Positions 1 through 64,000 of a stretch of DNA of 64,000 bases are shown here, piece by piece; position 1 is the first letter of the stretch; every line of letters starts with the position of its first letter. The notes under the pieces are model-generated. The model ran no database searches, was not told the DNA's origin, and was given only the letters and a program-made list of their open reading frames with translations. The stretch lies in sequence record NC_070650.1; one strand, written 5' to 3'. The position numbers were made by a program, and so were the translations under genes.

Positions 1-3
1 CTG

Positions 4-324
4 ATGGCAATCAAAACACAAGAGGAATTACTCAATGAATTTATGGATCAAATCCTACATCAACGGTTCCTTGCCTTGCGTCAGGCAGAAACCAAAGAAG
101 AAGCGGTCGACCAAATCATCATCGGCATCCTCTCGACCCTCGACGGCGTCAGTGGCCGCTGGCCCGACCCCATCACCCTGGTGGTTGAACCTACACCCGA
201 AGCCGAAATCGAAGAAATCCAAGCGGAAGGTCGTAGTTGGATAGAAGCACCAACCCCAATCAACCTCGGTTGTTATCTTCACGATCTTTACGGTGCCGAA
301 TTACGTAAACGTTTTAAATCTTAA
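4..324 (+). CDS. hypothetical protein
   Basis: 106-aa ORF in the + strand run, followed by an SD-led gene. Confidence 0.7.
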   Translation: MAIKTQEELLNEFMDQILHQRFLALRQAETKEEAVDQIIIGILSTLDGVSGRWPDPITLVVEPTPEAEIEEIQAEGRSWIEAPTPINLGCYLHDLYGAELRKRFKS

Positions 325-339
325 TAGGGAAGTCACCAT

Positions 340-741
340 ATGTTTTTAAGCAAAGATACCATCAAAAATGTCCAGCATTTAGTCGAAGCAAATACCTGCA
401 CCATTGAGTCCGTAACAGTGGAAGCCATTTATAGTCAGCGTGGCGAAACTTACGTGAAGATGGCTATTGATGGCTCGGGTGCGGTTGCTGTATTTACGGC
501 TAAGCCGGGTCAGAAATTGCATGACTACATACTGGACGCGGTAAGATGGAAATCGTATTACTTACTCAACGAAGTTTATGGTGGTCTAGAGTGTGACGAC
601 TCTGCTGAGAAAATCCTGGAGTTATGGCCCGCTGCCGATGGAAATGTTCGCGAAATAAAAAGTCCGCTGAGTGCGCCTATCGAACAGATAGACGATGCGC
701 GATTCAAACAACTCCAGAAAAAGTTTAATAAGCATTACTGA
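340..741 (+). CDS. hypothetical protein
   Basis: 133-aa ORF, GGGAAG SD, ends just before the repeat/terminator. Confidence 0.7.
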   Translation: MFLSKDTIKNVQHLVEANTCTIESVTVEAIYSQRGETYVKMAIDGSGAVAVFTAKPGQKLHDYILDAVRWKSYYLLNEVYGGLECDDSAEKILELWPAADGNVREIKSPLSAPIEQIDDARFKQLQKKFNKHY

Positions 742-744
742 TTG

Positions 745-796
745 ACGGCATAGGAGGAGGCGAAAGCCTCCTCCAGTTATGCTGTCTTTTTATTTT
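745..796. repeat. 52-bp repeat copy 1 / bidirectional terminator hairpin
   Basis: ACGGCATA-GGAGGAGGC-GAAA-GCCTCCTCC-AGTTATGCTGTCTTTTTATTTT; identical to 26113..26164 and 50/52 identical to 9278..9329; lies between convergent genes. Confidence 0.95.
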
Positions 797-1410
797 TTGC
801 GTTTAAACGCATAGGTGCCAATACCGTCGCGACCCAAATCAGTTTCAATGGTATTATACTCCACCAAATCAAAACCTTCGCCACCCATAAACCGAATAAG
901 GCCGGCATGAGTGAAATACCAGATATGTTCATCTTTGCGGTAATGGATGGATCTGGTGATGTGTTCTGCATCAGTAAAAATAGGGATGGATACGAATACC
1001 CAATCTGTTGCCTGGGCAAGCGCAACATCAGGTTCATCGATGTGCTCTAACGCATCCCAAAAGGTCAATGCACCAATAGGGGATTGATAGAAATCGTGAA
1101 ACTTATTCTGGTCAGCTAACCAGGCAATACCTGCTGGATTAACATCAAACCCAACGGCTCCTTCGCAGTTGTCTACGAATTGACCAGCTCCGATACCCAC
1201 ATCGCACACTGGACCGGACCAGTACTTCTTAACTAAATCCACCCGGGCTTTAGTTAGGGCGTCGCCCATCGGTGTAGCTGCGCGTTCACGATAGCGTGCG
1301 AAGTATTCTGCATCATAAGGGCGTGCATCTTTGGGTACCGGGTAATGTCCGATACCCAGCTCAGGAAAGAAAGAAAGTTCGGCGTTGAGTAACTCAGAGA
1401 CCTTGCGCAT
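790..1410 (-). CDS. class I SAM-dependent methyltransferase
   Basis: Motif I VCDVGIGAG, then GFDVNP and TFWDALEHI. Confidence 0.8.
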   Translation of the reverse strand: MRKVSELLNAELSFFPELGIGHYPVPKDARPYDAEYFARYRERAATPMGDALTKARVDLVKKYWSGPVCDVGIGAGQFVDNCEGAVGFDVNPAGIAWLADQNKFHDFYQSPIGALTFWDALEHIDEPDVALAQATDWVFVSIPIFTDAEHITRSIHYRKDEHIWYFTHAGLIRFMGGEGFDLVEYNTIETDLGRDGIGTYAFKRKK

Positions 1411-2284
1411 TTAACCACCCGTTAATTTTTCCAGTGACATTACTGATGTATTTGTTGCACGCATGCTTCATTTCATAACACATACAGTACTTGTCAGGAT
1501 AAACAAACAAGCAGTTGTGTAAGCTCATAATTCTCGGGTCGGTGATTTTAGTGTGATGGTTACACCCACCGTTACCACCCCCTAAGAAAATAGTGGGGCG
1601 GCGATAAGCGAAGGCGGCTTGAGATATTAAGCAAGGCCCGGTCACTACAATATCAGCACGTTCCACTAAGGCCATCAATTCCGTGATTGATAGCTCTCCT
1701 TTATGTATCTTTAAATGTGCGAATGGTTCCACATCCGGAATCCACTCTGCGCCAGGCTCTAAATCTGCCACGCTGATACAGAAATATCCCCGAGCCTGTA
1801 ATGCTTTGGAGACCTCATCGATATGTTTGTTTAACGGCCCTCTAGAAGCATTATGCCACTCTTTACGTTCGGTAGTCGGGCGTATCAGTGCAAGTTTCTT
1901 GATGTTGCCCGGAATGTATTTGTTGGGTAATTGAAAGTGAGGCATATCCAGTGCTACAGGCTCCACACCGAATTGGCGGCGACCGGCAGCGAACACAGAA
2001 CCATTCTCCAGATCTTTAATCCCATAAAAGATTTTCTTCGTGATAAGTTTCAGGTCACGGGGAACCTCTTCATATTTAACCTGCGTCCTGCTTTCATTTT
2101 TCTTTTGTGTACGCAGAGTAGTGTTCGCTCTAACAAAGTGAACATTAGGGATGTCCTGATAGAATTCTGGGATAGGAGTTTGAATCCAGACCTCATTGCC
2201 TGACATTACTAGCCGCTTAATAAATGGCCGCTGAAGTAGTTGATCGCCGATGCCCTGCATTCCATTGATTAGGTATCTTGCCAT
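1394..2284 (-). CDS. GT-B glycosyltransferase, GT9 (heptosyltransferase)-like
   Basis: N-terminal GIGDQLL motif, C-terminal LSITELMALVERADIVVT...PTIFLGG, Cys-rich tail. Confidence 0.72.
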   Translation of the reverse strand: MARYLINGMQGIGDQLLQRPFIKRLVMSGNEVWIQTPIPEFYQDIPNVHFVRANTTLRTQKKNESRTQVKYEEVPRDLKLITKKIFYGIKDLENGSVFAAGRRQFGVEPVALDMPHFQLPNKYIPGNIKKLALIRPTTERKEWHNASRGPLNKHIDEVSKALQARGYFCISVADLEPGAEWIPDVEPFAHLKIHKGELSITELMALVERADIVVTGPCLISQAAFAYRRPTIFLGGGNGGCNHHTKITDPRIMSLHNCLFVYPDKYCMCYEMKHACNKYISNVTGKINGWLNAQGL

Positions 2285-2302
2285 GGTAGTTACCCTCTAT
2301 TG

Positions 2303-2875
2303 TTATAATCGAATACTCGAGGACCATAACTCATCCTCTAATGTATTAGTTTTAAATGTTTTCAATTCCGTATATCGAGAACAGTTAATGACTGACATAG
2401 TTCCAATGATATCTGGGACTTGGTTAAAACAGCCATGCCATTTTTCGATATCGCTGTCTTTAGGATTCGAAAGGTCATCGATATGGGGTCCGTGCCAATG
2501 TAGCCCATTAGCCAGAGAACAATCATAACCCAATAACAATACTCTCTCAGCACCGAGATTGTGAGCCAAACAAATAGCGCGCATGCCTGAGTTGAATGGT
2601 CCTTTTGCGGGTATTGGCATGTACTGAATATCTGGGTAATCTTTTATTGTGGTTCTGATAGAAGTCCATTTCACCATCGTATTAGGTACCTCATCGTGAT
2701 ATTTGCGCCACCATGTTAAATCTCCGGCATAGATGTGGTCACAAGTAGGCACTTTACGCCAACTATTATTGACCGCGATAATCGGATAATTAGTTCGCAT
2801 GATGAGATGGCAGTCCTCATCAGTGAGTGATGGCCCTGAGGCTACACAAATGAACGTCTTTTTATCGAGTGGCAT
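2303..2875 (-). CDS. nucleotide-sugar transferase-like protein (Maf/MptE/sialyltransferase-like Rossmann fold)
   Basis: ICVASGPSL, IAVNN, NSG..AI.LA..LGA..VLLLGYD pattern. Confidence 0.6.
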   Translation of the reverse strand: MPLDKKTFICVASGPSLTDEDCHLIMRTNYPIIAVNNSWRKVPTCDHIYAGDLTWWRKYHDEVPNTMVKWTSIRTTIKDYPDIQYMPIPAKGPFNSGMRAICLAHNLGAERVLLLGYDCSLANGLHWHGPHIDDLSNPKDSDIEKWHGCFNQVPDIIGTMSVINCSRYTELKTFKTNTLEDELWSSSIRL

Positions 2876-2945
2876 GAGATAAGCCTTACAGTAGTGGACG
2901 TTAAAACCTATATCATTTTTCCATTAAACAAAACAAACATGGAAC

Positions 2946-2953
2946 TATATTAC
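2946..2953 (+). promoter_or_regulatory. phiKZ-type early promoter motif TATATTAC
   Basis: Exact match to the phiKZ early consensus in an AT-rich intergenic region upstream of a + run. Confidence 0.7.
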
Positions 2954-2993
2954 TGATTGGACGAATGTTGCGTATATTGGAGAGCATTTTATC

Positions 2994-3758
2994 ATGAGTA
3001 ATAACAACGTCATTCCTTTTACGGGTAAAAAATTAATGTCCAACTGTCCGGTTATGGTCATGGACTGTGAGACAACTGATCAGATGACTCGAGTATCTTT
3101 CAGTATGACCGCGATGCAATCTTCTTTACGACTACGACCGGCATCCTTGCAGACCGACGACTGGCTATCCACGATGTTCGGCTCAACCCCGACAGTCATG
3201 TCAGGCGTTCTCGATGTTCGTGTACGTAACCGATTTATTGATGCGTTTAAATGTGGCGGTTTGACGCTGTCTAGGTGGCTGAACGAGGTCCGATATCTCA
3301 GCCAGTTGCCGCTGTGTGATATCGTAGCGACCTACGACCACTACGAAGAATTCAATGGATGGGCCGATGTAGACCGACCAGCAATTCGATTTAATCTCGG
3401 TAAAGGGGTTTCCATCACTCAAGAGTCGTTCTTATTGGGTGAGGGGTCAGATTACCCGGAGACCGCCGTCGAGGACTATCGTAAGTCAAACGTAGGCTGT
3501 GTCGAGATTGATGAGATTTATGACCACTGCTCAGATGACGCCCTCAGGAAATTGACTGTCGAAGTTCAATTGGTGGAGCACTTAGCTGATTGTTTTTATC
3601 TGGATGCTTTAGCTTGGGGCGGTGGTTGGGAAGTAGAAATAACGGAGAAAGAAACTACATTCTGTTTCTTAGAGGCGGTAACCGCAAAACACATCAAACG
3701 TTGGGCGTTATCCATCAATAACGAGTATTATAGTGTTTTCTTAAATGGGGATATTTGA
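2994..3758 (+). CDS. hypothetical protein
   Basis: 254-aa ORF with GGAGAG SD. Confidence 0.75.
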   Translation: MSNNNVIPFTGKKLMSNCPVMVMDCETTDQMTRVSFSMTAMQSSLRLRPASLQTDDWLSTMFGSTPTVMSGVLDVRVRNRFIDAFKCGGLTLSRWLNEVRYLSQLPLCDIVATYDHYEEFNGWADVDRPAIRFNLGKGVSITQESFLLGEGSDYPETAVEDYRKSNVGCVEIDEIYDHCSDDALRKLTVEVQLVEHLADCFYLDALAWGGGWEVEITEKETTFCFLEAVTAKHIKRWALSINNEYYSVFLNGDI

Positions 3759-4266
3759 TATGAAAGTATCAAACTGGAATGCATCAAACTGGTCAGCGTA
3801 TATTCATAACGGCAGCGTTATCGTAGAATCGTCCATGGGTAGCGCCTCAGTATTTCCGGCAACCGATACCAAGTATACGTTGTCATTAGGGGATGGCGGA
3901 TATTATCTAACCACTAAACCAAGTTACACCACCTGTTTTTTATCTGAGCCGGGGGGCAGTCATAACCCATTCCAAAACACATTCGAATTGCAGGCCGCAT
4001 TAAATCAATATTTCATCAGTGATGACGTCGAGGTATTTACTACTCCCGTAGAGAAACCCAAGAAATACATGCGCCTCCCTAACAGCGGAACGTTGGTGTA
4101 TCTGGTGGACATTTTGTCTGCGTGTAGGTTGACTCACGGTGACCATAATGGGACCAGTTTATTTATTCAGTATCCCATTGGTGGTATTCACATTTCCTGC
4201 GGCACTATCGAAAACGCAATTGCCGATGAGCGAGCATTGACCGAATACTTACTTTCGCTGCGGTGA
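3745..4266 (+). CDS. hypothetical protein
   Basis: 173-aa ORF; C-terminal module resembles that of 5290..5745. Confidence 0.7.
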   Translation: MGIFDMKVSNWNASNWSAYIHNGSVIVESSMGSASVFPATDTKYTLSLGDGGYYLTTKPSYTTCFLSEPGGSHNPFQNTFELQAALNQYFISDDVEVFTTPVEKPKKYMRLPNSGTLVYLVDILSACRLTHGDHNGTSLFIQYPIGGIHISCGTIENAIADERALTEYLLSLR

Positions 4267-4718
4267 GGTCTGGCATGCCAATTACCATTAACGACGGGTC
4301 GGTATTTGATGTACCCGCACAGACGGTTATTAATACCGTCAACTGTGTTGGTGTCATGGGCAAAGGACTGGCCAAGGAATGTGCTATTCGTTTTCCAGAG
4401 ATGGAATCAATCTATAAAGATAAATGCCGGCGGCGTGTGTTATCCCCAGGTAAGTTATACCTGTATACTGCCGGTACGCCGTGGATACTGAACTTCCCAA
4501 CCAAAATACATTGGCGTAACCCTTCTCAGATAGAATGGATTGAATCTGGGTTAGCGACGTTACGTAGGGTTTACCCACAAATGGGACTAACCTCGCTGAA
4601 TGTTCCGCAGTTGGGTTGTGCTAACGGTGGGTTGGCATGGCCTGAGGTAAAAGACCTAATCTATCTATATCTAGATTTGCCTGATTTGCAAGTGAACATT
4701 TGTCTAAACAACCTTTAG
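4263..4718 (+). CDS. macrodomain ADP-ribose glycohydrolase (DarG/Poa1p-like)
   Basis: INTVNCVGVMGKGLA, ILNFPTK.HW, PQLGCANGGL.W motifs. Confidence 0.9.
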   Translation: MRSGMPITINDGSVFDVPAQTVINTVNCVGVMGKGLAKECAIRFPEMESIYKDKCRRRVLSPGKLYLYTAGTPWILNFPTKIHWRNPSQIEWIESGLATLRRVYPQMGLTSLNVPQLGCANGGLAWPEVKDLIYLYLDLPDLQVNICLNNL

Positions 4719-4726
4719 GGGCTGCA

Positions 4727-5287
4727 ATGAAAGAATATTTGGTTTATCGTGGGGAATATGGGGCGAGGGCGGTGTTGTCCACGCAGCTGGGTTCACTGAC
4801 ATTTGTCGATGAACGCACCGTAGCTGAGCATTATGCCAGGATGCCCAATCAATGGCACTACACAGGTCTCAAGGAACCTAAACTCATCGTGGCTAAAGTA
4901 GGTATCCATCGTCCATTTATTAACACCCCACGAGACCCATTCATTGAGTTCAAAGACATCCGTAACAGTTTAGGACCAACCCACGCAATTAGAATCGCCC
5001 GTAAGTTTGCTGATAGTATCGTGGAAACGGATGCTTGGGTCGCATTGGCCAAGAAACACCGGGTCAATACCTTGGATGAATATTTGGCTCTACCTGATGC
5101 AACTACCCAAAAACTGTGCATGCAGGCATATCGGTATTTTGATGACCCAGAGGAAGTAAAGGTGTTGGTAAAACACCATTTTGATGGTGCCATCTATCGC
5201 GGTTCCGGTGAAAGTATGAATTGCGTTGAATACCGGATATTTAATTGCGACAATATCATGGTGCTGGCGATAGCCCCAGTGAGGTGA
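4727..5287 (+). CDS. putative ADP-ribosyltransferase-fold protein (ART-PolyVal-like)
   Basis: LVYRG strand, SLTF....AEHYA, FDGAIY and C-terminal VEYRIF; ATG 4727 follows an AGGGG SD. Confidence 0.5.
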   Translation: MKEYLVYRGEYGARAVLSTQLGSLTFVDERTVAEHYARMPNQWHYTGLKEPKLIVAKVGIHRPFINTPRDPFIEFKDIRNSLGPTHAIRIARKFADSIVETDAWVALAKKHRVNTLDEYLALPDATTQKLCMQAYRYFDDPEEVKVLVKHHFDGAIYRGSGESMNCVEYRIFNCDNIMVLAIAPVR

Positions 5288-5289
5288 CT

Positions 5290-5745
5290 ATGTACGGTGT
5301 TATTGATGGTATCTTGGATGCCGGTAAAATCAAAGCTCGTCTTTACGATGAGCTTAATGGTCATGAATTTCATAGCGATGCCGTTATTGACAAAACAGCC
5401 TTTTCAGAAAAAGATTGGGGTGATATTACCCAAGCGCCAGATGCTGGATTTATTTTTCTGATAAATGATGATAAATGCATATTGAGGAGAGAGAACATGA
5501 ACGACGAAACTAAAGCCATCGAACCTAAATACATTACGCTCTCATCCGGAGCCACCGTATGTCTGGATAACATTTTGGTTGTTGGTGAAGTAAAGAAAAT
5601 AGAAGGACTCTGCACCGAGTCTTATATTTTCCACATTCACTATAGAGGGCAATCCTTGCCGGTAGTGATGCCATACGACGGTAATAATTACCTTGCCCGC
5701 AAAGACCATGCCGAACTGTGTCGCAAATTAACAGGGGTGAAATAA
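5290..5745 (+). CDS. hypothetical two-module protein
   Basis: GAGGTG SD; N-terminus resembles 6116..6523, C-terminus resembles 3745..4266. Confidence 0.7.
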   Translation: MYGVIDGILDAGKIKARLYDELNGHEFHSDAVIDKTAFSEKDWGDITQAPDAGFIFLINDDKCILRRENMNDETKAIEPKYITLSSGATVCLDNILVVGEVKKIEGLCTESYIFHIHYRGQSLPVVMPYDGNNYLARKDHAELCRKLTGVK

Positions 5746-6101
5746 TGACTGAATTAAAATTCATGGACCTGGCAATAAAGCCAATGGGATTTATTGATGA
5801 TGCTTTCCCTGGAGACAGCGTACTGTTCATTACATCCACTACACTCGAGGTATCTGGCGGGCATAAGCTATATTTTTGTCAATTACCGCCATGTGATTGG
5901 GGGTCTCGGATTGATGAGCTAAAAGCTTATTACCGTGAATTTACCTCTGCGGGAACTATGACGTTCGCTATTTTTGATGTATTGGCCATATCTGAGAATG
6001 TAGTCAGTCTCAAAGGGATATTTCCAACAAATACATCGATCAATTGCATTTATGACAAACAGGCAGCTTCATTGGAAATAATTCCAACGGTTATGCATTA
6101 G
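5745..6101 (+). CDS. hypothetical protein
   Basis: TAATG overlap with upstream stop; weak similarity to 6523..6858. Confidence 0.7.
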   Translation: MTELKFMDLAIKPMGFIDDAFPGDSVLFITSTTLEVSGGHKLYFCQLPPCDWGSRIDELKAYYREFTSAGTMTFAIFDVLAISENVVSLKGIFPTNTSINCIYDKQAASLEIIPTVMH

Positions 6102-6115
6102 TGAGGGCCCGATGA

Positions 6116-6523
6116 ATGAAACACTACGGGGTTGTCAACACCATAAATGGCGGCATAGTCACGTCCACCATCTATGACGGTTATAGTAACAAGCAGTACC
6201 GTTTTGAATGTCAGTTATCCCGATTCAAAGACCCCGCACAAGTAATGCCGGGTTATTTATTTGTGCGAATCCGAACCATTGAAACAGATTACTTTGAATG
6301 GTATTGGTCCTGGAGGGCAAGGGAGGTGAATGCCCCAATTAAAGCCGACGTCAGGGTATCCTCATTGGAAAACTACGTGATGACCAATGAAGTCATGGCC
6401 GATATCGATGTTTCACTAAAATCGGGTGAGGTGATGATTCCTGATGATTGTGACACCTTTGAAAAATTCGAGGCGTGGATTACCGGGTGGGTTGATGAAG
6501 AAAATAACGGGGGTGTAAAATAA
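6116..6523 (+). CDS. hypothetical protein
   Basis: 135-aa ORF with GAGGG SD. Confidence 0.7.
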   Translation: MKHYGVVNTINGGIVTSTIYDGYSNKQYRFECQLSRFKDPAQVMPGYLFVRIRTIETDYFEWYWSWRAREVNAPIKADVRVSSLENYVMTNEVMADIDVSLKSGEVMIPDDCDTFEKFEAWITGWVDEENNGGVK

Positions 6524-6858
6524 TGCGTGATGCTGCTGCGGCACCTGCGGGGAATTTCATACCTAACGCCAAAATAATATCCCAGTTACGTCAGGGTGTA
6601 GTATATTTGACTATAACGCCACTCTACACTAGCGAGGTGGTTTTCTATGAATGCGTTACCCAACCGACACTCGAAGAATTTATGAGTATTCTGAGAAAAG
6701 CATCCGTGTCTGGTTTTGTAACAAACGTGGCGTCTTGCGAATACATCGATGAAGATGTGGTTGTTTTAAAAAATGTCTTCATGGAAGGCAAAGAAAGTTA
6801 TAGGCGTTGGGTTAATTGCAAAAATGGATGTTGGGAATTATCTTACAATAATGCCTAA
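6523..6858 (+). CDS. hypothetical protein
   Basis: 111-aa ORF with TAATG coupling. Confidence 0.7.
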   Translation: MRDAAAAPAGNFIPNAKIISQLRQGVVYLTITPLYTSEVVFYECVTQPTLEEFMSILRKASVSGFVTNVASCEYIDEDVVVLKNVFMEGKESYRRWVNCKNGCWELSYNNA

Positions 6859-6976
6859 CGATGTAGAATAATTACTAGCCTTAATTATAATGCGATAAAA
6901 AGAAAAGTCGGCCCACGAGCCAGGCAGTTGTACGTCCCCAGGACGCTAAACACTCAATAATAAATAGTCTAAACCC

Positions 6977-8176
6977 ATGAGGATTACAAATATGTCATAC
7001 CAAAGTTATTTTCTATCAGAAGCAAAACTCGCAGGCATATCTAAAGAGGACCAAGAGTTGGTCTTGAAGATGCTAAAGCCTATTTCGGATGAAGGACATT
7101 CTGGCGGCAGCATGAGCGTTTTTATCCAGTGGTTGGAGGACTGGGCCAATAACCCACAAACCATCACCGATAAGCGCAGTATGCTCTACCCGGTACAAGA
7201 ATCCGTGAAGGGTTTATCCTACGACGATTTGAAGCGGATCGCCGGATACGTTTATAAGACCTGCGCTTTTGAGCCGTTTACCCCACTTACCGGTAAAGAC
7301 GATGAGTGGATTGAATGCCATGATGGCTGGTACCAAAACCGTCGATTTAGTAAAGTATTTAAAGAAGGGAAGGACGGAATTCCGTATTGTCTTGACCGCG
7401 TAATTTGGTGCTATCCCTACAATGATTTCTCTGGATGGGGTGCGGTTACCCGTGGCGGTGGATGGAGTAGCGAGGACATCACGTTTCCGTATGACCCGGC
7501 GGCCCCAGAGAACGCAACAGAATATCGGTATTTCTTAGCCGACGATTGGCGTGAAGAACTCCCCGCAGAAATACCACCAAAAATCTGGCTGCAATGGCAA
7601 CGTCGCCGATATCATGCAGGCACTGACCTCGCCACTGGGAAGCTAAGACTGGACGTCATTTGCTTAGGTGAAACACAGCTTAATGAAGTAATCGTCGCAT
7701 ACGCCGCGGTTAAAACACATATTGAGACAACGGAAGGTCTGACGTTGGAACGTGCGATTCGTAAGCTCGGATGGGTGTGGGACTGTGATGATGAAACTTG
7801 GTTGAATTGTGGGCATACCATCGTAAAAACTGCTGACCTGGCACAAAAAGTCAGTTACCTATTAACGACTGAGCCGAAAGATACTACCGGGTATGCGGTA
7901 CAACAAACCACCATGTTACAACCAGGGAAATTCTATCAGCGATGGAAGCATTATCGCGATGATTACTTTGGGTGGATGAGGACTTCAGATAAACCCGAAC
8001 CCATCTATGTAGACAATGATAGAATGGTAACTGGCGACCACGATGACTATCTATGGCAACAACGCCGTAAATATGGTTATGCGCATCCTAAACGTAAAGG
8101 GGCGGTGCATGCTTCAGAGAACATAGTGGCGTGTGATGGCGAACAGCCACCGTTGGATGGTGCTGAGCCGGCATAA
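6977..8176 (+). CDS. conserved phage hypothetical protein
   Basis: 399 aa; contains FTPLTGKDDEW...YQNRRFSKVFK, a motif of a common phage family of unknown function. Confidence 0.75.
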   Translation: MRITNMSYQSYFLSEAKLAGISKEDQELVLKMLKPISDEGHSGGSMSVFIQWLEDWANNPQTITDKRSMLYPVQESVKGLSYDDLKRIAGYVYKTCAFEPFTPLTGKDDEWIECHDGWYQNRRFSKVFKEGKDGIPYCLDRVIWCYPYNDFSGWGAVTRGGGWSSEDITFPYDPAAPENATEYRYFLADDWREELPAEIPPKIWLQWQRRRYHAGTDLATGKLRLDVICLGETQLNEVIVAYAAVKTHIETTEGLTLERAIRKLGWVWDCDDETWLNCGHTIVKTADLAQKVSYLLTTEPKDTTGYAVQQTTMLQPGKFYQRWKHYRDDYFGWMRTSDKPEPIYVDNDRMVTGDHDDYLWQQRRKYGYAHPKRKGAVHASENIVACDGEQPPLDGAEPA

Positions 8177-8190
8177 CAAATAACCCAATG

Positions 8191-8214
8191 GGGAGGGCAA
8201 ATGCCCTCCCTTTA
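8191..8214 (+). terminator. intrinsic terminator-like hairpin
   Basis: GGGAGGGC-AAAT-GCCCTCCC followed by TTT. Confidence 0.75.
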
Positions 8215-8233
8215 TATCCTGGAGATAACTATC

Positions 8234-8497
8234 ATGAATATTCGACAACGTCGTAAACGTATTGCCCGCTCACGTAAAGTCGGAGGGTTCGTACTGGACT
8301 TCGACGACGGCACCACATTACAGGTTCCCATCTTCGATTCGCGGATAGCCGAAGAAGGTTGTGATGTCGCCATCGCAAAAGCGGTTAAATCTGCGTTACT
8401 GCGGGATGCGCTACGTAAAGGCGCAACAGGCATTGTTGATGTCGAAGTGAACGTCCAAGGTAAGGACATCCAAATTGATTGGATAGGAGAAGTTTAA
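8234..8497 (+). CDS. hypothetical protein
   Basis: GGAG SD before ATG 8234; basic N-terminus. Confidence 0.7.
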   Translation: MNIRQRRKRIARSRKVGGFVLDFDDGTTLQVPIFDSRIAEEGCDVAIAKAVKSALLRDALRKGATGIVDVEVNVQGKDIQIDWIGEV

Positions 8498-8498
8498 T

Positions 8499-9278
8499 AT
8501 GCCCGATGTGATTGCCCACCCAAATAAAGGCACTGTTGAAATCTCAGCTGACGTCTATGAAGCTTTACGTGCGTACCATCAGGGTCGGGTCTTAGTACCT
8601 GAACGCCTGACCGACTATCGTAAACAAAATGGACTTAAAGTTGGGGAATTTAGTGAAGCGATTGGCTATAGTTGTGTATCTGCGATTGAGCGGCATGGCA
8701 CTCAACCTAGTGCGCCAGTCATGGACCGATTACAGGTCGCTTACCCTAAAGCGAAATTCGTGGTAGAGCTTCCAGAACTGACGCCGTCCAAAAATCAAAA
8801 ACCGTGCATTGATGTAAATAAAGTTGTACGACACATCAAACGCAAATATCCGGACAAAAGTAGAGTCGAATTGTGCGAGATTACTGGTTTGGCGATGTCT
8901 CAGTTATTTAAAGTATTGGCTGGTTCATATCGTGATTTCAAGCCTATCACGGCCGGGCGCATGTTCCGTAGTTTAGGTGTAGTCCCAGAACGTTATTTGC
9001 TTGGGGTAGTATTACCCGAGAAAATGTCGCAGGAATATGCCGACATTCTGGAAATGGCTGCCCAGAATAAAGTCACTATATTTAGCCAATTCATGTCTAC
9101 TGTTCCAGGGGTGATGGAAGACCTCACACGTGAACTTAACTTGTCAAACCAAATCATCAGAATGTATCAGTCGGGTAAATCATTTCCACTGTTAACCAAT
9201 TACTTGTTGATTTGTGAATATTACGGATTACCGTTTTATTATTTCGAACAAGACTGGTTGGCAAACGGCGAACACTAA
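8499..9278 (+). CDS. multi-HTH (XRE-like) DNA-binding protein
   Basis: LTDYRKQNGLKVGEFSEAIGYSCVSAIERHGTQP, plus two further HTH-like segments (ELCEITGLAMSQLFKV; LNLSNQIIRMYQSGKSFP). Confidence 0.6.
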   Translation: MPDVIAHPNKGTVEISADVYEALRAYHQGRVLVPERLTDYRKQNGLKVGEFSEAIGYSCVSAIERHGTQPSAPVMDRLQVAYPKAKFVVELPELTPSKNQKPCIDVNKVVRHIKRKYPDKSRVELCEITGLAMSQLFKVLAGSYRDFKPITAGRMFRSLGVVPERYLLGVVLPEKMSQEYADILEMAAQNKVTIFSQFMSTVPGVMEDLTRELNLSNQIIRMYQSGKSFPLLTNYLLICEYYGLPFYYFEQDWLANGEH

Positions 9279-9329
9279 CGGCATAGGAGGAGGCGTAAGC
9301 CTCCTCCAGTTATGTTGTCTTTTTATTTT
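9278..9329. repeat. 52-bp repeat copy 2 / bidirectional terminator
   Basis: Differs from copies 1 and 3 only at loop GTAA and TATGTTG. Confidence 0.95.
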
Positions 9330-10135
9330 GGGAAAAAACCAATTACTTCCCGGACTTTTTCCCTGGACTTGGCCCCGATGCTACGCTGTACCTGAATCAC
9401 CTCAAATTCCATGCCTTTGTATACCTCACGCGTCCCAACGGTATCAGACCCCGATACAATGACTTTATGGCCATCATTGGACAATTGACGCATGCAGGAC
9501 ATAAGTTGTTCATGGTCTCTAAAAGAGAACCCACTAGATTCATAGTTCGTGAAATTGGAAGTAGGATTCCACGGGACGTAAGGCGGGTCACAATAAATAG
9601 TACTTTCCTGAGGGAATGTCTGTTTGGTCAAAATAGAATCAAACGTACCACATAAAAACCGGGTATCGGTTCTACGGATTTTCTCGTGCATTTCCAGAAC
9701 AGCGGCTTTGGGGTAGAGTGGTTTAGTTCTACGACCGAATGGAACGTTGATTTCATTTTTGCGATTGTATCTACACAGCCCATTAAACCCATGGCGGTTT
9801 AAGTACATGAACATGGCAGACTGAATCACCCGGTCTTCGGTACGGGCATTGAACTTATCTTTAGTTTCCAGATAGGTGTCAAGGTTATTACCGGTGGCAA
9901 ATAAAGGTTCGGCGCACGCCAGTAAGTCATGCGGGTTCTCGTCGACAGTTTCATAGAAAGTGATTAAATCTTTATTGATGTCGGCTAGAATATAACTTGG
10001 ATAATCCGTATTAAGAAATACCGCGGCACTCCCGACAAAGGGTTCTACCAGACAGGACACCTCACCAAAGTGGGGTTTTAATGCATAGACTATTTTACTT
10101 TTACCGCCGGGCCATAATAACGGAGCTGTTTTCAT
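9323..10135 (-). CDS. dam: DNA adenine methyltransferase, Dam (D12 class)
   Basis: WPGGK, VEPFVGSAAV, YLNRHGFNGLCRYN, IYCDPPY motifs. Confidence 0.95.
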   Translation of the reverse strand: MKTAPLLWPGGKSKIVYALKPHFGEVSCLVEPFVGSAAVFLNTDYPSYILADINKDLITFYETVDENPHDLLACAEPLFATGNNLDTYLETKDKFNARTEDRVIQSAMFMYLNRHGFNGLCRYNRKNEINVPFGRRTKPLYPKAAVLEMHEKIRRTDTRFLCGTFDSILTKQTFPQESTIYCDPPYVPWNPTSNFTNYESSGFSFRDHEQLMSCMRQLSNDGHKVIVSGSDTVGTREVYKGMEFEVIQVQRSIGAKSREKVREVIGFFPK

Positions 10136-10161
10136 TCTATCATCCTAATATTTTTAAGGAA

Positions 10162-10169
10162 TATATTAC
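10162..10169 (+). promoter_or_regulatory. early promoter motif TATATTAC
   Basis: Exact match, divergent from dam. Confidence 0.7.
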
Positions 10170-10216
10170 TTTGGTGAATGTACTATATACGATCCATCTA
10201 TTGAAGGTAAAATAAA

Positions 10217-10795
10217 ATGACTGCAACTAAAGTATTTGACGATATTTATCTGGTTCGGGACTATAATGAATTTGTGGCGTTAGCTGAACAATTAAGCGTA
10301 CATGTTTTGTACCACCTGAATACCAATATAAGTGAGTACCCAGCTTTGGTAGATACCCGCGGCACCTGGGAAATCAAATCTCTCGGTGATGTAGTTGCAA
10401 CACAAAACGTAGAGGCTGAACCCACCCCAAGCAACATTCAAACCACCATCGTAGTAATGGAGGTAGGCGGTGGTTTGTTAGAAGGGGGGCGTTTGTTAAC
10501 GCAGGCACTTCCGGCTGGACACCACGTTGTTGGGGTTGATATAACTGGGATTGCTTCCGTGGGAGTTCCAACCAAACTTCCAATCAAGTGCCTTATCACA
10601 ACAGAAAACGAAGGTACTGCAGTGATGTCAGCAGTACGTGATATTCCGTGTGAAGACGGTGATTTCATTCCATTGTGGTTTAAGGCTACTTATGCCAATG
10701 GTAGATTCAAAGCAGCTAAACTCATGCATAGCGATTCGAATGGACATACATTCCGTTCCGTTACGCTGGCCATTCACACCTATAAACCATTTTAA
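10217..10795 (+). CDS. hypothetical protein
   Basis: 192-aa ORF with GAAGG SD. Confidence 0.75.
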   Translation: MTATKVFDDIYLVRDYNEFVALAEQLSVHVLYHLNTNISEYPALVDTRGTWEIKSLGDVVATQNVEAEPTPSNIQTTIVVMEVGGGLLEGGRLLTQALPAGHHVVGVDITGIASVGVPTKLPIKCLITTENEGTAVMSAVRDIPCEDGDFIPLWFKATYANGRFKAAKLMHSDSNGHTFRSVTLAIHTYKPF

Positions 10796-10830
10796 CTGAC
10801 GACCCACCCCATAAGCCTAGGACAATTATC

Positions 10831-12057
10831 ATGACCGTTAAATCCAAATTCAATCGATTTCTGATGCGCTCGATTTCCTGCGGTATTACCAACCAGCTCG
10901 GCAATAAAGTTTTATACCGCATCAAACTCAAAACCGACCTCGCAGCTTTATTTCTGGAATCCATCCCTGACGATAATTTACGTGAGGTATGTAAATGTAC
11001 CCGCTGCTTAGATAACTTACGTCAGTGGGGTAATACGGCGTATTTTGATGAAAGCCGCGGTACGTATAACAGTGTCTTTTTCGACATCACCGGCGATTAT
11101 GCCGAACGCACGGACCCGATCGATGATGAATTTTGGCCCTTCGCTAAGCAACTGCACGCGTTGCTAAACGACGATCCTGAAGTGACTGAGGTCATGGCTG
11201 CCCGCGTCGATGGTAAACACACTTTAAATAATGTTGGGTATGAGCATTTTCACATTAAACCAACGGATGGTTGGAAAGACTACGTACGGCGACCGGATAT
11301 GCCCCGCGTATTGAACATTCAATCGCGGTGGTTTGGTAAATGGGGTAATAATGACGCACTCATCCGAGAAGCTTCTGATGTGGTGGTCAAGGTAACCGAA
11401 GAACTGAAAAAACATACGGATATGCAAACAGCCGCTGCCCGTCTTTTGCGGCAATTTACGGGGTTTGAATCTATTTGGCGTAACCAGCAATTCGTCCGCA
11501 CCAAAGCCATGTCCGATGGTTCGGATTCCATGATGCTTCCGGTCAGGTATGCATTACATTACACGTATGCTGGAAATCGTTCACCCTACATTCTCAGTAT
11601 TTTGGATTCTCTTTATTCAGACCCCGAGGGTAAATATCGTGAAGGTTTGGTTGAACGGACAGTAAGCCGGATTTTATCGGATGTTGAGGCTGCCCAAGCT
11701 AAAGATACCGAAGAATATATTGCCCACCATCAAGCCATGTTTGATGATTGGGTGGTGTGGTTGGCGGCGGCTAAATTATCGGCTCCAACGCCGCATAGCT
11801 TAGCTAAGTTAATTACCATCATGGCTGACCTGGATTCCATGGAAGAGGAATCTTTGTTGTTGGTTCAAGAAGCATTTGGCGGTTTCGAGATCGGTGAGGT
11901 TGAAACCATCCCAGATTCGCTTCGCAACTCTGCCGCGATTCGATGGATGTTGAATGAAAAATATTTAAGTTCAACGTTTAAACCTGGATTACAGCCGGCG
12001 TTTACTTTAACTGAAAACGGGGTGCTTGCAAAACATCTGTTAGCCGCTAAGAAATAA
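10831..12057 (+). CDS. hypothetical protein; N-terminal domain paralogous to 12079..13719
   Basis: LFLESI...CKCTRC..NLRQWG aligns with YLDAF...CNTCAGFFRKYG. Confidence 0.75.
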   Translation: MTVKSKFNRFLMRSISCGITNQLGNKVLYRIKLKTDLAALFLESIPDDNLREVCKCTRCLDNLRQWGNTAYFDESRGTYNSVFFDITGDYAERTDPIDDEFWPFAKQLHALLNDDPEVTEVMAARVDGKHTLNNVGYEHFHIKPTDGWKDYVRRPDMPRVLNIQSRWFGKWGNNDALIREASDVVVKVTEELKKHTDMQTAAARLLRQFTGFESIWRNQQFVRTKAMSDGSDSMMLPVRYALHYTYAGNRSPYILSILDSLYSDPEGKYREGLVERTVSRILSDVEAAQAKDTEEYIAHHQAMFDDWVVWLAAAKLSAPTPHSLAKLITIMADLDSMEEESLLLVQEAFGGFEIGEVETIPDSLRNSAAIRWMLNEKYLSSTFKPGLQPAFTLTENGVLAKHLLAAKK

Positions 12058-12078
12058 ATTACAGCCGGTGGTCAGTTT

Positions 12079-13719
12079 ATGACCACCGTTTTAATAAAAC
12101 AACCACAAAGTAAGGATGTAATAATGAATGTTACCGTAGCCTTAGATTATACCAAACTGTTAGAACACGTAAAAGCAACCGCTGCCAAAAATCTCACCGA
12201 TCAATCCGTGGCGTTATTTGCGACTGCCCCCGAAACCAAACTCTACCAAACCTACCTGGATGCATTTGATACTGGCGATCGTCAATCTCATACCTGCAAT
12301 ACCTGTGCTGGGTTCTTCCGCAAATACGGCGGCCTGGTAACCATCCATCCCCTGACCGGCGAACAAAAATCTGTGCTGTGGGATGAAACCGATGCACCTG
12401 AAGGCTACGAAAGCGTAGTCGCAGCACTTCGCGCGGCGGTGGAAGCCGCACCGGTATCTTACCCGTTCTTTACCGATCGTGTTGCACTGGGCGATGTTGA
12501 GAAAGGTGGGTTCGGTCATTTCCATTTCGATGCACCGGCATCTGTAGTGAAAGACAGCGATTTTGATGCGCGTAAAGCGCTGGCTAAAGCGATTGAAAAC
12601 CGTGGGCTGTTTAAACGCAGCTTGGGTTTATTCAAATGCGCCCCCTTACAGCAGCTTTTGCACAAATTCACTTACGACTCCGCACTGCGTTTTCTGGAAG
12701 ATGAGCGTGAGCGGGTAGAAGCCTTCAGCGAATTCCTGACGTTCATTCGTAGCACGAGCAATCGCAAGGCACAAGAAAATCTCATTTGGCTGAAAGCGGC
12801 GACAGATGGCGGATATGTTACCGGGTTCAAAAATGATCTTATCGGTCAGTTGGCGCTTGATTTCTCTGAAGGCGATCCAAACGCAGTTTCTCAATACCTG
12901 CAACGTCGTAAGGGCGAAAACTACATGCGTCCTAAAGCGGAGGTTGACGACAACCAGCTGGACGTGGCGCAGAAGTTAATCGTGGATCTGAATCTCCAAA
13001 CAGCGTTACGGCGTAAAGCGGTTACTGCTGAAGACATTCCGGCCACAGCCGTTATCTGGTCGGCGGCGCCAGAATCTGAAACCCCGGTGGACACCACCGA
13101 TCTATTCAGCGAATTGCGGACTAACCAAAAAGCGCCGGATGCCGCCCCTACGGTTATGGGTCCTCAGGACTGGGGTACGGTAATGCGCGATTTACTGCCT
13201 AAAGCGACTCAGATCCGCTATTTTGTCCCCCAACAGGTAGTGTTGGGTGGTATGGTGACGGCAGAAGTGGAATCTGCTGAACCCATCATTAAGTGGGACG
13301 CACCCGAACAGCGCAATCCGGTATCCCCGTGGTCACACATTGATCGTAGTTTTCCACACATTTATGGTTTAAACCATACCTGGACCAATGTATCGTGCAT
13401 TGCGCGGCAGGTAGATGCCTGGGGTGTTGTTGATGCCGATCCCACCAGTGTTTTCCTACACCTGTCTGAAGCACGCATCACCGAAGAACACCTCGCGCCC
13501 GGGCTTGGGTTATTCCCCGAAATCCTTCGCTCCGAACTTTATCCCATCCGCGCGGTAATGGAACGTTACTCCAATGCCAAGCGGGCCACCAACTGGGAAC
13601 AAAGCGCATTGTTTGCGTCCTGGCATAAAGGGTTCAATCTGGCAAACGGCGCGGTTGCTCGTCTGTGGATGACTCTACCAACCGGCGATGTTATCGTCGA
13701 TATTTCTCGCTGGGAGTAA
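12079..13719 (+). CDS. conserved large-phage protein of unknown function
   Basis: 546 aa; HTCNTCAGFFRKYGGLVTI and HFH motifs; host-like codon usage. Confidence 0.8.
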   Translation: MTTVLIKQPQSKDVIMNVTVALDYTKLLEHVKATAAKNLTDQSVALFATAPETKLYQTYLDAFDTGDRQSHTCNTCAGFFRKYGGLVTIHPLTGEQKSVLWDETDAPEGYESVVAALRAAVEAAPVSYPFFTDRVALGDVEKGGFGHFHFDAPASVVKDSDFDARKALAKAIENRGLFKRSLGLFKCAPLQQLLHKFTYDSALRFLEDERERVEAFSEFLTFIRSTSNRKAQENLIWLKAATDGGYVTGFKNDLIGQLALDFSEGDPNAVSQYLQRRKGENYMRPKAEVDDNQLDVAQKLIVDLNLQTALRRKAVTAEDIPATAVIWSAAPESETPVDTTDLFSELRTNQKAPDAAPTVMGPQDWGTVMRDLLPKATQIRYFVPQQVVLGGMVTAEVESAEPIIKWDAPEQRNPVSPWSHIDRSFPHIYGLNHTWTNVSCIARQVDAWGVVDADPTSVFLHLSEARITEEHLAPGLGLFPEILRSELYPIRAVMERYSNAKRATNWEQSALFASWHKGFNLANGAVARLWMTLPTGDVIVDISRWE

Positions 13720-13728
13720 CAACATAAC

Positions 13729-13758
13729 GAGTAGGGTTTCGGCCCTACTCATTTTTTT
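13729..13758 (+). terminator. intrinsic terminator
   Basis: GAGTAGGG-TTTCGG-CCCTACTC followed by a T run. Confidence 0.8.
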
Positions 13759-13776
13759 TAATTAAAGGTAAACCCA

Positions 13777-14325
13777 ATGGCCACTGAGACTGAACGCGTA
13801 TATCGCGGTATTTTTTCTTCTATTCCCGAAGGGGGTAGCTTCACCATCATCCAACAATGGGAAGGTTTCGTACATCGCGATGATGGAATGATTACTAACC
13901 GTTGTCGTGCATGTTTGGCGGTTAATGACGGCGTGAAAGGTGAGAAGACCTTTAGCGCTTGCACCAAATATACCTATAGTCGGGATGACCTGGATAAGTC
14001 CGCGGTCGAGCTGGAAACCGATAACCTCACCGAAAGTCAAATTGAGATCATCTCCAGCATGCTGGATGTCTCAGTATTCAAAAAACGCTATGTGCTGCAA
14101 GGCGGTGGGTTGACTTTGGATGTGGACATCTTCTATGACCAAGTCCATAAAGAATGGCTGAATGCGTTTAAGGTCGATATAGAAGGGGGAGAAACACCCT
14201 CTGAAGAAGACGTCAAAAACATCCTGGCCGAACACGGGTTTGTGGTCGAAGCCTTCATCCCGGTACAAGAATTCGGTAAGCGGTTTAATGCCATCACCCG
14301 GATAGAGCAGTTTAAAGGTAATTAA
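13777..14325 (+). CDS. CYTH/TTM (triphosphate tunnel) domain-like protein
   Basis: N-terminal ETERVY (EXEXK-like), RCR, ELE, KKRY, LDVDIF pattern. Confidence 0.55.
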   Translation: MATETERVYRGIFSSIPEGGSFTIIQQWEGFVHRDDGMITNRCRACLAVNDGVKGEKTFSACTKYTYSRDDLDKSAVELETDNLTESQIEIISSMLDVSVFKKRYVLQGGGLTLDVDIFYDQVHKEWLNAFKVDIEGGETPSEEDVKNILAEHGFVVEAFIPVQEFGKRFNAITRIEQFKGN

Positions 14326-14331
14326 TTCAAT

Positions 14332-14354
14332 GGTGGGTGTATACCCACCTTTTT
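14332..14354 (+). terminator. intrinsic terminator
   Basis: GGTGGGT-GTAT-ACCCACC followed by TTTTT. Confidence 0.8.
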
Positions 14355-14373
14355 ATATCGTGGGGATAGAAAT

Positions 14374-14961
14374 ATGTTTGATTTTGATAAGCGAAAAAAT
14401 GCTGTGTCTGTCACGGATGCGATGGTCGCCGCATATGCGTCACTGACAACAAGTTTACAAAAAGAGCTTCTCCGCAGCCAAGAGATATGTCGTGAAATGT
14501 TGGAACGATCTAGTACGCAACCAAATGGCTGGCATAATTTTTTGGATGAAATTATATTCAGTCATCCGGTGGGTGTATGGACTTATGATTTTCAATATGG
14601 TGGTGAAGGTAATACCAGTAGGATTGTCGGCATACGTAGTCTGGCGACAGATTTGGTTTTTCCTGAATTCTATCCGTTTTACCAAATCGATCTATCGTCC
14701 AAACCTAAAACGGAGGATATAGTAACTCCATTTTATCCCGAACTGATAACCAGATACCGCACTATGGCCGAGTCCCGTGGCCCTAGCGATGAAACACTAC
14801 ATCTGTTGGATATGCTCAATACCCTAGAGCATTCAACGGAACAATCCCTGACTAAAAAGCATCGTTGGCTAGGGTGGATTCAAGGTGAGTTGATTCATCT
14901 TGGCGCCACTACTGTGGAAGCAGAACGTGATTTTACCCGGGATATATTTAAGGGGGCTTAA
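14374..14961 (+). CDS. hypothetical protein
   Basis: 195 aa; C-terminal KHRWLGWIQG motif seen in phage hypotheticals. Confidence 0.75.
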   Translation: MFDFDKRKNAVSVTDAMVAAYASLTTSLQKELLRSQEICREMLERSSTQPNGWHNFLDEIIFSHPVGVWTYDFQYGGEGNTSRIVGIRSLATDLVFPEFYPFYQIDLSSKPKTEDIVTPFYPELITRYRTMAESRGPSDETLHLLDMLNTLEHSTEQSLTKKHRWLGWIQGELIHLGATTVEAERDFTRDIFKGA

Positions 14962-15459
14962 ATGCTCATTAAAATTTTTGGTATTGTTATTGCGACCGGT
15001 GAAGACAAAGCGCTGCTGAGCGAGCCGTCAATGGCGACCGGTGCTCAAGAATCCATCCCATCCGCCTCTACCGGGCTGTGCGTTATTTCCGATATGCCGA
15101 AATCAGAAATACTGGCCAAAAAGAAAAATACGATTATGGGGATTAAAGTCAACCCATTGGTTGCAGCCATCCCATGGCCAGATGTCGGCGGTGACCCGTG
15201 GGACCAAACCTTTTTACTTAATGCGATCACTGAGTTCAATTCTCGGGAGTGGTTTGATATCTGTACGGTAGACCGCCTCAAGAAAAATTTAGGTCTTATG
15301 CTGGACCTATCCGCTCAGTTGGCTTACGATAAATTATATTTATTGCACTGTGTTAACTATTCAAAAATGCATCCCGATGTCTTACGTGAAATTCCACAAC
15401 TCATGGGGGATATTTTGAATTGCTATAACAACGGGCCATTTAGTCAAGCGGGGACATAA
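14962..15459 (+). CDS. hypothetical protein
   Basis: 165-aa ORF abutting the upstream stop. Confidence 0.7.
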   Translation: MLIKIFGIVIATGEDKALLSEPSMATGAQESIPSASTGLCVISDMPKSEILAKKKNTIMGIKVNPLVAAIPWPDVGGDPWDQTFLLNAITEFNSREWFDICTVDRLKKNLGLMLDLSAQLAYDKLYLLHCVNYSKMHPDVLREIPQLMGDILNCYNNGPFSQAGT

Positions 15460-15836
15460 TGCAAACTGCTGCCGAAAAACAAGAAATAATCGCTGGGTTA
15501 AACAAAACCATGGTGGCGATGGGGTTAAATCCTGAGATAGAAAATGAATGGAATTATGGTCTATCAATAATTCGTCTTGCCCGGGCGTGGTCATCTACGG
15601 AAAATACTCAAATCAAAAACACTTTAATTGCTATAGCCGAAACCGCCCCCATCGTAGAAGCGGATCTCTTGGCTACTTTTAAAGACCTGCAAGTTGAGAC
15701 TATGTACCAGTTAAAAGAACGGGGATTAACTGCACGTGTGGTTATTGGTTATCAACACCACTATTGGGCATGTACTCCTGAAGGGTTCGATGTTTATCGC
15801 GCCATAAAAATTGAAGAAAGGAAGGGTAGTATATGA
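15459..15836 (+). CDS. hypothetical protein
   Basis: 125-aa ORF with TAATG coupling. Confidence 0.7.
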   Translation: MQTAAEKQEIIAGLNKTMVAMGLNPEIENEWNYGLSIIRLARAWSSTENTQIKNTLIAIAETAPIVEADLLATFKDLQVETMYQLKERGLTARVVIGYQHHYWACTPEGFDVYRAIKIEERKGSI

Positions 15837-16288
15837 AATTATCAGATTGGTTACCTGGGGTTCCGGTAGAGTCCAACATAATGAACCATTGTCCGTGTTG
15901 TGGTTCTGAAAAAACAACCATAAGGCAGCGTCCAGATGGGCAGGCTGAAGGCGGCTGCCTATCTTGCGGATTAGCGATGTTTGCCCCTACGGTAAGTGAA
16001 GTTTTGGTCAAGTGGAATCGCCGCCACGTTCCGTGGATTTCACCAAAGCAGATGCTACCTCAGAAGCCCAGGCTGGGGAACGGGTTTATACCCGTAATGA
16101 TTTTACTGGAGGGTGAACTCAGCAGTGATTTTGCGTTCTACTCGGTGGAAGATTCCTTTTTCTCATGGGAACGCGGGGGCGAACGTATAGCTGACCCAAT
16201 CCTGGGGTGGATGTATCTACCACTTATCAATAACGTTCAAGCCCATTACGATAATTTGAAAAAGGCTGAAGAAGATGAATCAGAATAA
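15833..16288 (+). CDS. Lar (restriction alleviation)-like Zn ribbon fused to DUF551-like domain
   Basis: CPCCGS...CLSCG...VKWNRR followed by WISP...LP...WMYLP. Confidence 0.6.
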   Translation: MKLSDWLPGVPVESNIMNHCPCCGSEKTTIRQRPDGQAEGGCLSCGLAMFAPTVSEVLVKWNRRHVPWISPKQMLPQKPRLGNGFIPVMILLEGELSSDFAFYSVEDSFFSWERGGERIADPILGWMYLPLINNVQAHYDNLKKAEEDESE

Positions 16289-16391
16289 TCCCACATCACT
16301 GATAAGTTGTTTTGTTGGTGGTACGCTATTCGGCGTTGTGTTGACACTACTGATTGCGGTATTGAGTCAACTGCTTATTAGTTCGCTATGA
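16275..16391 (+). CDS. small membrane protein (38 aa, not in ORF track)
   Basis: MNQNNPTSLISCFVGGTLFGVVLTLLIAVLSQLLISSL; fills the gap, ATGA overlap with next gene. Confidence 0.6.
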   Translation: MNQNNPTSLISCFVGGTLFGVVLTLLIAVLSQLLISSL

Positions 16392-16648
16392 GTGCGTCCA
16401 CCGACCGCGAGGATGCTCGCGAAGCCATGCGACAAATAGCTAGGGTAGGTAGTCACGTCGAAATAAATCAATTCCTCACCGATCTTCGCAATGACCCAAC
16501 AAGAACAATTCGGGTGTTAACGGCGGTATTAAGATGCACTTTCCGCAGCAGAGATAAGCTGCCGGAATGGATACCTTTGTTTAATCACATCAAAACCACG
16601 TTCCCTGAATTGGCCGATGATTACCTTGTTGGGTTATCAGTAGATTAA
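16388..16648 (+). CDS. hypothetical protein
   Basis: 86-aa ORF. Confidence 0.65.
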   Translation: MSASTDREDAREAMRQIARVGSHVEINQFLTDLRNDPTRTIRVLTAVLRCTFRSRDKLPEWIPLFNHIKTTFPELADDYLVGLSVD

Positions 16649-16786
16649 AAACAACCTGCTTTAAATTGTATGAACACGCAGGGAAATCCCAAAACGGTGC
16701 GAGGCCCCAGAACCCCTCAAAGCCATCCTGCATGTTCCACCCCAGGTATGCATCTGGGACATAAAACTAACCATAAGGTATTTACT

Positions 16787-17551
16787 ATGGGTCGTCAAAA
16801 AGCTAAGGCTAACAACCGTCGTCGTGATAACAACAATGTGGTACATCTTGGGGCGCCATTTAGTCACCCTTCGGATGCGCTGTTGGAACAAACTCTGGGT
16901 ACGAAAGAACGACGTAATGATAGCCCTCTGGAAGCGCGTAATGAGAACCAGCAAATCTTTCTGGATCTCCTGGCTGGGAAAGACCTCGTATTTGCATCAG
17001 GTGCCGCGGGTTGCGGTAAAACGTACTTATCTGCGTCTTGGGCGGCTGAACGCCTGAAAGCCAAAGAAATCGATCGCATCATCGTAACACGACCGGTACT
17101 GCAATCAGGTGAAGACCTGGGCTTTCTGCCAGGAACCATTCACGAAAAATTCCTGCCTTTCTTCCGCCCGGTGTACGATGTACTGCGGGAGCGTCTGGGG
17201 GCTTCTTTCCTGGAATATTGCCTGAAGCCGGAGGTGGGTAAAGTCGAGATTGCGCCATTCGCCTACATGCGGGGTCGCAACTTCGATCGTGCAGTTGTGC
17301 TTTTGGACGAAGCACAAAACGCCACTGCAGCCCACATGAAGATGTTCCTCACCCGCATCGGTGAAGATACTCAAGTTATCGTCTCTGGTGACCACAATCA
17401 GATTGACCTGCCGGACCACGTAAAATCTGGCCTGGTTGACGCACTGCGGCGCTTCAAAGACGGTCCTTTAGTGGGTCGGGTTGCATTCACCATTGATGAC
17501 TGCGTCCGCTCAGCACTGTGCTCGGAAGCGCTGCTGGCGTACAAAGACTAA
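16787..17551 (+). CDS. phoH: PhoH family ATPase
   Basis: GAAGCGKT Walker A, GEDLGFLPG, AYMRGR, LDEAQN, GDHNQIDL; ATG 16787 has an AAGG SD. Confidence 0.95.
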   Translation: MGRQKAKANNRRRDNNNVVHLGAPFSHPSDALLEQTLGTKERRNDSPLEARNENQQIFLDLLAGKDLVFASGAAGCGKTYLSASWAAERLKAKEIDRIIVTRPVLQSGEDLGFLPGTIHEKFLPFFRPVYDVLRERLGASFLEYCLKPEVGKVEIAPFAYMRGRNFDRAVVLLDEAQNATAAHMKMFLTRIGEDTQVIVSGDHNQIDLPDHVKSGLVDALRRFKDGPLVGRVAFTIDDCVRSALCSEALLAYKD

Positions 17552-17567
17552 ATACCTTATGGTTCTG

Positions 17568-17592
17568 AGGGAGGCTTCGGCCTCCCTTTTTT
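17568..17592 (+). terminator. intrinsic terminator
   Basis: AGGGAGGC-TTCG-GCCTCCCT followed by a T run. Confidence 0.85.
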
Positions 17593-18036
17593 ATGTTGTT
17601 ATGGGGGATTATGGTATCCTTAAGTAAAAGTATTATGGAGCTTACTGATGTATTTCAGGCCCACGCGTTGGAGGTGGTGGCATATACCCACGGCAGCGGC
17701 AGCGTTTCTCCGCCTATTGCACAAATAATCAATTTCGGATTATGTCATGTTTTTGCTAAACTTGTGTTATTGCGGCATCCGGAGGTCCGACTAGTAGGTA
17801 GTCCGACTCATGTTTTTTTGGAATTAGACGGTTTGTATTATGATTCGGCACACCCCGCAGGAATAGATAGCTTAACTAGATATCCTCTACCGTTATTGGA
17901 TTATTCCTCCACAAAAAAACTAACGTATGAATTCCCCGATTATATAACCGCCCTAGCTGCTGTTTCATGGTTGCTGCAAACTTCCTGGAAAGCGCAATAC
18001 ATTCAGTTATGTCGTGAAGTCCACATCACTAATTAG
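17593..18036 (+). CDS. hypothetical protein
   Basis: ORF between terminators; start uncertain; HVFLELDGLYYDS motif. Confidence 0.65.
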   Translation: MLLWGIMVSLSKSIMELTDVFQAHALEVVAYTHGSGSVSPPIAQIINFGLCHVFAKLVLLRHPEVRLVGSPTHVFLELDGLYYDSAHPAGIDSLTRYPLPLLDYSSTKKLTYEFPDYITALAAVSWLLQTSWKAQYIQLCREVHITN

Positions 18037-18044
18037 AATATACT

Positions 18045-18080
18045 GGGGGGTATTACCCCCCCCCATATGCCGCTTTTTTT
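18045..18080 (+). terminator. terminator hairpin with TATGCCG
   Basis: G6-TATTA-C9, then ATATGCCGC and a T run. Confidence 0.65.
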
Positions 18081-18117
18081 ATTTTGCCAAAAACCACATA
18101 CTAAAAAAGCTCACACT

Positions 18118-18125
18118 TATATTAC
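18118..18125 (+). promoter_or_regulatory. early promoter motif TATATTAC
   Basis: Exact match upstream of ATG 18169. Confidence 0.7.
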
Positions 18126-18168
18126 TTTGGTGGTTAATGTGACCATCATCTTTCGTGAGGATTTTACT

Positions 18169-18882
18169 ATGGAACATTATATTTTTGATGCGGATGACTA
18201 TATTGAAATGTATAGTCATTACGGTATCTCGGTATACCGGTTTGATTACCCCGCTCTTTTGGAACGTTATAACGATATTCCTGCAGTTGTGGTGACCTAC
18301 AACAACGAATACTTCGGCGAGTTAAGTAACGTGCCGGCTTTCATGCGTAATGTTCGGGACATCTTATTGCATTTCTATAAGGGATTTGCCTACGAGTATT
18401 TTCAGAGAGGGGATACTTGGCGGGGTTCTATGTTGGAGCTGGTGACTCGGGAAGCATTTTCTACTCTCGTAGGTAGTGATATTTGGCATGTAGCGGCAGG
18501 TGGTAATTGGTACAGTCGCTGGAACGCCATTTCTCTGGACCAACTTGACCTGTTGTCTCAAAGCGAGCTAGAGCATGCCATGAGACTGTGCACCGATAAT
18601 GGCGAGGTTGCAGACGTCAAGCCCGCCATAACCGCGATGGGTACGTTACAGTTCATGGGTGGTACTGGGGCAGGTATGTCAAATTCCAGTTTATTGATGA
18701 CCATGACTATTTCGACCAATCTGACCGATATCCCATCAGTAGGTGGTCCTCGCGAATACAGCAAACATCGGTTGGTGTTATCTGATGCGGTTGCAATGGG
18801 TCATCGTCTACCTACCTGGAAAGAACTGTATTTGCGTAATCGTGATTTAATCGATGCGTTTTTGTCTGCGGCGAATAAATAA
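18169..18882 (+). CDS. hypothetical protein
   Basis: GAGG SD before ATG 18169. Confidence 0.75.
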   Translation: MEHYIFDADDYIEMYSHYGISVYRFDYPALLERYNDIPAVVVTYNNEYFGELSNVPAFMRNVRDILLHFYKGFAYEYFQRGDTWRGSMLELVTREAFSTLVGSDIWHVAAGGNWYSRWNAISLDQLDLLSQSELEHAMRLCTDNGEVADVKPAITAMGTLQFMGGTGAGMSNSSLLMTMTISTNLTDIPSVGGPREYSKHRLVLSDAVAMGHRLPTWKELYLRNRDLIDAFLSAANK

Positions 18883-18894
18883 AGGATATTGAAA

Positions 18895-19557
18895 ATGAAA
18901 TCATTTGTATTTCCAACTGAAGAACCTACGGTAGATGTCGTCGAATACCCTTTCCTGAAAACAATCGTCAATCAATTGGAAATGGCGGTTGGTAAACATT
19001 CCCCTTACGCGCGGGACATGTTGTTTCATAGTGGTAACTGCGATAGCAACATCGATACCGATGTATTCAAGCTACGGGCCCATGATTATTCTGCGGAAGG
19101 CGACGATAACACCTGGAACTTCATCTGGGGTGATTTCGCCATTCAGTGGTACAAACACAGCGGGCGTTGTTTGGTGTGTACTCGCAAACTGTCAGCCGTT
19201 GAATTCGTGCAAATGATCCGCGAGGTGCAGGCGGTACTCTGTACTTTGACCTTCACTCAGTATTCAAAACGTGATTCTCGAGGTGAGGAACTGCCTCCGA
19301 CCCCGGAAGATGTTGAACAAAGACTGTTATCGTTACAACTCAACGCCCGATATGGTGCTCACGGTACGGCGCCGGCTAATTCTGGGTCGAACTTAACCTC
19401 AGCATGCAAAATCACTGAACAGATGCGCGCATATTCCCAATCCCATCCCCGGGAGGTGGACTATCTAATCTCAACTCCCGTTAGTGCGGAAGACCCGACC
19501 CCAAATTTGATGTTGCGTTTACTTAAACGTAGAAAAGAGTTGAAACAACAACGATGA
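18895..19557 (+). CDS. hypothetical protein
   Basis: AAGGA SD; WNFIWGDFAIQWYKH motif. Confidence 0.75.
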   Translation: MKSFVFPTEEPTVDVVEYPFLKTIVNQLEMAVGKHSPYARDMLFHSGNCDSNIDTDVFKLRAHDYSAEGDDNTWNFIWGDFAIQWYKHSGRCLVCTRKLSAVEFVQMIREVQAVLCTLTFTQYSKRDSRGEELPPTPEDVEQRLLSLQLNARYGAHGTAPANSGSNLTSACKITEQMRAYSQSHPREVDYLISTPVSAEDPTPNLMLRLLKRRKELKQQR

Positions 19558-20096
19558 CCGATACTCATACTCCGCAGATATACTTCGTCGGTGATAATCA
19601 CATCGATGATAAAATCATGTTGAAATATCGACCTTATTTCAAAACCATGAAAGACCACAACAACGCCACCTGGGGGTTATTGGACCAGGTTACTGCTGAA
19701 GACGTTGTTTGTTTCATGGGTGATAATTTCTTAACACCTGAATCCCTAGAACGGTTGGCAACCTATCCGTTCAAGAAAATTCAATTGTTGGGGAACCACG
19801 AATTTGAAAAAGGCGTGACTATCCATCAGTTGGCTAAGGTCATGGATGAGATTCACGGTTGTTTAAAGTGGGAAGAGTTTTGGTTGTCTCACCTTCCCGT
19901 ACATAAACGTGTTCTGGGTCCTGGGATGTTTAATATCCACGGCCACTTTCATGAAAACGCCATCTCCATGGATAAACGATACATCAACGTCTCTATGGAG
20001 GCCACCTACTTTCGGTTAATATCCCTGGAAGATATCCGGACAGGCGCCTACACCCCATTCCAAAACCCATTTGAGGAAAGACATCATGGCAGTTAA
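19554..20096 (+). CDS. calcineurin-like metallophosphoesterase
   Basis: GDNH, MGD, LGNHE, LSHLP, NIHGHFH motifs. Confidence 0.9.
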   Translation: MTDTHTPQIYFVGDNHIDDKIMLKYRPYFKTMKDHNNATWGLLDQVTAEDVVCFMGDNFLTPESLERLATYPFKKIQLLGNHEFEKGVTIHQLAKVMDEIHGCLKWEEFWLSHLPVHKRVLGPGMFNIHGHFHENAISMDKRYINVSMEATYFRLISLEDIRTGAYTPFQNPFEERHHGS

Positions 20097-20724
20097 CGCT
20101 TTCAACTATTATGTTTATACGTCATACCCCGAATCAAAAACGACTCGGATTAGCGCTCGGTCAATTGGCAATTGTTTAATCGCCACCACCTTTAAATTCG
20201 ACGAAGAACCGGATAGTTACCTGACTGTTCTGGAAGTGCTCGGTATTCCAGGGCACGATGATGGCGTTGAACTCTTCCGGCACTACCATCAAGAACCAGA
20301 ACCAGACAAAGTTATCAGCGAACTGCTGACCTACGTATATCACGGTCTTTTAGACGCCATTAATTTTGGCACTAAACGCACCGATAAAAATCACATGCGG
20401 ATTGCGCAGCGCTGTGTTTTAGACCACTTCGATCAGCATTTGTCCCGGTATGACCTTAAGTTCCGAGTAGATCGTCAGGATAGTTTCGAGAGTTCTGATG
20501 GGTTCGTTTGTACCCAACGGGTCATTTCTGAACGTCGGCACGGGTGTTGCGAATACACCTATCAGATGGATGTAAAAAACAAATCGACGGGTGTCACTCG
20601 CAGTCTACGTTGGGATGCGGTAAATACCGACACACTCCCGATGTTTTCATGCAACGACATCCATCGGCGCCATACCAAAGAGATCGACCGACTGTTCCAG
20701 GACCTGGAAAAATCCACCGACTAA
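20086..20724 (+). CDS. hypothetical protein
   Basis: GAGG SD before ATG 20086. Confidence 0.75.
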   Translation: MAVNAFNYYVYTSYPESKTTRISARSIGNCLIATTFKFDEEPDSYLTVLEVLGIPGHDDGVELFRHYHQEPEPDKVISELLTYVYHGLLDAINFGTKRTDKNHMRIAQRCVLDHFDQHLSRYDLKFRVDRQDSFESSDGFVCTQRVISERRHGCCEYTYQMDVKNKSTGVTRSLRWDAVNTDTLPMFSCNDIHRRHTKEIDRLFQDLEKSTD

Positions 20725-20735
20725 AAGGTGACGCC

Positions 20736-20906
20736 ATGTTAGAAACACTCATGCCCTTCCTACCCGTGGTTTGGGTAGGAATGTTAATCTACGCCCTTGC
20801 TTCGGCAAGAGGGAACGCCGGTACAATCCATCTGGTCTTATCCATGATTGGATTGTGTTTTACCACCTACTGGATGATTTATCATTTCAGTGCTGATAAG
20901 TTATAG
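20736..20906 (+). CDS. small two-TM membrane protein
   Basis: AAGGTG SD; 56 aa with two hydrophobic stretches. Confidence 0.65.
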   Translation: MLETLMPFLPVVWVGMLIYALASARGNAGTIHLVLSMIGLCFTTYWMIYHFSADKL

Positions 20907-20919
20907 CGGGGTAATCTAA

Positions 20920-21522
20920 ATGTCCATCAGTCATCCTAATGGTAATTTCGACGTCAACAAACTGATTTATGTTGGCGTCGCCACGAACTCATGTGCGGCA
21001 ATCCAAGAAGGGATTATTACTTGGAGCAAAGCTCTGGATATCGACCCATCTGAAATTATCTATCTGGTCGAAGAAAATAGTTTAGGGAAAGCATTGCTGG
21101 ATTCGTTTCCCAAACGTCCTCAATATATCGCGTGGCGGGAACCCCCCGAAGATGTTGTAGGGGCGGTGGAGGCGGCCGTTTCCACCATACCTGATAAAGT
21201 TAAGATCGTGGTGGTAGCTCACCTGCACGGCGCTTTCACCACCGATGTAGATTTAAGGGTATTACGGCATTTAGCGCAACGCCGTAATTTACTTTTAGTG
21301 GTTCCTGCCATGCTGCGTGAAGACATATCGCTTGACAATGCCGGCATAGAAACACTGGGTGAATACGTTAAGGCTAACTTACCGTACAAATACTGTCGTG
21401 ACGTGATGGCAGCAGATGTGGGGATTGTTATGGCCAACGTAAATGGTTGGGTAAGCGCTGTGGCAAAACATCGCGGTGTCCTGAAAATCCCGGACTCTCA
21501 GCGGGTTACTCAATTATCGTAA
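20920..21522 (+). CDS. degenerate DnaB/RecA-fold protein lacking Walker motifs
   Basis: LRHLAQRRNLLLVVPAML, DVGIVM and VAKHRG follow the order of DnaB C-terminal motifs. Confidence 0.5.
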   Translation: MSISHPNGNFDVNKLIYVGVATNSCAAIQEGIITWSKALDIDPSEIIYLVEENSLGKALLDSFPKRPQYIAWREPPEDVVGAVEAAVSTIPDKVKIVVVAHLHGAFTTDVDLRVLRHLAQRRNLLLVVPAMLREDISLDNAGIETLGEYVKANLPYKYCRDVMAADVGIVMANVNGWVSAVAKHRGVLKIPDSQRVTQLS

Positions 21523-21549
21523 TTAATTTACAGGGTACCGTAAATGTAT

Positions 21550-21574
21550 TAGGTGGGCAGCCCCCACCTATTTT
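21550..21574 (+). terminator. terminator-like hairpin
   Basis: TAGGTGGG-CAGCC-CCCACCTA followed by TTTT. Confidence 0.7.
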
Positions 21575-21623
21575 ATCAACCACTCACAATCGATAGCAAT
21601 AGGTCTATTCGAAAGGAGCTAAT

Positions 21624-22307
21624 ATGTGTGAAGCAGTAAACTGCAAACTTATTGATATTACTTCAACTGGTTATTCCATGCGGTTTAACGCAGAAGAAGG
21701 CCTTACTTTCACAATAAAAGTGAACAACAACACCATTTCCAAACTTACTCACCTTTATGCCTTATTACACAAAACGGTAAATAGCCGCCATGAATTCTTA
21801 ATCGGGTGTCAATTACCGATAGATGCATCGCAGCGGGATGACGAAGATTCCTTCGATTTAAGTTCGAAGAATTTCTGGGTGGCGAAGAAAGGGCGCGATG
21901 AGGGCCTGATTAGCATTCCTGGATTTTCTCAGTCCATTTCAGTAAATTTAGCGGATTTATTTAAATCCATCGTTTATATTTACGACCAGATGTTCGGTTC
22001 AGTGCCGATGTCTGATGTCTCAGATGTACCCGCGATGAGTCTGGTAGATGGCTGTCCAGCCGCTTTTGATGTAACGTTGTTGCGCTTTCCTAAGGCGTAT
22101 GGGATAGTCAGTTTGTGCAGTAGCAGCAAACGCATGGTTATTCAACACGTGCATCCTGCTGGATACATAAACGAATATGCTAGGATGCCTAATTTTGGGG
22201 TAACGGAATACGAATTGGATGCCGACGATTGTTGGGTCAACTCGCCTTCTCGGTTTATCGGGGATACTAGGCTATTGAATAGCGTCCAACACTTTAAACT
22301 GTACTAA
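21624..22307 (+). CDS. hypothetical protein
   Basis: 227-aa ORF with AAGGAG SD. Confidence 0.8.
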   Translation: MCEAVNCKLIDITSTGYSMRFNAEEGLTFTIKVNNNTISKLTHLYALLHKTVNSRHEFLIGCQLPIDASQRDDEDSFDLSSKNFWVAKKGRDEGLISIPGFSQSISVNLADLFKSIVYIYDQMFGSVPMSDVSDVPAMSLVDGCPAAFDVTLLRFPKAYGIVSLCSSSKRMVIQHVHPAGYINEYARMPNFGVTEYELDADDCWVNSPSRFIGDTRLLNSVQHFKLY

Positions 22308-22373
22308 ATAGCCGGGTGGGTGACTTCAAGTCACCCACCTGAATTATTGCGTTTTTTATTGGGGATTACGCAC

Positions 22374-22907
22374 ATGAGCGATAACGTTGTATTTCGTAAT
22401 GCTGTCGAATTAAAAACCGCGATCGGTGAAAAAGCGCGACTGGGAAAAGGGAACATGTTTGGTATATCGGTCGAACAATCTCCCCGCAATACCGTTCTGA
22501 TTGCCACGCAGCTGGTTGCTAAAATCACAGACCCCAAGACCCCGGCGATTATCTATACCGATATTCCAGAGGATGTAAACGTCAGATTGACGATGCGGAA
22601 GGAACAAGCCATCATCGTCACTGATATGGGCGACTTGAAAAAAGAAGTTGTACGTATAGCTGAAGAAGAAAAAATAATCCCGACTGTACTGTTAGCCTGT
22701 TGTGACCGACCAAACCTTATCACTTATAATGAAGAAGTCGGGGATAACGTATTTACTTTTTTGGCGGTTCCTGGAAAACACCCTAATGGATTGGGTCTGG
22801 GTTCTAATTTGTATTTAACTGAGTATTTCATGGCCTATTTGCGGGGTGAGCGTTATTTGTTATGGCGCAACAGTACCGGCGCTAGTGGTGTAATTATCGA
22901 TTTTTAG
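22374..22907 (+). CDS. hypothetical protein
   Basis: ATG 22374 lies after a hairpin at about 22315-22339. Confidence 0.7.
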   Translation: MSDNVVFRNAVELKTAIGEKARLGKGNMFGISVEQSPRNTVLIATQLVAKITDPKTPAIIYTDIPEDVNVRLTMRKEQAIIVTDMGDLKKEVVRIAEEEKIIPTVLLACCDRPNLITYNEEVGDNVFTFLAVPGKHPNGLGLGSNLYLTEYFMAYLRGERYLLWRNSTGASGVIIDF

Positions 22908-22916
22908 GAGAAAACA

Positions 22917-23516
22917 ATGGGTTCGCTATATTTTTATTACGGGAGCATGAACTCCAGTAAAACGGCTCAATTGGCTATGGCTGCGCACAATTATGAAGAG
23001 GCGGGGATGCGGCCTCTTTGTTTTAAACCGAAACTGGATAATCGTGATGGGGATACCCCCATGATTGTCTCCAGAATAGGTTTGAAACGGGAAGCCCTGT
23101 GGTTTACTCCGGAAGATAACCTCGCACATAACTATCGGGCCTACTGCAACCATACCGGACACCACCACCATTGTATCCTGGTGGACGAAGCTCAATTCCT
23201 TACGGTAAAGCAGGTAAAGCAGTTAGCGTCACTCACTAACCAGTTTGGTGACTTGTCGATACTCTGTTATGGCCTAAGAACCGATTTCCAAGGAAAATTA
23301 TTCCCCGGTAGCGCTGAGCTATTAGCCCAGGCCGAACATATTGGTGAAATCAAAGGGATGTGTGTTAACGGGTGTGGAAAGAAAAGCACCCACGTTCTGC
23401 GTTATGATACCAATGGAGTATTGGTGCGGGAAGGTCCTCAGGTACAAGTCGGTGGCAACGATGTTTATCGTGCTGTTTGCCGTAAATGTTTTGCTAAGGC
23501 ATGGGGTGGGAATTGA
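22917..23516 (+). CDS. tdk: thymidine kinase
   Basis: YGSMNSSKT, VDEAQFL, YGLRTDF, C-terminal Zn cysteines. Confidence 0.97.
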   Translation: MGSLYFYYGSMNSSKTAQLAMAAHNYEEAGMRPLCFKPKLDNRDGDTPMIVSRIGLKREALWFTPEDNLAHNYRAYCNHTGHHHHCILVDEAQFLTVKQVKQLASLTNQFGDLSILCYGLRTDFQGKLFPGSAELLAQAEHIGEIKGMCVNGCGKKSTHVLRYDTNGVLVREGPQVQVGGNDVYRAVCRKCFAKAWGGN

Positions 23517-23518
23517 CT

Positions 23519-24058
23519 ATGAAAAAAGATTGGTTTTATTGGGCCATGCGTGTAGGTTTATACTCGGGGTACAGGAAAACCAGGCGGGATATGATGTTCA
23601 CTCGACTGCTGGACTTGAACATGTTTAATCGCAAGGTCTGGCAAGAACGTGGGAAGACAGAAACCCCGAAGCACCCCGGTAAGAAACTCAGGCAGATGTT
23701 TCTGGATTATAAAAAGACAGACGCCTGGAAATTACATCGGGTCGACCTAACGGTAACCCAGTCTCACCGGAGGGTAGTAGGTCTGAGATTGAAATCACCA
23801 GAAGGTATCGAAATAAGCTTTACGATGTATTACTGGGATATTGACCTCTTTTTACGTATCTGTGACGGATTCATCGGGATTGATAATGCGGAACTAAACT
23901 GGATGTTAAGGAAAATAAATAGGGAGGCCGCTATTGTGGGTCACCAACAAACCTATCAAGCAATAAAAGGGCGGGGTAAACGCAGCCCTCGGGATTATAC
24001 TCCAAAGCCGGGCATGACTGTCGATGAAATACTCGCGGACATTAATAATCGAACGTGA
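23519..24058 (+). CDS. hypothetical protein
   Basis: Basic ORF of about 180 aa. Confidence 0.7.
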   Translation: MKKDWFYWAMRVGLYSGYRKTRRDMMFTRLLDLNMFNRKVWQERGKTETPKHPGKKLRQMFLDYKKTDAWKLHRVDLTVTQSHRRVVGLRLKSPEGIEISFTMYYWDIDLFLRICDGFIGIDNAELNWMLRKINREAAIVGHQQTYQAIKGRGKRSPRDYTPKPGMTVDEILADINNRT

Positions 24059-24077
24059 TGCAAAATTTTTATAAATG

Positions 24078-24085
24078 CATATTAC
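24078..24085 (+). promoter_or_regulatory. early-promoter-like motif CATATTAC
   Basis: One mismatch to TATATTAC, upstream of the secreted-protein operon. Confidence 0.5.
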
Positions 24086-24124
24086 TTAGCTGACTATACC
24101 TCCACTCTATTCAGCTGAGGAACT

Positions 24125-24478
24125 ATGATGAAAAAGTTAGTGCTGTTGTGTTTTGCTTTATTTGCATCTATTGGGGTGCAGGCCCATAACTTTGGACCTG
24201 CCTCAATGCAGAACGCCCGCGGGGTTAATGAAACCATCGTGGTGATGAACTTAAAATCTACCTGGTCTGGTTTTTATTCATTTTCCGTGGGTGGCAAACC
24301 CCTGCGGGATAATGGCAATAAAATTATTCAAAAATTTGTTATTGAGGGAATGACCGCTCAGTTCCCATTCACAATCGATAACAAATATATCAAAAATGAC
24401 CACGTGATGATTTGCTCTTGGGAAAATCGTCCGGACGTTATGTTCAAACAAGAGGTATGCTTCAATGTCAAAGTGTAA
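24125..24478 (+). CDS. secreted protein, Ig/PapD-like beta fold (putative)
   Basis: Sec signal MMKKLVLLCFALFASIGVQA; beta-rich mature part with a Cys pair (ICSW...EVCF). Confidence 0.6.
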   Translation: MMKKLVLLCFALFASIGVQAHNFGPASMQNARGVNETIVVMNLKSTWSGFYSFSVGGKPLRDNGNKIIQKFVIEGMTAQFPFTIDNKYIKNDHVMICSWENRPDVMFKQEVCFNVKV

Positions 24479-24863
24479 ATTACTATTGAGCTGCCTCATC
24501 GGTATGCTGCTCAGCGCTGCCGCGTTTGCGGACATGCCCTACATCACGAACAACATTGCTGAATCGCGCGAGCGTGTGCAAAACGGCGATATGTCATGTG
24601 AAACAAGTCACCCCCAGGCAACTGTTAATGCTGGGGTCTACGGTAATAATGGACAGCAGTATCGCTATCAGGACGATGACAAAGGGGCATTCATCGCAAT
24701 CAGTATCCCCATTGGCGGTAATCAAAACAAAGTTGATTGCCAACCGATGTATGACCAAATGCTCCAACAGAAGGACTTGCAACTCAAACAACTGCAAGCC
24801 CAAAATGAAATGCTCATGAAAAACCTTCAACTTCAATCAGACCGTTCGTTAACTGCAAAATAA
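24465..24863 (+). CDS. secreted beta-hairpin plus coiled-coil protein
   Basis: Signal peptide ending AAFA; SC...GAFIAISIPIG...DC followed by a Gln/Leu coiled coil. Confidence 0.65.
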   Translation: MSKCKLLLSCLIGMLLSAAAFADMPYITNNIAESRERVQNGDMSCETSHPQATVNAGVYGNNGQQYRYQDDDKGAFIAISIPIGGNQNKVDCQPMYDQMLQQKDLQLKQLQAQNEMLMKNLQLQSDRSLTAK

Positions 24864-24874
24864 GGAACTTAGTA

Positions 24875-25378
24875 ATGAAATCACTTTATGCAATCATCGT
24901 GGTATTTATGATGACTCTGAGCACCAGTGTGCTTGCGGCATATCCGTCGGAGCAAGTGTGGAACGCCAGCATCACCAACAACCAAATCACCTGTGGCATC
25001 GACTACCCTAACGGCTCGCCAATCGAAGGCGGCATTCTGGTATCCGGTGAAAGCGGTACCGATGGCTCCAAAGCCATTACGTTTAATTTGCGCACCAATA
25101 CGCCGACCGTGGCCTGGAAACTAACCGAAGCGAAAATCGTGAACAACACGAACCGTTACAGCTTTGGTGATGACCTCACTCAGATCAGCAGCACCAGTGA
25201 TACCAGCGTGTACGTAAATAACACCGAATATTCCTGGGCTCAGGCGATGCAGGCGCATAACGTCAATTCCAATACTACCGTCGTCAAGCTGGCGCCGAAA
25301 ATCAACATGGACCAGGCGCTGCTGCCGACCGGGACTACTCGGATTCAGGGCAAGATCGTTGTGGTGTGCAGTAACTAA
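24875..25378 (+). CDS. secreted pilin/fimbrial-like beta protein (putative)
   Basis: Signal peptide ending VLA; Thr/Asn/Ser-rich; Cys near both ends; terminal strand GKIVVVCSN. Confidence 0.55.
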   Translation: MKSLYAIIVVFMMTLSTSVLAAYPSEQVWNASITNNQITCGIDYPNGSPIEGGILVSGESGTDGSKAITFNLRTNTPTVAWKLTEAKIVNNTNRYSFGDDLTQISSTSDTSVYVNNTEYSWAQAMQAHNVNSNTTVVKLAPKINMDQALLPTGTTRIQGKIVVVCSN

Positions 25379-25397
25379 TCAATACGGCAGAAAAAAT

Positions 25398-25428
25398 AGA
25401 GAGGGCAATTGCCCTCTCTTTTATGCAG
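25398..25428 (+). terminator. intrinsic terminator
   Basis: AGAGAGGGCA-AT-TGCCCTCTCT followed by TTTATGCAG. Confidence 0.8.
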
Positions 25429-25624
25429 TTTTCTTGAATAAACGGGATAAAAAATCACGACTAAATTACTCAATGATACTTTTTCTTCTTTCGCTGAAGC
25501 TATTGGAGCCTACCAGTCCATTACTGGAAGATTTGATAAGGCTGGCGTGGGTTACATTACCCACTAACTATCGGGGGGGGGAGGGTATTGCCCCCTTGTC
25601 TGATAATAACCTCGGAAAACCAAA

Positions 25625-26113
25625 ATGTCACTCATCATAAAACGAACCGAACACACTAAGTTGGTGGATTCTTTAAGGCTCCACCACACTAGGGCAAAAA
25701 TGGCGTTAAACGCCAACTCTCATTACACTTGGGAAGCACGGCGCCATAACCTGAGAGATATCATCACAATCTGTTTTCAGGCAGGCGATAGAAAGGTACG
25801 GATTGTCGACACCAATCTATCGATTGATACTCTCACGCCTTGGCCTGGATTTTATGAGTTGCCGGCCCTTTCTTTGGGTGTAGTCAAGGACGAAGAGTAT
25901 TACAACGGTTGGAACATAGCTGACCGATTGAGTGTTTTGTTGAATGTTCCGCTCCCCGGTCCAAGTGGTGGTGAGTACGCATTCAATGATACTCAATACC
26001 CCTACCTATTGACCCCGCGGGATGACTATACCGAACTCTGCATCACCGGTGCAATTGAATGCGCCAATGGAGATATCGGCATATATTTGCGGGATTTCCC
26101 ATATTCCCCGTAA
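25625..26113 (+). CDS. hypothetical protein
   Basis: 162-aa ORF whose stop overlaps repeat copy 3. Confidence 0.7.
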   Translation: MSLIIKRTEHTKLVDSLRLHHTRAKMALNANSHYTWEARRHNLRDIITICFQAGDRKVRIVDTNLSIDTLTPWPGFYELPALSLGVVKDEEYYNGWNIADRLSVLLNVPLPGPSGGEYAFNDTQYPYLLTPRDDYTELCITGAIECANGDIGIYLRDFPYSP

Positions 26114-26164
26114 CGGCATAGGAGGAGGCGAAAGCCTCCTCCAGTTATGCTGTCTTTTTATTTT
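26113..26164. repeat. 52-bp repeat copy 3 / bidirectional terminator
   Basis: Identical to 745..796. Confidence 0.95.
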
Positions 26165-26490
26165 ACTTCAGGTAAGTCTAAAGTCTGTCCAGCAAACCGA
26201 TGGGTGCAATCACCGAGATATTGAATTTTACCGTCGGTAATAAAACTATGGCACACTTTATTAATATCTTTTGCTGGGTTATCAAATTCATCCGGATTAT
26301 CTGACGGTTCCGTCCAGGTTACCAATACGGATGGCTGGAATGTTGGTTTGTCCACATCCCCATTAAACAACCATTGCGGCTGGGTAGTTCCACCGGCGCG
26401 CACTTGGTGGCGATAACCACAACCCACACACATAAAAGTATAACCCAGCATCTTACCTGTTGCATCACAAAACTCTTTTACTTTAGCCAT
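26158..26490 (-). CDS. DUF6527-like Cys/His metal-binding protein
   Basis: FMCVGCGYRH, WLFNGDVDKPTFQPSV, CHSFITDGKIQYLGDCTH. Confidence 0.75.
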   Translation of the reverse strand: MAKVKEFCDATGKMLGYTFMCVGCGYRHQVRAGGTTQPQWLFNGDVDKPTFQPSVLVTWTEPSDNPDEFDNPAKDINKVCHSFITDGKIQYLGDCTHRFAGQTLDLPEVK

Positions 26491-26511
26491 AAACCACCTC
26501 TGGAGTTAGCT

Positions 26512-26790
26512 ATGATAGAAAGAATAAAAACAATGCTATTCGGTCATAAGCTCGTCACATATTCCCCACCAAAATCCATTAGAATTATTACATTGGATGG
26601 GACTGACTTAGTTGTGGCGTTAGTCAGAATGAGATATGTTCGTTCTAGGAGATTCGGGGTCTATCGCAATGGGGATTGGTGGCTACAAGTCCATCCCATG
26701 AATATCCCCGGACCTAAGATAAACTATCCTGGCTACTGGAGCACCACCCAGGCTGCTTCCCAATACTATTCGGATTATCTGGCGGGGTAA
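26512..26790 (+). CDS. hypothetical protein
   Basis: GGAG SD before ATG 26512. Confidence 0.65.
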   Translation: MIERIKTMLFGHKLVTYSPPKSIRIITLDGTDLVVALVRMRYVRSRRFGVYRNGDWWLQVHPMNIPGPKINYPGYWSTTQAASQYYSDYLAG

Positions 26791-26795
26791 CCACC

Positions 26796-27110
26796 ATGAG
26801 CGAACGTACTAAAAACACCATAATTAATCTATCGTGCTTAATCTGGTTATTTGGTTTGTTATTAATTTCCATGATTTTGCAAAATATGATGGGGTTGATG
26901 ATATTTATTGTTGGGTACGGCTTACCATCGGTAGTACTATCCATCTTAGGATGGTTGTGGGGGGAAACCCTCGTGGATAAATTAGCGATGTCGGGTTATG
27001 GGTTTTTCTATATCGGTGATTCCGCAATCATTGCGTTAGAATCTATCCGATATGATATCGCGGATTGGCGCAGTACGCCTAAACCCAAACATAAAAATTT
27101 CAGGTATTAG
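26796..27110 (+). CDS. membrane protein
   Basis: Two hydrophobic helices. Confidence 0.7.
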   Translation: MSERTKNTIINLSCLIWLFGLLLISMILQNMMGLMIFIVGYGLPSVVLSILGWLWGETLVDKLAMSGYGFFYIGDSAIIALESIRYDIADWRSTPKPKHKNFRY

Positions 27111-27113
27111 CTT

Positions 27114-27689
27114 ATGAAGTATGTTACTGTCGTAGGCAGTCGTGAGGTGTCCGTAGAAGAATATCTTCTAATGGTAGAATTGGGGATGTGGTTATCTTAC
27201 TATTATGGTTTTTATGCTCGTTCCGGTAAAGCCACGGGTTCAGACCAAGCCTGGCAACGTGGATTCGAAATAGGGGATGCATTGCGGGGTCGCAAAGGTC
27301 ACCACCAGATATTTTTAGGGTGGCCTTCCTTCGAATGGAAAAATGGCAAGACTAGTGACCGATACGACATCGTGCCAGAAAAAGACGCACTCTGGGAGAA
27401 AGCAACGGAAATAGCATCACGCATACATCCGGCCTGGGATAAAGTTAAACCAGGAGGGAGGCTGCAGCATACTCGCAATGTATACCAGCAGTTGGGCCCC
27501 GAATTAAATAGCCCGTCTGAATTGTGTCTGTATTGTGCTGATGATGATAAGCACGGCGTCCCAAAAGGGGGTACCAGGACGGCAGTGATGTTGGCCCGTG
27601 AATATGGCATTCCTCTTTTAAATATCCGAGGTAAAACGCTCGATGAAGCAAAAGAGTGGGTATACAAACATCTTCTTTCAAACGCGTGA
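27114..27689 (+). CDS. DprA/Smf-like (SLOG superfamily) protein
   Basis: VTVVGSR, RSGKATGSD, GGTRTAV..AREYGIP motifs. Confidence 0.75.
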   Translation: MKYVTVVGSREVSVEEYLLMVELGMWLSYYYGFYARSGKATGSDQAWQRGFEIGDALRGRKGHHQIFLGWPSFEWKNGKTSDRYDIVPEKDALWEKATEIASRIHPAWDKVKPGGRLQHTRNVYQQLGPELNSPSELCLYCADDDKHGVPKGGTRTAVMLAREYGIPLLNIRGKTLDEAKEWVYKHLLSNA

Positions 27690-27694
27690 AAACC

Positions 27695-27738
27695 ATCAAA
27701 TAAAATAATTATAAACCTATATCACTTGGATGAATAGG
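27695..27738 (+). promoter_or_regulatory. 44-bp duplicated promoter element (TATATCAC core), copy 1
   Basis: Identical to 34377..34420; AT-rich, upstream of a + run. Confidence 0.75.
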
Positions 27739-27766
27739 TACCTTACTTTACTTTGAGGAGAGCATT

Positions 27767-28180
27767 ATGTTTTATATTTTAGGTTTGTTATCAATCTTCG
27801 GCCTCGGCGCTATCAGTGCGTACCCGTCGGGCAGCATCGTGGTGTGGTTGGTCATCGCCATGGCTGCGTTGGTTTGCGTCCTTTCTTTTATTCACGAAAG
27901 AAAAGAAACCGTGGCGGCAGTGTGGGCGGTACTGGATGTAGCCATGGAAAACGAAGACCATTATTGGGGTTTCACTGAATTTAATTTGGCACCCTATGTT
28001 ATCAACCAGCTGTCTGATTCTGAGGCCGGAGCTAATTTCTGGTTGATGAATTATGCCTTCAAATTGAAACCGGGCGCTAATGGTGATACCACTATTGTCG
28101 AATTGACTCTGGGCCGCAAAAAATACAGTCGGGAATATCCGAGTAATTTCTTCTTACCTACTGAACTGGCAAAAGCATAA
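27767..28180 (+). CDS. membrane protein
   Basis: Two N-terminal TM helices; GAGGAG SD. Confidence 0.75.
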   Translation: MFYILGLLSIFGLGAISAYPSGSIVVWLVIAMAALVCVLSFIHERKETVAAVWAVLDVAMENEDHYWGFTEFNLAPYVINQLSDSEAGANFWLMNYAFKLKPGANGDTTIVELTLGRKKYSREYPSNFFLPTELAKA

Positions 28181-28206
28181 ATCTCAGCAAAGTAAAGTAA
28201 GAAATC

Positions 28207-28234
28207 GGAGGGTGGGTAAAACCACCCTCCTTTA
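28207..28234 (+). terminator. terminator-like hairpin
   Basis: GGAGGGTGG-GTAAAA-CCACCCTCC followed by TTT. Confidence 0.7.
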
Positions 28235-28255
28235 TATCGTTATAGGAGGTTTATT

Positions 28256-28642
28256 ATGTTAGACAATCTGGTTATTGCGGGTGCGTTATCTCGTTTGGGG
28301 TTAACTGATTTTATTTCTAATTTGGGAGTAATGGCGGTACACCACAACGGCCCTACCGTCACGATATCACTCCCTGGCGAACAGACGGAAGTATTATCCA
28401 GCCGTCAGTTCGAGGCCCAAATCAATCAAACCCATCTGAAAGAAACAGGGAAGCCGATTGTATTTAAAGGCCCTTCGTCTTATCGTGATGGTTCTGATGA
28501 CCTGAAAGTCGTTATTTTTGAAAACACTTATGGTCATGCGCTATTGAACGAAACACTGGGGGTATGTACCGTATATATTCACAATACGCTGGCCCTGGCA
28601 CTCCATCGTAATAGTGATGGGTTCTGGGATATCATTGATTAA
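28256..28642 (+). CDS. hypothetical protein
   Basis: AGGAGG SD, 128 aa. Confidence 0.75.
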   Translation: MLDNLVIAGALSRLGLTDFISNLGVMAVHHNGPTVTISLPGEQTEVLSSRQFEAQINQTHLKETGKPIVFKGPSSYRDGSDDLKVVIFENTYGHALLNETLGVCTVYIHNTLALALHRNSDGFWDIID

Positions 28643-28659
28643 ATAAAGAGGGTAGCATT

Positions 28660-29007
28660 ATGGCAGAAGCCACCGTAAAAGAAATGAATAAAGAAACACT
28701 GGACATGTTGCGGGCAGTGTCAGTATTTCTGCAGAAAGGTTCCGATGACCCGGCCTCGATGCATAACGCGATAGCATTATTGGCGGCATCGGTGAGTAAT
28801 TTGTTTATGCTGGTTAATAAACAAACCGAGCAACATGATATCATGGTTGAAAACATCCGTTCAATGTCGAGCAACAATAAAATGATTGTTGACGGTTTGC
28901 AGTTACTGTCCAATAGCTTTATTCAGCTGGCTACAATCACGTTGCCTGAAAAACATGAAGAAGCTCCTGATTCAAAACCGGCATCAAATTTCGAAACTAA
29001 ATACTGA
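28660..29007 (+). CDS. hypothetical helical protein
   Basis: GAGGG SD, 115 aa. Confidence 0.7.
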   Translation: MAEATVKEMNKETLDMLRAVSVFLQKGSDDPASMHNAIALLAASVSNLFMLVNKQTEQHDIMVENIRSMSSNNKMIVDGLQLLSNSFIQLATITLPEKHEEAPDSKPASNFETKY

Positions 29008-29025
29008 GTACTGGAGAGATGGACC

Positions 29026-29604
29026 ATGGCTATTAGCGCAACAGCAATTGTAAAATCTAACGATAACGAATATCACTTGGATGTGCTTCCTTTTCTTTAT
29101 GTTGACGGATTAGAAACGGCTGAATTTCGCCGGGTGGTTAGACCTGAACCGGAGGGCTGCCGTTTAGATGTTATTAGAGCCTACATTAAAGGGATTACTG
29201 GGGTCGGTGACTCGGGTGATTTTACTATCGATATGGGGATGATTCATCAGGACGACATTGACGCCATGATGGTTACTGGGCTATCCCCGGATAAAGATAA
29301 GTATGTATTCAACCCCAATCCGCGAATCAAGAAGCTGATCTTAAAAGAATTGGCTTATACCGGCCGCCCAGACCCAATCGGTCTAAAACGCGAACTTTCG
29401 ACGGATGGTAAGCGGGTATTCACCTATGACCAGGATTTTACTGGATTGGAACACGTCGTTTCCGCTGAAGTAAACATCTGGTATAAAGATGGTCGTAGAC
29501 CGCAGGTCCACGTCATTCTAGCTAAAAGCGGTCTGCAAGCAACTCAACTGGTTGCCGCACACCTCTACCTGGCTTACGGCACTTATCGCGCTTACCCGTA
29601 TTAA
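29026..29604 (+). CDS. hypothetical protein
   Basis: 192-aa ORF. Confidence 0.75.
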   Translation: MAISATAIVKSNDNEYHLDVLPFLYVDGLETAEFRRVVRPEPEGCRLDVIRAYIKGITGVGDSGDFTIDMGMIHQDDIDAMMVTGLSPDKDKYVFNPNPRIKKLILKELAYTGRPDPIGLKRELSTDGKRVFTYDQDFTGLEHVVSAEVNIWYKDGRRPQVHVILAKSGLQATQLVAAHLYLAYGTYRAYPY

Positions 29605-29614
29605 GGAGCATGTC

Positions 29615-29866
29615 ATGTTTAATTGGTTCATTGCTTGGAAAGATAGTCAGTTATGGCGGTATATTTGTAAACACAAAGTGCTGGATGGTTTGAATTATGC
29701 TGGGGTGAAAAAACCTCTTCGCCTGCACACCACTTCTACCGTAGTTGATGGTATAGTAGCAGTGTGGCTAATGCGGCAATCTGCGTTTACGCGACGCTTC
29801 TACACCCCGCCCAAATTTAAGTATGTTACATCGGGCGATAAAGTCAGAACATGTATGTATCGTTAA
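29615..29866 (+). CDS. hypothetical protein
   Basis: AAGGAG SD before ATG 29615. Confidence 0.65.
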   Translation: MFNWFIAWKDSQLWRYICKHKVLDGLNYAGVKKPLRLHTTSTVVDGIVAVWLMRQSAFTRRFYTPPKFKYVTSGDKVRTCMYR

Positions 29867-29876
29867 AGCGTACATC

Positions 29877-29900
29877 GGGGAGGAGCCTAGGCTCCTCCCC
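29877..29900 (+). terminator. terminator-like hairpin
   Basis: GGGGAGGAGC-CTAG-GCTCCTCCCC. Confidence 0.7.
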
Positions 29901-29956
29901 ATGCGCTGCTCATTGATTTTATTTTTTGCCATAATAAGCAACGTAGGGGGTATACC

Positions 29957-30475
29957 GTGAGAGATAAGTTCTGGGTACCGGAAATCACCCGGGTAGTCAC
30001 CCTGGGCATTAACACTCCTACTCCGCAAATAAATAATGATGGTTCTTACGATGTCGTATTAGCTAACCTGAATGCGCAGTCTATAGATGGTCAGCTTGTT
30101 ATTATTGACGACGCACTGCTTAGAAATCAGATGGACTTTTTAACGGGACAACAATTAGGACAGTATAACTTTTCAGGAACGATTAACAATATCCCGTACG
30201 GGCCCACCGTAAAGAAGATGGAAGCACGTATACCCAACCCAATGTACACACTGAACGGTTATTCATTGCAGTATCACGATGATGGGCATGTTACTGTGAT
30301 GGGTAATGTCACCCCAACAAACCAAACTTTGTGGGATAAACTTGCAACAAATAATCGCGGACTTTTCTTTTCTATGCGTTCGCTGATTACCATCATGGGA
30401 GAAACCCGCAAAGTCCTAAGCATCATTTCTTTCGATATGGAAAGGCGAGTGGTGCTAAGGCGGTTCAAAGGATGA
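29957..30475 (+). CDS. prohead protease (phiKZ gp175/S80)-like paralogue, possibly inactive
   Basis: DGSYDVVLA, VMGNVTP, FFSMRSL and ISFD follow the order of S80 motifs; the catalytic His box is not evident. Confidence 0.5.
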   Translation: MRDKFWVPEITRVVTLGINTPTPQINNDGSYDVVLANLNAQSIDGQLVIIDDALLRNQMDFLTGQQLGQYNFSGTINNIPYGPTVKKMEARIPNPMYTLNGYSLQYHDDGHVTVMGNVTPTNQTLWDKLATNNRGLFFSMRSLITIMGETRKVLSIISFDMERRVVLRRFKG

Positions 30476-30768
30476 TGAGCAAACAAGAATATTGGATAAC
30501 GTGGTTTGTATTGGGTCTGGTTTTATTGTTTCTCGTCGGGGGGATGTGTTTGGTAGGCTATGTGGTTTATAATCGGTACGTTTCCGTGGGGTTGGCTTAT
30601 TTAATTCTGGGTTTGATGGTGTATACGGTGGACCCAGGTAAATATCTTTCTTTGGATGGGCGTATCGGTACCCAACCCAGTTTATGGCCTTTATTAGGGT
30701 GGGTGGTTTATTTACCGTGGATAATAGTGTTGTGGGTTTGTTCTCCATGGCATGTATTTAGACGTTAG
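30472..30768 (+). CDS. membrane protein
   Basis: Three hydrophobic segments. Confidence 0.7.
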   Translation: MMSKQEYWITWFVLGLVLLFLVGGMCLVGYVVYNRYVSVGLAYLILGLMVYTVDPGKYLSLDGRIGTQPSLWPLLGWVVYLPWIIVLWVCSPWHVFRR

Positions 30769-30828
30769 GTATGATACGGTGCCAAATAGCATCTTTTTTT
30801 CTAAAGATTGAGGCAAGAGGCTAACTCA

Positions 30829-31137
30829 ATGAAAATTACTTTCTCGGAACTGTTAATGAATTGGGCACTTACCCTGGTTATATTACTCACCATTCCTTTG
30901 AATGCCTACATGGCTTCTCGAGGATTGGGCGCAACCAGTCAAGTGTTTATCGTGTTGTTTTATCTGTGTGGAGTGTTATTTTCATTTACACTGTGTCGAA
31001 ACAAATATCGTCAGGAAACTTCATTCAGTGCGGCGATTTGGTTGTCGGTATTTTGGTTTATTGTCACAGTGATCACCACCATCAGTGCAACCCGTTTTTA
31101 TTTATATCCAGTCTCAACAACACAACAAATTCAGTAG
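30829..31137 (+). CDS. membrane protein
   Basis: Three hydrophobic segments. Confidence 0.7.
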   Translation: MKITFSELLMNWALTLVILLTIPLNAYMASRGLGATSQVFIVLFYLCGVLFSFTLCRNKYRQETSFSAAIWLSVFWFIVTVITTISATRFYLYPVSTTQQIQ

Positions 31138-31146
31138 TGACGAGTG

Positions 31147-31218
31147 GCTAGGTATTGGGTAATTCCGATACCTAGCTATTTATGCCGTCAACGGCATAAA
31201 GGGAGGCCGAAGCCTCCC
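31147..31218. terminator. back-to-back convergent terminators
   Basis: Hairpin 31147-31176, palindrome TTTATGCCGT-CA-ACGGCATAAA, hairpin GGGAGGC-CGAA-GCCTCCC. Confidence 0.8.
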
Positions 31219-31223
31219 AGATA

Positions 31224-31742
31224 TTACAGTGAACCCAGATCGGTTTCAGGCGCCACAGAGGCGACGGTAACTGCTTGGGTAATGGTGATTCCAACGGTAC
31301 CGCTGAAAGCGTAGTTGGTTTCTGTTGCAGCTACAGTGAGGGCATAAACTTCACCGGAAGTTACCGGGGTGGAAGTAATGACCACGTCATCTGCGGCAAG
31401 ACCCAGACCGAGGACCGAATTAATGACAGCCAGCAGGTCTTCAGCGCTAGAGGCATCGGTCAGTGCCGGGGTACCAGCCCACGCGAAGGTCGCATCGGCT
31501 ACTGCCAGTACGTCGCTAACATACGCAGCCAGGCCTTTACGTACATAGTTATACGTAGTCGGGTCTTTGTATTTGGTGGCATCCACCGGCGACAGTACGA
31601 CTGCAGCGTCGTGATTTTCGAGCGTAGAAGCTTGGACCGCGGACAGCGTAAACTGATCGCGCAACGCATCGTAATTCGGGTTTTTGGCCGCGATGAGGTC
31701 TTTGACGATTTCAATTGGAGATTTGGACCAGGTAATAGCCAT
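31224..31742 (-). CDS. putative virion structural protein (phiKZ-like tail-associated domain)
   Basis: Ala/Thr/Val-rich beta protein on the reverse strand; host-like codons; paralogous to 31788..32225. Confidence 0.55.
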   Translation of the reverse strand: MAITWSKSPIEIVKDLIAAKNPNYDALRDQFTLSAVQASTLENHDAAVVLSPVDATKYKDPTTYNYVRKGLAAYVSDVLAVADATFAWAGTPALTDASSAEDLLAVINSVLGLGLAADDVVITSTPVTSGEVYALTVAATETNYAFSGTVGITITQAVTVASVAPETDLGSL

Positions 31743-31787
31743 GATAATCCTCTTAGGGTTTATTGGTGTTACGTAAATATAATTCCA

Positions 31788-32225
31788 TTATTCTAATCTG
31801 CCGAGATCAGTACTCGGGAACAGAATTGGAATGGACTGAGCATGATTGTATTTGATATGTAAAATCCCAGCCCCATAAAAGACCGGGTGTTTCGAACCCA
31901 GAGAATATTTTAAATCAAAACCATCATCAGTTACGACCAATTGTCCAGATACAAAGTTATCTGGAATAAAAGCCACCCGGAGGTGGGAACTTAATAGCTG
32001 CGATATATCCTGCAGTGTGCTTGAAGCACTTAATTGGGTAACGTCACCGTTAACTGTCATGGTGGCGTTGTCCCATACTTTTAGGAAACGTGATAATTTT
32101 AATTTTCCTCTGGACTTGTCAATTAAATCCCCTACCGATATATTGACTCCGAAGAAAATGACCAGAAGTGTTAGTACGATGACGGCGATAGAGAGTGCCG
32201 TTACCGCGAGACTTACATCGACCAT
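31788..32225 (-). CDS. membrane-anchored paralogue of 31224..31742
   Basis: N-terminal TM helix; shared S..D....L...L block and P.TDLG.L terminus. Confidence 0.55.
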   Translation of the reverse strand: MVDVSLAVTALSIAVIVLTLLVIFFGVNISVGDLIDKSRGKLKLSRFLKVWDNATMTVNGDVTQLSASSTLQDISQLLSSHLRVAFIPDNFVSGQLVVTDDGFDLKYSLGSKHPVFYGAGILHIKYNHAQSIPILFPSTDLGRLE

Positions 32226-32229
32226 AACA

Positions 32230-34311
32230 TCACCATTCAGTTGAACGTGGGGTTGAGCGAGTTATAATCCCAGAGTATTCAGGCCCATCAATAAAGTTGT
32301 TGAATGTATTCAATACGATTTGCCAATCGTTGCCGCTGGTCATTTCGCATAATTCTTCCACTGTTGTATTTTCAATCTCCGGTAAATCATATCCCATGAT
32401 AGATGCAACTTGTTCTTTGGACCATTGAACAATTTCGGCTGCTCGGGTTGAAATATTCGGCATGCCTCCAGTATCTAGCAATATATTCCATACTTCCACT
32501 TGGGTATCTTGCCCGATTCTATCCGCGCGACTGATAGCTTGTTTGCGGTCATGTTCACGAAAAGGCTGGTTTAGTAAAATAACCGTATTAGCTACCGTCA
32601 AGGGTACTGCCGTGGATAGTGAGGGATAAGTTGCAATCAATGGGTTTGCTCTCGCATTACCTTCAAACAAATCCACTAATTTAGGTAGGTCTTTATTAGT
32701 ATCTCCGTAAACCAGGACTGGTTGGAATCCATTCTTTTTAAGGTAAGCATCTGCACGCTGCAGCACCTCCACATAACTGGTGAAGATGATAGTTTTTTTC
32801 TCCGAATTAGCGATAATCTTCGGCAGTCCTGCATACTCTACTAATGCCGCATTACATTCCGCACGACGTTTACCTAAAACCCTACCCAATGCTTCACCCG
32901 CAACTTTCAAGTTCATGTATTTCAATACCGACCGACAATCCTTAAACTCATTTCGAAGCGGCTGTTTGAGTACCGGCATAATAACCTGTCGTTCAAACTT
33001 ATTGCAGAGAATAGCTTCTGCCTGCATTGATTGGGGGTCGTATCCTTTTCTGATCATCGCAAAAGCTTTCTGGTACTCATTAAAAGCACGTTTCTGTTCT
33101 TGAGAACTGATGTGTTTTTTATATTCACTTAATCCTTGCTCGTACGTCTTTTCATACACCCTCATGTTCTTTTTGTAATAGGCCAAACGGTCATCAATGA
33201 ATTTGGTCATATCCTTGCGGACGTAATCTAGGGTATATTTAAGTCCCGTTGGAATTTTGACTTTGACCTCGTGTTCTTCAGGAACCATGTCAGTGAACCT
33301 GGATTTGGGTATGCGCATGGAAACTAAGCCGATACGATTACGAAGAATGTCAATAGCCTTGGTGCTAGATTTGCCGTATATTTTCTTGAACCTAACTTCA
33401 ACGTCCGGGGTAAAGAACGGGTCGATGGTACTGATAAGCGGGATAGTTTCATAGCCCATCGCTTTTATCGGTGTTCCAGATGCCCAGATGACGTGCTCGG
33501 CTTTTACATTACGGCAAAAATCCACGGTGAGTTGTGTGCGTTTAGCAGACGTTTCATTAAGGTTGTGTGATTCATCAATAATTACTGCGATTTTACGGCC
33601 GCCTAGCTTGGTGGCAAATTGGCGTAAGGGCTCTAAATTTTCATGATGAAAAATATAATATTTAAACTGGTTAATGTTGGTGGGGAGCTTTTGTTCTGCG
33701 TCCCACACAAAAGCCTGCTGCGGTTCTTTATATTCTTCTTGCAGTGTTTTTTCCCAAACTTTATACACCGCCTTCTTAGGCACCAACATGACCACAAAAT
33801 CAGCTTCTACGCATTCGGCCACATACAAGCTATTAAGTGTTTTTCCGGCTCCGGGTTCCGCTGCCAGCAGGTACCCACGAAGATGATACTTCGGCACCAT
33901 TTCGTTATACCGGTGAAGGAACTCAGTTTGATGCTCTAACGGGGTTTTCTTAAATACGCTGAGTTTACTGTAATTCAGAATATCTGGATGCTCTAAAGTG
34001 ATGTCTTTGAGCCATGATTCTTCCAATAGGGCGTTTATTGCTTTTTGTAATGCCCGTTTGTTAACTCCCAGACTAACTGGAGCTTCCATTAGTTGTTGGA
34101 GCATGTACAACACATCTACCGCAAAGAAGCTATTGAAACTTGCTTTCATTGTTGTCAGTTGCGTGAACATGTGGCTGGCTAATTTATTCGTACCCCACGT
34201 TTTGGTGATGTCCTTACCGAACGTATTGCCTGGCAGCCCTTCAATAGTAATTGTTGTTGGTGTTTCTTTGACTGCGACATTACCGAGTAATCGATTGAAT
34301 GCAGAGAACAT
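32230..34311 (-). CDS. SF2 (SNF2-like) helicase
   Basis: EPGAGKT Walker A, IIDESH Walker B, SGTP, QAISRADRIGQ motif VI. Confidence 0.9.
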   Translation of the reverse strand: MFSAFNRLLGNVAVKETPTTITIEGLPGNTFGKDITKTWGTNKLASHMFTQLTTMKASFNSFFAVDVLYMLQQLMEAPVSLGVNKRALQKAINALLEESWLKDITLEHPDILNYSKLSVFKKTPLEHQTEFLHRYNEMVPKYHLRGYLLAAEPGAGKTLNSLYVAECVEADFVVMLVPKKAVYKVWEKTLQEEYKEPQQAFVWDAEQKLPTNINQFKYYIFHHENLEPLRQFATKLGGRKIAVIIDESHNLNETSAKRTQLTVDFCRNVKAEHVIWASGTPIKAMGYETIPLISTIDPFFTPDVEVRFKKIYGKSSTKAIDILRNRIGLVSMRIPKSRFTDMVPEEHEVKVKIPTGLKYTLDYVRKDMTKFIDDRLAYYKKNMRVYEKTYEQGLSEYKKHISSQEQKRAFNEYQKAFAMIRKGYDPQSMQAEAILCNKFERQVIMPVLKQPLRNEFKDCRSVLKYMNLKVAGEALGRVLGKRRAECNAALVEYAGLPKIIANSEKKTIIFTSYVEVLQRADAYLKKNGFQPVLVYGDTNKDLPKLVDLFEGNARANPLIATYPSLSTAVPLTVANTVILLNQPFREHDRKQAISRADRIGQDTQVEVWNILLDTGGMPNISTRAAEIVQWSKEQVASIMGYDLPEIENTTVEELCEMTSGNDWQIVLNTFNNFIDGPEYSGIITRSTPRSTEW

Positions 34312-34376
34312 CGGGTGCTCCTTTTATCCGCAATAAATTAAAATAGATTCAAATCATAATCGTTTTTATAAAAACT

Positions 34377-34420
34377 ATCAAATAAAATAATTATAAACCT
34401 ATATCACTTGGATGAATAGG
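34377..34420 (+). promoter_or_regulatory. 44-bp duplicated promoter element, copy 2
   Basis: Identical to 27695..27738. Confidence 0.75.
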
Positions 34421-34456
34421 GACCACTAGACCATCTAACTTCCAGGAGTAATTACC

Positions 34457-34942
34457 ATGAGTATGATTGATTTTTTACTTGAGCAAAATTATCAGGTTAC
34501 CGTTACTAAAGATCAAGTGGTGTTAAAAACACCAGATGGAAAAAATAAAACCATCAAGCATGACGGGGACTATAATTCCGCCATTCGCGAATGGCTATCT
34601 ACCCACGAAGTCATGGGTCCGGAAATCGCAGCAATCGTCGACCATGTAAAGCACATGTTAGAAGATAGCGGGCATTCCTCGAGCGCCACATTCGAATATA
34701 AAGAGGCATTATGCCTAGTCAACATACCGACTACCCATAAACCGCGAGCTGTGGAAGACGGTATTAAAATTACCGTACAAACAAACATGCGGGTGTTAGA
34801 CGACACCATGTATGAACCACGTCTTGAGGAAATTATCTCGGCGATAAGTAACATGGCCTGCGATTATACCTGCGTGATTAACAAATTGCCTACCGTCGTA
34901 GGTGGTACGTATCGTTTCGAATGCATATTTAAGAAAAACTAA
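34457..34942 (+). CDS. hypothetical protein, paralogue family with shared N-terminal module
   Basis: LL...YQVT...GDYNSAI. Confidence 0.75.
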   Translation: MSMIDFLLEQNYQVTVTKDQVVLKTPDGKNKTIKHDGDYNSAIREWLSTHEVMGPEIAAIVDHVKHMLEDSGHSSSATFEYKEALCLVNIPTTHKPRAVEDGIKITVQTNMRVLDDTMYEPRLEEIISAISNMACDYTCVINKLPTVVGGTYRFECIFKKN

Positions 34943-34948
34943 CTAGTT

Positions 34949-35401
34949 ATGAGGATTAAAGAAATGACACTGCAAGATAAAATGAACAAACTGTTTGCTG
35001 CCGGTTTTACTGTCACCACTGATGGGAAGAAAACAACGTTTACCAAAACGGTGGAAGGTGACTTAAATGATGCGATCGACAATCTTCTGAATATGGGTTT
35101 CGTACAAACGAATTCTCCAATCCATGAGGTGCTTTGGGATAATTATTGTTCAGCATTAGTACCTTGCATAAAACAGTTGTTTGGTAGCAAACACGAGACA
35201 GCGCCAACGTTCGAGTTTACTTGTAAGTTTGGGTGTTACGAGGTCCTCCGTAGAGGTGATTTGGTTTACCTAATAAATAAATTTCCTACTGCTTACGACA
35301 GTGAAAAGCAATTTGCCGAGGAACTACACAGAGTGTTACCGTCAGAGTACTATATTGCTGATATTATCAATAACACCCTCCGTATTGCACAGGCGGCATA
35401 A
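34949..35401 (+). CDS. hypothetical protein, same family
   Basis: NKLFAAGFTVT...GDLNDAI. Confidence 0.75.
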   Translation: MRIKEMTLQDKMNKLFAAGFTVTTDGKKTTFTKTVEGDLNDAIDNLLNMGFVQTNSPIHEVLWDNYCSALVPCIKQLFGSKHETAPTFEFTCKFGCYEVLRRGDLVYLINKFPTAYDSEKQFAEELHRVLPSEYYIADIINNTLRIAQAA

Positions 35402-35403
35402 AA

Positions 35404-35426
35404 GGGAGGGGCTAACCACCCCTCCC
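35404..35426 (+). terminator. terminator-like hairpin
   Basis: GGGAGGGG-CTAACCA-CCCCTCCC. Confidence 0.65.
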
Positions 35427-35617
35427 GGTTTTACGCACGTTTCGCATCCCGACACATTAGTCGGCACCGCAGTTCCAGTTTCACGACAACCACGTACATT
35501 ACGCCAGAACAACAGCAATTTCGGTGAAAGCTAGGTTCGGCCAACTCACACCTCAGCATACTACTGCTGATTAGTGTATTTTTTAACAGATAATCTCAAC
35601 AATAGAGAGACATCAAG

Positions 35618-36112
35618 ATGAGTAATTCATTATTCAATCAACTGTTAGCCAAAGGCTATCGCATTACTTTCACGGAATCCCAGGTTATGTACTCCGCCCC
35701 GGACAGTGAGGTTAAAACAATTCAATATACCGGTGATTTTGATTCGGCGCTAGAAGCTATTAGCAATAATAAATCAATCACGCCCGATGACGACACAATC
35801 ACCAACCTGTGCGCGCGGATAGTAAATAATTTTCAAAATCCGTGGGAAGGGGTATTAATACTCACTTTGCCGTATGATGGTGGGTTGATAAAAATAGGTC
35901 CGGCTCAGGCACTTGGTCAAAACAAAGACATGCTACTTAGCTTTGAAGGGATTAAAGACGTCGAGGGGACTTGCACAAAAATTGCTCAGTTGTTACAGCC
36001 GTACGGATTGCACGGATCTTGGGTTATGTTCGCTAAGTACCCGACCATGATGATAACCCCAGGGTGGAGCACTCAAACCGCGTCCTCAGGACCAATGCCA
36101 TTTGGTGCGTGA
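35618..36112 (+). CDS. hypothetical protein, same family
   Basis: FNQLLAKGYRIT...GDFDSAL. Confidence 0.75.
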   Translation: MSNSLFNQLLAKGYRITFTESQVMYSAPDSEVKTIQYTGDFDSALEAISNNKSITPDDDTITNLCARIVNNFQNPWEGVLILTLPYDGGLIKIGPAQALGQNKDMLLSFEGIKDVEGTCTKIAQLLQPYGLHGSWVMFAKYPTMMITPGWSTQTASSGPMPFGA

Positions 36113-36131
36113 ATTTAAAGGGAATAAAATA

Positions 36132-36932
36132 ATGACTACTGAAATCTTCAACAAACTTATCGCCGCTGGTTTTGATGTTCAAACACAAAACCAGGGCACT
36201 ACCGTGACGGTAAGCTATACTCAGGTGGGTCCATCCTTCGATTCCAACCTAAAAGACATAGAAGAAAAATTCAAGTTGATCACCACTGGTGATAACCCCG
36301 TCGATTGGAACGCAGATGATTTTTATTCGGGTGTAACTTCAGTAATTAAAGAGATGCACGCCAACCCCGACTTAGCAAAGATTGTTCATGACCAAGCCCA
36401 TGAAGGGGCTATTGCTAGTGATTGCGGTAATGTAGTCACATTAATTCGTGCTGGCGTAGCCGCCAACTACGCCTTCCCCATCGGTCCCTGGCATTGGTAT
36501 ATATCCGGTGGAGATAACAGTTATCGATTGACCATAAACCCCGACTGCGCAATCTCAATTGAAGCAATGCGGGAGGTGTGTGGCTTTATTGAAGCCCAAT
36601 TAGGTAGCGAATGGGTAGTTGTTTTGGTCAACCGCACACGTGGCATCGAAATTGTCAAACCCGACTATAGCGTTACGTACTTCACTAATCTAATCAATGC
36701 ATCGCGTCAGGATGAAACGTTGAGGTTTACTTTGTTTGGGATGGGGTGGAGATTACATCAAGAAGCTGGGGCATATATGTTCCAGCCTACGCAATCCTTC
36801 GCGTTGGAACTAGGGGTATTGGAGGCAGGGTACGCCGCCATACTGCGCGAATTAGGACCAGGTGGGCAATACCAGATTAATCTCGTTGATGGTCCGAGTA
36901 TTGCCGTAGTCAAAAAAGAGGGTATTAAATGA
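36132..36932 (+). CDS. hypothetical protein, same family
   Basis: FNKLIAAGFDV...PSFDSNL. Confidence 0.75.
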   Translation: MTTEIFNKLIAAGFDVQTQNQGTTVTVSYTQVGPSFDSNLKDIEEKFKLITTGDNPVDWNADDFYSGVTSVIKEMHANPDLAKIVHDQAHEGAIASDCGNVVTLIRAGVAANYAFPIGPWHWYISGGDNSYRLTINPDCAISIEAMREVCGFIEAQLGSEWVVVLVNRTRGIEIVKPDYSVTYFTNLINASRQDETLRFTLFGMGWRLHQEAGAYMFQPTQSFALELGVLEAGYAAILRELGPGGQYQINLVDGPSIAVVKKEGIK

Positions 36933-37204
36933 AATCGATTAAAGTTACTCGTGGTGAATATCACAACGAAGGTAAGAATGCTGCGGCCATCGCTGAAATG
37001 TTTGGTGTATCGCCGGAACGTTTTGACGCGTTCTGTCGTCGCGGGCATTTCATTAAACCCTTCGGCATGCTGCCAGATACAGACATCCCGGGTTGGCGTA
37101 CCCTGGATGTGCTGAAATGGTCAGCCAATCAGGCCGGCGTTACACTGGGAACTGCAATCAAAAAATATGAGGCAGGTAAACTGCGTCAGCTCATCACTCT
37201 TTAA
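36929..37204 (+). CDS. AlpA/excisionase-like HTH protein
   Basis: AAAIAEMFGVSPERF...GHFIKP...WRTLDVLKW. Confidence 0.55.
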   Translation: MKSIKVTRGEYHNEGKNAAAIAEMFGVSPERFDAFCRRGHFIKPFGMLPDTDIPGWRTLDVLKWSANQAGVTLGTAIKKYEAGKLRQLITL

Positions 37205-37219
37205 CTGAAAAGGTAAACT

Positions 37220-37396
37220 ATGGAATCTTTGGATAAAATCACCATCAAGCAGTTAGCGACCCATCTGGGCATCAGTGTTTCCACCGTGCGTAATCGCCTG
37301 TCGAAGGGAAAACTCCCTAACCCAACCGAACGCCGCGGTGATCAGTTGTTCTGGAGCAAATATGATTTACTGGGTTGGGGGATTGACATCCAATGA
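37220..37396 (+). CDS. AlpA/excisionase-like HTH protein (58 aa, not in ORF track)
   Basis: ITIKQLATHLGISVSTVRNRLSKGKLPNP...LFWSKYDL; AAGG SD; ATGA overlap with next gene. Confidence 0.75.
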   Translation: MESLDKITIKQLATHLGISVSTVRNRLSKGKLPNPTERRGDQLFWSKYDLLGWGIDIQ

Positions 37397-37824
37397 CGCT
37401 TTTAATTAGGCAGGGTGCTGGTACCGATGTTGTATTAAGTTACAATACACCGGACCGGATGTTTCAAGCGGTCATGGAAGAATCTGATGTCGGTGATGTG
37501 GTTTTCAAAATCGATAATCGGCTGCGGTGCTATAATTACCCGGCGACTGTGTCTTTCGGTGAAAAGGCACTCATTGAACAAGCTTTGGATGAGTATGTTC
37601 ATTATGATGGATTGGATGTACCGCAGTTCATCTGTCATTCTCTCGATGCCGGTGGGATTAAACTTGAACGGTTCCCTTCGAGTCTTTTAACCGCGTATTG
37701 GTCAGTATTTGACGTGAACCTGGTGGTAATCGTCGATTATGGTCACTATGATGCATTGGAAGGTATCGTCGAATCGTCTCTGGTTTCTCGATTAAACACC
37801 CTACTTAAACCGCGTTTCATTTAA
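37393..37824 (+). CDS. hypothetical protein
   Basis: 143-aa ORF. Confidence 0.7.
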   Translation: MTLLIRQGAGTDVVLSYNTPDRMFQAVMEESDVGDVVFKIDNRLRCYNYPATVSFGEKALIEQALDEYVHYDGLDVPQFICHSLDAGGIKLERFPSSLLTAYWSVFDVNLVVIVDYGHYDALEGIVESSLVSRLNTLLKPRFI

Positions 37825-37830
37825 AATAAC

Positions 37831-37860
37831 GGGTGGGTATGTACCCACCCTCTTATGCCA
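37831..37860 (+). terminator. terminator hairpin with TATGCC
   Basis: GGGTGGGTA-TG-TACCCACCC followed by TCTTATGCCA. Confidence 0.7.
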
Positions 37861-37878
37861 TCAAAAGGAAATCTTACT

Positions 37879-38325
37879 ATGCACGTGAAACTTGTTGAAA
37901 AACCAGTAAGCGTTAAGAAAGCCTATTACGCCCTCATGGTCCGTAGCGCCAATAACCGTATTGCTAAACAACAATACGTGATTGTGCAAATTACCGATAT
38001 TCCAGCAAATGCCAATTTGGCATCAGTTTATCTTGAGTTTAACCGTCATCCGGATAAACCAAAAGGTTATACCACAGATGCGACTAAATTCGGTCTGGCA
38101 ACAGTCGTCCCAGTTGCTGAACATCAATGCGCTGCACTGTATATTGGGATGACCGAAGTGGCACGAATTTATGACCACCCAACTATCGGCTCAACCGCTG
38201 TGGACTTGGCAATAAAAACGTTATATATAACCCCAGCACCCAACATGGCGTTGAGACCAAATGCTATCGAACAGTTAGCTGCGTTGGGTACCTTGGTTGC
38301 TCCAGGTGCCGTGTGGCGTTTTTAA
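37879..38325 (+). CDS. hypothetical protein
   Basis: AAGGA SD before ATG 37879. Confidence 0.7.
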   Translation: MHVKLVEKPVSVKKAYYALMVRSANNRIAKQQYVIVQITDIPANANLASVYLEFNRHPDKPKGYTTDATKFGLATVVPVAEHQCAALYIGMTEVARIYDHPTIGSTAVDLAIKTLYITPAPNMALRPNAIEQLAALGTLVAPGAVWRF

Positions 38326-38351
38326 TATCTTACCTTACTGAGGACAGTACC

Positions 38352-38474
38352 ATGAATAAAGTTCAGAATATGTTTTTTTGGAATTTCGTAGCCTGGATTG
38401 TTTTGATTATTCTGGTGGTTGCGGGGTATAAAGTCTATCCCTACGTAGTTGCTGGATTAAAATACTTGTTCTAA
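38352..38474 (+). CDS. small membrane protein (40 aa, not in ORF track)
   Basis: GAGGA SD; MNKVQNMFFWNFVAWIVLIILVVAGYKVYPYVVAGLKYLF. Confidence 0.65.
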   Translation: MNKVQNMFFWNFVAWIVLIILVVAGYKVYPYVVAGLKYLF

Positions 38475-38490
38475 TAATACGAGATCCGTA

Positions 38491-38516
38491 AGGGGGTGGG
38501 CTAATGCCCACCCCCT
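38491..38516 (+). terminator. terminator-like hairpin
   Basis: AGGGGGTGGGC-TAAT-GCCCACCCCCT. Confidence 0.75.
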
Positions 38517-38554
38517 CGACCAGCGCTTTAATTTTTTATTTTTTGGAGCCTAAC

Positions 38555-39070
38555 ATGCACCAATTCGTATTAGTGGGCGGGCAATGGGTGCCAGTCAGAT
38601 CGGACGCCATGCAGGCCATGAATAACGCTTGCTCGACTACTGGGCAAATACTTAGAACCAGTACGTCAGCAACTCCCGTTAAATTTTCTGGTGGGTTTAT
38701 CGTAAATGGATTAAGTGTGGTAATCAATGCCACTGAGTTGTCTGCACAACAAACTGTTAACGCTGCCTCTGATTTAATTACACCGATTATTTATATCCCA
38801 ACAAACAGCATTTATAAATATAACACAACGACTTCAACCTGGGCGGTTGATGGCAGTGATTCCATCTCTAATTACCTTTCTCCAGGATTGCATTATTACA
38901 ATAATACAACGGGAAGGCTCTTTTTTGCTTTAGACAATACTAATCTGGTTTATATTGGTAATCGGGGGGTAGTAGCCGCAACCGATTCTGAAGCCATAGC
39001 GGGTACTCGAACTGATGTTGCTATCACTTCCACCCAAGCAAAATTGGCCTGGACTACCTGGGGGGTATAA
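38555..39070 (+). CDS. tail-fibre-like protein, paralogue 1
   Basis: C-terminal ATDSEAIAGTRTDVAIT resembles the T4 gp34/gp12-type repeat; GGAG SD. Confidence 0.55.
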   Translation: MHQFVLVGGQWVPVRSDAMQAMNNACSTTGQILRTSTSATPVKFSGGFIVNGLSVVINATELSAQQTVNAASDLITPIIYIPTNSIYKYNTTTSTWAVDGSDSISNYLSPGLHYYNNTTGRLFFALDNTNLVYIGNRGVVAATDSEAIAGTRTDVAITSTQAKLAWTTWGV

Positions 39071-39075
39071 TACTC

Positions 39076-39579
39076 ATGCCGGTTTATAAATCTATTAAAT
39101 ATGGATCTTCGTTTATTTCGGTCAGCTCAGATACGCTGGCGCCATTAAACGCCTTATACGCCACCAGAACCTACGGGTTGTTGTTTAAAGATGATAGCCT
39201 GTCTTTTTTACAATACACCCCAGAACGTCTGTATAACTCAGCACCGTACGTAATCGATACGTCAGCTGAACTGAGCGCGGTTCAAGCAGCAGCAACCACC
39301 GGATACATCGTCAACATGAACACTGCTGAAGTATACACTTATAGTGGTGGTGCGTGGGTATTATCCACCGATAATACGTTATACTTGACTTTGATTAAAC
39401 CTGGACGCCTGTACCGCAACACCGTGACCAAATTTACGTTCTACGCTGATGCAAACCAAACTTTATTCAAGATGTTGGGCGTAGACCGGGGTATGGCGAC
39501 TCAAACAGACGTAACCAATGGCACGGGTACTCAATGGGTATCACCACTTACGTTGGCCAATGCACATGGGAGTTGGTAA
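39076..39579 (+). CDS. tail-fibre-like protein, paralogue 2
   Basis: ATQTDVTNGTG...VSPLTL repeat; shared PG..Y core. Confidence 0.55.
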   Translation: MPVYKSIKYGSSFISVSSDTLAPLNALYATRTYGLLFKDDSLSFLQYTPERLYNSAPYVIDTSAELSAVQAAATTGYIVNMNTAEVYTYSGGAWVLSTDNTLYLTLIKPGRLYRNTVTKFTFYADANQTLFKMLGVDRGMATQTDVTNGTGTQWVSPLTLANAHGSW

Positions 39580-39582
39580 GTC

Positions 39583-40068
39583 ATGGCGGAAATTAATGAG
39601 TTTGTTAAATACGGCAGTGGTCGTCAGCAAGTTATCTCTCCGGATACGGCTGGTCTGAACGCTATTGCCACAACCAATAACGCTGCCGTTATAACCGGTA
39701 CTAGTAGCGGTAACCCCATAACGCTAACGGACATCGCTGACGATTTACTTATCGTCCCGGCGACTGGGGTTGCATCGGCGCAGGCTGGGAATGAAGATTT
39801 TGTCGACGCAGACAATCTTTTATTGTACGTTTATGCTAGTTCCGGTTGGAGTACGGTAGCATTGCCTACCGCATCTATTCGCCCAGGAAAACATTTTTAC
39901 AGCACCACTTCTAAAAATATTTATTATTACGACCCGGCAACCTCCGGCCTGATATTGATTGCCTCCATGGCCCCAGAGTTTGCAACAATTACGGATATCA
40001 CTGCAGGTACTGCGGGTAATTTACTTATTTCTCCATATCTGCTGCGTTATGCGTACGACCATCGTTAA
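39583..40068 (+). CDS. tail-fibre-like protein, paralogue 3
   Basis: ATITDITAGT...ISPYLL repeat. Confidence 0.55.
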   Translation: MAEINEFVKYGSGRQQVISPDTAGLNAIATTNNAAVITGTSSGNPITLTDIADDLLIVPATGVASAQAGNEDFVDADNLLLYVYASSGWSTVALPTASIRPGKHFYSTTSKNIYYYDPATSGLILIASMAPEFATITDITAGTAGNLLISPYLLRYAYDHR

Positions 40069-40088
40069 TCCCGTGTAGGAGTTATCCC

Positions 40089-40697
40089 ATGACTGACATC
40101 AGTAACCAATACAAACCTATGGGCGTGACTGTAATCAATCCACACACCGAGTATCGTTATTATGAGGTGGGTGGGTATCCACTAATGTTGGTTATGCGTG
40201 ACGGGATTGCCGTAGGGCAATTAGAATTTGATGTACTTCCCCCATTCGGGGAATATACGCGGGTGGTATTAGACCCTAGCGGTGAAGGGAACTTCACAAT
40301 CATGTTTATGTCGTGGATGCATCTTGATGAAGGTGCCCTGGATGAAGATGAGCTATGTGACGCTGAATTGCACTTCATGGATTTGCTGGGGTACCCTGAA
40401 GATGCACCAACACATGCTGGATATTTAGAATGGGCATTCAACTCACCCAGTGAAGCCATCATCTACGTCATTGAAAACCCTGATGACCCGGAATGTGTAG
40501 GCTCACTCATTATGAAGTATGAAGTTCAAAATACGGATACCCACATGTTCTATCAACCCGCTAAGAAGTGGATACCTTCATTCCTGATGGAAGTTAGGGC
40601 AACTAACACACTACGTGGGTGGTGTACTAATACTGCCAGTCAAATTCAAGATTTGGCCGTAATGCATTTTCCGGGTAGTGGGGAAACCATTCACTAA
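40089..40697 (+). CDS. hypothetical acidic protein
   Basis: AGGAG SD, 202 aa. Confidence 0.75.
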   Translation: MTDISNQYKPMGVTVINPHTEYRYYEVGGYPLMLVMRDGIAVGQLEFDVLPPFGEYTRVVLDPSGEGNFTIMFMSWMHLDEGALDEDELCDAELHFMDLLGYPEDAPTHAGYLEWAFNSPSEAIIYVIENPDDPECVGSLIMKYEVQNTDTHMFYQPAKKWIPSFLMEVRATNTLRGWCTNTASQIQDLAVMHFPGSGETIH

Positions 40698-40801
40698 ATC
40701 AGGCAGGCCGCGGGATATAACTGTGTGTAACGGATCTAAATGGGTAAACCTATAACGTGATTGTTTCTATGAAAAATGCGTTATGTCTTTTCTCAATTCT
40801 G

Positions 40802-40825
40802 AGGAGGGCTCTTGCCCTCCTTTTA
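40802..40825 (+). terminator. terminator
   Basis: AGGAGGGC-TCTT-GCCCTCCT followed by TTT. Confidence 0.75.
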
Positions 40826-41037
40826 ATTTGTCTTCCTTAAGTCATAAAAAAATACTTCGCTTATATATAGAGTGAGCTGCTATGCAAGCGAACGATAAAG
40901 ACCCTTAGAAATAAGGCCGTTATCCGAAAACACCCATAGGGTTTTCGGGGGAAAGGGGGTTTCGTAGATTGGAAGGGGAGAAGGATTGTCAAGGAAGAGG
41001 GGAAACTTTAAAAAAATAGCCTGAGAGGTAGAAGGTC

Positions 41038-41304
41038 ATGTATCTTGAATTAATCGCATCCGAAGACAAATGGGGGTATCTCAAAGGGTTATTCCCAGCC
41101 GCGGTATTATCACCAGACCAACGAGCGATGCTCTATACTGATTCCAAAAGGTTCATTTTCGATATAAGTCACGGTTATGTCGAAAACGCTTATCTATGCA
41201 TACCCGACGCGGAACTAAGTAGTGTTATCGAAAAAATCCCCGAAGTTAAAAAAACAATAATGGGTGTGGATGATTTATGCGTTATTAACGTTATTACTAG
41301 TTGA
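41038..41304 (+). CDS. hypothetical protein
   Basis: 88-aa ORF with GAAGG SD. Confidence 0.6.
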   Translation: MYLELIASEDKWGYLKGLFPAAVLSPDQRAMLYTDSKRFIFDISHGYVENAYLCIPDAELSSVIEKIPEVKKTIMGVDDLCVINVITS

Positions 41305-41323
41305 TGTTTTATCGCATAAAAAA

Positions 41324-41358
41324 GAGGGAGGCCCCAAAGCCTCCCTCGATATGCCGGC
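41324..41358. terminator. bidirectional terminator
   Basis: GAGGGAGGC-CCCAAA-GCCTCCCTC, flanked by GCATA and TATGCCG. Confidence 0.8.
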
Positions 41359-42200
41359 TATCGTTGAGTGCCCAGAAAATTGCGGATATGTTTGACGTGA
41401 GCAGATTGAGATTGCATCATGGCAACTTTGTACCAGGTATTTTTGAGGAAGTCTTTGTAATTCTGGTTAGCGTCACTATAACCCTCAATGACACTTTTAA
41501 AAATACCAAAATCAAAACCGCCGACGATTTCACCCTCATTCAGTTTGACGATAAGGTGTTTGTAGATATACGCTTTAGCCGCATATTCAACTAATTGGGC
41601 GAATTCACCGTATACCGCGGGCCGAAGAGTGGATAGTTCGTCATCATAAGTCAGCCAGCACGATAACCAACACCGATCGGGAATACGTACTTGGTCTTCA
41701 ACCAATACCGTGTTGACGTTTACTAGAGATACGCGCGCAGAACCCACGATGGGCATGTTGGCGTAGGCGTTCCATAGTGCGGCTCCGGTAACCAATACCC
41801 CAGCATTGCCGGAACCCTTTTGTTGCATCTGGTCAAACCACGGGTTGTAGTTAGAATACGCAATGGAATAACCATATCCGTAAGACACCCATTCTGGAGA
41901 GATGATTTGACGGCCTTGGAGGTATTCTGACGGGATGATGTATAAACTGCTACGTTCGTCAGGGATCTCTCTTGGAATCGATGTGAGATTGATTAATGCC
42001 CGCTCAGAGTACTTTAAGTTAATATCTCGCATGACCCTCGAACGAATCACTTTATTTTCGATAAAATGATCGATGTCTGGGACTACGTGGGAAAACAACC
42101 GAACGTTATCCAGGAAAGCACGCTCCAGGATTTCCTCGGGGATGTCTGAATTATGTAAGCTATTTAAGGCGTAGCTGATCGCCGACGAAGTGGCTGGCAT
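41358..42200 (-). CDS. conserved chimallivirus protein, probably virion structural
   Basis: 280-aa reverse gene divergent from phuZ with a good SD; call rests on position. Confidence 0.55.
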   Translation of the reverse strand: MPATSSAISYALNSLHNSDIPEEILERAFLDNVRLFSHVVPDIDHFIENKVIRSRVMRDINLKYSERALINLTSIPREIPDERSSLYIIPSEYLQGRQIISPEWVSYGYGYSIAYSNYNPWFDQMQQKGSGNAGVLVTGAALWNAYANMPIVGSARVSLVNVNTVLVEDQVRIPDRCWLSCWLTYDDELSTLRPAVYGEFAQLVEYAAKAYIYKHLIVKLNEGEIVGGFDFGIFKSVIEGYSDANQNYKDFLKNTWYKVAMMQSQSAHVKHIRNFLGTQR

Positions 42201-42293
42201 AGAAGCCTCCTGGCGTTGGTAAAAAAATTACGTGGTAAAGTGACAGTATGTCGTTGTACCACATTTTAACTAGACTATTAGGGACCACTACAA

Positions 42294-43265
42294 ATGACTG
42301 ACCGCACTCTTTCTTTATACGGCGCCGGTGGCGCTGGCAGTAATCAGGTTAAACCATTTATTGGTGTAAGTACTCTCCCAGGCTATGCTAAAATGGCCTG
42401 TACGCTTATCGACACCAGTGATAGCAACATCACCGATGGCGTACCGGAAGAGAACGTATTTATCCTGGACGGCGTGGATGGTTCCGGTAAAGTCCGCGCC
42501 CAGAACTATGAGGTCATCCTCAACACTACCCGTCAAATTCTTCTTCAACATCCCTTCGGTGACGTCGCGGTCATCGTGTTTTCTGCAAGCGGCGGTTCCG
42601 GTTCGGTGTTCGCCCCGATCATCATGCAGGAAGCTATCGCCAAAGGCGTGCCGATCATCGGTATCGTTATTGGTACCCACGGCACCGCTAAAGAAGCGGA
42701 AAACACAGTTAATACACTGAAGTCCATGGACAACATGGCACGTAAGAACGGCGTCCCGTTTGTTATCATCTATGAACGCAACCGTCGCGATTACGGCCGC
42801 AAAAAGGTGGACGAAGCAATCCGCGCAGCCATCCTGCAAATTTCACTGCTGGTTGGTACCATGAACAACAACTCCGGCCTGGACAGCGCCGACATCAAAA
42901 ACTGGGTCTATTTCCAGTCGGTGACGGATGTTCCACCACAATTGGCTTTGCTGGATATTATCCTTAATGAAGAATGTTCTAAGGATATCAGTGATCCTAT
43001 TTCGGTGGCCAGCATCTATGAAGAAGGGCACGATGCTGAGTTTCCTTTTGCTTCTGACTACGGTTGCGAAGGGTTTAAAGCCAGTGGAATTGCCCCGGAA
43101 CATAAAGAAGTTCATTTCGTCATTTCTATCAGTGATGTGCCTCAGCTCTTCAGTATGGAAAAAGAGCAGGTCGACCGGTATCGTGAGGTTAAAAACTCAC
43201 GAGTAGTCCAATCGTCCCTCGTGGATAAAAACGACAAAACTACCGACGACGGCATGGTTCTTTAA
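42294..43265 (+). CDS. phuZ: PhuZ/TubZ phage tubulin
   Basis: YGAGGAGSN, IDTSDSN, GSGK.R, tubulin signature SASGGSGS, LDSADI, acidic C-tail DDGMVL. Confidence 0.96.
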   Translation: MTDRTLSLYGAGGAGSNQVKPFIGVSTLPGYAKMACTLIDTSDSNITDGVPEENVFILDGVDGSGKVRAQNYEVILNTTRQILLQHPFGDVAVIVFSASGGSGSVFAPIIMQEAIAKGVPIIGIVIGTHGTAKEAENTVNTLKSMDNMARKNGVPFVIIYERNRRDYGRKKVDEAIRAAILQISLLVGTMNNNSGLDSADIKNWVYFQSVTDVPPQLALLDIILNEECSKDISDPISVASIYEEGHDAEFPFASDYGCEGFKASGIAPEHKEVHFVISISDVPQLFSMEKEQVDRYREVKNSRVVQSSLVDKNDKTTDDGMVL

Positions 43266-43283
43266 AACGCAACATAAACCACA

Positions 43284-43316
43284 GGGAGAGGCTATTAGCC
43301 TCTCCCCATATGCCGC
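43284..43316 (+). terminator. terminator with TATGCCG
   Basis: GGGAGAGGCT-ATT-AGCCTCTCCC followed by CATATGCCGC. Confidence 0.8.
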
Positions 43317-43414
43317 TTTATCAAAATACCAACAATTAACTAGAACGCGTTTTAGGCTGGTTAAAAAAGACATCTTCGATTAATGGTAGGACGGATACAA
43401 AAACTCTTTACATT

Positions 43415-43422
43415 TATATTAC
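43415..43422 (+). promoter_or_regulatory. early promoter motif TATATTAC
   Basis: Exact match upstream of the 43460 gene run. Confidence 0.7.
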
Positions 43423-43459
43423 TACATTGACTACCAGCCACAAATTCCTGGAGTACGTA

Positions 43460-43855
43460 ATGTACAAAACTGATAATAAAAGTTATCGGGCAGTTTATTT
43501 GTTTGATGTGAGTGAATCATTGCGGGACCTCGATGATATCATCGCCACCAACTTTCAAATGCCTGATGACCGAATGCGCGGACAAATCATAATTTTGGGT
43601 ATTGTCCAAGCAATGAAGCAATGGGGATTGCCTGGTCTGAAAATAAACCCATCAACATATATCCAAGGAGAGGAATGGTTTCATTGGGAAACTCTCGGTG
43701 AATCTATTATGGATTTACTAAACGATATGGCCCTTTATTTTCGAACTCGACATGGCCAAACATTATATCGATATTGTTCCTCCATCCCGACTTTAGAAAT
43801 TGATGATATTATTCTGGATGAAGGAAACATCTTCTTCTGCTTTGAGGCAATATAA
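43460..43855 (+). CDS. hypothetical protein
   Basis: GGAG SD before ATG 43460. Confidence 0.7.
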   Translation: MYKTDNKSYRAVYLFDVSESLRDLDDIIATNFQMPDDRMRGQIIILGIVQAMKQWGLPGLKINPSTYIQGEEWFHWETLGESIMDLLNDMALYFRTRHGQTLYRYCSSIPTLEIDDIILDEGNIFFCFEAI

Positions 43856-44418
43856 TGGAAAACACCAATGTATTACTCGCAACAGGCGTCGTTGCTGACA
43901 ATATTCGATATCAATCAGAACTCTTATTTCAACCGGTAGGTCTGACGCCACTAACTCAACAAGAAGCTATTGCTATTGTGCATCGAATGATGAGTGAACT
44001 CATCGAAGTTACACAAGCATGGAGCCGCCGTCAGATGATATCCTGGCCTACCATATTAGAAGTTTGCCGACCAGAATTACTGCACACGCATTTAGAAATC
44101 CTCTGGCCAACTAATTGGACCCCAACGAACGAAGACGATGAGCCGCCGTACTGTCCTTTGGCGGATGTATTCGTGTCGGAGATATTGGGAGCTGCGGTTA
44201 ATGTCCTGGATCATCGAATTTTGCGTGCTATTGTGCGGGATACAAAGAGCTGGGATGTATTCACTTTAATCCCTATCGGCGATACCGGGGACCTCATTTT
44301 AAAAAATGAGGGCGATTACCGCATCATGGATTGGATGCAGCGATATCAAAATATTGAAGATGAAAAAGCCCGTAGAGAGGCATTGGCCTGGAGTAAACGT
44401 AATGGGTATGGATTATGA
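43855..44418 (+). CDS. hypothetical protein (chimallivirus conserved-type)
   Basis: 187 aa; TAATG coupling. Confidence 0.75.
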   Translation: MENTNVLLATGVVADNIRYQSELLFQPVGLTPLTQQEAIAIVHRMMSELIEVTQAWSRRQMISWPTILEVCRPELLHTHLEILWPTNWTPTNEDDEPPYCPLADVFVSEILGAAVNVLDHRILRAIVRDTKSWDVFTLIPIGDTGDLILKNEGDYRIMDWMQRYQNIEDEKARREALAWSKRNGYGL

Positions 44419-44863
44419 TGATTATGGTGAGTTGTTGGATAAATTGACCCAACCCCCTGTTAACTCGGAACCAGAACCACCCAAACCCCCATCGATTTGT
44501 TTGTCGTTTGAAGATGTTATTGAGTACGCCAATCTGGAATTGGAACAACTTAATGACGTAGCCGCAATTGCATTCAATGCTCAATCAATGCTCCTACCTA
44601 TCCTGACCGAAGTATTTTATCAAGAAAAAACGCGGATGGCCGGTAGGATGAGAACGATCACTGAACTTGAGTATTATGGTATCCCCACTCTAGTTGCTGA
44701 ATCGTTTTATAATGATATCCGCGACCGAGTGTTAAATAAAGTATTGAGGCATTATCCGAACGGGGTGCATCAGGTGGATACGGGATTTTCGTTCATGACT
44801 CCCATGGATGTTTTATTTATGCCGGTGAGGTTATCGGAGGTAAAGCATGGTCGTTGGGGATAA
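44408..44863 (+). CDS. hypothetical protein
   Basis: Start uncertain (44402 or 44408). Confidence 0.7.
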   Translation: MDYDDYGELLDKLTQPPVNSEPEPPKPPSICLSFEDVIEYANLELEQLNDVAAIAFNAQSMLLPILTEVFYQEKTRMAGRMRTITELEYYGIPTLVAESFYNDIRDRVLNKVLRHYPNGVHQVDTGFSFMTPMDVLFMPVRLSEVKHGRWG

Positions 44864-45329
44864 ACCACATTGTTGGATCACTACAATACAGCCCACGGAT
44901 GGGCTGTTTGATTACCATTGTCTACTTGCACTTACGGGCTTCGCCATCGGTTCTACGGAACTCATGGCTGAAGCCTTGCGTTATGCCCTCGCTATGGTGA
45001 ATCCAAAGGAAGATGACCCGGTTGACGCTGAGATGCTTTGGGAAAATATCGTTGAATATATTCGAGAACTCCCAGCAGAAATGCTAGAACAGTATTTATA
45101 TTTACGGCGTTGTAACTGGGCGGATTTCATGCAACTTGAAGCGGATGCTATTACGCAGGCGGTGGTCTCAGTGGCTCAAGAATACAGTGAAATTATTAGG
45201 CCAATGATTCGTTGTGGGATCACGCCTAGAAGCATCACCGATATTGTTGTTATTGATGATGCCGCGTATATTTATTATTACCCAGAGGTAATCTCTAGAG
45301 AACATAATCGCTGGATGCTAACCTCATGA
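44847..45329 (+). CDS. hypothetical protein
   Basis: GGAGG SD. Confidence 0.75.
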   Translation: MVVGDKPHCWITTIQPTDGLFDYHCLLALTGFAIGSTELMAEALRYALAMVNPKEDDPVDAEMLWENIVEYIRELPAEMLEQYLYLRRCNWADFMQLEADAITQAVVSVAQEYSEIIRPMIRCGITPRSITDIVVIDDAAYIYYYPEVISREHNRWMLTS

Positions 45330-45694
45330 AACCAAATGTCGTTATCTTAAATGCTATCTTTATACCTGGTATGGTAACCCACATGAACGTAGACACTAAA
45401 CTTTACGTTCAAGAGTTATTCCGCGTGGTCAATATGGCTGACCAACAACACCAGTGTTGGGACCAATGGGATTCAGTAAATCAGGTATTTGAAGAACAAT
45501 ACCCCAATTTACATTTTGACATTGTTGGAGATATCACCAACACGACCATTCAAGAAGCCATGTCCAACTTTGACCAAACCAAAGCCATAATGCGCGAAAT
45601 AGAGGTAAAGGAAGGTGGGTATTGTGATTTCGTTGTATTGGGGGTTGATGTTGACTGTATAGCCGTTGAGGTCACCATGTATGAACCGTTTTAA
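45326..45694 (+). CDS. hypothetical protein
   Basis: ATGA overlap. Confidence 0.7.
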   Translation: MKPNVVILNAIFIPGMVTHMNVDTKLYVQELFRVVNMADQQHQCWDQWDSVNQVFEEQYPNLHFDIVGDITNTTIQEAMSNFDQTKAIMREIEVKEGGYCDFVVLGVDVDCIAVEVTMYEPF

Positions 45695-46037
45695 TGTCGT
45701 TTATCCCTCAACACTCGAACTGTTGGAGTATTACCCCAATTTAGGATCTAAAACAGCATTCATTAATATCGTATTTTGGATTATTCAAGACCCCACCTTA
45801 GAGAGGGTAGAATGCATAGATAAGCAGGATATTATCGATATCCTGGATTGGGATAATCCGAATCTAACCCCAAATCAAATAAATACATTAGCCAATTGTG
45901 TTTACCACGCCGTCAGTATTTATTGGCGCAAGTATCGACCGTGGTTTGTTGAAATAGGAAGAATCCATCGTGATGGTATCGTCAAACTCAACGAAGTTAA
46001 TCGCCACGCCACCATTTTCTCGATCACCCCAATATGA
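45681..46037 (+). CDS. hypothetical protein
   Basis: GAGG SD. Confidence 0.7.
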   Translation: MNRFNVVYPSTLELLEYYPNLGSKTAFINIVFWIIQDPTLERVECIDKQDIIDILDWDNPNLTPNQINTLANCVYHAVSIYWRKYRPWFVEIGRIHRDGIVKLNEVNRHATIFSITPI

Positions 46038-46398
46038 CAAGGTAATCATCAATACACCAGCTGAAATGGTATTTGATTGCCCGAACGGGATTGCCTTTAA
46101 CAAATTCATTGATATGGTGTTAGTGATTATTCAGCTTGCTAAAAATAAGCATGTGTTAAATACCCATCCGGAGAAAATTACGGCACTTATTCTTACGACG
46201 TATCCTGAATTCGGCACCCATTACTGCGAAATGGTCAGTCGGCGAGTATTGGCGGCGGCATTAGTACATTACTCGGCGCTTAAACCGGCGTTGCCTGCCG
46301 ATACAACAGCAGATACCATATATCGGGTAGTTGCGATGGATAAGTATGCCACCGTATTAATGCCAAGAGGACTTCAAAATGACTACTTACGTCTTTGA
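45970..46398 (+). CDS. hypothetical protein
   Basis: Start uncertain (possibly 46066). Confidence 0.6.
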   Translation: MMVSSNSTKLIATPPFSRSPQYDKVIINTPAEMVFDCPNGIAFNKFIDMVLVIIQLAKNKHVLNTHPEKITALILTTYPEFGTHYCEMVSRRVLAAALVHYSALKPALPADTTADTIYRVVAMDKYATVLMPRGLQNDYLRL

Positions 46399-46822
46399 GT
46401 TACACCCATTTGTGGAAGCCAACCCCGATGTAGCCATTGGGGTCTATCCATACAACGTATTCTTGAGGGACGTTATTTGGGTAGCCCATCGAGGGCATCG
46501 CAAAGCTGCCGACCTCTACGAGTCCATTTTCGATATACTGGAAACAGTAGACCCCGAGGCCAAGTTACATACAGTGGGAGACATACTTAAATGTATTTGT
46601 CAGACAGCAGAGAAATTAAAACCGTGGCTAGCCCCAACGCTAAAAACATTCGGGACAGAACCAATTCAGCTATCTCAGCTCGAAGTGGTATCGGTATCCA
46701 TGATGGGGGGCGTGGTATTAAAAGTAATGACCACTCCTGGATTATCCTATCAGTCGGAGAAAAAATGGACGCCCTGCGAGCCATCCTCAATCTCCCGGCC
46801 CTGTATTTCGACGACGCGCTAA
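46379..46822 (+). CDS. hypothetical protein
   Basis: GAGGA SD. Confidence 0.7.
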   Translation: MTTYVFELHPFVEANPDVAIGVYPYNVFLRDVIWVAHRGHRKAADLYESIFDILETVDPEAKLHTVGDILKCICQTAEKLKPWLAPTLKTFGTEPIQLSQLEVVSVSMMGGVVLKVMTTPGLSYQSEKKWTPCEPSSISRPCISTTR

Positions 46823-47166
46823 CCTTAACCTGCACTGGCTGGGAAAATTATTATGTCCAGCACCGCCAGGAAACAAAACAGTTTCTCTTTTATGACGTGG
46901 AAGAATTATTGTCTGCCGCGATAGAAGAGTGCTTCATGAACCAGGCGGAGTATGATACAAATAGCGCCGCGTTTAATACAATAAGTCAAGTGCAATTCAT
47001 CACGGATCATCTGTATGAAGCGATGCAGTTACTCGATGATATACTTACCATCAATCTTATCGCACGACTGGACGATCAGCATCAGATAGGGCTCGTGCGA
47101 ACGATCGGCGAAGATATAGCCATAAGGATAGACCGTGCTTGCTACTTTGACAAAAACAGAAAATAA
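46765..47166 (+). CDS. hypothetical protein
   Basis: GGAG SD before ATG 46765. Confidence 0.65.
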   Translation: MDALRAILNLPALYFDDALTLTCTGWENYYVQHRQETKQFLFYDVEELLSAAIEECFMNQAEYDTNSAAFNTISQVQFITDHLYEAMQLLDDILTINLIARLDDQHQIGLVRTIGEDIAIRIDRACYFDKNRK

Positions 47167-47485
47167 ATGGTTGATTATAGACCTCTGCGGGCTCATTCAA
47201 GAAATAGCTGACAGGGTCCAACGTTTTAGATTGGACCCAGATAAACTTATTTCCATCGCGGTATTTCATCTTAATTCCAGAGAAAGCCCAATTGTGGTGG
47301 ACCCAGTATTCGAGAATTTAGAAGATGACATCCGTGACAATGATGCTGCATGGGACTTGGTAGAACAACAAATTACTTTATTGATTAAACAATTGGAACT
47401 CAAAGTGTCCGCGGACATTTCCAGTATACTGCAATATGAGTACTTGGAAGATGGCTTGGCCTTAAAGTACTGCTGCGAGAATTAA
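47135..47485 (+). CDS. hypothetical protein
   Basis: GTG start after AAGGA. Confidence 0.65.
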   Translation: MLATLTKTENKWLIIDLCGLIQEIADRVQRFRLDPDKLISIAVFHLNSRESPIVVDPVFENLEDDIRDNDAAWDLVEQQITLLIKQLELKVSADISSILQYEYLEDGLALKYCCEN

Positions 47486-47487
47486 CT

Positions 47488-47859
47488 ATGACTACATATG
47501 TCGTCGATGAAGCATCTTCCCGAGATGTTATTGAAAAAACAATGGCATTGTTGTTTGAACCTGACGAATGCCTGGCGTGGGAGCACATTAATTTAGCTAT
47601 AAAGACAGCCAATAATGTTATCCGCGCTTTTTTTACTGACCCTGGCGACATATTGAGTGTAGTTAAAGGGGCTGTCGGCATCTATGATGATTGCGATGAT
47701 TGGTTAACTGAAGACCACCCTCTGTTTATTGATTTGATAGAGGCATGTGACGAATTAGTTATGGCGGTTGATGTTCTGGTCGATGACTTGCATTTACCCA
47801 ACCATGTTAGCAAAGTCAAGATAGGTGATAATGAAGGCACGGTACTCATTATTGTTTGA
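47488..47859 (+). CDS. hypothetical acidic protein
   Basis: 123-aa ORF. Confidence 0.7.
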   Translation: MTTYVVDEASSRDVIEKTMALLFEPDECLAWEHINLAIKTANNVIRAFFTDPGDILSVVKGAVGIYDDCDDWLTEDHPLFIDLIEACDELVMAVDVLVDDLHLPNHVSKVKIGDNEGTVLIIV

Positions 47860-47889
47860 TGATATAACCCTTCCCCGGAGCTAATTCCC

Positions 47890-48318
47890 ATGCCGCAAAT
47901 TCTTAATAAAATGGATATTGGCGATACCGTCACTTTCGACGTATATCCATCGCCCATTCTAGGCACCCAGTTTAAAAACTGTACCATCTTAGCGATTCTC
48001 GATTACGATACCGTTAAGCTGATGAATATCGACCCCGACGCGATGCATGCAAAAGTGGTGGGGTATCTACCCGCCGCACAAAAACAGGGCAGTTGGGCGA
48101 AGGCCAGTGGCTACCCCTGGATTCGCATTCGTTTGGCAAACGGCACGATAACGGCCATCGGGCAAACCTGGATTAATGCAGACACTATCGTAATTAATGA
48201 TTCCCTGACAATTACGCTTGTTTTGACCGACGCCAATCAAACGGATATTGATAAACTCTCGGTTATGATGGCTGCTAATGGCTACGACGCCACCAAGTAC
48301 TCAATTACCAGTAGTTAA
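47890..48318 (+). CDS. conserved chimallivirus protein upstream of DNA polymerase (phiKZ gp49-like)
   Basis: IGDTVTFDVYPSPILG motif and syntenic position. Confidence 0.6.
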   Translation: MPQILNKMDIGDTVTFDVYPSPILGTQFKNCTILAILDYDTVKLMNIDPDAMHAKVVGYLPAAQKQGSWAKASGYPWIRIRLANGTITAIGQTWINADTIVINDSLTITLVLTDANQTDIDKLSVMMAANGYDATKYSITSS

Positions 48319-48405
48319 AAAATACTGGACTACCCTATTGTTTAGTAGGTCCCAGGAAACAGTACTCACATGTAGTGCACCATTTTTTATCCCCTAAACT
48401 TATTT

Positions 48406-48434
48406 GCCTCTCCTTCGGGAGAGGCTCTTTTTTT
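48406..48434 (+). terminator. intrinsic terminator
   Basis: GCCTCTCC-TTCG-GGAGAGGC followed by a T run. Confidence 0.85.
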
Positions 48435-48502
48435 CGCCTTTTTATTTTTTTACTTCGGACGTACATCGTGTACTAGATAACAAAAATATAGGATTGTAAA
48501 CC

Positions 48503-50737
48503 ATGCGCTCGCCATTTCTTTATCCTGAAGATGCGGATTACAAACGTGATTTTGCTATCTTTGGTAGATATATTAAAGATGCTGCTTTTTTACTACACAA
48601 GCAAACGGGATATGACTTAGAATACTGCACAGACTGGGTACGTAAGTCTATCAATAAAGGTGGGAAGCACGAAGCGAAAAACCCTAAGGCGTTTATACTC
48701 AACTCTGAGAATAATGGTAACCGTAAACGCCAAGTAACGACCGTCACCGAATACATTGCAAATATCGTCAAAAACAATAAGATTGTTGCGCCCTCCATGA
48801 CGGTGTATTCTCATCCGAAACAGAAAAAGTCATTACTTGCTGAATTTATTTTGCATAAATTGGATATGCGTAAGAAAGCTAAGAAAGAAATGTTCTTAGC
48901 TGAAAAACAAATGAACGAAGCAAACCGTCTTGTAAAAGAAGCTACGGCGAATAATGACCAAACCATGGCATCACAGCAAGCTATAGTAGCTGCGACCATG
49001 TCCACCGAAAAAGCATACTTTAACTGCTTACAGACATCTGCAAAAATTGCGGCAAACAGTTTATCCGGAACGTTCGGTTTTGCGGGAACGGTACTCTTTA
49101 ATAAAACAGCACACTCATCGTTAACTTCTATTTGCCGTTGCGCTGCGAGTAATGCAAATGCGAATAATGAAAGATTCCTGTCGGGGAATCGACATTATTG
49201 GTCCCTCGAAGTAACGTTGAATAATATTGTTAATATCTTAACCACGGTAGACTGCAATCGGGTTCGTGAAGTTGTGGAACGTTACGGTCTGGTTTATCCT
49301 ACCGTTGAACAAGTTGTAGAAGCGGTTCGGGGATGCACCGATTACTATTGGAGTAAAAGCAGCCCAGCACTATTTCAAAAAGTCGTGGACTTCATACACA
49401 CCCTGACCCCAGAAGAGCGGGCCGGGTATCTGTATAACCAGGATGCCTACCATGTAATGAAATGTAATGATCATTTCTTTAGAGTACTTGTTAAGAAAAT
49501 GATCACCATACCCGATGAATTACCGGATGACCCAGACCACTGGATGAAACTAATGGATGAAGATATCCTGATGTTTGCATCGAGACTATGTAGCCCTTTC
49601 ATGTCTGGTAAATCAGTAAAAGATTTAGAGAACGCTTATAAGGAAGGAAAAAATAAAGATTATTTGCGTTTTGTGGCCGTCGTTAAAAACGTACTGGTAA
49701 ACCTGCAAGATTATGCTGATTTCATTCAAACATTTTGGGCTACCTCGAACCCACCTATGAGTTTGGCCATGATACCGACCATGATGCGGCGTTGCGCAGT
49801 ACTGTCGGATACAGACTCCACTATTTTCACTACTCAAGATTGGACTACATGGTATCAAGGAAAACTTGATTTTACTTATGAGTCAGAATCCGTATCGGCA
49901 TTGATGGTTTATTTTACCAGTTGCATGACTACACATCTCCTGGCAATGCATTCCGCTCAAATGGGTGTGGACCGAGAACAGATGTATACGTTAGCAATGA
50001 AATCAGAATTTGCCAACCCTCTATTAGGACTAACTACTCGAGGAAAACATTATTACTCTTACGTCAGTGCTAAAGAGGGCAACGTATATAGTGAATACGT
50101 TCTGGATATTAAGGGCGTAGGGTTACGTAACTCAAAATTACCACCAAATATCCGAGAATCGAGCGATAACTTTATTCGTCACGTAATGGATACTATCATG
50201 AAAGGCGAGAAACTGTCCGTACATGAAGTACTTACGCGGGTTGCCGATGAAGAACGAGAAATTATCCGTTCTATTCATGCTGGCGAACCAACTTACTTAT
50301 CCGTAGCAAAAATCAACACAGCTGATGCCTACAAACAAAAAGAACTGAACCCCACATATCAACTATACGGATTATGGGAACAGGTGTTCGCACCCAAGTA
50401 TGGACATGCCCCATTACCACCGTTTGATTGCGTAGCAGTAAATATCGATGCTAACAATAAAAGCGACATGGCGGCTTGGTTGGATAATTCCGGGGACGAG
50501 CAGTTCGCTCAACGTTTCAGAAATTGGTTGGCGGCAACCGGCAAAGATAAAATAACGCGTATTTTACTACCTACCGAAATACTGCGGGTACATGGGTTAC
50601 CTAAAGAAATTATTAATGCGTTAGATCTACGTAAAGTTTTGATGAATCTGATGGATGCACACTACCTGATTTTAGAATCATTGGGTGTCTTTATTCGCAA
50701 CCAACGTATCTCCCACCTCGTCTCTGATACCTATTGA
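48503..50737 (+). CDS. family B DNA polymerase, polymerase-domain subunit (phiKZ gp50-like)
   Basis: KIAANSLSG (motif B-like), LSDTDSTIF (motif C), GKHYY, IKGV; no exonuclease domain (split polymerase). Confidence 0.88.
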   Translation: MRSPFLYPEDADYKRDFAIFGRYIKDAAFLLHKQTGYDLEYCTDWVRKSINKGGKHEAKNPKAFILNSENNGNRKRQVTTVTEYIANIVKNNKIVAPSMTVYSHPKQKKSLLAEFILHKLDMRKKAKKEMFLAEKQMNEANRLVKEATANNDQTMASQQAIVAATMSTEKAYFNCLQTSAKIAANSLSGTFGFAGTVLFNKTAHSSLTSICRCAASNANANNERFLSGNRHYWSLEVTLNNIVNILTTVDCNRVREVVERYGLVYPTVEQVVEAVRGCTDYYWSKSSPALFQKVVDFIHTLTPEERAGYLYNQDAYHVMKCNDHFFRVLVKKMITIPDELPDDPDHWMKLMDEDILMFASRLCSPFMSGKSVKDLENAYKEGKNKDYLRFVAVVKNVLVNLQDYADFIQTFWATSNPPMSLAMIPTMMRRCAVLSDTDSTIFTTQDWTTWYQGKLDFTYESESVSALMVYFTSCMTTHLLAMHSAQMGVDREQMYTLAMKSEFANPLLGLTTRGKHYYSYVSAKEGNVYSEYVLDIKGVGLRNSKLPPNIRESSDNFIRHVMDTIMKGEKLSVHEVLTRVADEEREIIRSIHAGEPTYLSVAKINTADAYKQKELNPTYQLYGLWEQVFAPKYGHAPLPPFDCVAVNIDANNKSDMAAWLDNSGDEQFAQRFRNWLAATGKDKITRILLPTEILRVHGLPKEIINALDLRKVLMNLMDAHYLILESLGVFIRNQRISHLVSDTY

Positions 50738-50792
50738 CGGCATAGATGGAGAGGCTTTTTCGGCCTCTCCATCTTAGGGGGCTTTATGCCGC
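50737..50792. terminator. bidirectional terminator with CGGCATA/TATGCCG flanks
   Basis: ACGGCAT-AGATGGAGAGGC-TTTTTCG-GCCTCTCCATCT...TTTATGCCGC. Confidence 0.85.
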
Positions 50793-51869
50793 GGAAAAAT
50801 ACGGTGAGATATGCTCCAACAAATCTTGGTTAACATACCCTGAATCATCTCCACGAATACCAGTAAGTAATCGTTCTTGACTAATCCGTTTTAGTGCAAT
50901 CTGAATATCTACTTCAGCATGTTTGTTGGCTACATGCCCGGTACTCATGTCAAGGACCAATAGCGTTTCCAATAATGGAATTTCGGCAAATGTCGTTACC
51001 CATTTATCTTGGGTAGTGGGAAGAACCCCAGTCAGTACCGTTTTTCTAACGTTCTGAGAAAACACTTGCGGGAATGTGTCCAGTAATCCAGAAAAACTTC
51101 TAGGTTTGACTGTGGCCCAATCCACGTAAGTGGAAATAACTTTATCTACGAACGTATATGGAGTAGCTAAATTGACGATTTGTTTCTTTTGGATGGGTAA
51201 GGTATCGATACCCACAACTTGCTTTCGTACTAAATTAATAAGTGCAACGTCACACTGAGACGGAAGCATGCCTGGAAGTACGTACTGATAAATAAAGTTA
51301 GCTGGAGTCCCTCGCATCCCTTCAGGGCGCTGTAATTGCTCACGTAACCACATCCGGTACATCAAACCTAACACCGGGACGTCGATACTGAATACAGCAT
51401 ATCCGGTAGAGTATCCGTGGTTATCCGGGAGATGTAAGTCTAGTGAAGTATAATCGTTACGAATAACTTTCACTGGGGATTGTGTTTTCCAATCCAGACT
51501 TAATCTATTCGGATCTACGAATGACTCAACGGCAATGTAGGCCTCTTTGGATGAACGCCCATAAAAACTTCCAGTGGGTGGAATATAGCCTCGGTTCGTC
51601 GGTGTGGTAATGCCTACGGCCCGGCAGGCAGCATCGTAACGATCGGTAATTAAATCATAATAAACAGATGCTGGATGATACCACCCATCGGATAGGTTAT
51701 CCAACAATTTAATTAGAATGTGTCTGCTATCTACCCAACCGCCTGATTGTTGATAATATTCCCGCATGCGCACGAAGTTGTTATTCAATCTTTCTTTTAT
51801 ATATCGCATAGGGGTTAGGGTGGGTCCGCCCACCTGTGGGCCTTGTACCGCCAAGACGTCCGTAAACAT
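50784..51869 (-). CDS. conserved chimallivirus virion protein (phiKZ gp52-like)
   Basis: Reverse gene between polymerase and chimallin; call rests on synteny. Confidence 0.6.
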   Translation of the reverse strand: MFTDVLAVQGPQVGGPTLTPMRYIKERLNNNFVRMREYYQQSGGWVDSRHILIKLLDNLSDGWYHPASVYYDLITDRYDAACRAVGITTPTNRGYIPPTGSFYGRSSKEAYIAVESFVDPNRLSLDWKTQSPVKVIRNDYTSLDLHLPDNHGYSTGYAVFSIDVPVLGLMYRMWLREQLQRPEGMRGTPANFIYQYVLPGMLPSQCDVALINLVRKQVVGIDTLPIQKKQIVNLATPYTFVDKVISTYVDWATVKPRSFSGLLDTFPQVFSQNVRKTVLTGVLPTTQDKWVTTFAEIPLLETLLVLDMSTGHVANKHAEVDIQIALKRISQERLLTGIRGDDSGYVNQDLLEHISPYFSAA

Positions 51870-52107
51870 GGGTCGGCTCCAATTAATGTAAAAAAATACA
51901 CGGTTATACATATACTGTAGAGGAAGTACCAACGACCTCTACGATTCCACACGGAGTCGGAAAGGGTTGTGATGTCGTTTGGTTATCTTGGCACTGGTAC
52001 GGGCTAAACCAATCCAAAATAATTAAACACCTATATCATTTTTACGCATATCTATCGTGATGACAAAACGCATTCCAAAAAACCGTGATTGTAAATTTAC
52101 ATAAACG

Positions 52108-52115
52108 TATATTAC
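52108..52115 (+). promoter_or_regulatory. early promoter motif TATATTAC for chimallin
   Basis: Exact match 130 bp upstream of chmA. Confidence 0.75.
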
Positions 52116-52244
52116 TTAGGTGATGGGAGTGCAGTAGATTTTCTACAGCTCATCCGAACATTGTGTTCCAAACCGTCAATGGCGTCTTGGCCCGACGCAG
52201 ACCAACATTGACTTTATCTACTCCTTATAAGGGAAAATTAAACT

Positions 52245-54131
52245 ATGAGTATTAACGACGCTCGCAATCCTGGTAACAACGACGCTGCTCAAGAACGTGC
52301 TCACACTGCGGCGCCGCAGTTTGATGAGTCTCAAGTGCGCCAGGCTGCTCCGCATCGCAAAACCATTACCGGTAAAGGCGGTGTGAACGCACTCCTGTCC
52401 CGTCGTCTCAACCGCGTAGGCGGTAACGAAGACATCAGCAAAATCGCTGAAATGATGCGCGGCTATCTGCGCAGCCAACTGGATGAGGGCTATGTTCCGA
52501 CTTTCGTCATTGTTGACGGCGCTACTTACGAACTGGCGGTATCCGCCATCGTCCCGACCGTGCTGCTGACCGTGCGTGGTGTTAAAACGGTGCTGGCTTA
52601 TCCGATTCTCGTCGAGCCGCGCGATCGCTCCATGGACACTGTCCGTACCGTCCGTGAAAACAACCGCGAACTGTCTCTGCCGGTAGTGACCTCCGATTTC
52701 TACGACGCACGTACTGAAGCACAGATCCGTAACGCCATCGCTCGTCAGTTCAGCCTGAACCCGGCCGATAGCGACATCAAACTGGTCGGTTATTGCACCC
52801 TGCCGGTTGAAGTATCTTCCGACGACAAATCCGAAATCGAAGACCTGGCCGCCAACGTATTCTCGGCGCTGGAATCCTGGGTTCGTGAACAACCAGGTTC
52901 TGAAGAACCGCGTTTCAACCTGGCAGAAATCGACAATACCCAAACTCGCTTCACCGGCAAACTGGACTTCTCTCCGGCGCCGATCAAAACTCTGACTGGC
53001 CTGCCGATCCGTAACGACGTGACCATCACCACCAAAATGCGTGATATCACGGTCGACAGTCTGCACAGCCAATCCGGCGTTCTGTCCGAAGTGAGCGGTT
53101 ATGTGGACCTGATCTATGTCGACCCGCAACCCGAACAACATCCGTACACCCGCCAGATGTATCTGAACCCGGCGTGCTACCTCCCGAACTTCGTGATTTC
53201 CCATCAGGAAATTCTGGTTAACGCCGTGACTCCGGAACTGGTTCTGTTCGGCCTGGCATCTGCACGCCTGATGCAGCAGCCGAACAACGCATTCTACAAT
53301 GCGTTCAAACCACGCCACGGCGTCAAAAACGATACCCGTGATATCGGGGCTATCGGTTACGAGTTCGATCCGACTGGCGAAGGCAAAGGCCTCAAAGCAC
53401 CTATCGATACCGCAGACTCCACTTTCAACCTGCAGACTCTTCTGAGCACTGCATTCCGCCCGGGCATGCTGTATAGCCTGGATGTGGTAGATGGTGGTGA
53501 GTATTCCTGGGTATACGAGGCGCTGGTGTATGCTGCGAATGGCGATGCCGCCGCAGAAAACGATGTAATTCAGTATGCAGATAACCTGACCAACGGCCAT
53601 TTCCGTGCGCTGTGGAACCCGGTTGAAAACCGCGTTGCGGTAGATTCCGGCGACCTGATTCCGATCGGTTATTACATCGATCCGGAAGGCCAACGTAAAG
53701 ACCTGCGTGACATCGACTATCTGGCGCTGCTGAACATGTTCGGTGGTAGTGACATGGACCTGGTTTATCGCTGGTCTGAAACCTTCGGTAATGCAAGTCA
53801 ATCTCCGCAGCAACGTCTGGATGCACGTGTACGTATCCTGAAATCGCTGCTGAACAACAACCTGTTCATCAAACGTATCGCCCATCGCATCACCCTGACC
53901 CCGGCGTTCATCGACGTGCTGGCTACCGCTATCTCCAAAGCGGGCATCACGATCGTTCCGGAAACCGTGTTCAGCGAACAGCAGACCTATACCCGTGGGT
54001 CTACTACCCTGGCTAACTACGCGCTTACTGGCGGCCAGTCCCCGCTGTTCGCGGGTACCCAGCAGCCGTCCGTAGCCGGTTACAGTTCTGTATACCAGCC
54101 GCGTGGCGCAGGCGGCCGTTTCGGCGGTTAA
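52245..54131 (+). CDS. chmA: chimallin, phage nucleus shell protein
   Basis: 628 aa; LLSRRL, PIRNDVTIT, SGYVDLIY, GEYSW, IPIGYY...GQRKDLRDID motifs; directly upstream of nvRNAP beta'. Confidence 0.92.
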   Translation: MSINDARNPGNNDAAQERAHTAAPQFDESQVRQAAPHRKTITGKGGVNALLSRRLNRVGGNEDISKIAEMMRGYLRSQLDEGYVPTFVIVDGATYELAVSAIVPTVLLTVRGVKTVLAYPILVEPRDRSMDTVRTVRENNRELSLPVVTSDFYDARTEAQIRNAIARQFSLNPADSDIKLVGYCTLPVEVSSDDKSEIEDLAANVFSALESWVREQPGSEEPRFNLAEIDNTQTRFTGKLDFSPAPIKTLTGLPIRNDVTITTKMRDITVDSLHSQSGVLSEVSGYVDLIYVDPQPEQHPYTRQMYLNPACYLPNFVISHQEILVNAVTPELVLFGLASARLMQQPNNAFYNAFKPRHGVKNDTRDIGAIGYEFDPTGEGKGLKAPIDTADSTFNLQTLLSTAFRPGMLYSLDVVDGGEYSWVYEALVYAANGDAAAENDVIQYADNLTNGHFRALWNPVENRVAVDSGDLIPIGYYIDPEGQRKDLRDIDYLALLNMFGGSDMDLVYRWSETFGNASQSPQQRLDARVRILKSLLNNNLFIKRIAHRITLTPAFIDVLATAISKAGITIVPETVFSEQQTYTRGSTTLANYALTGGQSPLFAGTQQPSVAGYSSVYQPRGAGGRFGG

Positions 54132-54151
54132 GTCTGAAGTAACGTCATAAT

Positions 54152-54181
54152 AGCGGGAGGGGTAAAACCCTCCCGCTTTAT
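54152..54181 (+). terminator. intrinsic terminator
   Basis: AGCGGGAGGG-GTAAAA-CCCTCCCGCT. Confidence 0.8.
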
Positions 54182-54224
54182 TTCCCACAGCTTCTTTTTT
54201 TAGTTAAGCAAACAAAGGGTAATC

Positions 54225-55784
54225 ATGGAAATAAAAGAATTCATCCCTACGAAACGCGCCCCGTATGGGTATGCGGCTTCGACCGGATGCGATATCTATT
54301 ATGACCCCAGAAGGAAAGGTGTTTATCCGGAAATAGCGAATCATGAAGCAACCTTAGCTCGGTTACGCGGCACCCCTATTTTCATCAATGATATCGACAC
54401 CTCCACTGCTGAAGGTCAGGATAAACTTGATTCTCTTCTTTATACCAAATACGACGGCGGGAGCATCAGCATCCTCCCTAGTTGTGAATGTGGGGAAACT
54501 ACTACTGTATCCAAACTAAATACGTATTGCCCTAACTGCTCGACAATTGTAGTCCCTCCATCCGAACGCCCAATAGAATCCAACCTCTGGATTCGGGCCC
54601 CAGAAGGAGTAAAAGCATTAATCAATCCCCAAATGCTTATCATTTTATCGAAAGCATTTACCATCAATGGTTGTAACTTTCTGGAATGGTTGCTAAATCC
54701 CACTTATAAAAATGGGACTCACAACAACTTAAAGTTAGAACTTTTCAAAGCGTATAACTTCCCAAGAGGCATCAATGCTTTCTATGACAATTTCGACGAC
54801 ATAGTCACTGCGCTATTGGACCGGTCCATTTTCAATGGCAACAACTCCAAGCGATTAGAAGTGAAAATGTTCATCGAACAAAACAGGGATCGAGTATTTA
54901 CTCGGTATATTCCAATACCCAACCGCATTCTGTTCATTACGGAAAAGGCGATCACTGCAACCTATGCCGACAAACACATGGCCTCGGCACTTGATGCGGT
55001 ACGCACTATCTCCGATCTAAATCAACACATGGAACCCCCGTCAATCCGTAGACGCGAATATGCCGCAGCAAAAGCATGCCTGCAACTAGCGTCGTATTAC
55101 GTGATGCAGTATAAAAAGATTATCGGGGGTAAGTATGGGTTCTTGCGAAAACACTTGTTTGGTACTCGACAAGCGTATAGTTTCCGTGCAGTTATTAGTA
55201 GTTTGCACGAAGCACATCGCATGGATGAACTACATATTCCGTGGGGGGTAGCGGTAGGGGTATTCAGGAAACATCTGGAGAGCAAACTGTTAAGGCGGGG
55301 GTATACTCCGAATGAAGCAGTAAAACTTTTGTTCGACCATACCCTAACGTACCATCCACTGTTGGACACGCTGTTCAAAGAAATCATTGGCGACCACCCA
55401 TCTGGGAAAGGGTTTCCATGTTATTTCTTGCGTAACCCGACTCTGGACAGATTGTCAGGACAACTATTCCACATTACGTTAGTTAAACCAGATCCAAACA
55501 TCAAAACGGTAAGTCTATCACTAAACGTCATAGCGCCAATGAATGCTGATTTTGACGGCGATGCGCTTGGCGGATTACTCATACTCGACAAAAAGATGTA
55601 TGAGCGTTTTGAGAGAACTTCTCAACACACTGGGGTTCTAGACTTACAGAAAGCCAGAACACTATCCGGTAAAATAACTTTACCGAAACCTGTATTGGCA
55701 ATTTATGCGAGTTGGATGCATGAACCCCCAGCTGACGTAGAAGAAGCCAAGCTGTTCAAAAAGCTATTAGGACAGCATGATTAA
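54225..55784 (+). CDS. non-virion RNA polymerase beta' N-terminal subunit (phiKZ gp55-like)
   Basis: Zn finger CECG...CPNC, RAVISS, RNPTL and catalytic NADFDGD. Confidence 0.93.
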   Translation: MEIKEFIPTKRAPYGYAASTGCDIYYDPRRKGVYPEIANHEATLARLRGTPIFINDIDTSTAEGQDKLDSLLYTKYDGGSISILPSCECGETTTVSKLNTYCPNCSTIVVPPSERPIESNLWIRAPEGVKALINPQMLIILSKAFTINGCNFLEWLLNPTYKNGTHNNLKLELFKAYNFPRGINAFYDNFDDIVTALLDRSIFNGNNSKRLEVKMFIEQNRDRVFTRYIPIPNRILFITEKAITATYADKHMASALDAVRTISDLNQHMEPPSIRRREYAAAKACLQLASYYVMQYKKIIGGKYGFLRKHLFGTRQAYSFRAVISSLHEAHRMDELHIPWGVAVGVFRKHLESKLLRRGYTPNEAVKLLFDHTLTYHPLLDTLFKEIIGDHPSGKGFPCYFLRNPTLDRLSGQLFHITLVKPDPNIKTVSLSLNVIAPMNADFDGDALGGLLILDKKMYERFERTSQHTGVLDLQKARTLSGKITLPKPVLAIYASWMHEPPADVEEAKLFKKLLGQHD

Positions 55785-55793
55785 GGAGACAAC

Positions 55794-56441
55794 ATGGCAC
55801 AACTGATATCGGGTGGTCCGAGCACGATGGCGGCTTACCTGTTCGGTGAAAACCATCCCAATGTACAAAACTATCTGGAAACGGCGTATCAGCAAGCTCA
55901 AGAATCTATTACTGATATCGGCCAAGCAATGATCCAGGCCGGGCGGCAGTTGGCTGAGCGCACAATAAATACGGGCGCTTTCCGACTGGCTCGTGCAGCA
56001 CTACGCAAAGTGGGTTCTCTCGGGGTGCAGGATATTATCCAACCACTCGAGACCATCGGTGCGTTGCAGCACGCCCCTACGGCCATGATTCCCGTCATCA
56101 TGAGTCATCCCGAAATTAAATCTCGGTATTTGATGGGGCGGTGTGAAGGGTACGGAGATGAGTGGGTTAACCCAACAGGGTCCGCAGTTGCTGGGGACGA
56201 TCCGCTATATCGGGCAGTTATGCATACTGCCGTAATCGAACCTGATTCGGAATATGCTAAGTATGACCCTATTTTAGCAGAAGAAACTAACTGGGGGGCA
56301 TGGCAATACTGGGACGATGCATCTGAAGATATAGGACTGACGGAAAACAACCGTCTGGACAGTCAGATTACCTATGACGCATTATGGTTAGCGGTAAAAG
56401 GTATCGACGATCCGACCTCACGTTGGAATGCTTCACTGTAA
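55794..56441 (+). CDS. conserved chimallivirus hypothetical protein
   Basis: AAGGAG SD; DPTS..N..L C-terminus. Confidence 0.75.
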   Translation: MAQLISGGPSTMAAYLFGENHPNVQNYLETAYQQAQESITDIGQAMIQAGRQLAERTINTGAFRLARAALRKVGSLGVQDIIQPLETIGALQHAPTAMIPVIMSHPEIKSRYLMGRCEGYGDEWVNPTGSAVAGDDPLYRAVMHTAVIEPDSEYAKYDPILAEETNWGAWQYWDDASEDIGLTENNRLDSQITYDALWLAVKGIDDPTSRWNASL

Positions 56442-56453
56442 TGGTGTGTCTGG

Positions 56454-56484
56454 GAGGAGGGGCTTAGGCTCCTCCTCTTTTTTT
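56454..56484 (+). terminator. terminator
   Basis: GAGGAG...CTCCTC hairpin followed by a T run. Confidence 0.75.
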
Positions 56485-56521
56485 ACGGATTACCTTTATT
56501 TTTTGTCTGTGGAGCGTACTT

Positions 56522-56923
56522 ATGGCTAAAACAATACCTGTCCCTAGTTTATCCGTAGATGGTTGGATTATAACCCCTACTAAAAAAGTAGATAAATTGT
56601 TATGTTATTATTTTTTATCTGAGCCATCACAAAGTCAACTATACACTGTGATCTCACTACCCTCAGAAATTGCAAAGAAAGGAAACTGGCCGAATCAACT
56701 TAAAGAGTTGGTTAGCAACGATTTACAAACCTTTTTTAGTGCCTATTTCACAGAAGGCGTAAGTGTATATGTTGAAATAAAAGACACTGATGATAATGGA
56801 AACCAAATATCACAATACAAAATTTATAGTCAAGTTATCGTCACCATTGCTGGACAAAAATATTCTGTGGCAAAAATGGCTACAGTATTAAATTCTCAGA
56901 TTGTTAATCTCGCAGATGCATAG
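56522..56923 (+). CDS. conserved chimallivirus hypothetical protein
   Basis: PVPSLSVDGW, YFLSEPSQS. Confidence 0.75.
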   Translation: MAKTIPVPSLSVDGWIITPTKKVDKLLCYYFLSEPSQSQLYTVISLPSEIAKKGNWPNQLKELVSNDLQTFFSAYFTEGVSVYVEIKDTDDNGNQISQYKIYSQVIVTIAGQKYSVAKMATVLNSQIVNLADA

Positions 56924-56934
56924 AGGTAATCAAA

Positions 56935-57528
56935 ATGGCAAGTAAAGAAGATATCAAAATGGCAGTGGATTTAGGACTCAAGGCTGCTAACGCTTTGATT
57001 GGTTCTGCCGAAGAAATGCGTCGGGGTATCTACATCGATGAATTTCGCCAGATGTACTTGCCTATTTTGGCCACCCCAGGTTCAGATTGGTCTCCATGGT
57101 TCAGATTCGTAACTGACCCCCGTGCCGTCACTGATGTTTATGACCGCTCGGGTAAGTTGATGTATACCGTTCCGGCGATGGCGGTGCCTATCGGCACCCA
57201 GGTTAGTGGTGACCGGGGTGAATCCTACTACGATAAAATCCAAAGGGTAATGTTAGTTGCCAGAAATAACCCCAAGGCAGCCAGCGCGATGCAGGAACAA
57301 GCCATGCATGATGCGGTAGTTGGTGGTGGGGGCAATAAACATATTCTGGATAATCGAATTAAACTCAACAAAATCCTGGTAGCTGAAGGGTACCCCCCAT
57401 TACCGATTCCAGGGACCAATGGGTTTACTGGAATTACTGAAAAAGATACTCAACCCAACACCGAAAACCAGACAAAAAACGAAACTTTAGCGAAGGCCAA
57501 ATACACCGATGAGTACGACGAACTCTGA
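56935..57528 (+). CDS. conserved chimallivirus hypothetical protein
   Basis: 197 aa; acidic C-terminus YDEL. Confidence 0.75.
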   Translation: MASKEDIKMAVDLGLKAANALIGSAEEMRRGIYIDEFRQMYLPILATPGSDWSPWFRFVTDPRAVTDVYDRSGKLMYTVPAMAVPIGTQVSGDRGESYYDKIQRVMLVARNNPKAASAMQEQAMHDAVVGGGGNKHILDNRIKLNKILVAEGYPPLPIPGTNGFTGITEKDTQPNTENQTKNETLAKAKYTDEYDEL

Positions 57529-58642
57529 TACAACAATAGCTTCATTTCACGATGTTCATTTTGGGCATCCAAATACGCGCTATGATAACATTATTCGTGG
57601 GATGGAAAAAGACATTTGTGCATCAGATCCGTTTATTCGTAACCTGACCTATTTGTTTTATCCTGGCGATGTTTTTGACCGGTTATTAATTTTACCGGAA
57701 CAGGGAATCCCGGCGATCCGCCGGGAGTTCAGACGCCAACTAGAAATATGTCAAGCTTACGGTATTTCTGTTCGTGTATTAGAAGGTACCCCGTCCCACG
57801 ACTGGCATCAATCTAAATTGATATTAAGTGTCGCTGAAGAAATGGGGTTTACTGGTGATTTAAAGTACGTCGATACTTTGTGTGTCGAAATCACGCCCAA
57901 AGGCCACAGCATTTTGTATGTTCCTGACGAGTGGCGTACCGATCTCCAACAAACCTATCTGGAAGCCCTGGAGGCGATTAAAGCTGCTGGATTAGAACAG
58001 GTGGATTATTGTTTATTCCACGGTCAATTTACCCATCAGTTTCCTCCGGAGTGGCAGGTAGGGTGCCATGATGTCGATGCCTGGCAGTTATTGGTAAAGC
58101 ATTATCTTTTTGCAGGGCATATCCACACACCATCTAAAAAAGGAAAGATTATTGTTGCGGGGTCCTATGACCGACTGCGACATGGTGAGGAACACCCAAA
58201 AGGACATTACCGGGTAACGGTAAAAAGGGATGGGGATGACGTTATTGAATTTATTGAGAATAAAGAGGCAAAAACTTATTTGACTCTTGATGTCAGTGGA
58301 CAAAGCGTCGAATCCATTTATGGTTATGTTGAATCGAAAATACATGGGCTTCCGGTTAATTCTTTTATTCGGATAAGCGGCAATCGAGACCAAAGTCTAA
58401 GAATGGTCAAGAAGGCACTTACTGATAATTATCCCGAATATAGATGGGATATTATGTTTGAAAAAACAAAAAAGCAACCGAAAACAGTAAGTCTAGATTC
58501 CACACCCATACAAAAAACTACTGTGACCCTAGGGGCGTTAGAAGATGCAATCCTGCAACGTTTAGAACAATCTGGCCTGTCTCCTAATGTGATAGACCAC
58601 GCCAAACAACTATATAAGGACAGCAAACATGAGTTTGCGTGA
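57509..58642 (+). CDS. SbcD/Mre11-like metallophosphoesterase nuclease
   Basis: DVH, GDVFD, GTPSHD, HGQF, GHIH motifs. Confidence 0.85.
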   Translation: MSTTNSDTTIASFHDVHFGHPNTRYDNIIRGMEKDICASDPFIRNLTYLFYPGDVFDRLLILPEQGIPAIRREFRRQLEICQAYGISVRVLEGTPSHDWHQSKLILSVAEEMGFTGDLKYVDTLCVEITPKGHSILYVPDEWRTDLQQTYLEALEAIKAAGLEQVDYCLFHGQFTHQFPPEWQVGCHDVDAWQLLVKHYLFAGHIHTPSKKGKIIVAGSYDRLRHGEEHPKGHYRVTVKRDGDDVIEFIENKEAKTYLTLDVSGQSVESIYGYVESKIHGLPVNSFIRISGNRDQSLRMVKKALTDNYPEYRWDIMFEKTKKQPKTVSLDSTPIQKTTVTLGALEDAILQRLEQSGLSPNVIDHAKQLYKDSKHEFA

Positions 58643-59447
58643 TTTTTCTTTACGGGAGATGGGTGCAATACCCATCTCCATTGGGACGAGCTTGGCTATA
58701 GAAGCATTACGTCAACCCAACGTACCCAACTACGACGCACTCTGGGTAAATTTAAGAACGCTGTTTCGCAATCTAATGTCATGTGTTCCTACTCATGTCC
58801 GTGACGGTGCCAACGATAGAGATGTATCTACCGTACTCGAAGAAGAGATGGGGCATATCGCTGAAGCAGTAGCTATACTCAGTAATGGCACCAAAGCCGT
58901 TAAGTGGTACATGAGTAAACCAGAAACGTTGGTCAAAATACTGCCCGATGCCATTATAAGGGCACCCAAAACAAATCTACAAAAGTCTCAGGCCGCCTTA
59001 TGCGATGCTGCGTTAGGTAGGCTGATTGCAAAATATCAGAAAGATATTCAGGTATTTTCTCCGATTATGTATGGGCAAGGGAAAGCCATGGTACTTACTC
59101 ATTTCCCCGAAGACCTGTTGAGTCGCAAGCATTTCTCTGAAATGTATTTATTAGAGTCCCACACAGGTAAAATAAAAGGACATGATGAATTCAATACAAA
59201 ACTCGGAGATATCGATCAATACCCTAAACTCCCATTTAATGGATTTACGCTAACAATATTTGGTGATAAGCAAGTATTGATTTATCAGATGCCAAATAAA
59301 ATCAGGACCATGGTGTTAGAGGCAGCTAAGAAAGCTGGCTGGACCCCAATGACCACCAAGGATAGAATGTTGTTAACGTTAAACACCATAAAAAATCAGT
59401 ACGACCGTGAAGTACTTAAAAGTATTTTAATGAAATGCAAGTATTGA
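58629..59447 (+). CDS. conserved chimallivirus protein (possibly FEN/PIN-like)
   Basis: PISIGTSLA, WVNLRTLFRN; core-block synteny. Confidence 0.6.
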   Translation: MSLRDFSLREMGAIPISIGTSLAIEALRQPNVPNYDALWVNLRTLFRNLMSCVPTHVRDGANDRDVSTVLEEEMGHIAEAVAILSNGTKAVKWYMSKPETLVKILPDAIIRAPKTNLQKSQAALCDAALGRLIAKYQKDIQVFSPIMYGQGKAMVLTHFPEDLLSRKHFSEMYLLESHTGKIKGHDEFNTKLGDIDQYPKLPFNGFTLTIFGDKQVLIYQMPNKIRTMVLEAAKKAGWTPMTTKDRMLLTLNTIKNQYDREVLKSILMKCKY

Positions 59448-59509
59448 TTTTTTACCGTAGATAACCATCATTTGTACTGTTATCACTATAACTAAGGAAT
59501 CACACCACC

Positions 59510-60205
59510 ATGGCCGACCAACCAATTAAACGTCAAACGTACCTCGATGACCTGCGAGCTAAGCTGTTCGCTAAGCCACTGCAGGGAGGTACTAAACGTC
59601 CTATTCTGACTTTTGGTTATGTTACTCGGAAGTACGATACCAACTGCGCAGAAATCAAAATCAAAACTAACGTCCCGAACGATGCAGATAACGGGCAGAT
59701 TAAAGTGGTCGTACCCATGCCGGATCTGTTTGGTTATTTCCGGGCAATCCAAAACATGGCGACCCAGTCCGGGAAACAGGAACGTAGTTTCCGGGTGTAT
59801 TCTACCTTCGCAAAAGGCGGTAAAGTAGATCCGTATCCGTCGGCCATGATTCACCTGGGCAAAGAAGACGACGGTCGCATGTATATTGCGGTGACTAAAA
59901 AGAATCGGCCGAACATTAAGTTCTACATGTGCCCGGACGAAATGTATCGCCTGGTTGTAAATGGCGAAGAAATGACCACCGAACAAACTTACGCCGAATA
60001 CGCGCTGGGTTATATTGACATGATTCGCGGTATTTATCGGACCATCATGGACCATGATTACGTGCCGTGGGAAAACCCGCATAACAACGGCGGTGGCAGT
60101 CAACGCGGCAATGGTGGAAATGGCGGTAACTGGAATGGGGGTGGTAACTCCAATTCGGGTGGCAGTCAATCAAACAACAGTTACGATGATGATGTTTGGG
60201 GTTGA
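59510..60205 (+). CDS. chmC: ChmC-like nucleus-associated RNA-binding protein
   Basis: Immediately upstream of the gp68-like gene; beta-rich core plus Gly/Asn low-complexity tail ending YDDDVWG. Confidence 0.72.
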   Translation: MADQPIKRQTYLDDLRAKLFAKPLQGGTKRPILTFGYVTRKYDTNCAEIKIKTNVPNDADNGQIKVVVPMPDLFGYFRAIQNMATQSGKQERSFRVYSTFAKGGKVDPYPSAMIHLGKEDDGRMYIAVTKKNRPNIKFYMCPDEMYRLVVNGEEMTTEQTYAEYALGYIDMIRGIYRTIMDHDYVPWENPHNNGGGSQRGNGGNGGNWNGGGNSNSGGSQSNNSYDDDVWG

Positions 60206-60215
60206 CGTCATATAC

Positions 60216-60245
60216 GGGAGGGCTTTTGCCCTCCCTTTATGCCGT
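60216..60245 (+). terminator. terminator with TATGCCG
   Basis: GGGAGGGC-TTTT-GCCCTCCC followed by TTTATGCCGT. Confidence 0.8.
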
Positions 60246-60324
60246 ATTACCTAAAAGGTAGTTTCTTACAGACGGCCGCCATGTTATACGTAGTAAAAGG
60301 ATGCATTCAAAAAACTTAAACACC

Positions 60325-60332
60325 TATATTAC
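60325..60332 (+). promoter_or_regulatory. early promoter motif TATATTAC
   Basis: Exact match upstream of 60363. Confidence 0.7.
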
Positions 60333-60362
60333 TATTGGGATTATCTGTATAAGGGGATATCC

Positions 60363-61910
60363 ATGCAAATGACACTAGCTCCGTATTCTAACGGAGTGTC
60401 TGAAATCACAGTCAGTCATAGGCAGCAATCCATTACGTTTAAAGGTACGACGTATAATCGTACCATCCTCAAAGAAAAAGAAGCATTCTTTCAGGACATT
60501 AATGCGTATTGGGATAGTTTGCCCATGTCGACCCAGGATGCCATATGGGCCACGTATTTGGAATTGGACCGTGCATTTGTTTCAGAAGAAGGTACCAACA
60601 GTGTACACAAAACACTCCATCAATTACTCCTGCAATTGTATCAGTACCACAGCATGGACAGCTTTCGGTATTGGATACGTTTCAAATCCCGTGTCAAATA
60701 TCCCCCCGATTTAAAAGAAAAATACAGTCCAGAATACCCCAAAGAAATGACCTATCTGCTAGAAGACTATCGCGGTCTATTGGCATTGACTTTGGGTTTG
60801 CGGATCGTGCTACCAATTGTGTTACGTTATACCCTGGCGGTAGAGCGCGAACAAAAAGGGAAGTATAAAGAGTTCATGTGTCTCAAGTTGCTCGAGGGTA
60901 CTGAGTTAATGAATTCACCGGAAATGGCACAGATCAAAGGTTACGTTACCGCGGCCGCTAACGTCAATGAGAAACCACCATCAATGTCGGCGATACTGGG
61001 TGGGTTGGGGTCTACACAAATCCCAATGTTCTTCCTGGCGCACGCCATCATTCGGCGGGTTATCGTTAGTGAGCTGAAAACCGAAGGGGACCCAGTTAAC
61101 ATAGTTTCGAATGTGTGGAACTTTGTTTCTCAAATGGATTTGGATAAACGTTTCGGTGGGGCTACAAAGGATAAGAACCCGACTGGCGCAGTGGCTGAGG
61201 ATGATAAACAATCGGTCGCTGAGATTTATAAGAATAAGGAACGTATCTCCGCGTCTTCACCCGTGACGGAAACTGTGTTTGTTGGTATGTATCTAAGTGC
61301 CAAGAAATACATCGATCCTACCATGGATGATGATCTAGCCGAAATGCTTTGGGCCCACCATAAACAACTGAAATCGTTCGACCCTGAACCTTGGCAGTTG
61401 GTGTTGATGGGTTGGGTGTTGGCACCACAAGTAACGTTTAAAACCAGGGACTATTTAGAACCTGAGGATCGCAATCGGGGGATTGCTATCGCACAAGCGT
61501 TATTGTGGCATTGGGGATTCCCGCAGCTGGCTGCGTTACTGACCGCTACAAGAGCAGTGCCCATCCACTTCGAAGGCGCGTCGCAATCCAGTGCACAGCT
61601 TTCCATCATGAAGCGAGCCTGGCGCGGACCTACCGAAGAAATGGTGCGTGAAATTAATGAACAATACCCACATCACAAGTTGATACGCAATAAGTTCGAT
61701 CCAAATCAATCGAACTATGCGGTGGTAGCTATCAATGAGTTGTTCTCCATGGTGGTCTCAGGGGATTGGGATTTGAATTGTCCTCGGTCGTTGATTGATG
61801 TTTGTGGAATGTCTGAAGATTTATCGGGATATGCCCCACCGACCGATCTGAAATATCAGCTGTATGATTTTGTTATAAAGAACAACCGCCGTAAAAGCGG
61901 AAAACAGTAA
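60363..61910 (+). CDS. non-virion RNAP sigma-like subunit (phiKZ gp68-like)
   Basis: 515 aa (similar size to gp68), helical, syntenic position. Confidence 0.7.
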   Translation: MQMTLAPYSNGVSEITVSHRQQSITFKGTTYNRTILKEKEAFFQDINAYWDSLPMSTQDAIWATYLELDRAFVSEEGTNSVHKTLHQLLLQLYQYHSMDSFRYWIRFKSRVKYPPDLKEKYSPEYPKEMTYLLEDYRGLLALTLGLRIVLPIVLRYTLAVEREQKGKYKEFMCLKLLEGTELMNSPEMAQIKGYVTAAANVNEKPPSMSAILGGLGSTQIPMFFLAHAIIRRVIVSELKTEGDPVNIVSNVWNFVSQMDLDKRFGGATKDKNPTGAVAEDDKQSVAEIYKNKERISASSPVTETVFVGMYLSAKKYIDPTMDDDLAEMLWAHHKQLKSFDPEPWQLVLMGWVLAPQVTFKTRDYLEPEDRNRGIAIAQALLWHWGFPQLAALLTATRAVPIHFEGASQSSAQLSIMKRAWRGPTEEMVREINEQYPHHKLIRNKFDPNQSNYAVVAINELFSMVVSGDWDLNCPRSLIDVCGMSEDLSGYAPPTDLKYQLYDFVIKNNRRKSGKQ

Positions 61911-61935
61911 AAATACTGATCCTGGAGCTATAAAA

Positions 61936-63453
61936 ATGAGAGTACTGAATTTCTTCCTGACGCATACTGGTACGCACTCTGACGCAATGCTGCGTTCCTA
62001 CGACGTGTCGGTGTCTCAACAAAACATCGACGCCGTAAGGGAAACAACCTTGCGAGGTGCGGTAACCGACATGCGAACTATTGCAATGGGGGTGACTGAA
62101 ATAGCATCTTCGGTGATGCGTCAGAAAACGACTCCAGATGCAGTGGTTTCAATCCCCAACGGGATGGGCGAACAGCGATTACGTTTCTATCTGGAAATAG
62201 AAACGGATCGCACTAGTCTCACAGTGAACCGTCAAATTATCACCGGATTCACCGATCACCTTGGTTATCACGACCATATGGGGCGGGTTAGTATTGACCC
62301 TAACATGCAATACTACCCTAATAACATCATTTGTCTTAGGGACCAAATTACTTTCGACCATACACGGGGTATCAATACCACCACCACCGTGGTGAGTGAT
62401 AGCTCTCAGATTCTTCGCGGGGATTGCCTGGTCGTAAATCCGGGGGTAGTGCAACCTCCAGTTCACGACGTCTGGGGACATCAAACGCCGGTCAGACCAA
62501 TTGTGGCCGGAACGGTGAATGCAAATGACGTCTATGCAGTTCGTCCGCAGGATGTATTTCGTCATAAAGCAGCTACCGAAATGGTCCGTCAACATGGAGG
62601 TGGCGCTACTACCGATAAGCGCTTAAGTTTCATGGACGGGGTTCGTAAAAGTCATCGCGATAACGCCAATGGTACTCGGTATCTGGCCAAGACGTTGGCG
62701 GCAATGAACCAGGCGTACACCATGGATGACGCCGACAGTAACTACATCACTACCCTGTATAATCAGGCTGGGGGGTTAATCGGTGAGGCTACTATCGCCC
62801 AAGACCGCTTTCTGGGGATGTTAAACTCCGGGGGTGGATTTACTCAGCGGGGGTTCTTCACACACCAAGAACTACTCAACCACGTACCTGACGCGGAAAA
62901 TATCGCCGTCATTATTAAACCAACAACGCCCACCGAAATCAACGAGCTTTGCAACCGTGGCAACACCGATGGTTGGGGTGGTGGTGATTGGGAAACTTTG
63001 ATTGCTACGCGTCTAAGTTCAGCAACCCCGGGCATCATGATGGAATCCTCCATTTCCAGGATCTGGTTTGAAGGCACCAACATGACCCACAACGGTCGTT
63101 TCCAAATTAACATCATGCCCGATCATTTCGCAATGATGACACAAGTGGCGGATGTAGAGTCCATGATTACCCGCTTTAAAATTAACATGGAAACGCAAGT
63201 GCTGCCAGGCATGCTACCCAATAGCCAAATGCCGGTAACCGTAACCGCGGTAATGGACTGGGCTGGCGAATCGCGGATTTGGGTAAGTGTGGATGGTCGC
63301 CCACCGGTACCATTCGAGCACGCCAATTTCTGCGATGGTTTAAGCTCTCCGGTTATCTGTGCAAACCCGGAAGCAGCATCACACATCTCTAACGACCTGG
63401 TCAACCTGGCCGAATTAGCACGTTTACCTTACCATAATGCAATGGGGAATTAA
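61936..63453 (+). CDS. picA: PicA/Imp1 nuclear import factor (phiKZ gp69-like)
   Basis: 505 aa directly after the gp68-like gene; R.YDV, FTDH.G, DPNM.YY.N, RPQDVF motifs. Confidence 0.72.
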   Translation: MRVLNFFLTHTGTHSDAMLRSYDVSVSQQNIDAVRETTLRGAVTDMRTIAMGVTEIASSVMRQKTTPDAVVSIPNGMGEQRLRFYLEIETDRTSLTVNRQIITGFTDHLGYHDHMGRVSIDPNMQYYPNNIICLRDQITFDHTRGINTTTTVVSDSSQILRGDCLVVNPGVVQPPVHDVWGHQTPVRPIVAGTVNANDVYAVRPQDVFRHKAATEMVRQHGGGATTDKRLSFMDGVRKSHRDNANGTRYLAKTLAAMNQAYTMDDADSNYITTLYNQAGGLIGEATIAQDRFLGMLNSGGGFTQRGFFTHQELLNHVPDAENIAVIIKPTTPTEINELCNRGNTDGWGGGDWETLIATRLSSATPGIMMESSISRIWFEGTNMTHNGRFQINIMPDHFAMMTQVADVESMITRFKINMETQVLPGMLPNSQMPVTVTAVMDWAGESRIWVSVDGRPPVPFEHANFCDGLSSPVICANPEAASHISNDLVNLAELARLPYHNAMGN

Positions 63454-63455
63454 TA

Positions 63456-64000
63456 ATGAGCTTACACACTGAGTTAGTCGAAAAGTATCAGGACCTGCTA
63501 ACCAGCATGGGACTAACTGTCGACCTCCCCTACGTGCGTTTGGCTGAAAGCAACGGCGTTGAAACACCGGTTACGGTGCATGATAAACCGCTGGTTTTAC
63601 CGACGCTCGATCTTCTGAAAGAAAACAACTGGGATAGCCTGCAGCCATTCCATCCGCTGGCGGAAAACCCGCTGCGGGGAGAATCGGTTATTCTCAAGAA
63701 ACTTCGGGTTCTGGTGGCATTTCATGCGACTAGCGTTATCCTGACCCTGGCCGAAGAACTGCTGACCATTGCGTCAGATGGCGCGCTACAAGCTAAGTTA
63801 TCTCCGAAGGCCAGTGAGTTTCTTTCTCACGTAGGTGACGTCGATGCGAAAACTCTGAAAGCAATGGACTCGGTACGGAAGAAAGTTACCGTACTTGGTG
63901 ACCATCGTTTAGTTGGGTTCTATTTTAGTCGTCCCGGCGACCAACGTAAAGACAGTTACACTCGCCTGTGTCGCGTAGACTTTCCAATCTTCGATGCGCT
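63456..64000 (+). CDS. phiKZ gp70-like conserved protein, truncated by window end
   Basis: ATG 63456, open to the end: MSLHTELVEKYQDLLTSMG...PLVLPT...PFHPLAENPLRGESVILKKL. Confidence 0.7.
   Translation, partial: MSLHTELVEKYQDLLTSMGLTVDLPYVRLAESNGVETPVTVHDKPLVLPTLDLLKENNWDSLQPFHPLAENPLRGESVILKKLRVLVAFHATSVILTLAEELLTIASDGALQAKLSPKASEFLSHVGDVDAKTLKAMDSVRKKVTVLGDHRLVGFYFSRPGDQRKDSYTRLCRVDFPIFDA

Follow-up and report, generated by a model that had tools for sequence, protein, structure and literature searches.

A solo DarG2-type macrodomain gene and a neighboring gene with a predicted ADP-ribosyltransferase fold at the start of the Klebsiella jumbo phage vB_KvM-Eowyn genome

Jumbo phages of the chimallivirus type encode AdfM (anti-DarT factor macro), a solo DarG2-like macrodomain of about 150 to 160 amino acids with a catalytic Asn and a catalytic Lys. 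Its described members are PhiKZ gp104, PhiPA3 gp108, Goslar gp83, and Asesino gp217 (PMC13309987). PhiKZ AdfM strips the ADP-ribose that DarT2 installs on DNA and rescues DarT2 toxicity; the characterized protein acts alone against the host toxin, and nuclear import of AdfM is cognate-specific (PMC13309987). Among the enzymatic domains of injected polyvalent phage proteins that modify macromolecules, ADP-ribosyltransferases (ARTs) are reportedly the commonest (PMC9503650), and one family of them, ART-PolyVal (PF18760, related to Tox-ART-HYD2), has an active site described as H-Y-D (PMC5512222). DarT, the toxin opposed by DarG, also belongs to the ART superfamily, and its gene adjoins one for a DarG-type macrodomain. 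Here, we report the analysis of two adjoining Eowyn genes, gp008 and gp009, in which an earlier note had seen a writer/eraser pair for reversible ADP-ribosylation.

Locus and macrodomain gene gp008

The window (the whole stretch of DNA that was analyzed, 64,000 nucleotides of record NC_070650.1) is the start of the genome of Klebsiella jumbo phage vB_KvM-Eowyn, whose genus clusters with the chimalliviruses and encodes a nuclear shell protein and PhuZ (PMC13757433). Both genes lie within a codirectional block of small accessory genes (positions 2994-9278), laid out as follows:

4275..4718, + strand: gp008, 147 aa, predicted solo DarG2-type macrodomain and AdfM homolog, without the C-terminal DarT-binding domain
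4719..4726, + strand: intergenic spacer of 8 nt, with AGGGG as the gp009 ribosome-binding site; identity to sister phages collapses here
4727..5287, + strand: gp009, 186 aa, solo protein with a predicted ART fold, assigned to a sub-family of ART-PolyVal

The open reading frame coordinates bear out the 8-bp gap given in the earlier note, with gp008 stopping at TAG (4716-4718) and gp009 starting at ATG (4727). The same note had started gp008 at GTG (4263), which is a possible alternative, but the annotated ATG at 4275, with GAGG just upstream, is more likely.

That gp008 encodes a DarG-type macrodomain was borne out by matches far beyond chance to the PADLOC DarG model (5.8e-50, model positions 2-141 of 329), to NCBIfam antitoxin_DarG (8e-48, model positions 1-144 of 338, the N-terminal half only), and to solved DarG macrodomains (PDB 5m3i from Mycobacterium tuberculosis, 2.9e-32; 5m31, 5.1e-29); Pfam Macro matched at 1.5e-8. 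By these matches, gp008 is a solo DarG2-type macrodomain, a member of an already known family and of the same macrodomain type as DarG of DarTG2 (Thermus aquaticus and M. tuberculosis; PDB 5m31/5m3e and 5m3i). Unlike full DarG, it lacks the C-terminal half, scores below the equivalog cutoff of the NCBIfam model (163 against 250 bits), and has no DarT partner. Identity to PhiKZ gp104 (AdfM) was 38% (E 2e-29), and two codons align with residues whose catalytic roles in DarG2 and AdfM have been described (PMC13309987):

4341..4343, + strand: Asn23 codon of gp008, aligned with the catalytic Asn (DarG2 Taq N22, PhiKZ AdfM N23)
4503..4505, + strand: Lys77 codon of gp008, in the FPTK motif, aligned with the catalytic Lys (DarG2 Taq K80, PhiKZ AdfM K78)

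The gene was under strong purifying selection (dN/dS 0.05 against L008), and its product was 97 to 99% identical in amino acids, whereas flanking genes reached just 70 to 78%. The phages with described AdfM proteins differ from Eowyn in host genus, in the genomic position of the gene, and in its neighbors.

Countering host DarTG is the best-supported role for gp008, because it is a homolog of the experimentally characterized chimallivirus AdfM. Phage encoded and without a DarT partner, it would be an orphan antitoxin mimic of the AdfM type, predicted to hydrolyze the ADP-ribose that host DarT2 toxins set on thymidines of phage single-stranded DNA and so to rescue replication and packaging. By analogy with the AdfM proteins of PhiKZ, PhiPA3, and Asesino, its probable site of action is the phage nucleus. 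Homology and residue conservation are read directly from the alignments, and from them we infer the enzymatic activity of gp008, its timing, and its localization. The suggestion that the locus counters a DarTG-type host defense is supported for gp008, by its AdfM homology.

In PHROG and GenBank, gp008 bears the labels "phosphatase" and "Appr-1-p processing." Those names and a Tad3 domain protein encoded 2 kb downstream would fit a protein whose main substrates are soluble derivatives of ADP-ribose (Thoeris-type signals, ADPr-1''-phosphate, or O-acetyl-ADPr) and not ADP-ribosylated DNA. We regard this as very unlikely: DarG macrodomains outscored Poa1p/Appr-1-p enzymes widely (1e-32 against 6e-4, the latter with an Appr-1-p phosphatase structure), the NCBIfam DarG model outscored that for ADP-ribose-binding proteins (8e-48 against 3e-5), and DarG2-type macrodomains reportedly act on DNA adducts, as has been demonstrated for AdfM. 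In its anti-DarTG2 role, gp008 would extend the recently described AdfM counter-defense to Klebsiella jumbo phages and would bear on host-range prediction for candidate therapy phages.

Fold, family, and putative active site of gp009

The AF2 model of gp009 (pLDDT 96.2, pTM 0.89; three phage-collection sequences were left out of the input alignment) was compared with the PDB using Foldseek. The top match was the cyanophage A4 pre-ejectosome protein (2.2e-5), and ranks 2 to 50 were tankyrase PARP catalytic domains (probability up to 0.92; TM 0.35-0.39, low because of a helical insert in gp009). Fold matches in BFVD were named ART-PolyVal (E down to 1e-5). The ART fold that had been proposed for 4727..5287, with AlphaFold and Foldseek as the check, was thus confirmed at the level of the predicted structure. 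This fold is a split beta-sheet of the PARP/diphtheria-toxin kind.

Sequence searches led to the same family by a longer route. Direct scans of Pfam, NCBIfam, and PADLOC with gp009 gave no match (Pfam and PADLOC at E<=1), and when PDB sequences were searched with a profile of the gp009 homologs, the only matches were spurious helical ones, such as DARPins and HA2. A word-indexed protein search recovered just 4 close relatives; an exhaustive search was needed and yielded 359 representative homologs, and gp009 matched phrog_8642 at 3.4e-36. Pfam ART-PolyVal was matched by 31 of 73 homologs, and the gp009-homologous segments of Tunturi_5, P0010, P0021, P0024, P0030, and P0061 scored 34 to 49 bits against its gathering cutoff of 31.2. 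These proteins also bear MuF_C, LPD22/23/38, and Zeta-toxin domains, which are hallmarks of polyvalent proteins. A jackhmmer search seeded with a canonical ART-PolyVal domain recovered all members of the gp009 sub-family. By iterative search as well as by fold, then, gp009 is assigned to a sub-family of ART-PolyVal, in the H-Y-[EDQ] clade. It differs from canonical carriers in being a solo protein of 186 aa, whereas theirs is a domain embedded with MuF_C and LPD domains in polyvalent proteins. Its dN/dS of 0.08 to 0.12 argues for a functional protein.

Two other affiliations were considered. DarT was rejected: PADLOC gave no match at E<=1, and the top 50 fold matches in the PDB included no DarT structure. 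The T4 enzymes Alt, ModA, and ModB belong to the R-S-E-2 clade, whereas the homology of gp009 is with the H-Y-D ART-PolyVal family; none of the three was among the gp009 fold matches listed (PDB, BFVD).

Residues were compared column by column between 158 sub-family members and 71 canonical ART-PolyVal domains. All motifs that the earlier note had picked out in gp009 are present (LVYRG, aa 5-9; SLTF, 23-26; AEHYA, 33-37; FDGAIY, 152-157; VEYRIF, 167-172), and the features discussed below are these:

4739..4762, + strand: strand 1 and the next loop, LVYRGEYG, with Arg8 in the column of the canonical His (Y-H-G-T)
4793..4837, + strand: strand 2 and the next helix, with Ser23, Phe26, and Tyr36-Ala37 (secondary structure from the AF2 model)
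4949..5176, + strand: helical insert, about aa 75-150, mostly gaps in canonical domains (helices 75-149 in the model)
5183..5185, + strand: Asp153 codon, in G-x-D-G where strand 5 begins; this is the catalytic Asp of H-Y-D, shared family-wide
5228..5230, + strand: Glu168 codon, the candidate catalytic Glu of the earlier note

With ART-PolyVal at large, gp009 shares Tyr7-x-Gly9, Phe26, Ala33, Tyr36-Ala37, Pro63, G-x-Asp153-Gly, and Phe172, while the Gln of the ART-PolyVal motif at position 176 is Asn in gp009. Phe26 and Tyr36 were conserved in 99% of the sub-family and are common to canonical domains; Asp153 was conserved in 99% and 94%, respectively. The sub-family departs from canonical ART-PolyVal in having Arg for the strand-1 His, an extra conserved Ser23, His or Tyr at position 11, and Glu168. 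Like 96% of the sub-family, gp009 has Arg8 in the His column of Y-H-G-T and so lacks the canonical strand-1 His. At position 11, gp009 has Tyr where the sister phages and 80% of the sub-family have His; Tyr at this position occurs in 24 family members that keep every other signature residue intact.

Glu168, in VEYRIF, was Glu in 97% of the sub-family but variable (Val/Ser) in canonical domains. It was rejected as the family catalytic residue, and the family acid is Asp153, in the FDGAIY motif. ARTs of the R-S-E clade (Alt/Mod/C3-like) have Arg on strand 1, Ser-x-Ser/Thr on strand 2, and a catalytic Glu on strand 5. An R-S-E-like set (Arg8, Ser23-x-Thr25, and Glu168) is present in gp009 and is specific to the sub-family; the homology is still with the H-Y-D family, and in the AF2 model Glu168 sits on the strand after that of Asp153. 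The helical insert adds roughly 50 residues beyond canonical ART-PolyVal, and within it nucleotides 4981-5100 are the most conserved gp009 stretch among Eowyn-like phages.

We propose that, in gp009, the ART domain occurs as a solo copy, whereas other phages carry it within giant polyvalent proteins that are packaged in the head and injected. The gp009 protein would bind NAD+ and, most likely, mono-ADP-ribosylate a host macromolecule early in infection, with catalysis by Asp153 and with Arg8 replacing the usual His; the affinities of the clade suggest that the target is a protein. The fold match, the homology, and the residue conservation are as described above; activity, target, timing, and localization are what we infer here. 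The literature searched gave no reported substrate, activity, or biochemistry for the ART-PolyVal family.

The residues that set the sub-family apart could also be read as signs of a catalytically inactive ART-fold protein, one that might bind NAD+/ADP-ribose, act as a decoy, or have a structural or packaged role. Arg stands in place of the canonical strand-1 His, and the His11 of the sub-family is Tyr in Eowyn specifically, changes that could impair NAD+ binding; PARP-family members without the His are often inactive. The lack of a direct Pfam match points the same way, as does the best solved neighbor, the cyanophage A4 protein, which is described just as a structural ejection protein. Even so, we consider inactivity unlikely, given the 99% conservation of Asp153, the retention of G-x-D-G, Tyr36, Phe26, and Arg8-Gly9, the 24 members that combine Tyr11 with all other signature residues, and a dN/dS of about 0.1; a strand-1 Arg, moreover, is normal in active ARTs of the R-S-E clade.

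As a compact, stand-alone, and confidently folded representative of ART-PolyVal, a protein of 186 aa would be a far easier entry to biochemistry than polyvalent proteins of 1,000 to 4,600 aa, and the Arg-for-His sub-family may offer a view of how one type of ART active site turns into another.

Writer/eraser pair or independent neighbors

Adjacency and order of gp008 and gp009 were conserved in Eowyn, KpGz_1, KpHz_2, and two metagenomic contigs and, among the matches listed, were confined to the Eowyn genus-level group. In other chimalliviruses, macrodomain and ART genes lay 9 to 95 kb apart or one was present alone; SPN3US-like phages have both genes in one genome, but apart. No macrodomain gene adjoined the gp009 homologs of PhiEaH1, Moabite, SPN3US, or two further metagenomic contigs. 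Phage records with a macrodomain numbered 397, against 47 with the ART. A Streptomyces phage Kradal gene named "ADP-ribosyltransferase" beside a macrodomain match was rejected as a candidate, being a macrodomain gene that had been misnamed.

Fusions of the two domains were sought as well: phmmer with gp008 found no DarG-like macrodomain in 153 representative gp009 homologs, giant proteins included, and a Pfam scan found no Macro domain in 14 multidomain homologs. The two genes also differ in their history. Between Eowyn and KpGz_1, dS was 0.01 for gp008 and 1.2 for gp009 (a difference of about 100-fold), and sliding identity to sister phages fell from about 1.00 to 0.65-0.82 across the junction. 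A recombination boundary lies exactly at the gp008/gp009 junction, and this break in dS argues against a toxin-antitoxin-like coevolution of the two genes.

A true writer/eraser pair would have gp009 modify nucleic acid or another substrate and gp008 clean it, protecting phage DNA or timing the modification, as one module in Eowyn-like phages. The two genes lie 8 bp apart on one strand, and their order is kept in Eowyn, KpGz_1, KpHz_2, and the two contigs, which would fit a local functional link; both genes are also found within single genomes of SPN3US-like phages; and with its diverged active site (Arg8, Ser23, Glu168), the sub-family could act on a substrate other than the predicted protein targets. 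We nevertheless hold such a pair to be improbable. Its adjacency is restricted to one genus-level group among the matches listed, the genes being distant or solitary elsewhere; the macrodomain and ART records are unequal in number; neither the 153 representatives nor the 14 multidomain homologs show a fusion; and dS breaks at the junction. The characterized AdfM, furthermore, works alone against a host toxin, its PhiKZ neighbor gp105 is unrelated to gp009, and gp009 is without similarity to DarT. The writer/eraser relationship put forward in the earlier note was thus not supported, and the co-occurrence of the two genes, whose failure that note had named as grounds for refutation, largely failed. 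As a negative result, this indicates that adjacency by itself overstated the relationship here.

A more specific version, which we rate as less probable still, is that the gp009 sub-family convergently rebuilt an R-S-E-like site (Arg8, Ser23, Glu168) on an H-Y-D scaffold and switched substrate, for example to nucleic acid, with the AdfM-type macrodomain recruited beside it in Eowyn-like phages to keep phage DNA clear of that modification. If true, the locus would be a phage-borne, offensive DarTG-like writer/eraser pair made of non-DarT parts.

The account that we favor, with moderate confidence, is that gp008 (AdfM type) and gp009 (a solo ART) are two separate ADP-ribosylation genes, co-transcribed within a counter-defense and host-takeover island, and have been neither inherited nor selected together. 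A scan for sigma-70 promoters and terminators was uninformative (promoter-like sites were fewer than in shuffled sequences), which is unsurprising in a phage that has RNA polymerases of its own. The neighborhood looks like a counter-defense island because gp014, 2 kb downstream of the two genes, encodes a Tad3 Thoeris-inhibitor domain (5.3e-29). Two methyltransferase genes, gp003 and gp017, are also close by.

Two adjacent genes and an AdfM-type macrodomain

Bases 3700-6200 match the same positions of Klebsiella phage vB_KvM-Eowyn (265 kb; genus Eowynvirus) at 100% identity, and the window therefore covers the first 64 kb of its genome. In it, two same-strand open reading frames (ORFs) lie 8 nt apart, the first stopping at TAG 4716-4718 and the second starting at ATG 4727, which AGGGG precedes. 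This confirmed the two genes described in the earlier note, and every motif quoted there was present in the second ORF. For the first ORF, the note's start (GTG 4263) precedes the annotated ATG 4275; the latter is likelier, with GAGG as its Shine-Dalgarno sequence.

4275-4718, plus strand: gp008, DarG-type macrodomain
4727-5287, plus strand: gp009, ADP-ribosyltransferase (ART) fold of the ART-PolyVal type

gp008 matched the Pfam Macro domain (1.5e-8), PADLOC DarG (5.8e-50; model positions 2-141 of 329), and NCBIfam antitoxin_DarG (8e-48; model positions 1-144 of 338). Its NCBIfam score (163 bits) was below the 250-bit equivalog cutoff because, compared with full-length DarG, the N-terminal macrodomain half alone is present. 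The best solved-structure match was the Mycobacterium tuberculosis DarG macrodomain (5m3i; 2.9e-32), followed by that of Thermus aquaticus (Taq) DarG (5m31/5m3e; 5.1e-29), with Appr-1-p phosphatases among solved structures no better than 6e-4. gp008 was 38% identical (E, 2e-29) to PhiKZ gp104, which belongs to the anti-DarT factor macro (AdfM) class of chimallivirus proteins named in 2026 (PMC13309987), and Asn23/Lys77 aligned with catalytic N23/K78 of PhiKZ AdfM and N22/K80 of Taq DarG2. PhiKZ gp104 strips from DNA the ADP-ribose that DarT2 installs, rescues DarT2 toxicity in full, is found in the phage nucleus, and is required on DarTG2-bearing hosts; AdfM is present in about half of chimalliviruses (PMC13309987). 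Homologues of gp008 were found in 397 phage records. We conclude from these alignments that gp008 is a predicted AdfM-type orphan antitoxin, a role that is already known biology; homology to characterised AdfM supports well the suggestion that the macrodomain counters DarTG.

The accompanying remark that a phage nucleus shields the genome is reasonable from the literature, since genes for a nuclear shell protein and for PhuZ tubulin are present in the sole other named Eowynvirus member (PMC13757433) and Eowyn clusters with the chimalliviruses (PMC12390700).

Separately, Streptomyces phage Kradal gene 266 (stretch L014, 2501-2956), labelled "ADP-ribosyltransferase," is itself the DarG-like macrodomain match and thus seems to be misnamed in GenBank.

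Fold and active site of gp009

gp009 had no direct match in Pfam, NCBIfam, or PADLOC and matched only phrog_8642 (function not annotated). The AlphaFold2 model, based on an alignment of 70 homologues, was very confident (pLDDT, 96.2; pTM, 0.89). With Foldseek, the top PDB match was the cyanophage A4 pre-ejectosome protein (2.2e-5), described in the A4 paper only as a packaged ejection protein, and ranks 2 to 50 were tankyrase PARP catalytic domains throughout, individually weak (E, ~0.1; TM, 0.35-0.39) but uniform. Many matches among predicted viral structures were annotated ART-PolyVal. The PARP-domain and ART-PolyVal matches bear out the proposed ART fold and therefore place gp009 on the PARP/diphtheria-toxin (H-Y-[EDQ]) side of ARTs; a DarT-like identity was rejected on this fold and ART-PolyVal membership.

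An exhaustive HMMER search gave 359 representative homologues, approximately half of them solo (170-300 aa) and the remainder embedded in larger proteins, the longest of 4,616 aa; 47 phage-collection records, nearly all jumbo phages, contained homologues. Such stretches occur within a 1,262-aa protein adjoining the portal gene of Tunturiibacter phage Tunturi_5 and a 2,387-aa protein of Dolichospermum phage Dfl-JY45, each with several Pfam ART-PolyVal domains. The gp009-homologous stretch of Tunturi_5, at 48.7 bits, exceeded the ART-PolyVal gathering score, as did those of homologous proteins P0010, P0021, P0024, P0030, and P0061, and the ART-PolyVal model was matched by 31 of 73 aligned homologues. 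Also present in the large proteins were MuF_C, LPD22/23/38, and Zeta-toxin domains, which mark injected polyvalent proteins (Iyer et al. 2017, PMC5512222). The Tunturi_5 protein, gp225 (stretch L004, 1402-5190, beside the portal; 1,262 aa), is annotated as a MutT/NUDIX hydrolase; it had nucleoside 2-deoxyribosyltransferase-like and two ART-PolyVal domains and no Nudix match at E<=0.01, and is probably a head-packaged polyvalent effector.

Iyer et al. (PMC5512222) describe ART-PolyVal domains with a strand-1 His, a strand-2 Tyr, and a strand-5 Asp. Every gp009-type domain was recovered by jackhmmer from a canonical Dfl-JY45 ART-PolyVal domain, and 158 gp009-type and 71 canonical domains from this set were compared column by column. 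Both groups share Tyr7, Gly9, Phe26, Ala33, Tyr36-Ala37, Pro63, Gly151-x-Asp153-Gly154, Phe172, and Gln176. The canonical His column (83% His) is 96% Arg (Arg8) in the gp009 type, which is further distinguished by His11-Gly12, Ser23 (Gly in canonical domains), Pro40-Asn41, a helical insert (residues ~75-150), and Glu168 (97%; variable residues in canonical domains). Since Asp153, in FDGAIY, is common to both groups and Glu168 is gp009-type specific, Asp153 is the predicted catalytic acid of the family; Glu168 (in VEYRIF), previously put forward as the catalytic candidate, is a sub-family addition. Position 11 is Tyr in Eowyn gp009 and His in sister phages and 80% of the sub-family; Tyr11 occurs in 24 family members with all other signature residues intact. 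dN/dS against orthologues was 0.08-0.12, and gp009 is therefore under purifying selection.

gp009-type (Arg8, insert) and canonical (His) copies often stand in tandem within one polyvalent protein, which suggests different targets. Examples are homologous proteins P0026, P0009, and P0090 and the Dfl-JY45 giant protein (stretch L007, 2404-9564), whose 2,387 aa hold five ART-PolyVal-type domains. A literature search for biochemical work on ART-PolyVal domains found none.

Co-occurrence and histories of gp008 and gp009

Toxin-antitoxin-like partners are expected to travel and evolve together. Adjacency of gp008 and gp009 was seen only in Eowyn, its sister phages KpGz_1 and KpHz_2, and two metagenomic contigs, whose gp009 orthologues do not differ from one another and share 78% identity with gp009. 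No macrodomain neighbour accompanied the next closest solo homologues (43% and 39%) or those of PhiEaH1, Moabite, and SPN3US. SPN3US-like Salmonella phages carry both genes with 9-10 kb between them, and in Haymo, a Moabite-like phage, the distance is 95 kb. Searching 153 representative gp009-homologue proteins with gp008 (phmmer) found no DarG-like macrodomain, and a Pfam scan of 14 multidomain homologues found no Macro domain. In PhiKZ, the gene that follows AdfM bears no relation to gp009.

gp008 and gp009 differ in their history within the genus. Protein identity between Eowyn and KpGz_1 was 97-100% for gp005-gp008, 84% for gp009, and 68-74% for gp010-gp014; against one metagenomic contig (L008), gp008 was 97% identical and both flanks 70-78%. 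At precisely the gp008/gp009 junction (4719-4740), nucleotide identity to KpGz_1 dropped from ~1.00 to 0.65-0.82, an abrupt boundary of recombination or mosaicism; dS against KpGz_1 was 0.01 for gp008 and 1.2 for gp009.

The pairing evidence is thus mostly negative. The earlier note's interpretation holds in part: homology supports an anti-DarTG macrodomain well, the ART fold is confirmed but is that of ART-PolyVal and not of DarT, and the writer/eraser coupling largely fails on co-occurrence, which the note itself had named as a test, the genes being adjacent only in Eowyn-like phages and apart or alone elsewhere. Most likely, the two activities would be independent, with gp008 predicted to remove ADP-ribose from DNA and gp009 to ADP-ribosylate a host macromolecule. 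It is quite improbable that gp009 has a rebuilt R-S-E-like active site and a new substrate policed by gp008.

The most diverged part of gp009 is its N-terminal catalytic half. Inside the otherwise diverged gene, nt 4981-5100 (aa ~85-125) form an island of 92-97% nucleotide identity corresponding to the sub-family-specific helical insert; an interaction surface under constraint or another patch of recombination could account for it.

The surrounding gene block

2303-2875, minus strand: gp005, annotated alpha-2,3-sialyltransferase (phrog_4603; 3.7e-52)
6992-8176, plus strand: gp014, 394 aa, N-terminal 142 residues matching Pfam Tad3 (type I Thoeris inhibitor)
9286-9307, plus strand: strong GC-rich hairpin (9 pairs, 7 G-C) just after gp016

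The block at 2994-9278 is co-directional and tightly spaced, with methyltransferases on either side (gp003 and gp017 [Dam]). The Tad3 match of gp014 (5.3e-29; 100.8 bits against a 27-bit cutoff) leaves ~250 residues with no assigned domain, and the protein is only ~71% identical in sister phages; gp014, which lies 2 kb from gp008/gp009, is likely another counter-defence gene related to NAD+/ADPr. gp011 (5745-6101) and gp013 (6523-6858) had no tblastn match in the compared KpGz_1 (L013) and L008 stretches, so block gene content varies within the genus. This is how a variable counter-defence island looks, and two NAD+/ADP-ribose genes can be neighbours in one without any direct functional link. 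Of jumbo phages, 56% have macrodomains and >40% have ARTs (PMC9503650), and both in one genome are therefore common.

The plus-strand block may end at this hairpin, which lacks a T-rich tail. gp005, in a minus-strand trio with gp003 (Methyltransf_23) and gp004, had a sub-threshold MptE-like Pfam match and is 98% conserved in sister phages.

Follow-up and report, generated by a model that had tools for sequence, protein, structure and literature searches.

Three adjacent genes encoding small exported proteins, here called A, B and C, were found as one set, in one fixed order, in several unrelated phage groups and in many genomes of Vibrio, Shewanella and Aeromonas, and this distribution is the new finding of our analysis. 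Because the same genes keep the same order across such different carriers, we consider that the trio is probably one device of the cell envelope, so far uncharacterised. The stretch of DNA that we analysed (the window, 64,000 nucleotides of record NC_070650.1) is the start of the genome of the Klebsiella phage vB_KvM-Eowyn, a nucleus-forming jumbo phage. All three are exported "hypothetical" proteins that no annotation assigns to a family and that have no relative of solved structure; yet at least six phage lineages, unrelated to one another, and many marine bacteria conserve them as a set. If they form one envelope structure, the phage-host surface would gain a new module, small enough to be tractable by experiment, and a function could be assigned to a PHROG as well as to dozens of proteins now called hypothetical in genomes of Vibrio, Aeromonas, Shewanella, Klebsiella and Erwinia phages.

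Organization of the Transcription Unit

In Eowyn, A, B and C lie close together in a single transcription unit, which has a promoter-like motif of phage type and a terminator of its own (Table 1). The first two reading frames overlap by 14 nt, a gap of 11 nt separates B from C, and a ribosome-binding site of the GAGG/AGGA type is present at each of the three starts. The existing annotation (LR881104.1) lists the products as hypothetical proteins LLCLJKAH_00039-41. A first-pass annotation, made from the letters alone, had described this region as a self-contained operon with a promoter-like motif and a terminator of its own; the reading frames, their spacing and their co-inheritance elsewhere agree with that description, and both signals were found and are conserved in a relative.

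Table 1. Features of the A-B-C unit (positions in the window)
Feature	Position	Strand	Description
Promoter-like motif before gene A	24070..24092	+	TATAAA-N3-ATATTACTT-N-G-N-TG, phage-specific
Gene A	24125-24478 (annotated start 24128)	+	ORF, 117 aa
Gene B	24465-24863	+	ORF, 132 aa
Gene C	24875-25378	+	ORF, 167 aa
Terminator-like hairpin, then T-rich stretch	25398..25435	+	9-bp G+C-rich stem, 4-nt loop

The core of the motif, ATATYACTTNGNTG, lies at 24079-24092, 36 nt ahead of the annotated start of A. It occurs seven times in the window, always on the plus strand, against 0.03 copies expected by chance, a comparison in which the pattern was derived from these very sites. All seven copies are co-oriented with the genes, five of them stand 35-43 nt ahead of a start codon, and the chimallin gene also has one copy upstream. 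The motif before A is unchanged in a relative with 87% protein identity, and a sigma-70 scan upstream of A gave no match. At the other end of the unit, the hairpin (25398-25419) has a folding energy of -19.2 kcal/mol (z = -3.1), and its stem is retained in the relative via one compensatory pair while the loop differs; an Rfam scan of the 23-27 kb region returned no match.

Early promoters of jumbo phages encoding their own RNA polymerases are marked by conserved AT-rich intergenic motifs, and middle and late promoters are not detectable bioinformatically (review, PMC7598289). The sequence upstream of A is of the kind that marks an early (virion-RNAP) unit of a chimallin-encoding phage, namely an AT-rich intergenic motif common to other presumed early operons. 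Since this motif is common to the trio and to the chimallin gene, the virion RNA polymerase probably transcribes A-B-C of Eowyn early in infection, and the recurring motif can serve as a working marker of other units presumed to be early in phages of the Eowyn type.

Export Signals and Cysteine Pairs

Signal peptides were called by a rule-based check, and the cleavage positions were taken from alignments. Each of the three proteins begins with a Sec signal peptide: an n-region with K/R, a hydrophobic core and a small-residue (-3,-1) site were recognised in all 33 family members checked, and the cleavage was placed behind VQA in A, AFA in B and VLA in C. The mature proteins contain exactly two cysteines each (C97/C112 in A, C45/C92 in B and C40/C165 in C), and alignments of 11, 36 and 63 relatives, respectively, show no exception to these pairs. 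The Sec signals and the two cysteines per mature region that had been reported at first reading are thus confirmed, and the presence of one invariant pair per mature protein suggests one periplasmic disulfide in each of them. No lipobox is conserved in the alignments of relatives of A, B or C.

Features of the Individual Proteins

Mature A, of about 97 amino acids, is a single domain with a C-terminal pair of cysteines, and F23, F80, P81, C97 and C112 are invariant across 11 relatives. Its AlphaFold2 (AF2) model (pLDDT 79, seven strands) matches generic Ig-like domains, including CsgH, SOD-like and FixG-related proteins; CsgH is among the better matches (E 0.02, TM 0.40-0.45) and a proteinase inhibitor, 3isy, is one weak match. 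A therefore models as a generic single-domain Ig-like beta sandwich. The description of A as Ig/PapD-like consequently stood for its first half only: a PapD-like identity was rejected on account of the single domain, of the Pfam scan of A, which gave no family and no PapD match at E<=1, and of the top 50 fold matches, from which PapD-type chaperones are absent. A histidine-brace copper site at the N-terminus of mature A was also considered and dropped, the histidine not being conserved.

For B, the sequence suggests an amphipathic beta hairpin flanked by Cys45 and Cys92, a variable loop rich in N, D and Y, and a C-terminal heptad coiled coil. The hairpin and the coiled coil had been proposed before, and both are upheld by the statistics of the alignment columns and by the indels in the helical tail, which measure exactly 7 residues, so that the coiled-coil length varies by heptads. 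The signal peptide is of the cleavable type with a conserved A-x-A site, and a lipoprotein reading of the LLSC in B was dropped because LLSC is not conserved. An exhaustive profile search collected 60 representatives of the B family. B itself matches phrog_37374 (function unknown) at E 1e-7 and 33 of 36 relatives match it as well, with a best E of 6e-17; B and most relatives thus belong by profile to this family, which offers no clue to function. The libraries and literature searched do not record that it is linked to A-like or C-like genes, and ten B relatives looked up by source name are all "hypothetical".

The AF2 model of C (pLDDT 85.6) has as its top PDB fold matches CfaB, CS17, the PapG pilin domain and FimI, which agrees with the earlier view of a pilin-like protein to the extent that the best folds are chaperone-usher pilins. 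The matches are weak, however (probability 0.9-1.0, but best E 2e-3, TM 0.37-0.50 and rmsd 6-13 Å), and sequence support for the pilin assignment did not emerge: the Pfam scan of C and 30 relatives gave a single SCPU match at E 0.086 and neither Fimbrial nor Fimbrial_CS1, and PDB profile searches with the C family found no pilin. Other fold matches were the strand-complemented filaments Sulfolobus 0406 thread and uromodulin/GP2/ZP, and a BFVD fold search returned just two unnamed viral proteins. In the alignment of 63 sequences, hydrophobic residues alternate along 27-33 and again along 157-165; those at 27, 29, 31 and 33 are conserved and precede the invariant Cys40-Gly41.

Host-like codons had been noticed in the third gene, and indeed its GC3 of 0.667 ranks first among the 74 ORFs of the window (z = 3.5). 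Since A and B are unbiased and the excess of C over A and B is seen not only in Eowyn but also in five more carriers that are phages or phage-like, recent capture of the gene from a host was rejected, and the bias is better read as a sign of high expression.

Distribution of the Trio

A gene-neighbourhood search found the trio together in many phage and bacterial contexts. All three genes are present, in order, in the same 24 phage records, which span five named genera (Eowynvirus, Miamivirus, Maaswegvirus, Siatvirus and Henunavirus); none of the carriers surveyed has the genes apart or in another order. The trio is also carried by a T4-like Vibrio phage (Schizotequatrovirus), an Aeromonas prophage, a phage-like contig of K. 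pneumoniae, metagenome phage contigs and a Providencia contig. The last of these also contains, 3 kb upstream of the trio, a separate and complete chaperone-usher operon that is not part of it. In addition, the trio is chromosomal in 22 Vibrio, Aliivibrio and Shewanella species, where the flanking genes are unrelated. Its presence in Vequintavirinae, in Straboviridae and in bacterial chromosomes means that it is not specific to nucleus-forming phages. A tblastn search of the PLSDB plasmids with C gave no match, a C-family scan of the GTDB species genomes found none, and IMG/VR yielded already known phages only.

Database searches were equally poor in named relatives. A, B, C and their distant relatives gave nothing above noise in Pfam, NCBIfam and PADLOC, and PADLOC had no match for either neighbour gene; PHROGs returned only phrog_37374 and no exclusion-annotated family; sequence and profile searches of the PDB with four alignments found no relative, and no description of the trio was found in the literature. 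We also looked for export machinery. An usher (about 800 aa, Pfam Usher/PapC) is neither in nor adjoining the trio in Eowyn, in the other phages or in the 22 Vibrionaceae/Shewanella loci; a CsgG-like lipoprotein channel and an amyloid-repeat subunit are absent in all contexts, with no Pfam match; and in the more than 30 contexts examined the trio includes neither an usher nor a secretin nor any other known channel.

Possible Roles of the Three Proteins

To our knowledge, very little is known about the effects of jumbo phages on the host envelope. The reading that we favour is a tentative one, which may well prove wrong: the trio would be a horizontally mobile accessory module whose three products cooperate outside the cytoplasm as an early envelope complex, and from its features we infer a role in exclusion or receptor masking, with exclusion favoured. 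In such a complex, C, which the models and sequence statistics describe as an Ig/pilin-like domain, would be the abundant structural component, and A its small Ig-like partner, which may act in the periplasm by keeping C in solution or by capping it. B would be an oligomer in which a coiled-coil stalk, variable in length, bears a head formed by the amphipathic hairpin with its disulfide staple; it may fix the assembly to the outer envelope or organise it there. Soon after infection, the complex would alter the cell envelope, most plausibly so as to shut out rival phages or to give the carrier some other protection; in prophages and in Vibrionaceae chromosomes, the module would act likewise. 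Two observations count against exclusion, namely the neighbours of the trio in Vibrio, which are ordinary regulatory and transport genes and not defence islands, and the absence of any match to known exclusion or defence proteins in PHROGs and PADLOC. A third concerns the strong conservation of C (46-57% identity between distant phages), which fits a conserved host target better than contact with fast-evolving rival phages.

That same conservation suits another reading, in which A, B and C are three soluble periplasmic binders or inhibitors directed against lysozymes, proteases, bacteriocins or contact-delivered effectors, so that the cell withstands an attack for as long as the carrier needs. 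All three are small proteins of the periplasm, probably stabilised by a disulfide and, at least for those modelled, of beta structure; like immunity genes, they are found on phages, in prophages and at variable chromosomal spots, and A has its weak match to the proteinase inhibitor 3isy. We nevertheless find this reading quite doubtful, since the folds of Ivy, PliC/MliC and ecotin are absent from the top matches, the coiled-coil stalk of B is atypical of inhibitors, and the fixed order and strict co-occurrence suggest one assembly and not three independent inhibitors. One assembly is also what is supposed if C polymerises by strand complementation via its conserved N-terminal alternating-hydrophobic segment, with A as a one-domain chaperone and the B oligomer as exit or anchor in the outer membrane. 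The trio would then make an usher-less fibre or coat, an adhesive or matrix structure that serves the Vibrionaceae as a colonisation factor and is carried by phages. Several observations point in this direction: the pilins and other strand-complemented filaments at the top of the fold matches of C, the alternating residues ahead of Cys40-Gly41, the two or three C paralogues of the Vibrio loci, comparable to major and minor pilus subunits, the AraC-type regulator adjoining the trio in 7 of the 22 Vibrionaceae/Shewanella loci, and the codon bias of C, which suggests an abundant subunit. We still regard such a fibre as unlikely, because no channel accompanies the trio in any of the contexts mentioned, C stays outside the Fimbrial, CS1 and SCPU families by sequence and reaches a TM of only 0.4-0.5 with a large rmsd, a barrel role for B is pure conjecture, and virulent phages of five lineages have no clear reason to retain an adhesin. 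A bolder proposal along these lines, in which a minimal usher-independent assembly (A a single-domain chaperone, B an outer-membrane anchor or conduit, C a polymer or coat) is widespread in Vibrionaceae, has been repeatedly captured by virulent phages and re-surfaces the infected cell, appears to us rather improbable.

The periplasmic coiled coil of B, with its cysteines, could also recall an accessory of lysis or of its timing, B being spanin-like or a signal-sensing periplasmic protein, and in the Aeromonas prophage the trio stands just downstream of an M15 peptidase gene of the endolysin type. Such a role is very improbable: no recognisable lysis genes adjoin the trio in Eowyn, Miami, the Kp24-like phages or pEp_SNUABM_01, the Vibrio chromosomes carry it where no phage genes surround it, B has a cleavable signal peptide and neither a conserved lipobox nor a membrane anchor, and the chimallin-type motif upstream suggests early and not late expression. 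A spanin identity of the Rz/Rz1 type, which calls for a membrane-anchored coiled-coil protein and an outer-membrane lipoprotein from the lysis cassette, was rejected on the same features of B, on the lack of a conserved lipobox in all three proteins and on the lack of an endolysin or holin gene adjoining the trio in Eowyn.

Comparison with Known Envelope Systems

Chaperone-usher pili (class 5 CFA/I CfaB and CS17; Pap/Fim) resemble the trio in several respects. Their components are likewise Sec-exported, paralogous subunits occur in them as C paralogues do in the Vibrio loci, and their pilins, which provide the best PDB fold matches of C, share with it a mature size of about 145-150 aa, a fold that for C is Ig-like by model, an alternating hydrophobic N-terminal segment and a C-terminal beta strand. 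The trio differs in having neither an usher nor a two-domain PapD-like chaperone (PapD_N + PapD_C, about 220 aa), and these pili have no counterpart of the coiled-coil third protein B. C itself departs from the pilins by its lack of Pfam Fimbrial, CS1 or SCPU membership, by a fold similarity that stays at a TM of 0.4-0.5, and by its pair of cysteines, which links the start of the domain with its very end.

With curli, the sizes of A, B and C are similar to those of CsgC, CsgE/F and CsgA, and A is, like CsgC/CsgH, a periplasmic seven-strand sandwich of about 100 aa with a pair of cysteines. The match of A to CsgH is, however, no better than those to many unrelated Ig-like domains, and the trio shows no sequence similarity to curli, no CsgG-type channel and no amyloid repeats in C.

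Finally, phages carry morons and exclusion genes acting on the envelope, such as lambda Bor and Lom, T5 Llp and T4 Imm and Sp. Like the trio, these genes encode small exported proteins and stand as independent units, each with a promoter and a terminator; the core life cycle can do without them, and they are exchanged between unrelated phages, in which they sit at variable spots. Lom is cited as such an envelope gene (bioRxiv 10.64898/2026.10.24.761521). The known examples are single lipoproteins or beta barrels, whereas A, B and C are three soluble-looking proteins that travel in a fixed set.

Genomic Organization and Expression Signals

The region is 100% identical to Klebsiella phage vB_KvM-Eowyn (LR881104.1, 265 kb), and positions in the window are also those of that record. 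Genes A, B and C are arranged in tandem on the + strand, with a 14-nt overlap between A and B, an 11-nt gap between B and C and a purine-rich ribosome-binding site at the start of each. They constitute one compact unit encoding three Sec-exported proteins with one conserved Cys pair each, which are obligatorily inherited together and in a fixed order. The first-pass annotation had described a three-ORF unit of exported proteins with its own promoter-like motif and terminator; our analysis confirmed this observation, as the layout, the export signals, the Cys pairs and the hairpin were all found.

Features of the window discussed in the text
Feature	Position	Strand	Remarks
Gene A	24125/24128-24478	+	117 aa; annotated hypothetical
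Gene B	24465-24863	+	132 aa; annotated hypothetical
Gene C	24875-25378	+	167 aa; annotated hypothetical
ATATYACTTNGNTG copies	10163, 18119, 24079, 27719, 29070, 34401, 52109	all +	motif search of window
Terminator-like hairpin	25398-25419		downstream of C
Spacer 3' of gene C	25379-25624		246 bp
Second G-run hairpin	~25573-25600		within the spacer
Tubulin-like protein	42294-43265		annotated
Chimallin homologue	52245-54131

A sigma-70 scan upstream of A found no promoter. One copy of a phage-specific promoter-like motif, ATATYACTTNGNTG, stands ahead of this gene, and the motif occurs seven times in the window, on the + strand only, against 0.03 expected, a count which is descriptive since the pattern was derived from the same seven sites. 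Five of the seven copies are 35-43 nt upstream of a start codon, one (at 52109) lies upstream of the chimallin gene, and the copy ahead of gene A keeps every base in a relative with no more than 87% protein identity. According to a review on jumbo-phage RNA polymerases, conserved AT-rich intergenic motifs mark the early promoters of the virion RNA polymerase in these phages, and bioinformatics cannot find the middle or late ones (PMC7598289). Because the trio and the chimallin gene have this upstream motif in common, we read the Eowyn trio, in the light of that review, as probably an early transcription unit, and ATATYACTTNGNTG as a candidate element of early promoters in phages of the Eowyn type. 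Two further copies sit in a much longer stretch that is identical between them (27690-27732 and 34372-34414), so that they look like duplicated promoter regions, and the copy at 29070 falls within the annotated gene 00050, the start of which may thus be mis-set.

Downstream of C, the terminator-like hairpin has a 9-bp G+C-rich stem (-19.2 kcal/mol, z = -3.1). A relative retains the hairpin, one base pair having changed in a compensatory way, while its loop differs. The spacer that follows C in Eowyn contains a second, G-run hairpin. At the same spot a close relative has an extra gene of 441 aa with a faint AAA match (6575-7900 of its locus), which makes it a variable insertion/deletion site.

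The assignment of this locus to a nucleus-forming phage was right. It follows from the chimallin homologue encoded in the window (Pfam Chimallin_Phikzvirus 3e-39; PDB chimallins 1e-28), from the annotated tubulin-like protein and from reports of a nuclear shell protein in Eowynvirus relatives and of a phage nucleus formed by a close relative (PMC13757433; bioRxiv 10.1101/2024.10.29.620934).

The Three Exported Proteins

At the N-termini of A, B and C, a K/R n-region is followed by a hydrophobic core and by small residues at the (-3,-1) site, and a rule-based check recovered the same features in 33/33 relatives, bearing out the cleavable Sec signal peptides proposed at first reading. The two Cys noted in each mature protein hold as well: there are exactly two apiece, invariant in the family alignments (C97/C112 in 11 sequences of A, C45/C92 in 36 of B and C40/C165 in 63 of C).

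Protein A had been described as Ig/PapD-like. Its AF2 model (mean pLDDT 79) is a seven-strand sandwich, so the Ig-like part of the description stands, but the PapD-like part does not: Foldseek against the PDB returned only generic Ig-like matches (E >= 0.01, TM 0.3-0.48), including glycosidase accessory domains, CsgH, SOD-like domains and a FixG-related protein, and no PapD-type chaperone was present among the best 50 fold matches.

For protein B, the sequence statistics of 36 relatives agree with the amphipathic hairpin and coiled coil seen by the first-pass annotation. Two short strands (residues 52-59 and 75-83) with strict hydrophobic/polar alternation are connected by an N/D/Y/G-rich loop of 12-29 residues, the invariant Cys pair flanks the entire hairpin, and the tail of 29-55 residues, nearly devoid of Pro and Gly, has heptad spacing; its indels among close relatives are of exactly seven residues. 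The membrane barrel that the hairpins could build according to the first-pass annotation is a conjecture. B belongs to the phage family phrog_37374, which carries no function annotation. A long and repetitive protein of 1039 aa, P0034, is matched five times by residues 33-75 of the B profile (E 1.5e-10), an overlap that may perhaps be just a Cys-containing strand motif.

Protein C (AF2 model, mean pLDDT 85.6) had been called a pilin-like beta sandwich. Its best PDB fold matches are pilins, namely CfaB of CFA/I pili (E 2e-3), CS17, the PapG pilin domain, FimA/FimI, PapE and PapA, followed at lower rank by other strand-complemented filaments, but these matches are weak (TM of 0.37-0.50 only, with large rmsd) and sequence profiles did not find a pilin family. 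Among 63 relatives, hydrophobic residues alternate at positions 27, 29, 31 and 33 of the mature N-terminus, upstream of the invariant Cys40-Gly41, and a like alternation runs through the final strand up to Cys165. A pilin-like fold is a reasonable, if unproven, reading of the model.

The unusual codon use claimed for the third gene was found again: none of the window's 74 ORFs has a higher GC3 than C (0.667, z = 3.5). The chimallin gene comes second, at 0.62. GC3 is higher in C than in A and B in Eowyn, phiKp24, KpLz-2_45, pEp_SNUABM_01 and one metagenome phage, and in Miami it is above that of B; where the carrier is AT-rich, A, B and C all follow the composition of its genome. Recent capture of the set from a host was rejected as the source, since it should mark A, B and C alike and only C is marked. 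The recurrence of the bias in C alone fits selection for high expression, C presumably being the abundant component.

Distribution in Phages and Bacteria

When 50,697 phage records were searched by tblastn, A, B and C each matched the identical 24 records, in which the three genes are direct neighbours and their order never changes. These carriers fall into five genera: Eowynvirus, Miamivirus (relatives of about 253 kb), Maaswegvirus (phiKp24), Siatvirus and Henunavirus, the latter a 147-kb Vequintavirinae phage of Erwinia with the trio within a tRNA array. Flanking genes are different in each of the five lineages, and across phage carriers A is 30-42% identical to its Eowyn counterpart, B 51-59% and C 46-57%. 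Miami has been described as distantly related to the nucleus-forming Erwinia phage RAY. In Klebsiella phage Miami, the trio makes up the last three of nine genes between two annotated terminators (locus 2698-6539), a stretch which includes gp128, annotated as a "putative secreted protein"; the self-contained layout of the Eowyn type is therefore not universal. In Erwinia phage pEp_SNUABM_01, the trio (5281-6504 of the locus) has tRNA-Arg on one side and tRNA-Cys on the other, in a large tRNA array.

A large protein collection added a K. pneumoniae phage-like contig, a 169-kb Providencia rettgeri contig that encodes ParA/ParB, and several phage contigs from metagenomes, all with genes of ~115 and ~130 aa immediately upstream of C. 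On the Providencia contig, a conventional and complete chaperone-usher fimbrial operon (1-6005) lies ~3 kb upstream of the trio (9259-10495), as a separate unit, and ParA/ParB, a TacA antitoxin, an integrase fragment and a transposase nearby make the setting plasmid- or island-like. No copy was found among PLSDB plasmids.

At E<1e-3, an exhaustive search with the B profile gave 60 representatives. Almost all of them are 100-160 aa long and share both Cys of B, and their contexts show an A-like gene upstream and a C-like gene downstream. The carriers include an Aeromonas veronii prophage, a V. parahaemolyticus chromosome, a T4-like Vibrio phage (Schizotequatrovirus) and 22 Vibrio/Aliivibrio/Shewanella species. 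In the 22 genomes the order is again A-like, B, C-like (about 5600-8400 of each locus), and 17 of these chromosomal loci continue with a fourth exported two-Cys protein of ~137 aa and one or two more C paralogues. An AraC-type regulator adjoins the module in seven of the 22, and neighbours are unrelated between species. In the Aeromonas prophage, the three genes directly follow an M15 peptidase gene (locus 6858-9600) and precede a 190-aa ORF, found at this locus alone, which has a signal peptide, ends in ...GYRF and resembles a small beta barrel of the outer membrane. That these genes are true homologues is supported by profile comparison, which connects the A families (probability 79%) and, weakly, the C families (31%); the latter have in common [F/W]-x-A-x-I...C-G-[I/V] close to the start of the mature protein, a final ...V-x-C strand and both Cys.

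The occurrence of the trio in Vequintavirinae, a T4-like Vibrio phage, an Aeromonas prophage and 22 Vibrionaceae/Shewanella species shows that it is not a feature of nucleus-forming phages as such. Judging by this spread over five phage genera, a prophage and chromosomes, it is an old module, mobile and self-contained, that belongs to Gammaproteobacteria and to the phages infecting them.

Possible Function

We propose that A, B and C would act jointly in the periplasm or outer envelope, where C would be the major Ig/pilin-like subunit, A a small Ig-like partner handling it, and B an oligomeric hairpin-and-stalk protein serving as anchor or organiser of the assembly. In Eowyn, the trio would be turned on early, alongside chimallin. 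Its purpose might be to change the surface or the periplasm of the carrier cell, and exclusion of rival phages can be put forward, as a speculation, as the benefit most natural to a module carried by virulent phages as well as by prophages and chromosomal islands. Against exclusion stand the high conservation of C, the ordinary Vibrio neighbourhoods and the fact that no match to known exclusion or defence families was found for the trio proteins.

Other explanations can be considered. A genuine fibre or coat made without an usher and used for adhesion is doubtful, and a role of the three as periplasmic inhibitors or immunity proteins is quite improbable. A lysis accessory is unlikely because of the genomic positions and the early-type motif. 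Compared with these, an envelope-modifying assembly remains our preferred reading; we find the pattern of conservation striking and the module, a small one, tractable, but its function is one that we infer.

Relationship with Known Systems

No description of the trio was found in the literature and database entries searched. It is not a member of the curli system, nor a spanin pair or a listed defence system. Membership in the chaperone-usher family was likewise rejected: an usher and a two-domain chaperone were looked for and both are absent, and C falls outside the pilin families by sequence, though its fold may be that of a pilin. The sole family membership that holds is that of B in phrog_37374. 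That the trio represents a new, usher-independent assembly system, a category of its own, seems to us a rather remote prospect. We rate it instead as an envelope module, exported and Ig/pilin-like, that is carried in the manner of a moron: its genetics are like those of a phage moron, and in its working it would most resemble a pilus or coat operon in miniature.
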